Positions 1 through 64,000 of a stretch of DNA of 64,000 nt are shown here, piece after piece (positions within the stretch are counted from its first letter, which is position 1; each line of letters starts with the position of its first letter). The notes under the pieces are model-generated. The model was not told the origin of the DNA and ran no database searches. It was given only the letters and a program-made list of their open reading frames with translations. The stretch spans positions 24,054,709-24,118,708 of the forward strand of contig OZ316894.1 of the NCBI GenBank assembly GCA_973895155.1, read 5' to 3'. The position numbers were made by a program, and so were the translations under genes. This stretch comes from Marsupella aquatica (taxonomy: Eukaryota > Plantae > Marchantiophyta).

Positions 1-376
1 GGTAAGACAGATCGATAATCCAGAAACCACTGTGCTAGCTAGAAATTCAATGCCTTGAGCGCAATTGGCAGAATTGGAAACTGTGGAGCTCTCTAGGGTT
101 CGCTAATGTGAAACCTTGATCGACTGCTACCTCGGTCAACGGTTCCATAAGGTTATATAAGAAATCTTTAAATTTCCATTTCTTTTGACATGTCAGTCTC
201 TACCAAAGAGTTTGAAAATATAAGTCATGAACATAACGAAGATATCTTTTTGAAGCATCCATTTTCAAGCCAAATGCTGCAAAGTTAGTCTCAAAACTCA
301 GAACGTCATTGTAAATTTCACTACCCCGGCTGAGAAAATCGCTAAATTTGTTGAAAGCTGACTTGCACTTTGAACA

Positions 377-3300
377 GTGATACTGGCCTACAAGAGGACC
401 GAAGTGTTCATGTACACGTGGTTTCCGCTCGCCTTGGTTGTAACGATTATCAAAGACGGGGCTTTGGTACCCGCGGGTCTTGCTTATGTGGTGAGTTTCC
501 TTTTCTTACCTTTTGAAAGAAAGTTTCCATTTTCCAGTACCTTTGAGAAAATGGGCTCCTACATCCTGAAGTCGAAGAAATCGGGCTTAGATGTTTCAAT
601 GAAGAATTTTGAAAAGACTGGAAAAACGTTCTTATAGAACTTTACTCACCTCTTGTTGTCGCTCTGCTTTCCTTGCCCTCCGTTTTCCTTGCCCTCCTTA
701 TTCCAAAAAACCGATTTGCTATGTGGTTATCCACGACAGGCAGATGTAGTAGACGAGAAGCACCGAGCAGCAGCTATGGCCTTGGCCATCAGCGCCATCA
801 CAAGCGGTGTTCTAGTGGGAACAGGGCTTGCATATTTCTCCAAGGTGGACAACGCATTCTGGGTAAGTTGCTAGTCCCAGTTGTGAGTATCGATCATCCC
901 AACTTTAATTCAGAATGACACAGGGTGGACAGGTTTTTGCTTCTGTTTTATACTTGTTCAAGGACATCGAATGATACACCTACTACTTGTGGTCGACTAT
1001 TAAAAAACAAAACAAATGAAATTAAAACAATGAACATTTGGGCTACTAATTGAAGCTTGGTGTGGACAATTTCCATTCAGATTGCGGCGGGGCTTTACAT
1101 CTCAGCGGCAATCTATCTGCAGCTCTTTGTGAAAGAATCCAACCCAAGAATTGCTCTACTTCCCGCAGACCTATCATCACGCTCAGAGCTGACAGCGAAG
1201 TTGATATCAAAGCCTGCATGGACAAGACAATCTCTCAAACAATCTTTCCACTTTCTGGAAACTGCGAAGACTGTTTGGAGGAGGTGAGAATCCTAGTCTG
1301 GTTGTAAACTATGAGACAAGAAACCTAAACTTGCAATTGATCATGCGTTTTAATTTTTATATGAATATGCCGGATGCCTGCTTTGTGATTCAGTCCATGG
1401 CTGAGGACTCTAGCTTTGGTGGACTTCATGAACGGCTTTGCTGTATCAGGCGGTACGAGCTTTCTATTGGTACAGTTCTGTCTTCGCAGACCTGACCCGT
1501 GCACTTGGTGTTTCAACATGTGGCATTCGGCCTTTACCTAGAAAGCAATTACGCCGTTAACAGCTGTCTCTTCGTTTGATGTGCTCTTTAGTTAGTGTCC
1601 ACTTTTCAGATCTTGTATTTGTTTGTTTATGATGCAGTTTTTCTTAAAGGCTGCCTTCGGATTTGGAAAAGATGAATACTCCGTGATTGTTATGGCTGGG
1701 GCAGTAAGTGCTGTTGGTGGACAGGTAAGTTAAATGCCAGCTGGCCAATTTTGGAATGTTCGACTTAATATCTTGACAAGTTTGTCCAATTCAATGTGCC
1801 TACTTGGAGCTCGCCAGAATTTGATAAGAAATACAACGAGTCCCACATGCAAATGCTTCTCACAGGCGAATTGATTCAGCAGATTCTGATCCAATGATAA
1901 ATTTCCTTCCAGATGTTCATTTATCCAGCAATGGTTGATATCTTAGGTGAGCGACGGGTGCTCTGGATAGCTCTTCTAGGGACTGCTGGACAAGTGAGTG
2001 CCGTCCGTACCTGAAACACTGCCTGCTTGCCTCAATGTGTTTCAGATGCTCAATTTTTCTTCATGGACTTTTAAGTGAGCAGAAATTTGGATCGATTCGG
2101 TCTTTGGCAGATTCTAGTTTGCTCTCCTCTTGTATACCCACCAGTTTTCTGCACACAGATAGAGATGGAATGTGCACAGTGTTGATTCTTCTTGGATTTT
2201 CAATTCAGCACGTCGGTACTAAAACCTCTAGGCTGATACCTTCCAAGTACTCCTGCAATACTTTAATTACTCTTGTGCAATTGTGCCTCATCAACATGAG
2301 CTGAGCTGCTCTCCTGTTGCATTGCAGTATTTCCTCTATAGCTTTGCCTGGACGGGCTGGGTAGCCTATGCAGCAGCTGCAGCAGGGATATTTCCATCGC
2401 TTTTCCATCCAACTGTAAGTATTGTCGTAATGACTCCATAGCATTCTTTACCAACCTCTTAGGTGGCTGCATGTGACGTTCAACATTGATGCATTTTAAC
2501 GAACCAAATTGGTATCTTGTCAACCAGTGAAATGATTCACTGGACATGACTAAGATCTCTTTTAACTAGGGAGCCCATTTCAGATAAACGTCGCACATAA
2601 GTATTGCCACGCAGGCTTAACTTCGACGAGGAAACAAAGACTCTCAAATATTCTTGGTTAGCTTAGATGAAAACGTCCATTGATATTTGATGCATTTTGT
2701 TACAAAGGTAGCACAACTTACGTTCGTCCCATCAACAGACGTTTCCGAAAGAAAATTTCTTTTCCTAGGTACAGAAGCCACATTGGCCGTGATAACCATG
2801 CGACTGCACTGATATTAGAGCTTAAAACTGTCATCACAGCTCTTGCAATAAAAATCTGTTCCAAGGAAATCATAGTGAAATGCCATTTTGTCCATGATCC
2901 CCAACATAGACTACATCACAATGACCCTGTTATTGTGCAGGTTGGCACCATGGTGTCCAGAGGACTACATAATGATCAACAGGTACGGAGAGTCGTCAAT
3001 ACAGGAACCCAATCATGCAGTATTCCTGATAAATTGTGCTGGAAAAGCCCTCTCTTCGCTACACCAGGATGCATGCGGTTGAGACGATAGCTTCCAGACG
3101 ATCTCGCTGTTCAAGACCTGTCTTGGAGGGGGATGAAGTTCTCAAAATCTCTGGTATATCTTGGGGAGTTAAAAAATTTCAGTTGTGATGTTTTCTTGCA
3201 CTGCAGGGTAAGATCCAAGGTTTCATGGGTGGTGTGCGAGCAATGGCTGTGAGCACTGCTCCTTTGGTGTTGACACCACTGGCAGGTAAATCCAACTTCT

Positions 3301-4161
3301 ATCTTTGAGCCTTGGAGTTTGCGTATAAAGGTAAAATTAGAAAACTCTAATCAAAGCACAGATCCCACTATCTGTGAATTTATTTGATCTGCCAGAGAGT
3401 CACGTGATACTACTTGGCTGATTTCCTTGGCCATATGCTATTATGATCAACAAGATTGAATTCAATTTTCTGGTCTTTTGCGTAAACTTCCAGTCTTGCA
3501 GAAAGTTGACAAAGAAATTCCTCTTGACGGAACCTCTGCTGACTGGTGTTCGTGAAATAACTTGCAGCTATATCGTTGGTAGAAGATGCACCCTTCCGAA
3601 TGCCAGGATTGATTTTCATCGTTTGTGGAGCTGCTCTTGTAAGTATTTATCTTCAGCTACACCATATTTCAGTTAGTGCCTTGAGTGCTGTGTGAAAACC
3701 AATAACTGATTCTCCATTGAATGATTATTGTGCCTGTTGTTGGCATAACAGTTGCATGCGCTGGAATACAATTTTATATAAAGTAGAACAATATAACCAG
3801 GAGATCTTATCACAGTGACAGTCTGCACTTGCTGGAATTCAGACTGGTTCTGACGACTTTGTCTTAAGAATGCTCATCCGAATTAGTTGATCAAAACCTA
3901 CAAACAAGAAGACGAGAATGAGGTTTCATATCGAACCAATCGCTGTGTTCATTTCAGTGCTTAGACTTGCACGAGGCCTAACTTCTCTCTGAAACGGCTT
4001 CTGGCATGTAGGTGGTGTCATGGTTGATCTCGTTGGGAATGCCATCTCGGCCCCTACAGTCTACGGACACCCTTGAACAGCCCTATGTTCTGGACTATAA
4101 CATCGATTTCCAGGCACTTCCTCCAGATGCACGTCAAGAGGCCGTCAATAGAGTTCCCTGA
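377..4161 (+). CDS. MFS transporter, hippocampus-abundant-transcript/TetA-like; multi-exon, 5' exons lie upstream of the window
   Basis: GT-AG exons read manually at ~377-490 (ILAYKRTEVFMYTWF...LAYV), ~740-862 (ADVVDEKHRAAAMALA), ~1081-1283, ~1394-1452, ~1638-1724 (FFLKAAFGFGKDEY), ~1913-1993 (LGERRVLWIALLG), ~2328-2414, ~2941-2982, ~3207-3285 (GKIQGFMGGVRAMA), ~3569-3638 and ~4012-4161 (stop TGA). Motifs match plant HIAT1-like MFS proteins. The window begins at a GTAAG donor. Exon limits are approximate. Confidence 0.85.
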
Positions 4162-6289
4162 AAGCTTGAAAGCTGTATATGTCAACCAAATCTCTTACTC
4201 AATGTCTGTGGGATAGACGAAATGTCTTGAAATGTATAAGGTTATCTGTTCATAGGATGATCTTATTAGATGAAATCACGATTTCCTCCACATTTGTAGA
4301 GCACGCACAGGAATCACCCTAATCTCTTGCACTTGGGTCAAGTACGCACAATTCACCATCAAAGCTGTCGGTTAGGTTGTGCATTATGGTTGTGGCTCAG
4401 TTCTGCTTCAAGTCTCGGTGACCGTTTCACCAGGAATTACAGCTAAGTAGTATTGAATCATCTGGACATTGTACAAGTAAAGATACCGTTTTGCTGCTAG
4501 CAGAATGTGTAACTCAATCTAAGCTTCGAGAATCGTCTTAATGTTTGAGTCTGTCCCTCTAGTTGCCCAAACTGGCTCTACGCCATTCCTCGTGGGGGCC
4601 AAGGACCATCCACACGTCAATTGAATCTTTTCAATCCGACTCTGCTTGCTCAAGTGCTGCCCTGTATCATCCTAGCAGATCACCCCTGAAAGTATTATAG
4701 CCCACAGAACGGGTGGTTAAAATTGTATAGTTACTGGGAAACAAATTGTAGGCTTGCCAAGACTCTTGATTCAATGAATTGCATTGGTTCAGGCAAAAAT
4801 GTGGGTCTCCCCACTTTCCGTTGAATATATCAACACCCAATGGGGAGCTTTTATAGGTCCCCTACCCTGTCTGCCTCTCTAAAAAGGTTGGCTGCCCTTC
4901 TAAAGGTTGGGTGCTATAAGTGAGTCTAAACGCTGAGGTTCCATTGAGCCACAAAGGAATTATGGCCATAACTTTTTAGTAAGATTATGTATATATATAT
5001 ATATTTTGTTTTGTCAGTGACTAATGGTAATGACATACATAAGACCAATCCTTATCATGGCAAAAAGTTATGGACTGTGAATTTTGTGGTCAGTAACCTT
5101 TTGCATCCTTAACCCATAACTAGGGAGTTAAGTCAATCAAACTGTCAGCTTTGGAATGGCCTATTATGGATGGAATTGAACATGTTCTCAATCTGTTGAT
5201 GGACAAAACAAATGGTGAGAATGGGCAATCGACAGGACTGGTGATTTAGGGGCCATGAACCCTAAGGATTGATGCGGGAAGTTTGGGGACATGTGCCATT
5301 TCATGCTGCTAGAAGAACAACTAATGTTTCAAAGGGTGGGCAAGCAAAGTATATTGGAAGTTGGGACAGGGAAAGTACCGGCCCCAAGAAGGCTGGGGAG
5401 CCTTAACTAGGTGTTTATTTCACTAAATGTGGTCCCTCCCCTACATAGTGAGACATGGGGATATTAATACAATTGTGAACTGAATCTCCTGTTTTCTTAG
5501 CATTGGAAAAGCCTTGATTAAACACCAGTGTTTCCTAGATTTCTGAAAATCAAAATGGGCTCACTGAACTACGGTAGATGCTCAGATGGCCGTGAAATAA
5601 AACTGTGAATATTCATACAAAATAAAGTTGTTCTTCATATGTAAAAATGTGAACATTCATACTTAATAAAGTTGTTCACCAATAAGATAGCATTTCAAGA
5701 GGTTTTGTGCAAGTTTGGATGGTCCATATGAACCATCTTGTCAAATGTTCTGGTTTATGGGTACTTGAATTTCTACAGTAGTTCACTCCATCGCTAAGAA
5801 AAGTTACAAAGTAGGTAGGATTTGGGAGACATATGCTTAAGTTAGTAGACCCCCTTCTGAAAAACGTTTGCTTAATCAACCTCCTCGATACTTTTCTCTA
5901 ATCTGGACCATTGATGGACCTTTCAATCTCAGATCTGGACCATTGATAAACCTCAGGGGGTCCATCAAGTAACAAGTTTCATTTTGGGGGTAGATCAAGC
6001 AAATGCCTCTAGGATTTGGACATGTTTGAGATACTCTAAGGAGTGATTATTACTGTACCTCTAGTTTCAAGTCATAGATTACGACAGAGCTGAATCGAGT
6101 CAAAGGAAGCACTGTCCAGGGGTCACTCGCTAGGTGGCTTATAAAGCTTATGAGAAATTTCACTTGTGATTTTTCTTCTTCTTAATTTTTCTTCTTCATC
6201 TCAAAATTGTTGAAAAATTGTTTGGAATTAAAACTTTTTCCACCTATTCACCACCCTCACCGTAGTCTGATTAGCCAAGTGTTTATTTT

Positions 6290-7135
6290 TACCACATCCA
6301 CGCGCCTTCGGTTGGGTCTTCCTCACCCTTGCCTCTTGGGTCAGCCCACTTGCGTCTGTGGAGCGCCGCTTGATGGACAAGGCATTCATATTCTTAGGTG
6401 CGGTCATGGTAGTGAGAGGACTGCGACACACGACGACATTCGAGACGTGGTGGCGGCCATTGCCCGTGACTCTGGGTACCATGTCACTATGGGGCAGAGA
6501 CATGTGTTACCTCCACGGGATGGGGTTCGTGATCGTCGTTGGGCAGATTTGGTATTCTCTCGCGCTGGTGTTCGTGCCCTTGGGGATGTCGTTGTTGTTG
6601 ATCCGACTAGTGGGGCCAACGTGGCTTCTGCGGCTCATGTACCAGGCCATGCCGCTGCGAGGGCAGCTCGGCTGAAGGAGGAGGCCTATGCTGTGCGGTG
6701 CCCTGGGGACCTCTTCTATCCGTTTGCCGTGGAGGTCTTTGGGGCGCTACACCCATCCTTTGACCGTTTTCTTCGCTCTTGCGCAGTTCAGTACGTCGAG
6801 CGGAGGCCCTTTCCCCCTGTGTCTGTCATCACTGCATTCTTTAGACAGAGGGTGTCTGTTGCGCTTCAGCGGGCACAGACGTTCACTATTCTTCGTAGGG
6901 GGAGGCTGTTAGTCTTAGGGTCTCTAGTAGGATTCCTTTGCTTGACCCCCCCATGCAGTTCACACCAGAGTTTTACCAGGCTCTCCAGTTTGTTGATAGG
7001 TAGGCGCTTGGGTTCCTGTCTTTGGGTTTGCTTTTCTTGGCCCCTTGGTGGTCTCCCTCCTTGATTGGATCTTTTGCCTGAGGGATCTTGTCTCCCGGTT
7101 CGACGCCCTCTATTTTTTGGCAGTTTGATATATAT
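6290..7135 (+). mobile_element. 5'-truncated non-LTR retrotransposon fragment with restriction-like endonuclease (CRE/R2-group C-terminus)
   Basis: ORF 6207-7064: RLRLGL, zinc knuckle CVCG...H.L.C, HD.IRD, ADLV...L.DVVV, KE..Y, F.P.AVE.FG, QR.S.ALQ. GC-richer than its flanks. No RT domain and no clear TSD, so limits are approximate. Confidence 0.75.
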
Positions 7136-7856
7136 TAAGTTTATGGAAGTCAAGTCGAGCATATCTAGGAAAGCGACGTTTGAAGATTTAAGGATCCGTC
7201 GATTTTTTGACTCCGACAGTACAGATTTTGATCCAAAAGAATTTCTGTCATTTCTCGCTGGTTTCAACGGCCCAGATCTTAAGAATATATTCATTCTCAC
7301 TCAAGAATGCATCCCGTTCCCTGCATCGTCAGTGAGAATCGTGTAGTGGCATTGTACCTCTCTAAGTCAGTACTGCGCTCCACGCAGACTACAGTAACAC
7401 TTCCATTTCGTACTCGTAAAACGTAAATTTAAGCGAATAACCTCTTCCAATTCAGACAATACAGCGCATCACCAGCCGTCGATGCAGGGTACGGACGGCT
7501 GAGATGTATCATCTCTGTAAAGTGCGAGTACGGGAATGATTGAGATGGGGCGGTAATCGGTGTTGATGGCAGCTCAGAGTTATATGCATGCATGCCTCTC
7601 ATGAGCGTATGCATGGTGCTGGCGCACTGGCGCGGGTAACTCTCACTTCACGTCCGCCCCGCGGGACTTGTCTGCCAGTAGTAGTAGGAGTGCGACGGCT
7701 GCCCCGCGCCGCTCCGCTGCACTCCAGAGTAGTACACTAGTGTGTTAGTCCGGTCACTCTCGTCGTTGCCCCGTCTTCAATTTCCCATCCTATCGTCGAT
7801 ACACGCTCTTGACATCAATTCCATTCGAAGCTTTCTTCTACAGTAGTGGCGGTAAC

Positions 7857-7944
7857 GTCGCAGATTGCGGAGCAGTTTCTCGTCCATAGGAATAGCGGTA
7901 ATTGTCGCAGATTGCGGAGCAGTTTCTCGTCCATAGGAATAGCG
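7857..7944. repeat. Two direct copies of a ~41-bp unit (47-bp period)
   Basis: gtcgcagattgcggagcagtttctcgtccataggaatagcg at ~7857 and ~7904. Confidence 0.85.
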
Positions 7945-9771
7945 CTAATCGTCGCATTTGGAACAAGGGGAACGGTGGGAAGGCAGGTTCGTCGTGAGTG
8001 ATCGTCTAGTCTGAAGCATTCGAGGCGATGAGGGAGCTCGCTTGTTGATCTCTCAAATTGCTGTTCGAGTCTTCTACGTACTGTAGAATTTGCATCATAC
8101 TGGCCGCGATTCCTGGTGAATGAACTTTTTCTTCGCTGAGGATCGACTGATTCGTAGCTGCAGCTCTCTCGTATTGGAAGCCCGTTCGTCGTGACAGCGG
8201 TTGACACATAAGTGAGTGCCGAAGACTTCGCTTACAGGTACATTTGAGCAAATGTCGTTGGTGACTCTTCCAATATCGGGTTATCCTAGGATGCTGAGGT
8301 TTATTTGCCCATCGCAAGCAGTGTTTGTCAGCGAATGTGAAGGCATTCAAGACTATTAGTGTGCGTATTGTGTTAGTTATCTTTCCCGCTAAGACTGGTC
8401 TCGAATGCTTGGAGGTCCGTAGGTATGCATTGTAACCTTTGCTAACCCTTGCCAAGGTTCTGAAGATTGGAACCTACGTAAATGGAAAACCTCCAAGGTC
8501 TTTAGATAATTTGTGTCTGGGGATCGGAGGGATATCCCAGCTTTACAGTCAGTGACCAATAGGTAATAGACGTTCTTTTGAGAGAAGAATATTCTTGACA
8601 GAAGTGACGAGAGGGCGAGACAAGTCCACACCCTTTCAGACTATTGATCGCTCTAGACGCAAGAGATCGCTATAGGACGCTATAGACTGAGCGATCTATA
8701 TCGACTTGTACAATCAGTTCCAAATCAGACTTTGGGAATATTGCTGTTGAGGAGTAAGGATCGCAATTAATATTTGGGCACAGAGTATCGACGCCTTGCC
8801 AGCCCCTTCACATTGCATGTTTTTGCGAATCTGCTGTCTGTGCAGTAGGTAGGTACATTCCCGTGAGACTGGAGCATTAGTGTATAGAAACTCTAGAACT
8901 CCACGACGTCTTTCGTGTCAGATTTCTGTCGGAGTTGATTGTGAGCTATGAAGTGGTCCCACCTGGCCCTCTTATCTGCCCTCCTTTCGGCTTAGTTTCC
9001 AGGTGCAAATATTCTTTCTTATGGACAGCAAATAACTGATATCAGCCAATTATCTAAGTCGAAGATCTCGATACCACCGTTCCACACCTTTTTACGGTAC
9101 TTCACTCTATCACGATATCTATACTCTGTACCAAACAGTACATAATTTATTTTTCTGTCACATCTTTGACGAAGAATAACGTGACGAGGAAACACATTCC
9201 GATAGTAGGCGAAAGCTGCAGCGAAATTCCGTAGATTTAGTGTGCAAGATCCTGCGTAGTCGGGCGCTCGAATGAGTTTACCACAGCGTAATGCCACTAC
9301 AGATGAATCACTTGATTCTTTGAGGTTTTATCAGCTTGTGCTTATCATATACGAAGTAACATTTATGCTTATTCGAGCTTGAACAATCTAGTCTCTCGCA
9401 TGTTCGAAATAAACTTATTAACGCTTGACGGCAGTACGTTATCACGAGATCTCCTGGAGAAATCATTGTAATGATTCCCTATCCATGTTGCAAAATCTGT
9501 GCTGATTGCTGTTGCTCACCCGTTCACTGATATATAGGTTAAATGTATGACTACAGTTGCCGCTTCCCAGGTTCAATTCCTTCAGCACGTGCGAGCATTT
9601 TGGGAGCGGTGGTGAATCTGTTTGCTTGATTTCCTTCTGCCGGACATGGACTGTGCCACCTTCAGTTCATGCTGCTGTCCGTGAACACGCAATTATTCGT
9701 TGACTTATCATACTGGTTCGCACTTCGCAGATTTATTCAGGGAAAAGTTGGATTCTCAAGCAGCTTCCTCG

Positions 9772-10554
9772 ATGGCCGTAGTGGCTAACACTCAGAAGTC
9801 ATTTCACCGATCGACACATTTGATATTTTACTTCGTACTTCTGTGTATGGAATTTTCGCCTGTTGTCCCACAGATTCCTGCTGCCTCCCCCGTACCTTCA
9901 CCTGGAGGACTACCACCGGCATCTGCTGAGGTACCATCTCCCGCTGGACCGTTACAACCGGAACCTCAGGTGACGAATCTCATTGAAGCTCTAAGGGATG
10001 CTGGACGATTCGGAGCAATGGCTGGGCTTCTCGACGGGCTGCAAATGAAGAGCCTCACTCCTATGACGACCTGGTTCGTGCCAAACGATCAAGCTTTTTC
10101 TGGCGTTAACTATCCCAAAAATGTTACGACGTTCCTCGACTCTCACGTAATACGGGAGTTTCTTCCATTTTCAAGATTGTTGAGCTTGAGCATTGGCACC
10201 CTCATACCAACGTTCCTCGGAACAGAGGTGCTTGTTGTGACAAACAACAACCAATTCAATTTCTCAGTCGACAACGCGATGATAGTCGTCCCGGATCTTT
10301 ACAGCGACAGCACCGTTGTGGTTCACGGCATTGATGCAGTTATGGATGATGCTAGGTTTAATGGAATAGCTTCCCCCGCTGCACCCATTGTGCCTCCCTT
10401 AGCCGCTCCTCCCACTTCGTTGCCGATCCCAGCGGGAGGAGTTTTTCCGTTCAATGTTACTATTCCAAATGCTGCTCACAGTCTCTATGCGTCTAGAACC
10501 TTATATTTGACAATCGCTTCAGTACCACTCATGGTTGCGGCAGTACTATTATAG
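9772..10554 (+). CDS. Fasciclin-like arabinogalactan protein (single FAS1 domain, probable GPI anchor)
   Basis: Intact ORF (first ATG 9772): hydrophobic N-terminal signal, Pro/Ala/Ser-rich AGP segments, FAS1 H1 (TWFVPNDQAF) and H2 (VVVHGIDAVM) motifs, hydrophobic C-terminal tail. Confidence 0.92.
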   Translation: MAVVANTQKSFHRSTHLIFYFVLLCMEFSPVVPQIPAASPVPSPGGLPPASAEVPSPAGPLQPEPQVTNLIEALRDAGRFGAMAGLLDGLQMKSLTPMTTWFVPNDQAFSGVNYPKNVTTFLDSHVIREFLPFSRLLSLSIGTLIPTFLGTEVLVVTNNNQFNFSVDNAMIVVPDLYSDSTVVVHGIDAVMDDARFNGIASPAAPIVPPLAAPPTSLPIPAGGVFPFNVTIPNAAHSLYASRTLYLTIASVPLMVAAVLL

Positions 10555-11769
10555 AATCTACTTCCGTAATGGTGGCTAGCTAGGTACAGATCTGATCAAA
10601 TACTGTAAATCTTCAATCGTCATCACTTTTAACAAATTTCCATTCAAGCAGACTGTTGATGCAACGAATGCCTGTGCCTTCTTCACCGATTGCACCCTAT
10701 CCAACCGGCAATCAGAACAACGTATGGATGGTTGGCAATAGTCACATTGAGTGTCGATTAATATTCGTCTCGGGTGTATTTGATGAGAAACAAACTTCGG
10801 TGACTTCGATCTACTGAGTTGCGACTTTTGGTAGGATTGTTGTTCGTGCCTGGCTACGTACAGAGCGACAAAGGTTCACAAGCTCTCTGACTTTTGGCTT
10901 AAATCATTGTCAAACATTCTAATGCGTGAATGATAAAAACATGATCAATGCCTCAAGAACATGTGATTCCTACACGTTAATTGACATAGAGTGAAAGATA
11001 GAAAAGATCTTAGTTTCCAGTATTGCTATATGTGACGCATGTATTTAATAGAATGGCAAACTTGAATATTGCCATTCTCAATAAACATATGGAGTTTTGG
11101 GTTGTATGAAGAGTTTGCTGTATAGAGGAAAAAGAAAAACTGGTACAATCTTCGTCATAGTTTTGCTGGATTGATGTTCCTAAGGTGTCGCCTCCCTCCA
11201 ACCCCTCGATGCTTCGATGGATTTTTCATGGACTAATTTTGTGCAACTATAAAAGATGAGATGATCGAGCAGAACACTTGAAGAACATCCTGGCTGCATA
11301 ATTCGCATTGATTGAAGTGGGTTTGTTACATACTACATTTACGTTCTAGAGGGCCCTGTAGCAAAGTTTAAATTGTTTTAAAGTATCCAGTAGTTGTTAA
11401 AAGAGATATTGTTCGTTTCTGGTCCACTGGCATGGAGTTCAACCCCGCCAGTCTTCCAGCGATTAATTTCATTCAGCAAATTAATTTTGAAAAGTAGGCT
11501 CTGGTCAGGGCCGATGGCTGCACTTCACTTCAATCAATAAATCTGCTGATTTGAAAGAGATCCAATCTCCTTGCCATCAAACAATAGGCGCCATCAACAC
11601 CCCAATAAGATCGAACATCATAGGCTGGGTACACCCCTCAGCTTAGTTACTTTTAGGGTCTAATTAGTGCGAGTGACAGTAGTGTTAATGGTGTCTGGGT
11701 ACACTAATTCAGGCAACAATGAAGGATATTAGAGTTTACTAGCCCCATGCCCGTGTGTTGCACGAAAGA

Positions 11770-12005
11770 CTTTGAGTGAGGGCAAGATTTCGAGTGAGAG
11801 CAAGATTTCGAGTGAGGGCAAGATTTCGAGTGAGAGCAAGATTTTGAGTGAGAGCAAGATGCCGAAATGAGGGCAAGATGTCAAAGTGAGGGCAAGATTT
11901 AAAGTGAAGGCAAGATGTTGAGGTGAGGGCAAGATTTGGAGATGAGGGCAAGATGTCAAAGTGAGAGTGAGATGTTGAGGTGAGGGTAAGATTTTGAGGC
12001 AAGGC
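11770..12005. repeat. ~18-bp subterminal tandem repeat of the Helitron (gagtgagggcaagatttc-like)
   Basis: About 12 degenerate copies of tgagggcaagat between the RepHel stop and the 3' hairpin. Confidence 0.85.
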
Positions 12006-12091
12006 AAACATGGTTGTGCATTGCAAACTTATTGTTCAGGCAAAAAGTCAAAGAGATTAATACAAAAGTGATACAATCTTTATTTAGGCGT

Positions 12092-13997
12092 TCAATAAAG
12101 AACCTCATCATATACAACATTTTTTGTCAACTTTGCTTGACCCTCCTCGGAATCTGAAAATAAAACCTTGATAGTTGTAGGTGATGTTGCCCTTGAGAAT
12201 GCTACATACAACTGTCCATGACTAAATACAGGCTTTGAAAGTTGCAACCCTACAGACCTTGAGCCTTGTTTATGGTCATTGCATATGCCACTCGAACGGT
12301 AAATTGGACCCTACGTAATAAAAATGGAAGTGACTCGTCAGACGTCAACGGAATCCGTGGGATAAATGTAAGGGTCCCTGCATGTTTTCCTGCGAGAACA
12401 CGTGCCTCAATGACACGACGATTCATTGCTCTCACAATTAGCCGAGTACCATTACACAACCCCAAAGAGTGATCTATATTCCTAAGTAAAATGATAGGGC
12501 ATCCAACCTTCAGTACCAACTTATGAGGCGGCAGACCACTCGGCGTGAGTGTATTCAAGAACTCCGTAGGGTAGAAATTCTCCCCTTCGAGCTGATCTGG
12601 ACGATCTACGCTAAAAAACTCACTTGATTCCCCGGGAAGTCCTTCTAAGATAGAGTCATTAATTTTTAGTTCCTCGTCATTTGTCGGCGCCAGGATAGTT
12701 CTCTCACTTAAGAACCTATCGTCCACATTAGCAAGAGTCGGGTATATTGCCTGAATCAATGATTCCACTCGTCCCCCATCCACCACCATAAACTCAGGGC
12801 AAGTAATAAGATTATTTGAAGGCCCTCCTTTTGGGAGTTTATCATCGCCCAATTGTAGTAGCCACTCCGCAAATGTAACATTACCAAATTCAGGAGAGGC
12901 ATTAGTTCCTCTTGCCTGCATATTTTCAGTTAGCTTCAAAGTCCGTATACTACTCCACACATAAGACTTCTTCAAACACGACCACACAATCTCCGAACGA
13001 CTTGCCCTTGCCTTCACTGGAAGCACTTGTCAAAAATCACCTGCAAATACAACTACAACCCCTCCAAAGATTTGGTCATTATCTTGTATGTCGTGTAAAG
13101 TTCTATCCAACGCCTCCACTCCATGCCGATGGATCATGGGTGCTTCATCCCACAAAATAAAAGTTTCCCTTTGCAATAATCCAGCAAGGTCAGATTGTTT
13201 TTGGATGCTGCATGTCGATGTCGAGATTGGTTTCAATGGTAGCTTGAATCTTGAGTGTGCGGTGCGACCTCCATTTAGCAAAAGACTTGCAATACCCGAG
13301 GAAGCTACGGCCAATGCAATGTCCCCATCTGCACGGACTCTCCGAAGTAGAACATTCTCCACAAATGTTTTTCCAGTCCCCCCTGGTCCATCAATAAAGA
13401 ATGTCGCTCCATCTCGAGCCCTCATTGCTGCAAGTATTGTAGTGTACGTTGCCCTTTGACCCTCGTTCAACAATGGCTCCTGCTCTGCAAGTTGTTGTCG
13501 AAGTATATCCATCGGGTAATGTGTCTCCTCTCTTATCAACCGGTTTCTATTTCTTCCTCTTGGAAAAACTCCATACCTGGTTCCGGACGACCAAACTTGA
13601 GCAATGTTTTACCCACACTTTTCAAAGCCTCATCCATCAAATGTAGAGCAAAGCTTTGTTGCTGCTGCTCCATAGAATCTAAGAAGCCCATTGATTGCAA
13701 ACAATACCTACAATCATCACTCAAATTGGATGCATGTTGTGTCCACAGGTCGCACGGCTTGGCAACACCTTCAAATAACAATATTGTGATAAATAGTTGC
13801 CGAATTTGCGCACCGGTGTGCATGCTTGCTGCTTCTTGAAGGCATCTATCCCACTCCTCATTGTTCTCATACAAACCCCGGGCAAGAGCCGCGGCGTGAA
13901 AGGTTGGGTAAACATTGCCCTCAAATGTGCGAAGGTCGATGAACGATGTTGCACCTTTGATGCGAAGAAGAAGCGCCCTCAAGTAATACCGTTCACC
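12092..13997 (-). pseudogene. Helitron RepHel, C-terminal part (PIF1 helicase), disrupted
   Basis: GERYYLRALL, DGPGGTGKTF (Walker A), WDEAPM, GDF(R>stop)Q.LPV, GLCNGTRL, YAMTINKAQG, FSHGQLYVAFSR, TKNVVYDEVLY-stop. Contains stops and frameshifts. Confidence 0.93.
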
Positions 13998-14296
13998 TGT
14001 TGTCAAACACTTGTCAAGGAGCTTAAGCAAATTTTCTCCCCAAAAGACTACCTAATACCTGCTCCATATCATACGAGGTCACAAAAGATTGACAAAACTT
14101 CTGAAATGTGCCTACAATGTCTAATCACTCCATACATAAGTAGTTTCAACTCTCCACTTCTAGAGAGGTAGTCTCCTCGACTACTTTTGTACTCACACCC
14201 TTCCCCTCTCCTCTACTCCAAGGATTAGCAAGGGCTGGGGATCTCCGCTCCAAGCTGTCACCTTAGAGTAGATTCTCACACAAACACCCAAGAACC

Positions 14297-14595
14297 CAAA
14301 GTGCTTTCCTCTTCAAGCTTAAGTCTCCTCAAGACCCTCAAAGTAGTGTTACCTCTCAACCTTGCCCCCGGCCTTGGTTTTGGTCCACACATCCCCTTTA
14401 GCTCTAAAGAAGGCTCCTCTATCTAAGGACTCTTCCTCTTGTACTTACTTTTTGTTGTAATTTACAGTCACACACCAAGAAAAGTACTTTCCACCCTCAA
14501 GCTATAATCCTCTCTAAGTCTCAAAGTAGTGCTCTACCTTAACCTTGCCTCCTTGGCCTTGGTTTTGTACTAGCACATCCCCTTTGAGCTTAGAC
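14297..14595. repeat. Imperfect ~180-bp-period direct duplication near the left end of the large insertion
   Basis: aaagt.ctttcc...tcaagct...tcaaagtagtg...aaccttgcc...ggccttggttttg...cacatccccttt at ~14297 and ~14481. Confidence 0.7.
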
Positions 14596-15359
14596 CAAGA
14601 TTACACCATAGCATGGACTCTTCTCTTGCTCCCATACACTTCAAATGGGTATGATAGCCATGACAGAAAACAAAAAACAAAAAACCTGTTACCAGGGGTT
14701 TATTTTCTGTTAACAGGGAAATTGTACCTGTTACTAGTAAGCTTGTCCCTGTTACCAGTTTTGCCTGAACCATAACGTGCATATCCACCACTCTAAGGTG
14801 CATATCCACCACTCTAATGGCATAATTTTTCGGGGGGCAATAAAGTTTAAAACAAACAATTATTTTGTGCCATCCGATGGATGAAGTGTACTATCAATCC
14901 TCCATTGACACAACAATTTATTATAGAAGATAAAAAACATGGTATTAGGAGTGTGCCTAAAGAAACATTCATGCAAATCAATCTATTTTCATCGCCAAAT
15001 AGTGACCCTTAGAGTGGGACCCACCATAGCACATGTCAATCGTGGAGTCCAAATCAACCCAATCTAAAGGAGTTGATTAAATGGACCTTGTAACGTCACA
15101 AACAAATGACAAATCACATCCTCGAGGCTTTGAAGACAGTAGACAATTTAATCAACTTACACATTTTAAATAAAACAAGAGGTCATTCTTCCACAATGCA
15201 CGTACATAATGAAGCAATGAATATCCAGTTTCCTAGAACCAGCGCCCGACGCTAACCAACAAAGTCTCAATAAAACAACTAAAATATCCGTTGGAAAAAG
15301 ACAAAATAGGGAATAACCGTTATATTGAACGACGACCTATTGGGCAGTTTCGATCTCTC

Positions 15360-18300
15360 TCATAAGCCATTCAAGTTCTGCATCTCCAGCACAAGCTTGA
15401 CTTCACCTAAAGTCAAAATAGGTTGGCTACAAAGAGTCGACTCCTCAATCTCAAGTTTGAAAACATTTATGTACACCCAGTATAGATGTTTGCAAGGCAT
15501 GTACGACTTGCCACGCGAATGTCGGAGGAAGAAGTCTTCACAAGAGCAAGCGGGGAAGATACAGATTTGGACGAAGTATGTGCTTGGTGATCGATGGTTC
15601 TCATGGGTTCGAATTCGAAATTGCTTTCCAAAAGCATTTCCGGTCTGAACATTCCATTCCCCATCCAAACTCATCACTTCTTGTCGTGCAGACTCCATTC
15701 GCTTCGTGTGACCCATAGTGAGATTAGACCGAGGCCTTGAGTTCCTCCCATTCCGACTACCAAGTCGGAGATTCAGCTCCAAAAACCTTATTGTTTCTGG
15801 GAACACGTTAACATTTATCCTGAGGTCAAAAGCAGATGGCACAGATTGACTCAATCCTGTTGTTCGCGCTAAGACAAGTCCTTGCTCTTCCAGGAATGTA
15901 ATTTCAGAAGGAGACAGGCTCGTACCCTTCAGAACAGGCAAAATGTCAGGAAAAGGAGGAAGCTTCTGAACACCACGACGCGGATGACTCTTGTAACACG
16001 CTTGGTTCGGGCAAAACCAAATCATTTCGGAGATGGGTTCGCCCCTGAAGAGACGATGGCCCTTCACGACAATTCTGACAACACCTTCAGACGAATGGAA
16101 GCCAACCTTCTTGATACGATTTTGACACTCATCGCGATCCGAACTCCCATTTAGTGTACCATTGCATTGCGGACCTGCTCCATACTTTGATGTCCGTCGC
16201 AACTGCCACTGCCCCGGAGGGACATCCTTCTCTAGCACAATCGTGCGTGGAAGTTGATTCTGAAGTGCTGCTGGGGCACTGAGTGGAGGTTTTGAGGATC
16301 TTGTTGTTTGGGTTGTTTGAGGAGTATAGTCCAGTGAATCAGTATCACTCTCTGATGTGACCATACCTGAGAGATTCACTGCCTTTGTGACAGGATGATC
16401 AGAACTTGAGGGAATAGAAGAAAAGTCAGTTCTGTTCAGGTTCTTCCTTTTCAAACCACGAGTATTTGGTGTGGTTATTAGAACGGTGTCATGCCGATGG
16501 GAATCTTGTGGAGAGACAGTCCCAGTTGCATGTCCCTTCCTCTTCATTGACTTCGTCATTATATCTCCATTCAGGGGAGTACTTCTTTCCAAATCGAATT
16601 CTGCTGCGTTAGATAGAAGCATATTAGTCGCTTCTTCAAACAATCTTGGCGAACCTGCTTGATTGGCAGAACGGAACGCTAATTCCCATATAGTTGGCCC
16701 CTTCCCCCGGTTCAAGCCTTTACGGTATGCACTGTATCCGGCAACTTGAGACAGAGCACGGTTTTGGTCAACTTTGCAAGCTTCATAAAGACCGACCTTT
16801 TTCTTTGTAGCCGAGGCTTTCATGGACGCATGCCTTGATTCTGACCCTGTACAGTTGGGGATCAAGGCACCTTCCTCAGCGCTTTTGCTCTGCCATACGA
16901 AAATGTCAACCGTAAGTAGTATTCTATTACCAGCGCCCGGCGCTGGCAACATAAATATGTAGAACAGGCCTGAAATACAATTTCAATGTTTAATACTGAA
17001 TTCTAACTACATATTGGCTTCAATTTCTTGTACTACTTGTTTTGACGTGTATGGAGAAAATAACCAGCGCCTGGCGCTAATATGAAGTTGATGAACATTA
17101 CAATCTAGATAGATGGATGCCTTACCACTCGAATAAAATTGCCCCACTGGCGCCAGCGAACAACCCACCAAGATATCCAGCTTTGCAGCATCTTCAGCTT
17201 TCCGGGGACACAGTTTCCTGATTGCCACCACACAACAATCTCTCGGGACACCCGGTATGCTGCCACAAATGATGGTGCATTTCTCAGTTTCTCCCAAAGT
17301 CTTCGATGCTCCGATTGACATTCTTCCAGTACTCCTTCCTTGGAATGATGATGAAAAGATTGATAAAAGTGAAATGCATCAGAGCGCTCCCTCTCCGGGT
17401 CCGGGTGTCCACCAAAAAAAACATTTTGCACTGCATTCCATCCAGCTTGTGCATTGTCGGCCATAAATCCTTGGATGACAACCTCCTGAAGTTCATTTTC
17501 TTTGCAAACCTCAATCATCACTCTCCATGCCTTTTTGAAGGACTCAGTGTCTTCACCTTTCAACTCGCATATGAAAATTGTACACAGTGCACGGAAATTG
17601 TGGTCGTAGACGTGTGCGCTGAAAGTAAACCAATCCGTGGTGACACGCTGCATCACATCAAAACTTACCCAGGGTCCTTCGAGTCTTCCACCCGGTTGCA
17701 TCTGCCTCAAAAGATCCACACCGGAACCGTGACCTTTCACGGTCATTTTAAAGATGTGAGGCCTATCGTTCTGACATCCCTGACCTGGAAGCAAATACCT
17801 TTGGAGAAACGACACATGAATCCTCCTCTGCATTTGCAAGAGAAAATCTAATTCACCCCGACCTTTTTGGTCTATCCTAACGCTCCGACAAAGAGATGCA
17901 AACTTCTGCGGAGTGGAAAGGACCATCAGAGACTTCCATATTTCAGTTTCTTTGATATCGACCATGTCGTCAACATGTTCGCAGAGAGATTTCACTAAGG
18001 ACCCTGTAGCAGAATTCAAGATCCCTGCCGGTTTTGACAGAGGATTGGCTTCATGTTTTTTTTTAATTAGATCCTCAGCTATCTTCTCCGCACTCCTACA
18101 GAAGGTTTTTCTACCTGGATGGTTGTGCTCACCTATATGAATTGCCAAGCGGGACATATGACTACATGTTTCCGCATCAAGTAATACTTGGGGGTACATG
18201 TAAAACAAACGAGCAGGGCAGTACTTCACACAAAAAGGAATCTGTTCGCAGTAATGACAAACAACACCTCCCTCTTCGATGAAAGATCCCACAGCATACT

Positions 18301-19111
18301 GACCACTGAGCTTTGGAGTACCCTACCATGCCTTAGCATTTGCCTTCTTCTTCCTTTGGAAATAGTCGCAAGACTTGTTCCTGCATTCAATGAATCCCGT
18401 ACAGGTAACCTTCCCAAACTGCCAAAGGTTTTTAGGATGAACAGTTGCAGTTGTTGGAAATATGCGTGTCCAAATGTAACAATCTTTGGCATGATCCATG
18501 TCCCTAAGCCTAGAGCCTTTAGAGAGCATCTTATCAATGGGTGGCAACTCAAACACGACGTTACCATTGTACTTAGTTGGCAGACAAGACACTTGTTCAT
18601 GCCTGAAATCACCCGCTGATATGAACCATGACAACTCACTATGACTAGTTGATTTGAGTAACGTATCCATCGCATTGCGCCGGTACACGACCTCCAACTG
18701 CTTAGAGCTTCCCGGAGTCTCAGCTTTCACGACAGCAGGGAGCGGGCTTTTCTTCTTCGATGGTGGACTTAGAGTACGATCTCCATCCTCACTTGAAGAA
18801 ATCTCAACCACATCACATGGAACCGACGGGAAACTGGACAGTCCTGCATGCTGTCTTAAACAAACCGAGTACAAGATCCCTGCGTAGAGATGCCAAAACC
18901 GTTCACCGTCATCGACATTGAACGTTGCAGCATCCTCGATATCATCAATGGATTCGAGCTCTCAAACAATGGCCTCAATGTCATTCATCTTCAAATCAAA
19001 TCTCCCGCAGAGATACCTCTCCCGGACCTGCTTGTACGTATCTTCCATGGGGACGGGGATAGTCACAATATCTTCAGAACCGAATCGAGAAAGAACGATA
19101 GACCGAGACAT
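15360..19111 (-). pseudogene. MULE/Mutator-like transposase with GCM/WRKY-like zinc-finger N-terminus and C-terminal SWIM finger
   Basis: ORFs 18962-19111, 18323-18874 and 17105-18292 are in one frame separated by single stops. Cys/His cluster (CTG..C.N..C; C..C...C...CPA...H.G.H.HP), core FDVMQRV...FMADNAQ...DAFH...SESRH, SWIM CSCEDF...PCKHL. Intron ~16890-17125. Confidence 0.75.
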
Positions 19112-19299
19112 GGTGAACAAAAACAAAAACTGAGGGCTATAGCGTTTGAAAGAAGAAAAGTTCATGGTATTGTTCAGCTTATATCTGTCAAACCTGGGAA
19201 TTTGACGTTAACCGATCCGTTTGTATACGACATAAAACATAGACGATGGAGGATCCGTTGGCACCATAAATGATTTTTGTCGTTTTTTCCCCGAGAAGT

Positions 19300-20075
19300 C
19301 CGGATGTCAGACACGAACATATTGCTAAAAAGATCACCAACCTTACTTAAACAGACCATAAGATATGACAAGGTATTGTCAAATTTTAGTAGCGCCTGGC
19401 GCTAACTAAAATACGCCACTAAAAATGTGTCTGAAATCTCGACATTCCAAACTAGCGCCCGGCGCTAGTATAGAATAAATTCCCTGAAAATGAACATTAT
19501 GACCACATACCAGGTGGTAATTGGGAATAAATGGTGCCTTCAAAGGATGGTTTTGATTGATTATGGATGATAAATAAACATTTATACTAGCGCCGGGCGC
19601 TAGTATTACATTTGAGAAATATTTCTCCGTAAACGATGTACTGAAGGATACTTTAATAAAATATGGGGGTGGAAAGGCCAAAATTTATGTCATAGCTCCT
19701 TCAAAAAAGACCTCTAAATTTCTTCCAGTTTATACTAGCGTCGGGCGCTATTATAAGCATACTCTAAATTGTTCACCTTGATGGTCATCATTAATGCTAG
19801 CGCCCGACGCTAGTATTGATATGATGTTAGGAAATGTCTTTAACGGTAACATTCAACGGTAACTTATGACTTCCGTGTGTGTTACGCATCTTCTACCGTT
19901 TGATTTTGGTAATTAAACCTTCCGTATACAGACGTTGGAAACTGCGAAACATCAGAGCTAATGGCTTTCCTCTAGGTTATGTCATCCTCCCGCTAGAATA
20001 TATTACACGTTCAGAGATGATTATAGTTCCATAATTTCATTGTACGATAGTTCGTACACTTCTAGAAGGAAGACG
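19300..20075. promoter_or_regulatory. Divergent intergenic/promoter region with 5 clustered AGCGC palindromes
   Basis: AT-rich spacer between the minus-strand MULE-like gene and the plus-strand ParB-like gene. Palindromes at 19391-19811. Confidence 0.55.
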
Positions 20076-23000
20076 ATGGAGGTATTCCCCTCTTCTTCCA
20101 GAGGGTATAGTGCGGTTCCTGACCAGGAGCGAGCTTATTCTGAATCTTTGCAGTCTTCGTTTACTGGTTCAGTCTATACACGTCGTGTAACTCGTTCCTC
20201 AAAGTTGTTGCCGCTCACTTCTGTCAGCGGTGTTTTGGGTCCAAATCCTTTGCAAAGAAAGATGGACAACGTAGACACAATTGCGATCTAGGATGTTGCG
20301 GATTGCGCGCTTGCTGAGATTGATCTCATTTCGAAACATGTCATGTCTTTTGGAAAGGATTCTCGTGGATTTGACAAGGAGCCGCCTCGAATCCCTCTAT
20401 GTCGATTGGTTCACATGGAGGTGGTTCGTACTCTGCAGAAAGACAGCTCTTCCATCGAGAAGCTGAAAGACTCTTTTCGTAGTATGGGTTACAACTCTTC
20501 GATAGGGATGCGTTTCTATGTGCAGCCAACGGATGAGAACGGAATTGTTCTGACCTGTACCCAGGACATTCGTGATTCATGGGATCCAATATGGCAATTG
20601 GAGAACGAGAAGTTTGAGGCTGAATGCGAGGCTGACCCAGATTTTCTCGTCTTGAAGGATAAGATGTTCTCTGTATTCGATGGAAATCACAGGTTGTACT
20701 CCTGGACGCTTGTAACAGAGGAGAACCCGGACAATCCAAAATATCATCCTCGTGTGCTCTGTACAATATTTAAAGGAGACAAGGGATCTCTCATTGAAAT
20801 TGAGGTAGCTATGCACACGTGAATCAGTAAGTTCTCATGATTTCCAGTTCTTTCCTTAAATCTTGCGAGTGTTGTATTTACTAGCGCTCGGCGCTGCTTA
20901 TACATGAATTGTTTTTCATTGACTCTTACTCTCAACGTTTGTTCGTGTAGGCTTGGCCAAGCAGTTGTAGAGCCTTCCTGGATCCTGGATGCGGACATAA
21001 TCAAACGAATTCTGGCGCATGACCTTGAGTATTACAATAAACTAATTGACCCGGGTAATTTCAAGAAGTTTGAAAGCATTCGGATGAAAACTCGGAAGGG
21101 GTCATAGTATACGAAGAAGATGCCACAAGAAGCACTTGTTTACATTCTTTGTGAGAATAAGATAAAGTTGTACTCGCATCAATTCAAACTCGACATGGAG
21201 GTAGCGGAGGCTCAAGGGAGTCCATGGTAGGCGGACGAGATTTCAAAACGGCATGCGGCCATGATGAAAGACGCAACCAAAGATTGGGCAGTGAAGTCTT
21301 CAAAAATTACGCCCTTATTAAGTCCTGAATTTGAAGATTTCCTTAGTACATGTGCAGAAATGTATGCTGTCACAGAGAGAAACAAGAGAGAGAAGAAGCC
21401 TGACACCGTTGTATGTACGATGGACCGCGCACGATTGTTCACCATTGTTTCTGCTCTAGACCCAAAGTTACGAAGCACTTTACTTGTGGCACATTGCAAT
21501 CCTGAGCTGCGGAGATAGTTTTTTCACCCAGCAAGTGTTAACGATGATTTAGTCAAACAGTGGTGCCACACTTGGATCACTTGGAATAGTGTGGAGGGAA
21601 TTGCTGCTGGCATGTTACATTCATGTCTACGTGAAGTTGAGCAAACCATGCCCGCGAATAGATTGGAAGAGTGGAATTGTAGTTTGTTTGATGATCTAGT
21701 TCAGTTTGTTACAAATGAATTCAAGAGATTTGGTGATTCCGTGAAGAATAAGTTCTTTCACACTATGTGGCCTTCAAAGTACCCTGACAAAGAAGATTAC
21801 ACCCAGAGAAACCAGAAGCGAGCGAAGAGGTTTGTGTATAGGTTCTACATGCACATGGAGGTAACCAAACCTGATTACTTCTGGGCATATCCTGCAGCTT
21901 TTATGAAGTGGATTTCAATAAGTGAAGATGATGCCTTGGCTGATTTGTACTCTATGTACCCCACGGAGGGCATATTTCCTCCGAGACCAATGACAGAATG
22001 GGAGAGAACTCACTGCCCCTGGTATCTAGATATAGATAGATGGGATTCTCTTTTTGATCAAAGGGAAAAAGATGCCTTCCATAAGCTTTCAAAGTCTCAG
22101 ATGCCAGCAAAACTTGTGTCCGACATGAAGCAAGGTCTACTTGACGATGTAGACAAGTCTGCCACAAACTTGCAAACTATCTGTGAAACAACTGTTGTGC
22201 ATGTGGACCGGAGTCGCAAACCTCGCGCGAAAGCCAAAGCGGAGCTAGCAGCACCGAGCGAGTCTACTAAATCTGGAAAGAAGAGTAAGTATTGCTATCC
22301 ATGATTTTGCCAGCGCCAGGCGCTGGCAAAAAATATTTTGTTGAGGGTATTCTCTTTCTTGGTTATTAGGCTTCGGTTGCGACTTAAGTGAATTGCATTT
22401 GGTTAGCGCTAGGCGCTAGCTTCTTTCAATACTTTAAAAGTACTTATTCTAACTACGACCTGGTTATATTTTAGGAGGGAGGAAGTCTAATACGGTGGGA
22501 ACGGGAGATACGAAAAAGGATGCTACACCTGAAGTTTCTGAGGCAAACACGGGAGCTCGATTAGACCCCATTACTCCAGTTGACAAAGGGAAGGTTATAG
22601 TTCCTATCGACGCCACGAGTACCAAGAAGAAACGAAAGAGAGCTGTCGAAGGTGGACAATCTTTAAGGGAGAGTTTTATAGCTTCTGGTTTCCAACGTGA
22701 AGTTGGAAACTTCAAAACAACTATGTCTCGCCATTGCATGGTTGAGACAAGCCTTTCTGAATTTTTTGACTCGATGTTCAACAAGGAGGAGAAGCCCGAG
22801 TGGGTTAGTGATGTGGAGAAATGGGGAAAAGACCTCGTTAAGTTGGGATTTAAAGAGAAGGGAGTTGTTCGGGGGGGAAAAGTAAGATCATTTGGAGTGG
22901 ATGCCGGCTTCATTTACCTACCGACCGGGTTCAAACCATCTATCATTGATAAGAAGGTTCCTAAATGGAACATTCCAGATCACTCAATGGCTAGATCTTT

Positions 23001-24159
23001 TTTCAAATCCATGGATCCATTTTTATCAGATGATGGGTTCCTTGTAATTCTACACAATGGGGAGTACGATCCCATGTCGCAAGTCATTGCTGCCTGTCAG
23101 GAGTCAAGGAAATTTCAGTGTATATGCTCGCATAATGTTGTGATGTCTGACCCGATGTATGCGGCAAAGACATACCGAGAGATGTTTACCCTCAGGCTCA
23201 ACATATTTGGCTGAATTAATGGGAAATGTAAAATTCCCAAAGACCCCAAATTTTGGCCACTGTCCATCAGTGAGGACCCTTCGGTTACCAATTTGATCGG
23301 ACTCTCTTCGCTCAAATCAGATCCATTCCCGCAAATGGAGTTTGCTGGAAATGCTCGTCTGTCTGTGGGTTTTATGCAATCTGTTATAGAGCTTGTCACA
23401 CGGCCTCGTGATATTTTTATGGATTGGACTGCTGGGGCTGGAGGCTCTTACATTGCTGACGACTTCTCTGGACGATTTGTACTCGGGATAGAACACCGGA
23501 AAGAATTTATTGAAACCGCTTCAAAGGTTTTCATGGATTTGTTGTCTCCCAAAGAGATTGCAGTGTTACCTCCACCTGTTCCTACTGCCGACAGAAAAAA
23601 AAAAGATAAGCTTTGATCGGTTCTCAATTTTGATTTTGATGATGAATCGAGTGAAGGTGGAGAGGAACAAGGTACAAGAAACTCCGAGGAGGAAAAGGGT
23701 GAGCGTCGTGCAGCTGTAGATGAAACCGATAGTGATGACTCTTCCGAGTAATGTTCATAAACTCGTAAGCTTCTTTCTCCATTCCCGTCAATTCATAACA
23801 TTTCTTTTGTTGTTTTGGGGAAAGGCACCTTACAAAATGGACTTTGTTATATCAGGTCAGAGTGGAATGCAAGGAGACAATTCAAACTGCGGAGGAAGAT
23901 CGCGAGACACAACGTAGAAATACCGGAAAAACCGTTTGTTCTTCCCTCCTATGCAGAGAAAGCCGCAAGGAAAGCAGAAAGTGCAAGGACACTTTGCTGG
24001 GAAAACAAAGGTCTTCGGTTACGAAGGGGTGTTGACCGAAAGTTCATTAAACATCCTTATGTTGATGACTTCTCCCGCAGCCAGTACGTAGATGATGAGG
24101 CTGTGTCCACGGACAGATCCCAGAGTACAGATTCTGGTTCCGACTCAGAATCTTGGTAG
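20076..24159 (+). pseudogene. Large spliced gene: ParB/Srx-like N-terminal domain + C-terminal beta-class amino-methyltransferase-like domain
   Basis: IEKLKDSFRSMGY...VFDGNHRLYSW (ParB-N signature GxHR) at 20343-20822. C-terminal FMQSVIELVTRPRDIFMDWTAGAGGS.IA..FSGRFVLGIE (SAM-binding motif I in beta order) at 23293-23616. Degenerate motif IV candidate FIYLPTG and FLSDDG.L in 22495-23214. Introns ~20827-20950 and ~22286-22474. Several premature stops. 3' end uncertain. Confidence 0.65.
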
Positions 24160-24419
24160 TTGAGGCTAAATCTTTTAGCAGCGCCCGGCGCTTGTAACAT
24201 CTGTATTATTTCCCTCTGCTGAGGGTCCTTTTAAATTGTTGATTTCTCTCTACTTGTTGATTACTTTTGACTTTTGTTCTTTACAAGCGCCTGGCGCTCG
24301 CCAAATGGAATCTCTAAATGGCCGTTTAGTCTTTGTTGTTTCCTGTCAACGGTCATCGTCATTGGATACCAACTGCCATTTGGATTGTGTTCTTTAGTCA
24401 GTCGTCGGAAAACCGTTGG

Positions 24420-24800
24420 GGACCATAGTTTCGGGACGATGATTCCATAGTTTAGGGACCGGGCGGAAGAGACGACTATAGTTTCAGTTTAGGTTTGTTC
24501 GGGATGACGAGAGTTGGGGACGTCGATAGTTGAGGACAATGATAGTTTCGAGAGGATGATAGAACGGGATGATAGAATGGGAGGGGAGACTTTGTTTCGA
24601 GATGACGATAGAACGTGACGATAGAACGGGATGATAGTTCATTTGGGAAGACTTTGTTTCAGGAAGACAATAGAACGGGACGTTAGAGTAGGGCGATAGA
24701 ACGGGACGATACCTGTTACCAAGGTGAAGATAGTTTCGGGAGGCAATAGAACGGGACGATGATAGTTTGATGGTCGTTTCGGAACGGTAGTGTACGCGAA
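24420..24800. repeat. Degenerate short tandem repeat (gatagaacgggac / gatagtttcggga)
   Basis: More than 10 imperfect copies of gatagaacggga and gatagtttcg units. Confidence 0.75.
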
Positions 24801-24973
24801 CCTTTATCTGGCGTCTTAGTCTTCGCGGACCTTTCTTTGACCTTTGTCGGCTATAGCACTCGCGGACGACGTTCTTACGGGAGGAGAGGTTACATATTAG
24901 ATCGGGATCTTTGAAACATGGCGAGTCAGTATGAGCCAATGGATTGGGAGGCAGCTTTTCGTCCTTCTCGTGT

Positions 24974-25400
24974 CACTACTACATATTGGCCCCTTTTGCA
25001 AAGCTTTTTTTTGACGTCGGGATGGTCTTGCGATGTCATCAACTTCAGATATTTTGTGATCAAACACGCATCACAATAAACCATGCTCACAGGTTCGTAA
25101 CATGGTGTTGCGAAGCTAAATACCTTGCAATTTGTTTGAGATCGGATTGAATTTGCAACTCTTTCAGATACTATTTGTCTCGCAAAGTATTTGTGGATCC
25201 GCGATCATCGCGACTGCATTTGGATCTCTTTTGTTTCATAATTTAGCGATAATAATGTACTCAAATATATATTGTGAACCTATTAGCTTCGCACAATATT
25301 GTGAAGCATAAATAGTCGCAAGTTACCGAATCCAGTTGATTCGCAAAGTTGAGAACACATTGGCATCACAATTACCGATGGTGTGTTATTCACAAAGTGT
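24974..25400 (+). mobile_element. CACTA-like terminus (CACTACTACA) with ttgcga/tcgcaa subterminal repeats
   Basis: CACTACTACAT at 24974 followed by many (t)tgcga/tcgca(a) motifs in both orientations. Partner end not confirmed. Confidence 0.5.
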
Positions 25401-25728
25401 TCAGAAGTTGCTTCTTGACAAGCTTGAAAATGCTTTGCAAAGAGAGTTGTTTGAAAATTTTGTAGAATGGAAATGTTTGAGAGAGTTTCTTTACAAGATG
25501 GAGAATGCATGTGTTTAGGTTACAGCTAGGGTTTTCAAAAAGGTGGCATGCATGAGGATAGCTTTGGAAACGGCTAAGGTTGCATATATAACAGTGAGAT
25601 GAAATTTCAAAGTCCAATTAAGTGTTTGTAAAACAAAAGAAGAAAAGTAATATGTTAATATAAATAAAACCATGATAGTTAGTTTAGGGTCAAATTCTGG
25701 GCCCACAACAAGTTTTACTACTAGTGCA

Positions 25729-28700
25729 TCAAACCTGGTCCTCATCCTCGCCTCCATTTGACACAATAATAACGTCAGGTTTTTCCGAGATAATGGAACG
25801 GGACCGTGGCACATACGGTATAACAATTGACCACTCTAGGTCTGGTGGGTACGGAATATAGAAACACTGCTCAAGGTGACTTGGGAATGTAAATGGTTCA
25901 GATGTTTGCCAATGAGATGGTTGAAAGCTAGTTGCTGATGTCTTCAGTCGAGTAAACCCACACTCATCAAGAAGTACCGTGCGATTATCACCAACCAGGT
26001 GAATTTTGAACCACTTACACTTGAAGATATACTCTTCAAATTTGGAATCGGCATCATAGGATATGATCAAGATCTCCTCAATCTTCCCATAGTGAGGCAC
26101 CACATCTCTGATCACATTAGTGTCATGACGGCTACTTTGTGAATCTTGCATGAACTGCCCTTGAACTCCACAATCAAAAGTTCTTCCCCTCTTCTCATCA
26201 AGGTCAGAAATCCTGAAATGCCTCCCTTGTGTCCACATTGCTGTTCTGGTTTGAACAAGTCTTAAAGGACCATGAACAATTGTTCGAACCTCAGGAGTCA
26301 TATCTGGAAAATGTGATACATTCTCACCTTGGGCCACCATAGCATCCAATTGAAGTACTTTCTCCTTCATATACTCAAGGAACTTTGGAAAGATCCTTGG
26401 GCGACGACTCTCCCTCTTTGCATCCTCATAAAACTCTCTCCAATCTTCCATCACATTGTTGTTACTCAACATGAAAGTACTAACCTGTGTCAACTCCACT
26501 GCGGTTAGTAAGCGTGTTTTTTTTGCACCTGTTAAACGGTCCTCCTCCACTTCCCTCTCTTCCATCCAAGTGCGTGGAAAACTAGGATCAATGGTAGCTA
26601 AGATGTTACTACAATAAAACATACTCTCAGCTGCCAAGTATCCAGTTGCCATGCTCCCCTCCACTCGTGCACGGTTCCGTACATAAGCCTTTAACACGGC
26701 CATATACCTTTCCAGCCAATACATCCACCTACAATGCACCGGACCGGCAATGGCAACCTCCCTCACAAGATGAACGAGAAGATGCACCTGACAATCAAAG
26801 AAGGAAGGAGGGAGGGCCTTCTCCAACTTGCATACCACCTCTGCTGCCAATACCTCCATCCGTGGTATCTCTTCTTCATATATTTCCTTTGAGCATATCC
26901 ATCTCAACAAAGTGCCCAGTGACCAAAGGGCGTCTTGCACTTCTTCACTCCCCAAACCTATGATTGCCACAGGAAGTATATGTTGTAGTAAACGATGATA
27001 GTCATGTGTCTTGAGATACATTGGCCATTTATGACTGTCCTCCATCCCAAAAGCCTTACGTAGATTGGCACCATAGCCTGTAGGAAACCGCATCTGCCCT
27101 ATGCGTTGTCGAAACTCTCTTCTTTCACCAACACTCAAAACCCATGGAGCTGAAGGACGATGTTCCATCCCTGTGGATTCATCAACTATTATCCATACAT
27201 CTGGATGTCGTTCTAGATCCTGGCATGCCTCCCTAAAATTAATGTTCTTTTCCCCATAAAAGTGCTTGATCAAAGCCTTCCCAACATTTCCCTCTATATG
27301 CATGGGGTCTAACAAGTGATGAATCTTCAACTCAGACCAATAGGGCAAAGTGGCCAGTATACCCCACCTTGTCAATCCACTACCATCAAATCCCATGGCA
27401 TCTTCAGGGTCTGCCACCCTATCAGCTATGGACTTCCAATACGAAAATGTGGTGCGGTCAGGTATCTCACGCTCATCACCATTGATCATGTCAAAGTCTG
27501 AAAACAAAAGGGGGTCAGACCTCATGTGATGCCCAAGTGGAAGAAACTTGGTATGACCAAGGTAGATTATCTTGTGCAGCCATTTTGAGTACTTGGCCAT
27601 ATCGTGAAGGCTTGGACCACAAAGTGGAGCATGCCTTGTACCCTTGAGTTTGGAACCCAGAAACAAACCCAAACCCTGCTCACAAAATAACATTCTCAAT
27701 TAGAGTCAAAGGAATTGAAAAGTTCATGTACATAGAATTAAAGAGGGACTTCCTTCCAAACAAACTTGATCTCCAATACATGAAAAAAATACAAATCCAT
27801 ACCACTCACCTGGATAGTCATGCATGGTCCACATAATGATTCCCTTCAATTGGAAGACACGTGGTAACCCTCCTGTAGTTGTCCGATCATCATATGCCCA
27901 TACACCCCCCCATAATTTATGGAGTTCCCCAACCAAGAGCGCCAAGTAGGTGTCCATGTTTTTTACCTTAGATGGACCTGGGATAATCAATGATAGCAAT
28001 AAGAATCCCTTTTTCATGGACAACCATGGGGGAAGGTTGTAATTCATAACAACCACCGGCCAAACCGAAGTAGGGCGCCCTTTCCCTCCAAGGGAGTGTG
28101 GGCTTACCCCATCTGATGCCAACCCCAACCTCACATGACGAGGGTCACGTGCAAATTCTGGCCATTGTGACTCCACATGCTTGTGAGCAGGGGAATCAAC
28201 TGGCAACCGCATGACACCGGCCTCTAATCGATGTGTCTTATGCCATACCATCAATTCTGCCAAGTCAGAACATCGGTACATGTGCAACAATCGAGGAATA
28301 ATAGGAAACCAACGAACAGCTTTTCTAGGCACCTTTGAGGTCAACATGTTGGTTTCATATCGAGGCTCTTGACAAATTGGACACTCAGTTGCGTTGGCAT
28401 TGGTCTCATGATAGAGAATGCAGTCATTCACACAAGCATGAATGATATGGTATTCCATGCCAATGGATGATAGAACCCTCTTTGCCTCCTTCCAAGTTCC
28501 TGGCAACACATTTTCACTAGGTAACAAGAGATCATGGCAAATTGCAAACAAATCCGATAGTAGCGCATTGCTTGCCTTGTGTTTTGCCTGAAGATTCATC
28601 AATGCCAAGATGGCAGATAGTCTATTCAAACGAGCACCCCCATAAATAGGTGTTCTAGCATGTGCCTCAGCTTCTTCCCATTGTTTTTGTCCTTCAGGTG

Positions 28701-28999
28701 TACGTTGAGGCCTTGGATCATGTGCAACATTTGGTGGAGGGTCTCCTTCATTGGGTGGGACACCTCCTTCACCACCAATGTCTACACCAAACCAATCTGT
28801 CATGAAGTCATCCATGGCTGACTCTTGGTCTTGCATGACCTCATAATCTGTCCGAGGTGCCCCTTCATCTGGACTGTCATTATCATTGTCACTTGATGAG
28901 GAATCTGCTGATGATGTTTCCCCGTCTTGTGGCAAGCCCATTTCTTGATATGTAGCTCTCAACCTCCTTGGCAACATATCTTGACTAGGCCGCACATTC
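25729..28999 (-). pseudogene. EnSpm/CACTA Tnp2-type transposase (Transposase_21 + DUF4218 + DUF4216-like)
   Basis: IHACVNDCILY, CPICQEPRY, WFPIIPRL, RHVRLGLASDG, YNLPPW, HDYPG, LDPMHIEGN, KTHDYH, PPSFFD..VHLLVHL, WMY.LERYM.VLK.YVRNRARVEGS, YGKIEEI, FKCKWF. Intron ~27677-27808 and an apparent frameshift just after it. Confidence 0.93.
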
Positions 29000-29148
29000 T
29001 ATAGAAAATACAATAAAGTATTCACAATGAAATTAACGCCAAATATAGTAGTGCTCGAAACATATTATTAACAATATAAAAAGAACATATCATTACAAAA
29101 CATACGTTCACATACGATGAACGTATAATACATGTCCCTAAAGTAATC

Positions 29149-29965
29149 CTAATCCCATTCATAATGTGTAAACAACTCCTCTCCAACCAGAATGGTCCTA
29201 TTAGCTACAACTAGACAATGGTCATGATGATATCTCTGCCCATAAGGGGCTGGAGGGGGACCATCAACAAAAACCCATTCATAGTTTTTCCTACGCTTAG
29301 GCCGGGTCCCCACAGTACTGTTGATGAAACCGGCAATATTCCCACTACGGATGGGATCACCATCAATTATACGCTGGTCACAATACTTTCTGGTGCAACC
29401 ATCAAAAGTATCCATGTCCAATGCATAAGTCTTCCACTCAGGGTGTTGAACAAGGATCATGTTCCAATGTCTCCTCTTGTAAATGGGTCCACCATACGGG
29501 AACAACGTTGGTCCATCTGAAGAGCGCCCTTTTCCACCCATATCATCCACAATAATGTCCTGACAAGAGAAAATCCCATACCCATGCCTCTCCCCTAGGG
29601 TCGAACTCTTGACAACCCAACGTCTTCCCCAAACTTCTATCTCCTCACCATAGGTTATATCACATGGCAAACCAAGGCACTCCGGATTCCAATCCTTTAT
29701 GATAGGAACACACTTCCCTGTGAAGGTACAAGGGCCCCATCTACCATCAACCCTACAAGTGTACTGATCCACTTCCCCTCTAGGCTGTCTTTTTGACTTT
29801 TTTTTCCCTCTTGTAACAATACCGCCACCCTTAATTGTCCCAACACTACCTTGCCCTGCTGCCACTAAACGAAAAGCTTGTGAAAGTGCCGAGCCTATAG
29901 CATCTAGAACTCCTTGTGAGGGAACATAGGGTGTTGGTGTAGTGGGTGTAGGCCTACTGGATACC
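29149..29965 (-). CDS. SET-domain (lysine methyltransferase-like) exon carried in the CACTA transcription unit
   Basis: Open frame with VKSS...HGYGIFSCQDI, FPYGG, IDG...GNIAGFINS...N, VVANRTILVGEELFTHY: the SET signature motifs. Acceptor AG at ~29966. Confidence 0.8.
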
Positions 29966-30075
29966 TATAGGAAGAAATGGAACCAAGTGAGTGTGATGAA
30001 CCTCCCAAATTTTATTTTATGCTACCTAGCAAGATTTACAAAATAAAATGGAAATCACAGTAAGTTTACAACTCA

Positions 30076-30310
30076 CCATACGGGATGAAGAAGCTCCCGG
30101 TGTAAGACCTCGATGTTGGCCATATCGAGCAATGTGCTCCGCACATACATATGACTTTTGGACAACCATCCCCACACTTTTTTTACAACCACAAAGTTGG
30201 CGTGGTGGACCACTAGGTCGACGTACGGTTGGTTCAGGTTGAGGAGGAGGATGACTTTCTTCATCGGAAGAGGAATCTGATGTGGTGGAAGTTGTAGAGG
30301 ATGAAGACAT
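30076..30310 (-). CDS. Putative shared first exon of the CACTA unit (Ser/acidic tract + C-x-C...H motif)
   Basis: MSSSSTTS...QLCGCKK...CAEHIARYG, ending in a GTGAG donor at ~30075. Resembles the transposase-associated domain N-terminal to Tnp2. Confidence 0.55.
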
Positions 30311-31619
30311 CTGACAAGTATAGCAATTGGAAGGCAATTAGTAAAAACTTCACCAAAACCATCATTGATAATCCCTACCTAAATATATTAAAAAGAATTG
30401 ACAGAAAAATACCTTTATGAGACCCGGGCTTAGCAATGCCTTGACGATTTTGTGGGAGGGAATGGATCTTGACTATGTTGTCTGGGTTTGGACGCATCTT
30501 GTCTCCAAGAAATGACTAGTTTTCTAGTTAGTTTTTGGCTAGCGCCGAGCGCTATTCATGTATTAGTCGAAAACCTCCGACGGTGTCGACCGTGACTTCA
30601 TGGATGGGATTTTTAGGCCAGATTGTTGATGTTGATAACTGCATTTTGTATCACTTAAGCCGAGCGCGTTTTCTATTTTGCGATAATATATGCGAATGTT
30701 TTTTCCGGCCTTTCTTTTCTACTTGTATTTGTCTTGGATTTTGTGTATCTCAATTGGCAGCCATCTTTTATGTTTCAAAAAATTGTTTCCGTGTTGTTCT
30801 TTTATTTATCACGAGGGTTTGGTGGTTTTGTTTTCTATTCTTGTACTTTCAAATGGAGATTTTGAGACCTTTTTTTAAGATCACTTTTCACGACCATCCA
30901 AACACTGTTCACTGGTAACAGCTACCAGTGAACAGTTTCCTGTTACTATTACCAGTGAACAGTTTCCTGTTACTGTTATCTGTTTGCTGTCGTTTGTAAA
31001 TTCCCCCTTCAAATGCACTCACACTTAATGGTCACAATGAAGATTGGTCACAATGAAGATTGACAAGGTGCATTGCAAGATTGAGGACTACCAAAGCAGG
31101 CAAAAAGTCTCAAGTCCTTTCACTAATCCAAAGGACTATCAACGGCCAAGATTAGCACATCTAAAGTCAAAAAGGACTTAAACAAATCAAATGCGTATAA
31201 GATGCATTCATTAGTATTTCAGCTCCCGAGGTAACCCCTTTCTTGTCGCAACTATAATTTATGAGTGAAGGACAACCGGTTCTCTAGGAGAGTGCTGGTG
31301 CTATTAGTTCTGCGTGGAGGACTTTTCAAAAACAAGGAGTCAAAGTCCTTTGGGGAAACTCATTTTTTGTCCCGACATATAATTTACAGTTGGACAACTA
31401 GTTCTGTGGGAGAATGTCGTCGGCGCTACTAGTTTCGCAGGGAATTTTCAAAATCTAGGAGTGAGAGTCCTTCTCACTTAGGCGCGAGCTACAATTTGTT
31501 CAGAAAGTATCGAAGCCGAGCGCAAGGGTCCATACTTAGCCTCGTGAAGCACAAGATGGATGCCTCTGTGAGAATTCATTCAAGAGCAGTCGTGCAATGA
31601 TGTGAGATTCAAGATGTTC

Positions 31620-32560
31620 TAATTTGTGTTGCCTTCAAAGCATGGGGAATGAGCTCATGCAAAAAGGAGGGTAGGGTTTACTTGTTCAAGCGCGCTCTGC
31701 CAAACAGCCAATCAAGCTGCAGATTTAATTTGCGTCTGAAGCTTTGCGGATGACATTCAAATCCGAGCATGAGCAAGGGGAATAAGCGCAAAAGGAGGGC
31801 AATGAAGCTGCAAGTTTTATTAGGGTCTGAAGCATTGCTGATGATGACGGGAACTTCGGGAAAGAGTGCGAAGGAGGTCTGAAGAGGATCAAAGGGTTGA
31901 ACATTGACTCAAATCACTCACTAGCAGCCATCATCGGCAGAATTGAGGTAAATATATGCCTCAATGCTTTTGTTTTCGAAGAGGAGATTTTCTTTGCACT
32001 GAAGAAGCAAGGACGTTGGACAGAGTATGTGATGATTGACAGAATCAAAGTAGCTTAAATTTTGAAAGGCTTTGTTTGTTAACAAGAGTTCAAGTTGCGT
32101 TAAAGTCTGGAATGACCAACAGTGGCCTTTAAAATACCTAGCCTTGTGGAACGCAAAATAGGTAGCAACTCTGGAAAGTTCTATGATTGGGTTAAATTGA
32201 TTGAAAGAGCAAGATCCATGGTGTGATGTGAGATCCATGCTCTGATAAATCCGTGTTGCCTTCAGAGCATGGGGAATGAGTGCAAAAAGGAGGTTCAATG
32301 AAGCTGCAAATTTATTAGGGTCTGAATTAAGCTTTGCTGCCGACGTACATTAATTTGAATCCGAATAGGAACTTCAAGAAAGAGCATGGAGAGGAAGGTC
32401 AAGCAGCCAATCAAATCAGTATTGGCAGCTATCGTGAACAGAATTGAGGTACATTAAATTAAATTGATTTGCTTTTGTTTTGAAGAGGAGAAGTTGCTTT
32501 GGACTGGAGAAGCAAGGACACTAGCTAGACAGAGTATTTGATGATCGACACAATTTAGGG
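31620..32560. repeat. Imperfect direct duplication upstream of the Sola2-like gene
   Basis: Blocks tgttgccttca.agcatggggaatgag, aatgaagctgcaa..tattagggtctgaa, gaattgaggta and gaagcaaggac recur at ~31625-32040 and ~32250-32550. Confidence 0.65.
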
Positions 32561-33170
32561 AGTTCCCAGTTGAAAGGCTTTTCTTAGGGCTTTTCTTTTT
32601 CAAGAGGAGAAGTTGCATTGGACTCGATCAGGAAGGGTAGCAAGTCTAGAGATTAAATGTGATGATTTTGTGAGGTATGTTCTAAGTCATGAATTGAAAT
32701 TGGATCCCTGGGACGTAGGTGAATTTTATTCTATGAGGGTGGGCGGCCTTTGATTGGTAAAGGAAGTTGAACACCCCAACGTATTTGATGCTCCATGATT
32801 AGGCTGAAATGGCTACTCTTAATCAGGTATCCGATGCCCTAGCAAGAGAGAGGTTGGAGAAGCGAAGGTTGGCAAATCGCAAATCCAAGTTGAAAAGACA
32901 AGAGCAAATAGCAAACGGTCAGCACATAGGTGGTCAACAGGCAGTTGATGAAATGATTCATGAAACACAACAACAGTGCAATCTCATGATGGAGAGTGCT
33001 AAGCAGCAATGTCAAGATTTAGTGATTGATGGCAACCAAAGGCAAAGAGAGTTATTGGCTGCTGGGCAATCAGAGGCAATGAGAATTACTAGTGAGGCTC
33101 ATGAAGCTGCCGCTGTGATGTTGCGTACAGCCCGGGAAGAAAGTGAAAATCTCAAGGAGGCTACGCATTC

Positions 33171-33835
33171 CCCTGGGCCCCCAGCCTTTGTAAACTAAAG
33201 AGGTATACGTGCGTACACCCCCCTCCTTAGTACCCCTTATTATTTTTGGAAGCCTATACAAATTTCTCTTGTTATTCTTAAAAACTTAATTTTGGAGAAT
33301 AAATCTGCCCCTTTGAGATATTATAATTTCACATTTTACACCATTTATGAAAGCCTTGAAAAGTTATAAATTCATCATTTGCACACGGTTCTAAAACTGA
33401 CGGGAGTGTTTTGGAAGGGTTTTGGGTACATACATTTTTGTGTTCGTGACCCTTTAACCCCAAACTTCAACTTTGGGGCATTTTTGAACCACACGGCAGG
33501 GTAGTCAGGGTTCAAAAGCTCCAAAGTCCTAAACTACTCTGAATCATAGATATTGCAAGCATAATTATATGTCATATACACATGTTCCAATAAAGGGTGG
33601 CCACAAGGACCAATCCTATTGTGACGCATGTCACATCCATATTACATCACCTCTTGAAGCATATTAACTTGGGCAACATTTATATAAGCCTATATTAGTT
33701 AGAAAGGGTTCTTTGAATAAAACCATCCCTTGATATTTCTAAGCCAATTATAAAAATTAATCTCAAATCAGATTTTTTGCACCCTTCATCCGTTCGCACG
33801 TCCAACCCATTATTAATAATGCTGGGGGCCCAGGG
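33171..33835. mobile_element. 665-bp non-autonomous TIR element (MITE) with 8-bp TSD
   Basis: Perfect 15-bp TIR CCCTGGGCCCCCAGC. TSD ACGCATTC at 33163-33170 and 33836-33843. Removal restores the host frame. Confidence 0.93.
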
Positions 33836-35747
33836 ACGCATTCATACCATTTTGAGATTTTAGAGTCTAGGCGGAGGACCCTAAGGGCAAGCATTCCAAC
33901 ATAGGTCAACGCCCACATTCGAATGCCAAGGCAGAGCACCCAAACTGCTTGCACTCAAGTGCATGCAGCCCACCTTCATCCACTAAATAAAGGTGAGCAC
34001 GATAATTGTGGTTGTGATGACCAATTGCAGGAAGATTCCATTCTTGAGAAGAGGAGGAAGGATGCAGACAGGAAGAGATTTGAGTACCAAAGGAGCAAGC
34101 GCTCTGTTCCAGAAGACGGTGTAACTCCCAACCAAAAGAGAAGGTGCATTACAATTGTGTTATCAGATATAGTTAGGTACATTTTGGAGAAGACCGCTAC
34201 ATTCAATGTAGGTGCAAGGAGGGCAGTACTATCTGGTATCTGGTTGCACAAATACTTGAAGAAGTACCAGCCTACAAGACTAGGTTTGCCTAAAATGGAT
34301 TGGGCTGTAGCTGCTGCATTATAACACGATTTCGGACCGACCGAGAAGTGTGTCGGAGTTCTCGTTTAGCCCGATCCCATTTTTTTTCTAAGGCAATGCA
34401 ATGACCGATAAAACTGGCAAAAACTCTCCAAAATGCCACTTTCCTCCATTGCATCGCCGCGGGAATGTAGGGAGCGATACGTGCATCGGGTTTTACATTC
34501 CATCAGTGAAAAAGTCCAAACTACGAGGTCCAAACCGCATAATCCAGGAACGACCACGCACTAACCCAGGTAAAGGGGAAACTTAACCATGGTTAAGGGG
34601 AAATTAACCATGGTTTAGAGCGTCTCCTATATAAAGAGGAGCGGGCTGCCCATAAAACGTTTGCTTTCGCCAGAGCAAATATCTCTTGACTGAGAGCGAA
34701 TACCAAACTCCCATCGAGTCTTACATTCCTCCCAAGCGATTCGACTCTTTCTACCGAAAACCCGATAAATTTATCGGAACAACCATTCCTGTTCAAGTTC
34801 TCCATGTAAGACTAACTAGTCATTTAGTGTAAAATGTCCAGATCTGAACGGACTACGATAAATTTATCGCATTCTGCATTCCTCTGTTGCAATCATTTGA
34901 TCCAGTGTTTAGAGAGGTGTTGCCTTCATTCCGATAAATTTATCGGAGTCTTCATTCCTTTCATGGAAAGAGGAGTAATTGAGAATCCGATAAATTTATC
35001 GGAGTTATCATTTTTGTGAAAGATTGAATTCAGGGCTTAGGTGTCTGAGGAAGTCATATTTTCAATTCGAATGCGGAGTGCGATAAACTTATCGCATCCT
35101 CCTGTGAGAATCATTTTCCTTTGTTTTGTTTGGAGACTCATCTTCATCTCTGATGTCACAGTGTTGCCGGGTTTAGGAGGCACAACGGAAGGTCGATTGC
35201 ACTCCGTGGACAACAGGTATTGTGACAAATGGCTGTCTTCCATGTATTGTCAAACATGCATGCCGGTTGTACAAGAGACTTGTGCGACTCAAAGTTCTCC
35301 CCATCGGTATAGGAGCATTGTGGATGGGTGGTACTGATCCTGGAGATAGGCAGAATCCTCTCCGCATTGAATTTATGGAATGAATGATGCAGGAGTTCCA
35401 ATTCGTTCGAGGTTGATGTTAACGGCGTGTTTACATTCTTTGGAGTTTTCTTGTAACTATTGTTGTCGTCGTCTTGACAACAAGTACCACAAATAGGCTC
35501 ACTTCTGTTGTAAGATTTGGAACGAAGACCCTTGGGTGAACCTTTCACGATGAGTGTTTTGACCTTTGCATTGAGGCGCGTCTTGTAAGGACATATTTAA
35601 ATAAACAAGTCCTACCCTTGCGCAGCGAATATAATACGTCACGAGTCCTAATCGTTAAACTGTCGTGCAGGGTTGGTATTGTGGATGTGTTCGGTTACAC
35701 CTGGTGATTGAAGGTATTTTTATTGGTGGTTTTGGTAGCTCTGCTTC

Positions 35748-36290
35748 ATGGCTGCGTCGGAGAATCTAATCGTTGCAAAGATGGGATCCGTTTTAGCCCA
35801 CGAGCGTAGGAAATATATTCGAGGAAAAGTGCTCGGTGTGGAATGTGGAACTTTGTTGAATGGACTTCCCGATCAACTCATTGAATCTCACATTTGGCCC
35901 CTCCTAGCCTTGTCTTGCACACAAGATGAACACCTTGGCCTTGACCTAAAACTTCTACCAGAAGAACGACTGACTCGAATGAGAACAATCATTTGTCTTG
36001 GAGCCACCTCAAAGAAATGGAACCATCTTGTTGTTGGTACACGATTTTGGGCGCTATTGAAATATGCAGTCCATGAGATCAATGACATAAACAAAATGCT
36101 TGCAAGCATTCCTAATGCCGACCTTCTCTCAAACATACATATTGCTAGGGTCTTCCAAGAGGAAACTCATTTCCTCCCTCCCATAGATATGCTTGGGTGC
36201 TTTTTGTATGAGCAGTTAGATCAGTTTCGTAGAGTTTGGATAAATCTTGGAGAAAGTGGGAAGCAGACAATTCTTGCATGGCATGGATGA
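35748..36290 (+). CDS. F-box-like protein (cargo of the Sola1-like element)
   Basis: Intact 180-aa ATG ORF with LNGLPDQLIESHIWPLL ... LGATSKKWNHLV, matching the two ends of the F-box signature with an insertion between them. Confidence 0.55.
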   Translation: MAASENLIVAKMGSVLAHERRKYIRGKVLGVECGTLLNGLPDQLIESHIWPLLALSCTQDEHLGLDLKLLPEERLTRMRTIICLGATSKKWNHLVVGTRFWALLKYAVHEINDINKMLASIPNADLLSNIHIARVFQEETHFLPPIDMLGCFLYEQLDQFRRVWINLGESGKQTILAWHG

Positions 36291-36859
36291 GTCTGAGTGG
36301 ATGAGGCATTGCTGTGAACATCCGATAAATTTATCGCACTCCTCATTCCTCTAGTCGATTTTGGGTGCTCTAAGGTTTGCTCAAGAAGAGCTTGTAAAGA
36401 AACACTTTGAATGTAATTGACTCTGCCTCCCCTGACTTCGGGTGGTGTGGTCCAGAGTGTATTTGTTTGCGCCTCTTTGGACGATTAGCTGACAAGTGCA
36501 TTGGCTTCACAGCCCGTTATACAAGGTACTGTAAAGTTGGATGAAACTTGTAGAATTGTAATTAGTATGTTCTCCAAAATTTATTCCTGATTTCTATTCG
36601 GTGATCAGACCATGCTCGAGCGACGCATTTTTGTACCCTACTTGGATCCTCCAGAATGGGGGAATGGAGCCATGCTGGACCAGCTAAGAAGGCTGGATGA
36701 GTCACTAATTTTAAAGATATGCAGGCTGGTAGTAAAACCATAATGCATTTCACTTCTACGTAGATCAGGTACGGGGAGAAATTTATATTTGGTGGGATAG
36801 ATATGTTGGATTTTCTAGAAGAGTTATCCTACTCTTTCTGAAAACCGGTGTAGTAAGAC

Positions 36860-38805
36860 ATTTTATACTCGACTGCTGTCATGTTGTGAAGAGCAATCCT
36901 GCTTATGATCCAGAATTCTATGCCGACAATAGACGTAGAGCATTCGATGAGATTCAGGATGTGATTGACGAGCTGGACAATCCTCTTGCCACCGAGTTTT
37001 TTATTGACACTGGTGGGAAACTATATTCATACAAGATTCGTCAACTCCCCCCCAGCCGGTCTGTGCGCTCTTTAACTTGATCTATGTAAGTTGCCTGTGG
37101 ACGAACGTCCTTGCCAATGGTGAGATCTGTCCATGCTGCACAAATGCTTGTTGTGACATTCCGTCCGCCAAGGTGAAGAAACTATTTTTGCAGATATCTG
37201 GTCAGCCAGATTGGGCAACATGCAGAGAAATGTTTCCCAACGAAACAGATGTCTCGGTCCTTGGCATATGGGCGGAGAAATTGAGTGACGCGGTAAGCAT
37301 TCCTCTCACAACATGCTCTATCGCGAGATTTTTATCAGCTTTAGCATTCCTTTGTTGGTTTCTAAGCGATTGCATCTATCAGCTAGCGTGCTCCATCGCA
37401 AGATTTTTATCGGCTTTAGCATTCCTTTGTTGGTTTCTAAGCGATTGCATCTATCAGCTAGCGTGCTCCATCGCAAGATTTTTATCGGCTTTAGCATTCC
37501 TTTGTTGGTTTCTAAGCGATTGCATCTATCAGCTAGCGTGCTCCATCGCGAGATTTTTATCAGCTTTAGCATTCCTTTGTTGGTTTCTAAGCGATTGCAT
37601 CTATCGGCTAGCGTGCTCCATCGCGAGATTTTTATCGGCTTTAGCATTCATCTCACGCTATTCTAACTGTAGATGTGTCTGACATTTTTACAGCTGAAGA
37701 TTAATTTAAAAAGGAAAAGCAAAGTGGTTCCGGCTGTCACTTATAATTCTGCGGGGGAGGTTATTTTTCCCTCAGCTGAAATCCCTTATGTGTTTAAGAA
37801 TTTTGTGCTTGCTGCAATCGATAAGTACAATCGGCTGAGGTCCTTAGGCGAGGGCACAGCAGAAGCGTTTGAACAAACATGGAAAAATGCAGACGGGGAT
37901 TCTTTTCCCTACTATCTCCATGTTGGTGATGTTCGAATTTTGGATTCTTTTGTTCAGCCAAGGGCTTACACCCTTGTGGTTGCGGATATTCCGTATGGTT
38001 TTAATGCTCCTGGTTCGGAGTTTGATGAAGTGGCCTTCACAGAAAAGGACATTTTAGACATGTTGACAAGTTTCTCAAAGATGACGACCGCTAAGTAGTG
38101 GAGGTTTGTTGTGATCCATTCACTACAACAAACGCATATGGTGATGTCTGCATTGGACAGTGTATGCAACTGTGGGTCGAGGCTGGAATCTGGGAGAAGA
38201 CTAACATTCATGAGCGTCCCGCTGGAGCTCGATTGGCGTGGGGTTTTGAGAACTGGTCGATAGGTTTCTATAGCGAGGAAGGCATTCGGAACATGGACAT
38301 GTACAATTTCCAACCGGATGAGTCTCACGTCAATATCATCAAGGTTCCATGTGTAACCAAGAAGTCCGTTGATCCGTTGGGATTTGTTGTGAACCCGTAT
38401 CAGAAGCCTGTTGGTTTGGGGGCTTGGTTTGTTTCCCATTTTTTTGAGAAAGAGGATTGGGTTATTGATCTTTGTTGTGGAACCAGATTGACATTAGCTG
38501 CTACGCTCCTCAATTCTTGCCAGGGTTGTGCTGTTGATAAGAGTTCTACGCAGATTGATTTTGTGAAATCCCGGATCATGATTCTGGAGTCAAACTGGAA
38601 TTTATATGAAGAATCCCAAATTGAAGGGCACGGCATTGAAGGTCATGAGATTCAACCACCAATTGCAGGCCAATTGGGTGTTCTCGGGACATCGACTTAC
38701 ATAGTTGAGGTCGTGAAGGAGACCGAAGAGGAACAAGAAGAAACTAAGGAAGAGCCTCCCAGAACACCAAATGAGGATGATCTCAACGACATGTTATTAG
38801 ATTAG
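36860..38805 (+). pseudogene. Beta-class N6A/N4C DNA methyltransferase-like gene (cargo of the Sola1-like element)
   Basis: GDV..LD, LVVADIPYG (motif IV, DPPY-like), IWEK.N...FE.W.IG, NPYQKPVGL, WVIDLCCGT..T.AA...G.AVD (motif I): beta-class order. Introns ~37086-37192 and ~37292-37693. One stop (38096-38098) and a frameshift. 5' end uncertain. Confidence 0.8.
37314..37650. repeat. 75-bp tandem repeat x ~4.5 inside the MTase intron
   Basis: Unit gctccatcgcaagatttttatcggctttagcattcctttgttggtttctaagcgattgcatctatcagctagcgt. Each unit carries a cg/caagatttttatcg variant of the element palindrome. Confidence 0.95.
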
Positions 38806-39139
38806 TTGCGTGTGCTCGTTAGGATAATGTCAATCACCAATGGAGTTGTCGATAAATTTATCGGATTCTGTATTCCATGAGGAAGAACCTTGGTCACCTT
38901 TATTAATGCAATAAATTTATTGGACTTTGCATATATCAGACTGTCGCGGTGTTCTAGCTGGGGAATGGAGTTGTCGATAATCTTATCGGACTTAGCATTG
39001 TATGCTCTAATTGGTTTGTCATTGCAATTATTTCAAAAAAAAAGATATCATTATAGCTGCGAAGTACATAGTCCCAGAACGATAACCACTATACATATTC
39101 ATGGGAACGATAACCATTATAACTTAAACCTGCAACTAG

Positions 39140-42100
39140 CTTCGACTATCAACGACTACAGTCTCCATTGCATTTTGAATGATTCGTCTTGTTTGTATAG
39201 GGAGAGTACTATTTGCCAATAACACAAAGTTATACGCATAAATGGCAGTTCTGCTAGGGACAATTCATCCTCCAGTACTTTTTTAGACGAAGCCTCTTTC
39301 TCCGGATAATATCTGCCTTCAATTGCAGACTCTTCCTCCAAATCCATTGCATACCAAGTGATTTTAATCCGCTCCGGGATGTCGTTAATTCTTGTGAGAA
39401 TCTCAGTCACTTTTGCCATCCAGAATGGTCTTCCCTTGGGATCCTGATGGGCTGCTACACATATCATTGCAAATTTAGTATTCACCTCTAGATCCTTGAG
39501 GTCTCCAATTTCCGTGACTTTTCTTCCACTTCCGGAATACATGACAGTCCTCACACCCGCTACTTTATCAACCAAGCTAGGTTCCATTGCTGCTTTTGTA
39601 GGATTACTCAGAAGTTCTCTCTGTACGTTTACCTTGGGCCAACTCCAATCAAAACTCCATTGTGCAGGTTTCAGGTGGTGCTGAATCGCTTCTTTTTGTT
39701 TGTCAAAAAAACGACCCCACCATAGATGATCTTTGTCGTCAAAGTAATTGAATCCATCTTCAATTGCTCTTCGATATTTTTGAAGAGTTGACAAATAACT
39801 TTGAGCCGCCCGCTCATCTTGTTCCTCAGCATCATTCTCTTGCTCTTCATTGTCTCCTGTCGCTCCCGTGGCCGACTTCAATGCCATTTGTGGTGCGACC
39901 CACATTCCAGATGATGGAATGTACCGAACAAAATCCCCCGTCTCCCCCCAATCGGTTGTCGTTGAAAGATGTTTGGCATGGAATACGGACCGAGCACTTC
40001 CATCTTCGAGTACTCTAGTAATCCAAAATTGTTTTTGAGCACTTATGTCGTGGAGAGTACGTAGAACCTGACCATCCATATCCTTGTCATTTGCTTGATC
40101 CTTGTCTGACACAAATTTCTTGAAATCGGCAACCTCGTCGACAAAAAATATCTTTGCCATAGGATTGTAGGATTCCTCTATGATTGCTGAAAGAGTGTCC
40201 AACCGGAAAGCTTTCCGCTTGTTCAATTTTGAAGAAAACTTGCTAAACATTTGATCAATTTGATCATGGGTGTGCCCCACCAATAGGAAACCAACCTTTA
40301 TTTTCTGGAAAACACCTATCTCCACCAACATATTCAAATATGCCATAAGATATTTATTCTTGTTTTCCCGAGCTTTGTTATCAGGCTAGAAGTAAAGCAC
40401 TGGAGGGAGCAGACCTTCCCAGGTATTCAAAATATGCTGGATAATGTGGATGGTCAGGTTGCTATCATTGTGAATATTTGGATAGTTCAAAAAAACATTT
40501 GAACTTAATTGTTTGTTGAAGATCAAACAACCCACTACGTGTACGGTGATGAAATACTTTTCATCCATATTCTTCAGACACCGAATGAAATGAGGTAACT
40601 CTATCTTCTTTTGATCCATTCCATCAATACAGATGCCCAAATATTTCTCCGGACTCTTGTAACATTTCATCCGGTGCTTTGCTAACTTCTCCCTCTCGAC
40701 TGCTTGTGCCTTCCGATGCTCGTTTAGCAATGTTGAGAATTTTCCTACAATAATAAAAATGTTTAGGACAAAACATGATAATAGCAATGTTGAACCCTGA
40801 CAGCGATAAATTTATCGGGTTCAGTATTCAAATACGAGACCGTAATGATAAACCCTGACAACGATAAATTTATCGGGTTCAGTATTCAAACACAAGACCG
40901 TAATGAAAAACTGTGACAGCGATAAATTTATCAAGTTCAGTATTCAAACTATTCAAACGATATATTCACTCACATGGCCAAAGAAGAAGCACATGAATAC
41001 TCAACCCGATAAAATTATCGGGAGTAACACACAGGTTTAGAAACTTACTCTTTTCTGCTTCGAGTGTTGCCTTATCACAGAGTGCTTTGAATTCAGTACA
41101 CGGGGTGCAGGTGGAGAAACGGCTCCTTTTGGGGATGCGCACGCGAGGAAACTCCTTGTTCCAAATGCGAACAAACCACGAATATGTCATGCCTTGTTCT
41201 TGGCGCATTAGAGTTTTGGACTGGAAGGCATCAAAAACTTCTGTTTTTGTCCAATTGTCAGGTAAATGAAAGATATCCTTGTTGGGGAGACTCTCGACAT
41301 TTGTGGAAAAAAAATCATCCAACCATTGGACGAGACCAAGATATGCGGGTGATTTTTCTCGACAAACTGTACCGATCTGTATCCGAGAAAACATGTTCTG
41401 CGAGATTTTTTGGAGACGATTATATCCTAGTGAAAATAATTTCTTAAAACCACTCCAACAAAAGGATCTACCGCTAACTGAGTAACCACTTGCACCAACA
41501 TGCCCACCCTTCACCCATCCTCTTAGAAGGACGTTCTTCTCTGGGTAGGATAGCCCATAGTAATAAGTGCGTTGTTTCGTCACGGCTAGCAGACCCAAAT
41601 TTCTCAGACAATAATTATCACAACACAAATACTTATGAATTTCTCTCATTTTATTTCTATTCAATTTGTCATTTATCACATTGTCTTTCCTCAGTAATTC
41701 GGTCCCTATCTTTTTTACTAGGCTCATTTGACTTCTCTACAGCCTGAAATCCGTTCATAACATTGGCATTTTTGGGTCCTTCAGGTGCCTCGCGAATAGA
41801 TGCATCACTCTCTACTGAGCTACCATCCTCTATAGATCTCCTTGACGCATTTAGAGGGGCACTGAATAGACGACTATAACTATTCTCTTGAATCGATAGC
41901 TCCTTCTAAACATTCAGACACAACTTGTGCTATTATATCGGATTCTCTATCTCCTTCCTCATCTTCGTCCTCCGATGCACTCGACTCATCTGAAAACACA
42001 ATTGGACTCCGTGGCTCTCTATGCATAACCTGAACGCCACTAAGACCTCTCCTCAATACTTGGAGCCTGGAACCAATGATAGTCCGCCCTTGAGAACTTG

Positions 42101-42731
42101 GAGATTCTGGATTTGCACGTGCAGTCCCAACGACTCCGCGAGCTGCTGGAAAATTGATCACTTGTTCACCACGATTCCCACGGACCATTCGAGAAAGGGC
42201 TGAGTCTGGACTTTGCAGTCCGATTCCCTCGCTTGCTCGCACATCCAATCCAGGCAATGCAAAGACCGATCGTCATATCCGTCTTTGTATTTTTGTGTCC
42301 CAATCCTCACCCGGAGACTGAAAGATCCATCGTTGAACTTGTGTTGAATGTGGTGACTTGAATGCCGACTACGATACGCGTATCGGTCGCCGGATACCCT
42401 CTCCATAACCCGGGATGGATGGCCTGAAGCGACGTCTCGGACCTAAACCTGGGATTGAAAGTTTCTCATTTCTTGGCGATGGAATGCTCAAGAGACGACG
42501 CTTCTCAGGTTTACTAGGCGACACATAGTAAGCACTGGGCTCAGGACCAGAACTTGCATCAGAATCTGAGTCAGAGATTTCGGGCACTATTTGCTGTGAG
42601 AGAGGTAGAGCTTTAAGTATGCGACTTGGCAAACAGCGAACGACAAGATTAGGAGATGATTCCACTGAACTGGAAGGTGAATCTGTGTCTGATTGAGACA
42701 TGGCTATCCGAGACACTATGGGGCTTTGCAT
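39140..42731 (-). pseudogene. Sola1-like (DUF7869-type) transposase, disrupted
   Basis: CC...C, C...FKKL, ESLPNKD..HLP, F.RIW..EFP.VRIPK.SRFSTC..C, IDGMDQKK..LPHF, LYF(Q>stop).DN..RENKN.Y.MAYL..LVE.GVF, GFLLVGHTHDQIDQMFS. Intron ~40746-41048. Low-complexity N-terminus with frameshifts. Confidence 0.8.
40790..40950. repeat. 58-bp tandem repeat x3 in the transposase intron, one CGATAAATTTATCG per unit
   Basis: aaccctgaca.cgataaatttatcgggttcagtattcaaa.ac.agaccgtaatga repeated. Confidence 0.92.
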
Positions 42732-42987
42732 TCCTCCCGCAATCAGGGAAAACGAAAGGCTCAACGGACATAATGTTGCTCCAAGAACACAACTCCCAAA
42801 ACTCTACTCTCGATAATGACGCCAAAGACTTATCGGCGGTGGCCCTTTTATAGTGTCTGTTGAGGGGTTGGCCCATGTGTTCACTTTTGATTGGCTGTCA
42901 CCCTAAACAACAAAATAGCATAAAATGGTATATTTCTTGGATTTCCAATTTCATTCTCACACGTGCATCGTGGCAAAATTATATAGT

Positions 42988-43135
42988 TTTGAAATTGAAG
43001 CGATAAATTTATCTGATGTTGGTATTGCAAAAGTGGTTCCTTCATATGGAAGTTGCAATTTGAAATTGAAGCGATAAATTTATCTGATGTTGGTATTGCG
43101 AAGAGTTTTCTTCATATGGATAGGAATTTTGAAAT
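42988..43135. repeat. ~70-bp tandem duplication with palindrome variant upstream of the Sola1-like transposase
   Basis: tttgaaattgaagcgataaatttatctgatgttggtattgc...cttcatatgga x2. Confidence 0.85.
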
Positions 43136-44439
43136 TTAACCGATGAACCGAAGGATCTTAGTATTGTCGACTTGTATTTTTGTCGCCCGTAGTTTTCGCG
43201 ATAATTTTATCGGACTGCGCATTGCTGTTGAAAGAATGGCATGTTGACTATGGTCACTTGCGGAGGTAACTGGTCAATTGCGGAGGTAACTACAAGGTAA
43301 GTTTGACGAACCGTGCAGTAATTCTTATCGACTGTGATGTAAAATATTTTTGGTAAATATCCAAAAACTAAGAAAACTAAGATTGGGTCAGAGCTTTCAT
43401 GGCTCAAATCCGGAGTCCGATACAGTTATCGCACTTGGCTCGAAACGTGGATATGGATTTATAGATAAGACCTTTCATATATCTTCGGAGAGCGTGAATA
43501 TGAGGTTGAGGAGAAAGTTTTTCGGATCTAATTGTTCCTTGATAATATGAATGTTTGTTAGCATGAATTTCATTGGTTTTGATCATTATTAAATTTGCTG
43601 TTTCAATCCGAACTCCGATATGAATTACATTATTTCCCCAAAAACGTGTTTTTGATGAAAAAAACTGTCGATTTCGTGAGATTCGGCGAAAAATGAAAAT
43701 ACACTTCTCGTTTAGAGGAAATAGTTCTCGTTTGGTCCGAAATCGTGTTTTATGTGATGTGAGGAAAACCTTGAGCATAGTGAAGCAAAGGAAGCGCAAA
43801 GACCATCTTGCTGCAAAGTACCAAGTTTTGTCAGCACTTGTAGGAAAGACATGTGTAGATAGAAGGCAACAGACCTCTCTAGCTCAAGCTTTGGGTATAC
43901 AACGGCAAAATCTTCATAGGGCATCTAAGATCAGGATGCAGATTTATGAAGATCGTGAAAAAGCTTATCCTATGGGGGAAAGAAAGGTACGTCGAGATAA
44001 GATTTTTGATGAAGTTCGAAAACAGGTGGAACACTTTTGGGAAACCCACACTCGGATTTCTCCATGTAAGAACAATGAAGCCAGATTGCGACTAGGGCGG
44101 AAAATGTATGAAACACATCAAGTGCACTGGCTGGAGGATACACAGGTGAGAAATTCTCCATGATTGATTTGCCACTTTTGATTTTAACTCATAATACGAT
44201 CTGCAGATGTTGAGAAGTAGTTTTCCTTCATGTGTGCTTTAGCCATTGTGCTTTGCTATAACCGCCTAGTTTTTTCTTTAAGGTAGGATCTCAATAATTT
44301 TGTGAGACCTGACGTCCTATATAGCCTAGCAGGAAGGACTCTGTTCCAGGAAAATTCCTTCAGGAAGCACTGTTGAATCCTTGTCAAGTGAAGTCTGGCA
44401 TGAGACGAGTTGAGTCCTTGGCAAAGTACTATCTAGTTA

Positions 44440-45490
44440 ATCACTAAGGACTATATAGTCCTTGACTCAGGAGTATGGATAGCAGTGAAGTCCTTAGTCA
44501 AAGGACTTTACTCCTTGGATAAAAACTATACTCCTTTGCCCAGGACTATATAGTCCTTATCAAAGGACTTTACTACTTTCTAAAGGACTATAGTCCTTTC
44601 TAAAGGACTATTAATAGTCCTTACTCAAGGACTTTACTGCTTTGTAAAGGACTATAGTCCTTACTCAAGGACTTTACTACTTTGTAAAGAACTATGGTCC
44701 TTTCTCAAGGACTTTACTCCTTTGTGAAGGACTATTAATAGTCCTTACTAAAGGACTTTACTACTTTGTAAAGGACTATAGTCCTTTCTCAAGGACTTTA
44801 CTCCTTTGTGAAGGACTATTAATAGTCCGTACTAAAGGACTTTACTACTTTGTAAAGGACTGTAGTCCTTCCCCAAGGACTTTACTCCTTTGTAAAGGAC
44901 TATAGTCCTTTCTCAAGGACTTTACTCCTTTTAACAGGACTACTAATAGTCCTTGGACTTTACTCCTTGGTACGGGCTTTCGTAAAGGACTATAGTTCTT
45001 ATTCTTTCAAGAACTGTAGTCCTTTCTCAAGGACTTTACTCCTTTTAAAAGGACTACTAATAGTCCTTGGACTTTACTCCTTGGTACGGGCTTTCGTAAA
45101 GGACTATAGTTCTTATTCTTTCAAGAACTGTAGTCCTTTGTAAAGGACTATAGTCCTTACTCAAGTGTTTACTCCTTTGTAAACGACTATAGTACTTACT
45201 TAAGGACTTGACTCCTTTGTAAACTAAGGACTATTTGAAGTACTTTACTCCTTTGTCGAGGACTGTCTTTAGTCCTCATCCGAGGACTATGTAGTCCTTC
45301 GATAAGGACTTTAATCCTTTGTAAAAGACTATAGTCCTGGGTTGTGTTACGTCTATAGACTAGTCCTTTGTCAACGAGTGAAGAGCTTTGACCAAATGAT
45401 TGTAGTAGTCCTCCCCGATGGACTTTAGTCCTTAAGCTTTGCTGGTAGTCTTCCAATGAGGATTCCAACCCTTGCTGAAGGACTTCAGTC
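44440..45490. repeat. ~1-kb intronic array of palindromic AAGGACTATAGTCCTT alternating with AAGGACTTTACT(C/A)CTT
   Basis: Dozens of aaggact/agtcctt half-sites, with higher-order duplications (e.g. ~44910-45025 vs ~45025-45140). Lies in the intron starting GTGAG at 44146. Confidence 0.95.
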
Positions 45491-45722
45491 TAAAAGTAAG
45501 TAGTACCCAGATATCTAGGGATTTTTTTATTTTTTTATTTTTTTATTTATTTTTAAATATAAATGAAACCCGCGAAAACCCACGGGAAAGGGGGCCCAAC
45601 AGGGCAACATAAACATGGGCAGCAGAGTGTAACCCAGGTGAGACCAAAATGAGCACACAAGTGCAAAGGCACAAAGAAGTGTTCCTAGCCAACTAAAGTA
45701 GAATGCAGAAACAAGTATAGCT

Positions 45723-48700
45723 TCAACTAAAAAGCCATGCAGCCGGACGAGTAACCCACCTAAGACGTTCCTGACAGACTAATTCTTTGACTCGCAGTAA
45801 TCTAGTATGTTTTCTACTGGGCCCCGAGGCTTCACATAGGCCATGCAAGGAGTCTAACAAATCTGAAAGGAGTAGATTCAGGTTAAACCTTCTACTATTG
45901 ACACGATTAAAGAGCTGCTCATTCCGTGCCAGCCAAAGAGTCCACAACACATGGTAAACCACAAAGACCCGAATGGTTCTCTCAATTTTGGTGCATCCAA
46001 TGTCTCCCAAGACAGAGAATAAATTCAAATGTCTCCAAGAAGTAGCACCCGGAAAAGTCCTCCCAGCCAGCTGCCAGCACCTCTTAGCGAAGGGACATGT
46101 GAAGAAAAGATGAGGAATTGTTTCAAGAACATTGGTGCATAGTAGGCAGTTTCCATCTCCTTTACCAATCTTTCTAGCTCGTGTTCCAGTGAATAACCCT
46201 TGAGCAGCTAATCTCCAGAGGAATAAGCGGCCTTTTAACGGTAAATCAGATGACCATAGAGCATTCCAGAATTTGTTCCATTCGAGGTCAGAAAAAGAGA
46301 TGTTCCAAATCCCATTGAGCCTGAGAGAATCCGAGCCTTTGGGTCGAATAAGCTGATACGTATGTGCATTGGGCAGAGTGAAACTCTTCAGCCGTTCACG
46401 TTTGTCAGACCAGAACCATTGGGCGGCACGAGCTTGGAGATCTCCAAAGCAATCCACAATATCTTTGATTTTGTCCACGAATGCTAAACAAAGCTCTTTC
46501 GTTGCAGCGTCAGCACCACGTATTCTTGCGATTTTAGTAGAAATGGTTCGAACAACTGAGTCATGAGAACCATTAAAATCCGACATCGTCCTTACTCCAA
46601 TCCTCCCGCACATCTTGATAATGGAACAAATCATGTCATCCTGTAGGTGCTGGAAACCATCCAGGCATCTCACAACATCTTCCACGCTCCACCAGCAGGC
46701 CACGCCAGAAACGCCCGGTGAGAAGATAAGGTGCAGCCGAAGAGACTCCCATGCCTTCCACAAACTACCCGTGTAAAAGAGACAGCCAAAAGAACGAGGT
46801 AGCAGAGCAATAGTCGATCAGAGAGAGAATATCTATTTCTCCTGATGCGCTTAGCATTCCTCCATTTTGCCAATCTCAAGTTTTCCCCAAAGAGCCTAGC
46901 CCATTCAGAGACTTGCGAGTCCAGCACACGGGTGAACCATTGACAGAGTAAAGCGTCAGAGTGACTGCGAAAGTCCTTAAACCCAAGGCCTCCGTCCACC
47001 TTAGGCCGTGCCATCGTCTTCCACGCTACCAGGGGAATTTTCCGTCCGCCATTCTCATTATATCCCCAAAGGAAGTCACGGCAGAGAGCCACTAAAGTCT
47101 TAGCCAAAGAATTTGAGCTTCTGAGGAACATCATATGATAGATAGGAATGGCTTGCAATACATGCTTAACAAGAATAGTGCGTCCTGTGAAAGAAAGAAA
47201 ACGGGTGGCCCAAGCAGAAAGTTGAGAACTAATCTTGTCAAGATAGAAGGTGTGGAGTTGCGAGGAAGAAAGGTCCCATCCCATCGGCGCACCAAGGTAT
47301 CTCTGAATTTCCCCTTTCCGGCTGATCTTGCATCCAGTGTTAACCAGCCATTCCGGAATCTCCTCCAACGCAAGTGGAATGACAGTAGACTTACGTAAGT
47401 TGAGCCGAGCACCAGATGCAAGTTCTTAACAAGCAATTGCTTCCGTGACCTTATTGAAATCTTCTTCAGATGCAGGAATGAACAATCCAAGATCATCTGC
47501 AAATAATCTGTAGCAGATCATGAAGGCCTCAGAGATTTGAATACCTCTCAGTCTTCCATGCAGAATCTCCTGATCCAAGTAATCCATAAGGGGTTGAGTG
47601 GCAATCGCAAATAAAAGAGGAGATAACGGGCAACCTTGACGGACACCACGGAGCAGCTGGATTTCCTTCGAGAACATGCCATTCAAATGAACCCTGGAGC
47701 CCGCGCCAGTGAGTAAGGATCTCACTAAACTAATGTAGTGACTACCGAGTCCAAGAAAATGCATAGCTTCCTAGATGTAGGAGTGGCAGACTCTGTCGAA
47801 GGCCTTCTCAAAGTCCAACATAAGAAAAAGAGCGCTTTTCTTGTTAACTCTTATCCAGTCGACAGTCAGCCAGGCAACCGAGATATTTTCTAAAATGTGC
47901 CTGCCCGGAATGAATCCGGTTTGCTGAGGACTAATAAGTTTGTGCAGAAGTGGTTTAAGGCGTAAGGCCAAGATCTTAGCCACAACCTTGTAGATAGTAT
48001 TGAGCATAGTAAGAGGGCGCCAGTCCTTCAAACATCTTTTATCGGGTTACTTTGGGATCAATTTGATCACACCTTCCTTCATGTTAGCCGAAAATTTTCC
48101 TGTTCTCCATAAATCCATAATCATCTCAAAAATGTCCTCTTTCATAAAGTGCCAACAGGATCTGTACACTTTGGCAGTGATACCATCAGGTCCCGGTGCT
48201 TTGTCAGCCGGAAGTAACCAAAGAGTAGAACGAATCTCCTCCATCGATGGGGGGGATTCCAGTTGCCTAATTTCAGCTGCCGTAAGCGACTTACCGGTGT
48301 TAGCAAAGAGTTTGCGTCTAGCTTCTCTGACTTCATGCGAAGTACTAAAAGCCAAATCCTCCGGCTCCTCGTAAAGAGCACAGTATTGTTTTTCTACTTC
48401 TTTCATAATACTATTCTCTTGAGTTAGTATCTCGCCATTATCAAGGAGTAGCATAGACATGTTTTCTCTAAGTCTTTTAGCTTTAACCGTAGCAAAGTAA
48501 AACTTAGTTGGTTCGTCTCCCTGACCCAGCCATTTGATCCGTGAAAGTCTCCTGCCCATTTGTGCTTCTTCATGTTCAGCTACTCTTACCTGATCGTCCA
48601 CAGTAGCAAAATCAGCAATGTCTGATTCAGATAGTGAACTAATAAGGGCTACCTTGAGTGTTCTCAGACGATTTCTCAAGAGAGAGATTTCCACCTCTCG

Positions 48701-49654
48701 GGCAAGTGGCGCGGATTGTAATTCCTTGTATTTTTCCCGGAGCCTTAAACTAGCCAGATAAAAATGAAGGTGAGGATCCACCACCCGATCTACTTGTACC
48801 TCCCATGCAGCGCAAAGTTTTTCCAAACAACCTTCAACTCTGAGCAGCCCCGCGTTGGCCTTGAAATAGGACGATTTGTGTGAGGTCGTTCCTGACTCCA
48901 CATTAGAAAGACGGAAGTGAAGAACGATTGGGTCGTGATCCGAAAGTGCAGATCCACCTTCATGACAAAGTTCTACAACCGAATCTGTCCACCAGCTTTT
49001 TCCACTAAGGTAAAATCGGTCAAGTCTAGACTGCACCACCCTCCCATTAATCTTTCGTCGCCAGGTGAACTTTGCGCCACGAAAGCTCCGAGTAACACCA
49101 ATAGCATCCTCCAAGTCAAGTCTCATTTTTAAAAACCTCCAGAATTCTGCCTCTCTTCCTCTGATCAATGGCGATGAACCAGATGAATCAATTCTGCTTT
49201 CAGTCATATTGAAATCCCCACAGATAATCCAGTTGTCGTGAGGAAGAGATATTTTGAGTTCATGCCACAGTAGAGCACGGTCACGAGGGAGATTAGGTGC
49301 ATACACACTAACTAGACCGAAGTTTCCCAAAGGGTGAGAGACACACACCCACACAGCGCGGCCTCTGTCTACTACTCCAGACTGAGTGATAGAAAGAGAG
49401 GGGTGAATAAGTAACGAAGTACCCCCGCGGCCGTCATCAGGCTCCGCAGAGAAATATTGATAGGAAGGTAGAATTAACCGAAGTGCTAGCCCTAGTCTAA
49501 AACTATCTGCTTTAACCTCTTGTAAAGCTAAGGCAGTCAATGTGGTCTTGAGCGAAATGATCCAATTTTTCACCACGTGTTTCCTGTTTGCTTCGCACAG
49601 ACCACAGACATTCCATGAAGCTATATACAATTCATTATCCATTTTTGTTTTCAA
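45723..49654 (-). pseudogene. L1 ORF2 (AP endonuclease - RT - zf-RVT), frameshifted
   Basis: SWNVCGL, LQE, GDFN, SRLDRFY, SDHDP, KAPGPDG, WRPLTMLN, LDFEKAFDRV, GVRQGCPLSP, LFADD, YLG.P, C..C...ET..HLFF.C. Confidence 0.95.
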
Positions 49655-49761
49655 AATGATCTTCCAACTCTCATCTGAATCAGGAAACGAGAGAGACCAT
49701 CACAACAGAAAATGCAGATCAGCAGGTTCTGAGGAAAGCCCAACACAGCTTCTCGAAGCAC

Positions 49762-52095
49762 TTATTTGGCACGGCGCCCCGGGGAAGCCGGGACAACCGA
49801 ATTGGAGTTAGCTGCCGAGCGCGTCCGAATTAAAGAGTCTGGGGCAGGAGGTTCCCGTGCAGGGTAATGGAGAGAGCGTCCCTTCTTGTTGTCACCTTTT
49901 TTGTCCTTCTTCTTCTGATCAGCAGGTGGAGTTCGAAGTTCTAGTTTTCTTGCTCGCTCCTTCTTTAACTGACTCTTGGAAATATATTCCTCATATTCTG
50001 ACATCTCTATATCAGATCCACCCCGCAGAGAAGCCTCCTCGACATCAATGGCAGGTTGAATGTCCATGTAATCTGCGTTTGAAGTTAGCTCCGCTGCAAG
50101 AGAGGAGGGGCTCGGTACAGCGACTAGGGAGTCCTGCTTGTTAATTTCTGCTGCTCCATGCTTCCTCAAAGCCTGCGAATCAGATATTCTCTCTAAAGCA
50201 GGCCAATCCACTGAGCCAGGGATACCATCCTATGAACTATGATCTTCAAAGAGAGCATTGTCTCTGAGAAGCGGAGGACGGTTTTCAGTGGAACGATCAG
50301 CCGGGGGAGTCGGAAGGAAGGTGGTAGAAGGAGAAGATTCTTCAATCCCCTCCGGAGTGCCAATACTGGGAGAACACGCTTTTTCAATCAAAACAGCAGC
50401 CGGGGACGAAGTCTGATTTTGATTCAAAGGTGACCTGGGGCTAATGACACTATCCCCTCTAGAAAGGGCAATGATATTACCAATGTTAAGGGTATTTCTC
50501 TCAACCGTAGGATCAGGAGGAATGACCCCAGGAGGGCCAGCAGCCGAAGATCCCCTTACTGCGCCAGCACCAGCTGTCGCAAGCACCTCCTCCGGGCCCC
50601 GAGGAGAGGGACCCAAAGGGACCCCTCCAGACTCGACGCGAACAGAGTCGGAGGACCAAGGAACCACCCGGTCAGAAGCATACGTCTCGTTCGCCTCATT
50701 GTGTGTCCTAACTGGTTCAGGTTCATCTTTATTAATCTCCTCTGTTTCAAAGGCTTTGCACTGTCTGGCCAAATGGCCCCGTTCATTACATCTAAAACAG
50801 TGGTAGGGAATGTTCTTGAACGTGACTGGCTGCCAGATAGTGATATCATCGGTAATCTCGATTCCAACACTTTGAGGGATCTCGCGACACGTATCCCAAA
50901 GTATACATGCGCGATCATGAGGAAAAGAGCTTCGAACGTCTCCCTGGATATAATAAAGAAGTTTCCCAAGGGATTCCGTGATTCTTTTCCGACAACCTTC
51001 AAGAACCAGAGCACGGAAGGGGATCTCAATCCAGACAGGTAATTTGGTGTAAGTTTCACTTCGCACATCAAAAGAAGGCTCCCAAGGGAAAGTGTGGACA
51101 AATTTCCAATCCATGAAGAAAGGGACCAGCTCCAAAGCTGCATCTCTGTGCTCCGGGTGAACAAACGAAATCATGTAAAAATTCTTGCCCACAAATTTAA
51201 TCTGCGATACCGGCCAACCCATATCTCTGATGATGAAGATGCCTTCAACCCAATCACGAAAGACTGGAAGCAGAGGAGTGCGGTCAGTGAAGTAGCACAT
51301 CATGGTGCAATTGTAAAGCTCCGAAACTAAAAGGGCCGCCTCATTGAATGACCACTTGAAAGTAGTGTGGAGCTTATTCGGCCAATCTTCCCTGGAATTG
51401 TTCAAGATTGTCTTCAGAATATCCAAACATGCTTCTGAATTCTCCCTAGAAAAGTCGTCGTGTTCATGGATAGAAGCAAACGTGTTCCAGTGGGCCTGCT
51501 GGCGGCTGGGAGTAGGTTCAGCATTGTTTTCCAATCCCCTGTGATTCCTCGCTATTCCGAGATTAGGATCACTACGTTCTCCCCAACGCTCACGTGGAGA
51601 TTCAGGTTGCACAGGGTCGTTCTGGCAATCTCCAGAGTCAGGGTGAGGTCCCGAGTGAGGAGCAGCAATCGCACCCGGCGGGGAAGCAAGAGGTCTCTCT
51701 TCAACGACAGCAGCTTCTTGAAAATTTGCATCCATTTGATCAGCCCACGAAGGACCATTTCTAGGAATGAATCGAGAAATCCTCGGAGGCTGTTCAGCTG
51801 GTGGTCTTCGGTCATGCTCTGCCGAGTTGTCAAAAAGGTCGTAGGGTGCATTCTTCGGGCCTCCGCGCGCATCCTGCATAGAGAATCTGCTGGGCACATT
51901 TCCTCCAGTATCCCTCCTGATTTCATCTCCATCACGTGTAGTACCCCCCTCAGACAAGGGTGAGCCAACATTCCTCCAAGAAGTGCCATACCGATTTTTG
52001 CCAAAGCCTCTTCCAGACGAAGCAGCACCAAGTCTTCCAGGCCCACGACCGGCATATGCACGAGTATCCATTCCAGAGCGCCAATTGTAATCCAT
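49762..52095 (-). pseudogene. L1 ORF1 (DUF4283-like + CCHC zinc knuckle), one frameshift near the C-terminus
   Basis: FPWEPSFD...LPVWIEIP, CFRCNERGHLARQC. Confidence 0.9.
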
Positions 52096-55000
52096 AGTTC
52101 AATGTTGCTTTAGAATAGGGAGCTCAAAGGGTCCAGGGGCCGTAACGAATGTCAGTGTCGGGACTACCAAGACCAGAGATTCCGCTACAGCATCATCCTA
52201 CCTCAAATGCTCAGAAGTTAGTCAAAATGCAAACTATCACTGCGCAAAAGGTGTCGAGAAGAAGCTCTGATGTTCCTGAATCCAATGAGACCGACGACGT
52301 GTTTACCAGGAATCTTAAACTCGTGTAAACCCGGAACGCAAATGTGAGATGCTCAAGCTCTCTCCGCTCCTCTCCGCTCCTTCAGCTCTAGACCATGAAC
52401 TTTGATAGTGTTATCTCATCTACCATATCTAGGGATTTTTATGGCTGCACATTTGAGGGTGTCTATTTGCTATAGTATTTCTAATAAAACTCTCCTGTAT
52501 GTTTACAGTATCAATTCTATTCAGCATTTCATGACTGGTGCACAAGGGAGCAGAATGGGGTGTCTGTAGGGATGCGATCATTCATATACTTCAAGCCATA
52601 TTATGTTCGCAAGATGAAGGACCGAAATGTTTGTTGCTGCAAACAACATGTGGAGATGGACTTACTAAAGAGGCAATTAACAAATTTAGGTGGCACCAGC
52701 ACAATAAGGACTGTCCTTGTGAATGTGATATCTGTAGACCCTTAGGTGTTGTACCCATTTCTTCTTGTATGGCATCTACAAAGTCCATAACCTCAGTTCG
52801 TGGCTGGATAGAGGAAGCTCTCTGTCCTAGATTGCCTAAGAACGAGTGGCACCAAAAAGCCTGTATTATAGGTGAATGTGACAAATGTGGAGTAGAGAAG
52901 TTGGATTGGTGCACTCAGGAGTTGGACCCTGCACAGAACAAATGATCGATTGGCAGTCGTTTGAATATCATGACCTGGATGACACTGCCCAACAAAAGAG
53001 AGAGAAAAAGAAAGGGTCTGAAGAGAGCGCAACAAAGAAGGCTAGGCAATTGAGGATGGTTTATAAGAAAACTCCCATGGTAGATTTTAAGAGGGCGGTG
53101 TTGGATACCATGAAAACATTTATTGTGCATAACTTTCGAGCACATTGGCAGTCGCAACAATTTAGACAATGTCTCAAAACATTTCCAAGAGGGACAATTG
53201 TTTCTTCAATAGATTTTTCAGAAAATTACACTTTTTTGCCTCAAAATGAGATTCAGAGTCAACATTGGGACAATAAGCAAGGGACATTGTTAATCCATGT
53301 TACCTATAGACATAGGGAAGATGTCGATTCACTTGAAGCTGTAGTGGGTAGGCCTGTGCAAGCAGCACAAAATGCTGATAGGACTCATGATATTATAGCC
53401 GATTACCATTTCTACATTAGTGACGATAACTGTCATGACACTCTTTTTGTGCAACATTGCATGGATGCACATTGGGAGTGGATGGCTGATCAGGGCATTC
53501 ATGTTGATCAACATTGGGTTTGGTCTGATGGGGCTGCCTCTCAGTTCAAGGCCTACAGACCATTTTATTACGTCAGTAGGTACTACTCGAGGTTTGGTGC
53601 ACGGATGAAATGGTTCTTCCATGCCTCTGGCCATGGGAAGGGTGTTGCTGTGAGTATATTTTGAACACACTTTGCAACCAATTCTGTGAATACTCACCTT
53701 TCAACTAAAGTGTAGTAAGTTTCTAATGGAGTTGGATGTCCAGACTTGCACACCTAAGAGACTTCTAATTTGTGTTTCTGGTATGTTGTAATAGGATGCT
53801 CTCGGAGGTCACATCAAGACCGGGCTTGCAACTGAGCAACTGAAAGGCATCAATGGTCATCGTCTGGAGGGTGCATCAGATGTGGTGAAGTTTTGCAAAG
53901 ACAAGTTTGCCGTTGGTCAATTGCAAGAGTATGGTGATGTGCAACTCGTTCGACGTGTTTTTTGGGAAATTCCAGTTGGCACTGTAAACAGAAGGAAGAA
54001 GTGGGATTGTGATCCAATCAAGGGTTGTAGATCTTTGCACTGCTTTGATGGATTTAGTAAGAGTTTGTCAACATTGTTGCAAGTTTGAGAGCTCAATTGT
54101 TTTTGTGTAGCTTGTGTTGATGATGATCCAATGAATTGTGAGAACAAGGAATGGGTAGGCAAGTATCACCTAGAGATGGTCAAAGGGGTATTGCAGGCAG
54201 ATGTCAGACCTAATGTACAGAACATGGGAGAGGGTGAAGGACTGCTTGACAACATCTCTCTGCCAGAATGTGTCCAATTGGGAGATTTCTATGCATGTCG
54301 TGCTTGTCAACCGAATCAAGATAATGTAGATTTCTACATTTATCAGTGCAAAGAGGTGCTCCACACAGTCACAAAGAGTTTTGCTGATGGGTACCAGGTA
54401 CAATTCAAGGCAGGGGACATGGCCTTAAAGGGGAGGTGGTTCCAACCATATCCAGGATCAGAAAACAAGTTTGTCTTGATTCAATTCTGCTTCTCCTTTC
54501 AGCTACTGCCACCCAGGGGAAGTCATTCACATTCGATTTGGTTTGACACCATGTGATGTGCCCAAGGGAGGCAAGGGACGAGGTGCTAGATTTTACACAC
54601 TAGACTTAGACACTATAGAAGCCATTTATGACTCGTTGCAGGTGTAGGTTCTGTAAGACTCGCTGCAGGTGTAGGTTCTGTAGGTTCTGGATGTGTGTGA
54701 TGAGGATATCCAAAGTTTCAATCTCGTAGGTGAGTCTAGTTTTGTCTTACATGAAGATTTCCAAGAATTCTGTCTCGTAGGCGAGGCTGGTTTTTATGGA
54801 ACTGTAAAATTGTTCAGAGATTTAATGTAAGGCGCGCATTGACTTATTTTTCACCTTCATTTCATTTTAGCATCAACAATGGTTGGTCACAACCCGTCAG
54901 GCAGAACCAGTAACATTGTGTAAGTACTGCTGTAATGGTAGTGTCCCTCAAAAGTGTCGGAATGACTAAGTGTCATTATACTTTTTTGACAAAACATACA

Positions 55001-57601
55001 AATCTATCATCTTTGACTATTTTTCACTTCTAATCATAAACTCCAAAAGTGGTGAATCTTAAGCTGTGGCTTCTACTATCTACAATCTCTATGCTAACAA
55101 TTTTTAAGACTTTTTCTGAGTAGCCAAGTGCCTCAATAAAATTGCAGAAAAGTGCTTACGTAGCACAGACCCTAAATCCATCCATATCCATGAACAGATT
55201 CCTTGTCGCCTTTAAATACTTGATGTCTTCAGGTTCTTTCCATGGTTTCCCATTCTACTCGTCCGACCCTGAAGGGGCTTTACTAGGACAATATTGAATA
55301 TCTATCCCTGTGGGAGTTTTATTGGTTTTGAGGCACTTTGTCTCTCAATTGAGAGAGTTAAATTATCATTTTCGCATGTACTCAATATTACATATTCTAT
55401 ATTTCACCGGCGGGGCAATAATTTTGATCACGTTGGGGACACCCGCATGGTTCTGTTGCTCGCCATGACTATTTAAGAACAATAGAAAAAAAATCACATA
55501 AACCATAATAATGCACTTTGCCAGTAATTCAAAGTAAAGCGGGTCTGGAGAAGTGTCCCATGTTGAAGCCAGACATTATCCCGCAAGGAATTTGCAGCAC
55601 CCACACGTAGACAGGATCCTAGTGGAAACAAAAGACGAAATGTATGGAGCTTTCGTGACCAAACCACTCAATTAAAATAGACATGAATGTGGGCATGAAT
55701 AACATGTGCGGTTTTCTTCAAACTCTGTAAATTGTAACCAGGCACCAAATTCTGAGATGAATACATAGTTGGTAAGAAAAAGTCTTACAATGAAAATGAG
55801 GCTCCCAAGGCCTCAATCCCTAACAAAGTATCATCCAAAACCAGATGATTTAACCTAGCCATCCGAAACCCTTCCTCTTGTATAGTGCGAGCCACCGGTA
55901 ACGGCAATGCTGATAGGTGTGAGATGGTTGGTGGCAATGCAGTGAGCTCTGGGATCAGATTTGGCCGTAACTCAGACTGCACCAACACAAAGGGCTCCCC
56001 TACTCCTAGCACGTGATCTACGTCTGGCTCTTCGTCGGGACGTATGGCGCGCCTCATTGTGTTGAGACCCTTCGTGCGGCACACCAACTTGTTCTTCTAG
56101 CTCCCGTGGCAACCTCCTCTCTTCTGCAAGCCGTAATTGTTCTTCGGCAGCAACCTCAGAGGGCACTCGGTCTAGCTCAGGCGTACGTGAGTGTTGGGGG
56201 CTTGCTCTTCCTCCCCTTCTTCCTCTTGGCATCCCATTGAGACCTGCATGCCAAGTTCACGAAAAACAATATCACCAACAAATCTTCCTCAAACATCAAC
56301 CGTTGCATGTTGCGTTGTGGTTGACGTAAAATTACAGAGTAACCAAGAAAAAAAAACTTCTCACGTATCAACCGTTGCAAGCTGCGTTGTGGTTGATATG
56401 CTTGAACTCCAAATAGACGTAGCTCCCCTCCTCCTGCAACCAAACAAGGAGAAGGATCCCCGGCAGCGGCGCCAAAAACAAGGACCACACTTATGTCACC
56501 TGCTTATCAAACGATTTACACGACAAATACGTATTTACTCCTACTAAAATTGTTTGTTATCGTATGACGAGAACGTGGAGGGACGCTATTTGGATTCTAT
56601 TGCACGTAGGATGAGTATGTTTATTTCCGCTCCCGGAAATGTAATTTTTGATCAAGTCTACCGACTAGCCGCTCTGCTTTTGATCAAGTCCTATGGACTA
56701 CATCACACACACACACACTCCTACTGGTCGTTGGTGGAGTGTTGTCACCACCCCTCCTACTCACATGGTTGACCAAACCGTGCAAGGATTCCTTAGACAC
56801 TTCTTGGGGAAAGAACACAATCGTGAACCAGAAAAGATAACGCCACACCAAAACTTGAGGAATCAAACCAAATCCATATCTTTTGGCAAAATGTCGTAAC
56901 ACATTGCAAGGACAACCCAGCCTCCTGCCGTCTGCCCAACTACTGCCTCACTGGGGCAAGTGCTACACCTCTACCTCACTACTCTGGCTTGATTCCCTCT
57001 TCTGGCTACGAGCTAACTTCCCTAAGCAAACACTAGACTGAGTTCCCCCCCTTACTACCCCGGGGATCTCCCCCTAAATACCAAAAAACACACCAAAGCA
57101 CCCTCACGGGGCCACAACGATGGTGGCTACCCTAGCGGCGCCGCTAAAATCCTTCACTAAGAAACCCCTAAACTAAAATCATGCAGCGCACACATGCTTC
57201 TAAAACCCTAAACCCTAAACTAACAATGGGACCGACGGTGCCTTCGATGGCGCCCCAACATTACTCCGTGAACCGTGAAATTGCAAGGAACCCCACAATG
57301 GCCAAAACTAGGTGCCCTTCCACTTGCACTTCTGAGTTCACCCCTGGATAGCCCTCCTCCTCCTGATCATGAATCACTCAACCGTTCTTGAAACGGACAT
57401 CGGACGACCAAGTTATGGTTGTTTCAGTATCCCATAAACCCAACTTCGTCGGGCCCTAACTTGCTCGTCCTGGCTCCGTTTGAGGAGCGCCACCTCTTGT
57501 TGGAATCAGCTCCGCGAGCTCTTTCCAACAAGCCCGTGAGTGACCCCTCACAAAAAATTTGGAAATTCAAGGGGCCGTACAATCACGTCCGTACGCCCAC
57601 T

Positions 57602-59379
57602 CTAATACTCCTCCTCTTCACTCACGGTGCCCTGGCTTGAGCCCCGTGAGTGGGCCTCCTCATCACTCTCCACTGGAGTGAGTGCCACTTCACCCCTCTT
57701 CTTCTTCACCGGGGTACTCCTTGTGCTAGTGCTCCCCTGCTTCCTCAAATTGGCCAAGGCTTGCCACGCCTTGATGTACCCCTCACCAATGGTGTCCTTC
57801 CACAAGGCCGCCTCTTCACCGGACCGCAACTCCAACGGTAAAACCTGCCCGATGGCCATGGGAGTGCCAGGGGTGACAGATCGGGGTGGCATCCCTAGGG
57901 TCCCCGTGTTGACCTGAGCCTCTCGTAACGATTTACGTACCTCCCTGAGCTTCTTCTCTAAGCTCTTGCTCTTCTCTTGACTCTTCTTGGCTGCATCCAA
58001 CAGGGGTCCATACTTCCCACTGACTTCCTTCACCACCATCTCAATGGCCCTGGAGATCAAATCCGGGGAAAGTAAGGAGCTAGGTGTGCAGGGGCTCTTC
58101 CGTTTCCCCAGACTCAAGGCCTCACTCCTCTTAGCCCTTGTCTCAAAGATCACCATTTGACTCCGTAGTGCTCCCACCTGGGCTCTTAACTCCACCACTT
58201 GTCCAGAATTATGCTTCTCTTTGGCCAATGCCTGTTTCAATACTCCAACCTCTTCCGCTTCCTTGGCCTTGGTGGACAAGGCTCCTTTCAAGTTGGAGAT
58301 CTCTACGTGAGCTACTTGGAGAAGCTTAACCTTCTCATGAATGGCCTCCTCCTTGGCCTTGATCACCTCCTTCATAGACAGGGCACTCTGCTCCAAAGTC
58401 TCTACTTGGTGGCCTGTTTGAGAGAATCTCTCAATGCATGGACTAGCTTGAGTCCCTCATGGACTCCCTCCCGGAAATCCAGTAACTCCGCCAGGTAGAC
58501 ATCAGGAATGTCGTAGACCAGGGGCTCCTCCGGATCTCCCACAAGTGATTCAAGCCACTCCAATGTGGAGTCCTCATCCTGGTTTTCTTCCTCTCTATTA
58601 TCATCCCCAACCGCCGACGATGATCCCTCCGTTAGTTTCCCCAAGATGGTAGTGGCAATACTCCTGATTTCCGTGGTAAGGGATGATCCAAAGTCTTCCT
58701 ATCCCAGGGAAACAATCCACCCTTCTGCTCTGGCCAGCAAAAATGACCCCATCAAAAGTATAGCCCCACCTGGTTTCACACTCCCGGGATCGGCGTCCAA
58801 TAGCTTCTTCAACCCGTAGTACCACCATCCGTACACATGGGCTGGATAGTTCTTGATGTCCATAGCTACCACAAAATGCTCTCCATTCACCACCCTGGAT
58901 TGCACGTTACCAAGGATCCGTTGATGAAGCTTGGCCAAAAATCCCTTGTGCTCAGCATCCTTGACGGCGGAAAGAGGAATGGAAGTAGTGGAGGTGGGAT
59001 TAATCACCCAACCGGCCACCATTGTCAACGTGAGCTCTCCCCTTATGTTCCGAGGTGTGAATGAGAATTGCTGGTTCTCCAGAAACAGAAGCTTAGCCAA
59101 CTCCACATGGGGCACTACCCGTTGGAGACATTCAAAGTAGATTCCTTCCGTATGTAACTCCATCCCGGCCTCAATGTTCCAACTCTTCCCTGAAGGGATG
59201 GTAATCTCCACCTTCATGAACTCCGTGAGCCCGGTGGCTTGAAAAATATTCCTACAATCCTCCATCACCTTGGCGGAGGTTTTGGGATAAATTCGACGAA
59301 AAACCTTCCTACTCACCGGTGCGGAACTTGCCGCCAGTCCAGTACTCATCATAGCTTCTCTCTCTTCTCTCTCTTGCAA
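57602..59379 (-). pseudogene. Frameshifted TE accessory-type ORF (globular N-terminus, acidic linker, coiled coil); function unknown
   Basis: Consecutive minus-strand ORFs 58699-59379, 58402-58644 and 57602-58396 with protein-like composition and a long heptad-rich region. No catalytic motif recognised. Confidence 0.5.
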
Positions 59380-59799
59380 TCAATGTCTCAACGTAGTCAC
59401 AATAAGCAGCCTTGTATCTCCGAATGCGTGCCGCACTAAACTCCGGTTGATCCAGCATCCATGCATCCAGAAATCAAATCCTCAATTACCAAATCCCGTC
59501 ACCCATAGCAATGTCAATTCCCTGGCCCAAAACGGCCCCCGTATCCCGATCAATCAATTACCCTCAATTTCCTCAGAAGCCACTCCGTGCTACTGCCGCT
59601 AATGCCCGAAAGAATCATGCCAACAAGCCTCAACAATTGACCATGAGAAAGAGCTTCCAGAATAATTGCAAAATGTGGAGCGAGCTTTTGGCAAGAGTTG
59701 AGAGAGAGCCCAAGTTTTTGCTTTTGGGAATGAGTTGGTCTTGCAAAAGAGAGGAAGTGAGAAAATAGGAAGGAAAAAAAGGAAACCCCATGGCTCCTT

Positions 59800-60600
59800 C
59801 TCGCCATGCGCCCCGGCTGCCCCGCGCCCCGGCTCGCCGCCCTACTCCCTCCTCTCACCAGCTCGCGGGAGCCACCCGGCAGCACGTGGCCCTATGCAGG
59901 GCTCGCACTGCGCCCTGTTACCTCCGAGGCTGGGGGATTTAATTCCCCCCCTTTGCTACACGCTGCCCTATGTAGCACCTCGCGTACCGGTAGCACCCTG
60001 CGCCCTCCTCCTGGCTCACAGAACGGTTTAATACCCCCACCACCTTTACTCGCCCCTCTTTTTTTGGGGGGGGCCCGGCTCCCGGTACGCCTCCCATAGC
60101 GCTCCCCCTGGTATGGGGAATTAAATTCCCTCCTCCCCCCAACTCCACTCACGGGAGAGTTAATACTCCCCCCTGACCTCTTCCTCCTTTCTTCGGCTGT
60201 GGCCCGGCTGCGCCTCGGCTTGCCCCGGCTCGCCCCGGCTGCCCTGGTACCCTCCTGGGAGGGTATAATGTGACTCCCCCCGAATGCGTCCCTTTTGGGG
60301 AATTTAAACCCCCCGTGCCTGGGCGCCTCCCAGGTGCTCCGCGCCCCGGCTGCCCTGCTTACTCGCGGAGCTCCCTCCTTAGCCCCCAAGATTCCACGTG
60401 TCAAGCCCCATGGGTGCCCCTTATGGTCTCCTTGGCAGCGCGTTTCCCTATGCAAGCCCTCGCGGTAGCACCATGGCCTTTTAACAAAAAAAACAAAACA
60501 CCCCCTTATATACCCTTTTTCCCTAACACTTAAAGTTCCACTCCCTACTCCTTGCTATTGGGGTCCTCGGAAATGGTCATAAAATAATGGGGAATTCCCC
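59800..60600. repeat. GC/CpG-rich island with gcgccccggctgccc repeats and GGGG-(AT core)-CCCC hairpin-like palindromes
   Basis: gccccggct at ~59809, 59826, 60221, 60232, 60343. gggggatttaattcccccc (59932), ggggaattaaattccc (60115), gggagagttaatactccc (60153), ggggaatttaaacccc (60297), ggggaattcccc (60589). Confidence 0.75.
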
Positions 60601-61260
60601 CAAAGTAGGGTCTTCTGTCAAATTCTATTTCTAAGGACCCAACGTATAAAATACTCCGGTCCCTCATAAGTGACGGAAGTAACTTCCAAAAATTTTTAAA
60701 AAAAACGGCGCATTTACAATGGTTATTTACATGGCACCACCCCAGTTCACAATCATCGAGGATTTCCAGTGACGGGAACCTCGTCACAATAACCATCCAC
60801 GACTTGGGATAGCTGCAAAACCTCCTCAATTGGGAGGCCCACACAGAGACTCAACTTATACCCATTCCTGTCTTTCTCTCCAAACACTTCGGCCAATTGC
60901 TCCTTGGAAATGTCTTTGATCTTATGAGGATTAACACCTTCATTTGGAAGACCAAATGTGACATGGAAATACTCTGCGTCCTTCACATAATCTTTAGGAT
61001 CCCATGGCTCTAGAGGCGGCTCCACCTTAGTCTTTGGTTTTGCAGTTTTGATACTCTCTACAAGAGCTGGAGAGTCGGGAGAAGCACGATCTGTAGCTTG
61101 GGAGGCATACGTGCCAGTTGGTTTGCTAGTGGACCGGACTCTGCTGAGACGAGGGAGAACAGGGTCTGGGACTATAACTATCTCCATTTCTCCTACAGTA
61201 GCTCAAGAGTAGAAGTTCTAGGAACTTCTGGATTATCAGTTGAGGCATCCATGACGGCAT
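60545..61260 (-). pseudogene. Degraded TE accessory ORF of unknown function
   Basis: ORFs 60753-61187 and 60545-60844 overlap by a frameshift (…FGLPNEG…LAEVFGEKDRNGYKLS…). Assignment is tentative. Confidence 0.35.
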
Positions 61261-62599
61261 TCAAAAATACGCTAGTACAGAGGAAAGTTGTGGTGAAAAC
61301 TCAAAGTATAAGCAAGCGTATTGGGCCAACACCTACATTATTACCTCAGGACTACTGCGGATTGAAAATGGATGTTGGTTGGATTCAATCACCAATGACT
61401 CGGGTAAAATTTCCTCCACTGGCTTCAAACAAACCGCCCGCTCGGCCTACATGCATTACACAATGGAATTAGAAGGTTGCATTACTCCAACCAATGCAGC
61501 TGACGGATAATCCCGTGTTAATAGCACGCAAACAGATAGGGGTACATACGACGGTCTATCAAAAAGTCAGCTAAGGAATCGAAAGAATGCTAGCCATCAT
61601 TTTTGAGAGTTTGATCATCATGTGCAAACCAAACCTATGTCAGCGACCCGTCGAAGTGCTCAGATGTGAAAAAAACAAAGAAATCGCTTCTGGAAGTAAG
61701 TTGGCCGTCCTCCACTAGCTTCCCTTTGTTGCCAATAAACTCTACTGCGACGAGAGCTCTCAGGCTGTAATTATCTCAATGGTTTGAATGGGCCGGGCCG
61801 ACATGGACAATCTTGCAATGCGCAAAAAAATACCTACTTGTTTGCAATTCTCGTCGCTCTCTCTTCCTGCCCCAACACTCGAACACTATTGATTTTGGCT
61901 ATTGACCTCAAGCTGCTTGGTGTCCACCATGAAACACTTTGTAAAATTTGATAGCTCAGGCATAAAACTCTCAATAATACTCCTTTGTGCTCGAGTCCTT
62001 ACTACTGTTGAGACTATCGCGCCAAAGTTGGAAGGACTTGATGTCCTTGTTTTCAAAATGTCCTGGCCGGCGGGGATTGCGAGGACATTTATTGTAGGTT
62101 TCCAAGACTTCCGAGTCTTTTTTTTGAAAAGTAAACGACGGCTACTCGCCTCGAGGACATTAAACACATCATAAGTACTCTATATGAGGATACGAGTGCA
62201 AGCTTTACTAGGGTCCTACTAAATCCAAAAAAGTTCATTTAATGGAATCAGTTCACCAGTTCAAATCTAGCCTTTGATATACGTATCCTCAATCTTGGCC
62301 ATTGAGGGATATATTACACATTTAATGCAAAATGGCAAGGACTCGAGTCCTTTTTGTGGAGAAAAAAGGAGAAAAATGGTAGTCCTCAATCATGCAATCC
62401 ACCACAAGTCTCCTTTTATTGTATCACCTTTACAACAAAAGTTCACTACACATTCTCCACACTAAGCATGGACCACCTCTCCCTTCTCAAGCTTAGCCCT
62501 ACCTTGGCAAGGTAGAGATTCCACTTAAGAGATGAGACTCCCGGTCCCTAACAAATGAAAACTTCCTCCTTATATACTATTCTCCTTCCACACCACACC

Positions 62600-62790
62600 A
62601 AGGTAGCCCACCAAGGACCAACTAAGGACCAAAGTAGAGGACCAAGGTAAAGGACCAAGGATCAAAGTAGCTCACCAAGGACCAAGGACCAAGTACCAAG
62701 GTAGCCCACCAAGGACCAAGGACCAAAGTAACCCACCAAGGACCAAAGACCAAAGTAGAGGACCAAGGACCAAGGTCCAATCACCAAAGT
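62600..62790. repeat. Degenerate 7-bp tandem repeat (accaagg / aaggacc)
   Basis: ccaaggaccaaggaccaaagtag-type units repeated over ~190 bp. Confidence 0.85.
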
Positions 62791-63710
62791 CCTCCTAACT
62801 ACCAAACTCACACTACAACAAAAGTCCAACTAACTACCACTCCCACTCAAGCTCCTTCACCTTGTGATTGCCTGGTCTATTCAACCATCTCCTAGCCACC
62901 CTTGTGCTTGACTTATTCCTGCCTTGTGGTAGCCTCGTCAAAGCGTTTTTACACTTAGTCGGATTTTGTTATTTTGGAAAAATTATAATTCCCCAGCCCA
63001 TATTGTACCCACTGCCAAAAATCACCCATAAGGCCAAAAGGACTTTTGAGTAGATCCATAGATTCTCTGGACATAGGGCTATGTCTTGATTTACTAAGAT
63101 CTAAACAAAACCCTATAACAAATTTTCTAAAATTAGGTAAAGAGGGTTAATTCTTATGTTTTCCAAAATTCTTCTCAACTTTGAGATGCTCCCAAAAAGT
63201 AACCAAAGGTAACCAAGTTCTCCCACAAGTTTCCAGGGATAGAGTGGACCATATTTAACCTACTTTGAAACTTGGAACCCCTACCTTTTCCCATCAGCTA
63301 TTTTTCCCAAGACCCGCTATTTGGTAACTTTAAGTTTTGCCAAAATACTTACAACTCCTAGGTTAAGACCCCACTTGACTTTGTGACTTTTATGTGTGGT
63401 CTAGGGACTACCTAGCACCTATAGGGTGAGTCTTAGCAAAACTTATCACTCAAAAGTATCGGTCATGCCTTCAGCCCGACTTGCCTACTACCATAACTTT
63501 TTTCCGCCCTTACCAAATAACTTACTCAACTCTTGATACTTCTTAGAGAAATATGTCCTCTCCCTCAATTTATTTCCCTACTCTACTTCCTTAGTTATTA
63601 AGTTACCCTAGACCTAACAACTCCGCTAATCACTAAAACTATGTAATTACTACTCCTTAAAAGCAAAAAACTGACGCATTTCCTACTCAAGCCTCCACTG
63701 AGCCATTCCA

Positions 63711-64000
63711 CACCCGCGGCTGGCGGCACAAAATACATCCTACCAATGCTAAACCCTCTTCTTCGTGGGTTCCATGCACGGGAGGATGCATCCCACACAA
63801 ACTCATTGGGGAAATTGTTGTAGAAAAGTTGTCTCTCACGTTCATGTAACGTGTTAGCTTTGAACCACCTTGTGAGGGTTGTGTCCCTATGAGATTCTTG
63901 TTGGACCACATCATTGATCTCAGAATCCTCATTGAACATTACTGATTGTTCCCCCTCACAATGCACCTGCAACCTTTGCACCGAAGTAGTACTCTCAGAC
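63711..64000 (-). pseudogene. Helitron RepHel, upstream part; continues beyond the window
   Basis: VQRLQVHCEGEQ.V.F...TTLTRWF.AN...Y..FP.EFVW...W.PR....IGRMYFVPPAAG, which normally directly precedes ERYYLR.LL. Confidence 0.92.

Follow-up and report, generated by a model that had tools for sequence, protein, structure and literature searches.

The 14-base palindrome CGATAAATTTATCG recurs within a single 9.4-kb transposable element (34323–43749; DUF7869 transposase, TTAT target duplication) of the window, i.e., the whole 64-kb stretch of DNA analyzed here. On the basis of sequence patterns, we tentatively interpret its copies as operator- or parS-like sites for an element-encoded dimeric protein, rather than as simple subterminal transposase sites, and we give this interpretation slightly less than an even chance.

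Palindrome copies in the window

Eight exact copies of the palindrome were detected in the window (shuffle mean, 0.00), and 17 copies were detected at ≤2 mismatches (shuffle mean, 0.14; shuffle maximum, 2), all of them within 34763–43431. The initial annotation had reported approximately 17 copies confined between the terminal inverted repeats, and the scan for exact and 1–2-mismatch matches that it proposed agreed with both the number and the confinement (17 of 17 between 34323 and 43749). At ≤3 mismatches, 19 matches were obtained, 18 in the element (the added one at 37624) and one outside it (340). CGAT-N6-ATCG occurred 15 times inside the element and 0 times outside it in the window scan, and all 18 units of the form TTATCG-N7-YATT were also inside (2.7 expected if uniform).

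CGATAC-type variants of the palindrome were found at 34475, 42372, and 43418, and the copy at 38909 (CAATAAATTTATTG) had both CpGs altered. The differences between the window copy and its family were mostly transitions (A>G, 86; T>C, 88; C>T, 50; and G>A, 50, among 398 places listed). CpG decay of some variants, to which their appearance had previously been attributed, is thus plausible.

Structure and gene content of the element

The boundaries and genes of the element were as follows.

34319–34322, no strand: left copy of the TTAT target-site duplication (flanking ORF uninterrupted after in silico excision of the element plus one TTAT)
34323–34357, + strand: left terminal inverted repeat (first 16 nt, AACACGATTTCGGACC, same as the right end; 35-nt arms 83% complementary)
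35748–36290, + strand: ORF1, approximately 180 aa, weakly F-box-like
36612–38805, + strand: methyltransferase gene (putative exons 36612–~36728, ~36819–37292, and 37694–38805)
39145–42703, − strand: transposase gene, DUF7869/PF25273 (last exon from 40744 down to ~39150; ATG at 42703)
43715–43749, − strand: right terminal inverted repeat (inverted-repeat match)
43750–43753, no strand: right copy of the TTAT target-site duplication (read from sequence)

The Sola1 group, to which the initial annotation had likened the terminal repeats, is marked by homologous transposases, by inverted repeats at the ends, and by a target-site duplication of 4 bp; the element showed perfect 16-nt ends with a 4-bp TTAT duplication. 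AACACGATTTCGGACC was found at 34323 (+) and 43734–43749 (−) with 0 mismatches, and these were its sole two matches at ≤3 mismatches. The empty site was clean, with the flanking ORF open for approximately 275 codons after in silico removal of the element and one TTAT. In addition to the inverted repeat, the terminal 50 nt contained a separate repeated word, TTCTCGTT/ACGAGAA, and all three occurrences of TTCTCGTT were inside the element.

The transposase had 79 homologues (best identity, 66%) and matched DUF7869 alone in Pfam (E 6.2e-31 and 1e-08, one on each side of the stop); a full-text literature search for DUF7869 found no paper. An in-frame TAG (40386–40388) and a frameshift near 39250 interrupt the window copy of this gene, where homologues read through. 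The methyltransferase gene, whose splice at 37292/37694 is in frame, is likewise decayed, with an in-frame TAG at 38096–38098, the loss of 1 bp at 38173, and an altered poly-C length at 37046. The window copy of the element is a pseudogene.

The methyltransferase label of the initial annotation was borne out through homologues (47–73% identical), 28 of 30 of which contained PF01555; the window's own methyltransferase pieces gave no Pfam match at E≤0.1. ADIPYGF (motif IV) precedes DLCCGT (motif I), which is the beta-class order, and ADIPYGF, VNPYQKP, DLCCGTG, and an acidic tail ending in D(L/M)NxxL were conserved in the methyltransferases of both clades described below. The canonical catalytic tetrapeptide of the beta class is (D/N/S)PP(Y/F/W). 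Motif IV here reads DIPY, DVPY, DFPY, DAPY, or DIPH instead of DPPY; because the first proline is replaced family-wide, the catalytic activity and the target base are uncertain. The label of ORF1 as an F-box gene fared less well: a weak match (E 0.075; atlas lead 0.90) stands behind it, but no homologues of ORF1 were found among 98 candidates. A Pfam scan of the 10 submitted element ORFs of ≥70 aa returned DUF7869 and weak matches only, and no VANC protein.

Placement of the copies within the element

The palindromes and related units were distributed as follows.

34395–34488, no strand: subterminal half-site units (TTATCG-N7-CATT on the − strand at 34395; CGATACGTGCATCG then N7-CATTCC at 34475)
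34763–35094, + strand: cluster A, five copies (exact at 34763, 34856, 34932, and 34988; 35081 with one mismatch)
36323–36336, + strand: cluster B, one exact palindrome (motif scan)
37314–37649, + strand: 75-bp tandem repeat of 4.5 units in the methyltransferase intron, with a degenerate copy, CGCRAGATTTTTATCRGCTTTAGCATTCC, per unit
38850–38988, + strand: cluster C, three copies (38850 exact; 38909 and 38975 with two mismatches)
40745–41048, − strand: transposase intron with cluster D (GTAAGT...TGTAG borders, in-frame join)
42372–42385, no strand: CGATACGCGTATCG, the CGATAC-type variant in a transposase exon (motif scan)
43001–43431, + strand: cluster E, four copies (43001, 43072, 43199, and 43418)

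All 17 copies fell outside the modelled exons, i.e., in non-coding DNA, and formed five clusters: five copies at the left end (A), one in the spacer between ORF1 and the methyltransferase gene (B), three in the convergent 3' spacer (C), four in the transposase intron (D), and four at the right end (E). This is the placement in every spacer, in the transposase intron, and at both ends that had been claimed. Cluster A lies upstream of ORF1, 440–758 nt from the left end, and the family consensus base at 34855 within it is G, giving GCGATAAATTTATCGC. Cluster B lies 33 nt past the ORF1 stop and approximately 290 nt ahead of the putative methyltransferase start. In cluster C, located where the methyltransferase and transposase genes converge, two of the three copies are extended to near-palindromes of approximately 40 bp by GGAATG-N7 to their left and YATT to their right. 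Three copies of cluster D (40804, 40862, and 40920) are 58-bp tandem units, while the fourth (41007) has the opposite polarity; the cluster is 2729–2932 nt from the right end. Cluster E lies 298–728 nt upstream of the transposase ATG and 318–735 nt from the right end, with the copies at 43001 and 43072 within 71-bp repeat units. The methyltransferase intron repeat adds five degenerate copies (TATC[GA]-N7-CATTC matches at 37333–37633). Overall, the nearer terminus was at least 2 kb away (2.0–4.9 kb) for 8 of the 17 copies.

Conservation of the core and an extended motif

The initial annotation had named flanks as conserved as the motif as the mark of passive duplication, and the comparison between clusters gave a different picture. 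Over 111 between-cluster pairs, identity reached 0.91 for the core, whereas the 30 nt to its left and positions +14 to +30 were both at 0.27, the random level, and positions +1 to +13 were at 0.50. A YATT(CC) box was present 6–8 nt beyond the palindrome in 15 of the 17 copies, making the motif asymmetric, and 13 of the 18 TTATCG-N7-YATT units were on the + strand, including two of the three in the intron of the minus-strand transposase gene. Since only the core and the YATT(CC) box are common to the clusters, the core appears to be under selection rather than copied passively. Within each of two organisms, A and B, the element copies were near-identical, with two variable places at ≥8% in 361 nt and flanks as invariant as the motif.

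Related elements carry their own versions of the palindrome

The exact sequence CGATAAATTTATCG was absent from 74 related loci (350,663 nt), in which a single match was found at ≤2 mismatches. Recurring palindromes were nevertheless present in 22 related loci, 19 of which had the inner half-site CGATA/CGATG. The near clade carried its own version, CGAK-N6-MTCG, in the matching transposase intron and 3' spacer. Twelve sites were found in four of its five loci, all 12 non-coding (three in the transposase intron and nine past the transposase stop) and often flanked by GGAATR/YATTC; these positions correspond to those in the window element, and the transposases of these relatives are 55–65% identical to its own. 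In the sister clade (12 loci), 60 of 60 CGATR-N4/5-YATCG palindromes were in the central spacer between divergent genes (11,921 nt) and none in the 85,469 nt outside it, and 11 of the 12 loci had at least one. This spacer is bounded by the transposase gene and by a gene for a ParB/KorB-like::PF01555 methyltransferase fusion, and the array adjoins the start of its ParB/KorB-like part (ORF-X). Element ends were sought in the sister-clade contigs and only a complex repeat field was encountered, so there may be terminal sites there as well. The CGATR dyad is kept in elements whose transposases are approximately 36% identical, while the center and outer bases of the palindrome change together at every site within an element.

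A putative ParB-like protein in the sister clade

The best structural matches of the sister-clade ORF-X in Foldseek were Noc, ParB, and KorB (E 3.4e-4 to 1.6e-3; probability 0.98–1.00 for the top nine), with a predicted model of moderate confidence (mean pLDDT 58.5) and low TM-scores to target (0.33–0.40). Its only Pfam match was DUF6551 (E 0.035). The predicted structure suggests that ORF-X folds like a ParB/KorB domain, and GGSHSAEARRQL stands at what we take to be the place of the ParB arginine-rich box. ORF-X is joined in frame to the methyltransferase exon via a conserved mini-exon with GT..AG borders (loci L014 and L047); a sister-clade exon matched PF01555 at E 2.2e-09, and PF01555 followed the ORF-X-like part in 6 of 17 long database relatives.

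In the window element, hhalign gave probabilities of ≤0.3% for an ORF-X-like sequence, and the best match of the ORF-X profile among 1,264 window ORFs (E 1.8) was outside the element. The best-supported candidate binder is therefore absent from the very element in which the palindromes were found. Because the half-site survives without the ParB-like part, the distribution argues for a binder common to both clades, which could be the transposase as well as the methyltransferase.

Proposed function of the palindromes

In the operator/parS-like interpretation, the palindrome would be this lineage's version of a two-fold-symmetric site with the half-site CGATR, its halves approximately one helical turn apart, and the whole clade of DUF7869-transposase elements would retain such sites in non-coding DNA. 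An element-encoded protein likely binds the palindrome as a dimer and, recruited to every spacer, is predicted to control transcription of the element and/or to mark its DNA. By analogy with ParB, Noc, and KorB, the ParB-like part would bind the palindromes in the sister clade. In the window lineage, the binder may be the methyltransferase protein, with its basic N-terminus and conserved acidic tail, or a ParB-like protein acting in trans. Small beta-class methyltransferases usually read 4–8 bp and not a 14-bp dyad, which counts against the methyltransferase as the binder. The predicted outcome is self-regulation or self-marking, comparable to KorB-OB on plasmid RK2 or the VANC-motif arrays on VANDALs.

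A more elaborate scenario, which we consider unlikely, is that a eukaryotic cut-and-paste clade acquired a prokaryotic ParB–methyltransferase cassette and, with it, parS-like palindromes. Loaded at the array, the ParB-like clamp would take the fused enzyme along the element, so that, if this scenario is true, the transposon puts a DNA mark of its own making on its own sequence. The window lineage would have lost the clamp, and its sites would instead have spread to all introns and spacers, keeping the entire element within reach of the enzyme. The clade in question includes a family found in thousands of contigs of plant-type genomes.

Alternative explanations

Among the alternatives, the strongest, though still rather improbable at roughly one chance in four, is that the palindromes are transposase-binding sites, both subterminal and internal ("enhancer"), whose CGATR half-site is read by the transposase N-terminal domain. 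The outer clusters, A and E, are 318–758 nt away from the two ends, half-site units occur 72–165 nt from the left end, and a deletion derivative in two organisms, joining 35108 to 42824, retains exactly these two clusters with everything between them lost. The transposase is also one of only two proteins common to both clades; its N-terminal region has invariant cysteines, and residues 221–295 of its model align to winged-helix domains including RFX (Z 7.2, below the caution line of 8), but the N-terminus gave no Foldseek match at E≤0.001. The position of the sites is harder to reconcile with such a role, since 8 of the 17 copies are at least 2 kb from both ends and the terminal inverted repeat and the word in the last 50 nt differ from the palindrome. 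In the relatives, the 12 near-clade sites are in the transposase intron or 3' spacer, and the 60 sister-clade sites are all central, between divergent gene starts, with none in the 1–5 kb outer gene flanks. The earlier statement that these are not simple subterminal transposase sites is supported by these observations.

Enhancer or promoter modules for conserved host transcription factors, formed by the palindromes and the GGAATG/CATTCC boxes, are a doubtful explanation. All three genes have copies ≤1 kb upstream of the putative ATG, the sister-clade arrays are in a bidirectional promoter region, the half-site core is constant across clades with variable flanks, and the YATT(CC) box provides a second fixed element 6–8 nt away in 15 of the 17 copies. 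However, the motif is missing from the remaining 54.6 kb of the window, despite several other transposons and genes there, and the polarity of the extended motif is independent of gene direction (13 of 18 units on the + strand). That the palindrome bases change in step within an element fits an element-encoded partner better.

Slightly less probable still is that the copies are functionless, left behind by tandem duplication of the minisatellite kind and by recombination between repeats in a young, very abundant element. Several copies do lie in 58-, 71-, and 75-bp tandem units, some contig joints adjoin motif copies (e.g., 34778->38942 and 39023->40952), depth, a poor measure, is raised in the bins with clusters D and E, and flanks are no more variable than the motif within organisms A and B. 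Against this explanation stand the random-level flanks around the shared core and YATT box between clusters, the related palindromes in the corresponding intron and 3' spacer of relatives with 55–65% identical transposases, and the persistence of the CGATR dyad at approximately 36% transposase identity. Finally, RNA or single-stranded DNA hairpins or cruciforms (e.g., processing or termination signals or a small-RNA source) are very improbable: although most window copies are in introns or likely UTRs and the long sister-clade palindromes fold strongly (−12.5 and −21.8 kcal/mol; z −7.9 and −10.5), the window copies fold weakly (−2.5 to −4.1 kcal/mol; z +0.18, −2.69, and −1.56), 34000–45200 contains no Rfam family at gathering score, and the sister-clade arrays are between gene starts, not gene ends.

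Comparison with known systems

Classical subterminal repeats, such as the 12-bp TnpA motifs of En/Spm and the hexamers of Ac, consist of numerous copies of a short element-specific word close to each terminus, in either orientation; the protein that binds them is encoded by the element and also influences promoter activity and methylation. Such words keep to the outermost few hundred bp, whereas almost half of the window copies (8 of 17) lie 2.0–4.9 kb from the nearer end and all 60 sister-clade palindromes lie in the central spacer. Separately, a neighboring element in the window shows the classical pattern, with 21 copies of AGGACTATAGTCCT in one block (44502–45432).

Mobile elements with a prokaryote-like amino-methyltransferase have been proposed to manipulate their own epigenetic state (10.64898/2026.05.21.726589; PMC3627910). 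The cases in the former are retrotransposons with Dam-like enzymes, unlike the window element, and those in the latter are Mariner elements in giant-virus genomes with other methyltransferase families. The combination of a PF01555 enzyme, a ParB-like fusion, and cognate palindrome arrays was not found in the available portions of either source, and the text obtained for 10.64898/2026.05.21.726589 does not mention "palindrom", "Sola", or "PF01555".

The ParB-family clamp KorB loads at palindromic OB sites, from which it silences distant promoters; on plasmid RK2, sites both close by and far away allow it to control promoters of the mobile element that encodes it (PMC11790492). The parS, Noc, and KorB-OB sites are palindromes of approximately 14–16 bp, often clustered and encoded beside the gene of the protein (PMC11790492), and here too the palindrome is of approximately 14–16 bp and clustered, with the sister-clade array adjoining the ORF-X gene start. 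A ParB protein is suggested at the fold level in the sister clade and is lacking in the window element. ParB systems, whose proteins load at and slide from the site in a CTP-dependent manner, are prokaryotic, whereas the present one is an intron-bearing eukaryotic transposon, in whose sister clade splicing joins the predicted ParB-like domain to a DNA methyltransferase.

The VANC/VANDAL system of Arabidopsis, in which VANC acts as an anti-silencing protein, differs in several respects. VANDALs are Mutator-like, whereas the window element has a DUF7869 transposase, and the accessory gene here is not VANC-like but a PF01555 methyltransferase with a ParB-like fusion in the sister clade. Instead of a 14–16-bp dyad, VANDALs carry an asymmetric word of 9 nt arrayed in one orientation, and VANC binding and methylation loss have been demonstrated (PMC5735166), whereas binding of the palindrome is a prediction. 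The likeness lies in the arrangement. In VANDAL21, the family-specific motif to which VANC21 binds has been arrayed through tandem repeats across introns, intergenic DNA, and terminal non-coding DNA (PMC5735166), and the palindrome is likewise a short motif enriched in one family, non-coding, multiplied in tandem, and different between related families, predicted by analogy to be read by an accessory protein that the element itself encodes.

Palindrome distribution within the transposon

The 14-bp palindrome CGATAAATTTATCG occurred eight times as an exact match in the window and was never matched in the shuffled sequences. Allowing up to two mismatches raised the count to 17 (shuffle mean, 0.14; shuffle maximum, 2), and all 17 copies fell within positions 34763-43431, inside the transposon at 34323-43749. 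At three mismatches, 19 matches were obtained, 18 inside the element and one outside at position 340. The copy number, coordinates, and confinement to the element described in the initial annotation were therefore reproduced by the motif scan. None of the 17 copies was located in the modelled exons, and they formed five clusters, which are listed below together with the genes of the element.

Palindrome clusters and genes of the element, from left to right
Cluster A: 5 copies, 440-758 nt from the left end
ORF1: 35748-36290, plus strand, weakly F-box-like (E 0.075)
Cluster B: 1 copy, between ORF1 and the methyltransferase gene
Methyltransferase gene: plus strand, multi-exon, last exon 37694-38805, beta-class motif order (ADIPYGF, then VNPYQKP and DLCCGT)
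Cluster C: 3 copies, between the convergent 3' ends
Transposase gene: minus strand, Pfam DUF7869 on either side (E 6.2e-31 and 1e-08) of an in-frame TAG at 40386-40388
Transposase intron: 41048-40745, minus strand, 304 nt, GTAAGT...TAG, in-frame join
Cluster D: 4 copies, in the transposase intron
Cluster E: 4 copies, 298-728 nt upstream of the transposase ATG

The methyltransferase intron contained a further, sixth set that the initial annotation did not include, namely five degenerate copies in its 75-bp tandem repeat. The repeated unit was longer than 14 bp and polar, with a YATT(CC) box 6-8 nt from one side in 15 of the 17 copies, on the plus side in 13 of these 15. The combined unit TTATCG-N7-YATT was found 18 times, always inside the element, and two copies in cluster C carried the box on both sides, forming near-palindromes of ~40 bp. 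For the dyad CGAT-N6-ATCG, 15 instances were detected inside the element and none in the rest of the window, including CGATAC-type variants at 34475, 42372, and 43418.

Core identity between clusters (111 pairs) was 91%, whereas that of the left 30 nt and of the right flank (+14 to 30) was 27% each, which corresponds to the random level. Equal conservation of motif and flanks would have indicated passive duplication, and this comparison instead favoured the view that the motif itself is retained: as the flanks are at random identity between clusters, the copies were not carried in larger duplicated blocks, and the core and box alone were kept. Among family copies in two sequencing runs (X2 and X3), only two of the 361 places in 34745-35105 varied at ≥8%, the copies being too alike for a comparison of motif and flank. 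One of these places was 34855 (A>G), where the family form of the palindrome copy is the 16-bp palindrome GCGATAAATTTATCGC.

Structure and gene content of the element

The 16-mer of the terminal inverted repeat (TIR), AACACGATTTCGGACC, was present without mismatches at 34323 (plus strand) and 43749 (minus strand), with no other match at up to three mismatches in the window; the inverted repeat reached 35 nt at 83%. TTAT was found on both flanks, and in silico excision of 34323-43753 left the flanking frame open for ~275 codons. The flanks and the closing of the frame on removal thus indicate that the element, 9,427 bp long, inserted cleanly into the ORF of another repeat and duplicated a 4-bp target. 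The interrupted halves (33905-34322 and 43754-44163) belong to another repeat or gene, and Pfam returned nothing convincing for either. A search for TIR homologues in 74 related loci gave no convincing match at up to four mismatches, and 'Sola1-like' is used here as a putative label. No Rfam family reached the gathering score in 34000-45200.

Two further repeats were observed near the element ends. The first eight bases of the TIR core, CGATTTCG, recurred once, inverted, ~60 nt inside the right end (43669-43676 and 43738-43745), and were otherwise found in the window only in the two TIRs. At the left end (34562-34617), a 22-bp tandem repeat of ~2.5 units contained a single copy of another 14-bp palindrome, TTAACCATGGTTAA, at 34583; the inner 10-mer, AACCATGGTT, recurred at 34606. 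This repeat lies directly upstream of TATATAAAG at ~34630 and could serve the plus-strand genes as a promoter element.

Contigs from two organisms (A and B) spanned the whole element, with 2,915 and 3,763 pieces, respectively, and a very high summed depth, which was lowest in the methyltransferase region. Internal-deletion forms were present in both organisms, examples being joints of 35108 to 42824, 34778 to 38942, 41061 to 42304, and 37299 to 37619; several joints had a palindrome copy no more than some 15-35 nt away. The abundance of contigs, the depth, and the deletion forms indicate that the element family is abundant and young.

The transposase had 79 database homologues, all unnamed (best identity, 66%), which read through both the TAG and a frameshift near 39250. 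A search for viral relatives gave 22 pattern matches, none of which was confirmed. For the N-terminus, Foldseek found no match at E ≤ 0.001, and VIA-align returned winged-helix-like rows with Z ≤ 7.2, below the caution line of the tool. The methyltransferase gene is broken as well: it carries a TAG at 38096-38098 and, at 38173, a 1-bp deletion absent from most family contigs. With both genes broken, the window copy represents a decayed three-gene element.

PF01555 was detected in 28 of 30 homologues of the last methyltransferase exon. Sequence comparison of the homologue P0086 with solved structures gave nothing at E ≤ 0.01, the window piece gave weak SAM-motif matches (E 0.39-0.82), and an NCBIfam search of the methyltransferase yielded nothing useful. 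The last exon opens with a basic KRKRK stretch. Across the family (P0080-P0100; 38700-38805 in the window), the protein ends in an extended acidic tail that includes the conserved motif D(L/M)NxxL(L/M)D, present as DMDTLLAM in the sister clade described below; the tail resembles an acidic activation motif. A homologue search with ORF1 found none, and its atlas leads were at 0.90-0.91 only. F-box-like stretches were observed in ORF1 (LPEERL...SKKWNHLV, 35748-36290) and in the putative first methyltransferase exon (LDESLILKICRL, 36612-36728); an F-box protein encoded by a transposon would be a candidate means of sending a host factor to degradation.

The remainder of the window was a patchwork of plant-type transposons, including CACTA tnp2 with DUF4216/DUF4218, a LINE with zf-RVT and DUF4283, and Helitron Pif1. 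Just outside the element (44502-45432), a second, unrelated palindrome array contained 21 copies of AGGACTATAGTCCT and its variants in one dense block (0.25 expected in the window), interleaved with AAGGACTTTACTCCTTTG. This block resembles the subterminal repeats of a different transposon, perhaps the CACTA element with its transposase at 25729-28998.

Palindromes in related elements

Scanning metagenome contigs with the transposase alignment yielded 74 related loci (350,663 nt). CGATAAATTTATCG was essentially absent from them, with one match at up to two mismatches, and most of the longer loci contained recurring palindromes of their own. In the near clade, whose transposases are 55-65% identical to that of the window, the dyads were of the GCGAGACCGGTATCGC type in L001 and L002 and TCCGATACCGGTATCGGA in L007; L004 had one dyad with a CATTCC box, and L003 had no dyad and one degenerate unit recognized by eye. 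The 12 sites, distributed over four of the five loci, were located in the intron that immediately precedes the last transposase exon (3) or after the transposase stop (9), with none in exons, and several had GGAATR/YATTC flanks. This placement and these flanks indicate that position and architecture are conserved; the core, by contrast, changes in step across all positions of an element.

The sister clade, with transposases ~36% identical to that of the window, had a dyad one base wider, CGATR-N4/5-YATCG, often extended to 23-45 bp and arrayed as 40-50-bp tandem units in 5-25 copies. Among the 12 loci with both neighbouring genes, all 60 dyads were in the spacer that separates the two divergently oriented gene starts, which sums to 11,921 nt, and none was in the other 85,469 nt; 11 of the 12 loci had at least one dyad. 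An outlier, L011 (transposase identity, 42%), carried a markedly different palindrome, CTCCATGATATCATGGAG, at 662-740, 1919-1995, and 3412, one copy again preceding the last transposase exon, by 41 nt. The N-termini of sister-clade transposases (L019, L023, L033, L040, L046, and L047) contained the tandem peptides SLDSRISV(D/E)xY or FS(I/V)EEY. A search for element ends in L019, the longest sister-clade contig, found only a field of mutually inverted repeats of 100-216 nt at 1-4300, upstream of the methyltransferase gene.

Fusion of ORF-X with the methyltransferase

In the sister clade, a ParB-like reading frame of 570 aa (ORF-X) lies across the array from the transposase, followed on the same strand by the methyltransferase exons. 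In L014 and L047, a GTAAGT or GTGAGT site terminates ORF-X. Between AG and GTATGT comes a conserved mini-exon of 45 codons, and after a further AG the methyltransferase exon begins, with all joins in frame. These splice borders indicate that ORF-X and the methyltransferase form one gene, and the palindrome arrays are adjacent to it.

The AlphaFold model of ORF-X was moderate (mean pLDDT, 58.5; 70-88 in the conserved half), and its best Foldseek matches were Noc, ParB, and KorB, followed by sulfiredoxin (top nine: E 3.4e-4 to 1.6e-3, probability 0.98-1.00, ~290 aligned columns, low TM). Pfam reported DUF6551 only (E 0.035). A profile search of 1.84 billion representatives retrieved 584 relatives at E ≤ 0.001, and six of the 17 long relatives scanned had PF01555 behind the ORF-X-like part. 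Because the two parts are thus joined in database proteins, the fusion is supported by independent gene predictions; the methyltransferase parts of the fused relatives are ~31-33% identical to the near-clade enzyme. Profile search and hhalign found no trace of ORF-X in the window's element, and the binder in the window's lineage cannot be an element-encoded ParB-like domain.

Possible function of the palindromes

In a dyad, spacing of the half-sites by roughly one turn of the helix is characteristic of proteins that bind duplex DNA as dimers, and ParB, Noc, and KorB all read palindromes of about 14-16 bp. Based on the dyad geometry and on parallels with these proteins and with VANC21, we tentatively interpret the palindromes as sites where an accessory protein encoded by the element docks and could regulate or mark the element, a possibility we take seriously without regarding it as probable. 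Such docking would account for a strictly element-private motif located far from the ends. Confinement to the element, conservation limited to the core, retained placement in relatives, and proximity to the ParB-like::methyltransferase gene were observed directly, and the identity of the binder and the consequences of binding are what we infer here: candidates in the window's lineage would be the methyltransferase protein, with its KRKRK stretch and conserved acidic tail ending in D(L/M)NxxL, a ParB-like protein made elsewhere in the genome, or the transposase.

Binding by the transposase is the main rival to an accessory protein and seems to us rather unlikely. The transposase is common to both clades and has a weak winged-helix-like segment at its N-terminus, clusters A and E are near the element ends, and one deletion derivative keeps exactly these two clusters. 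However, the terminal words differ from the palindrome, other clusters are internal, and the sister-clade arrays are strictly central. The same three observations uphold the earlier judgement that the copies are not simple subterminal sites. A hairpin function is unlikely in the window's lineage, where the copies fold weakly (-2.5 to -4.1 kcal/mol). Overall, the palindrome finding is real, far beyond chance, and unexplained by passive duplication or simple subterminal sites. We regard the window palindromes as one local instance of a putative protein-site system that spans the clade and whose partner protein we infer, and the CGAT-N6/7-ATCG dyad in non-coding spacers is a usable clade signature for annotation.

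If the accessory-protein pairing is true, it would offer a system in which sequence-targeted methylation of adenine or N4-cytosine could be tested directly in eukaryotes, and a natural case of a bacterial partition/operator module at work in a eukaryotic mobile element.

Comparison with known systems

To our knowledge, there are very few cases of transposons that actively manage their own chromatin, of which VANC is the textbook one. The system predicted here would be a second, independent design, combining a dyad-symmetric site with an amino-methyltransferase that is conserved across deep divergence and, in the sister clade, a ParB/KorB-like domain spliced to the methyltransferase with the site array exactly at its promoter. 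Experiments on VANC21 and VANDAL21 showed a motif distribution like the one here: element-private, in non-coding DNA including introns, tandem-multiplied, and different in each related lineage (PMC5735166). In contrast to VANC arrays, no VANC gene is present in this element. KorB is described as reading palindromes through which it governs promoters on the plasmid that encodes it, over short and long distances (PMC11790492); unlike ParB/KorB sites, those of the window's lineage have no accompanying ParB gene.

Prokaryote-type methyltransferases are described in other mobile elements, namely Dam-like enzymes in retrotransposons (bioRxiv 10.64898/2026.05.21.726589) and enzymes in Mariner elements of giant viruses (PMC3627910). 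Among the papers listed by full-text searches, none described a DNA transposon that carries a PF01555 enzyme, a fusion of the ParB-like kind, or matching palindromes, and DUF7869 had no match; Repbase may already record a methyltransferase for Sola1 elements.

Also among the closest known systems are the TnpA-type motifs found subterminally in plant transposons. The neighbouring AGGACTATAGTCCT field exemplifies such a classical subterminal block in the same window, whereas the sites described here are not confined to the element ends.
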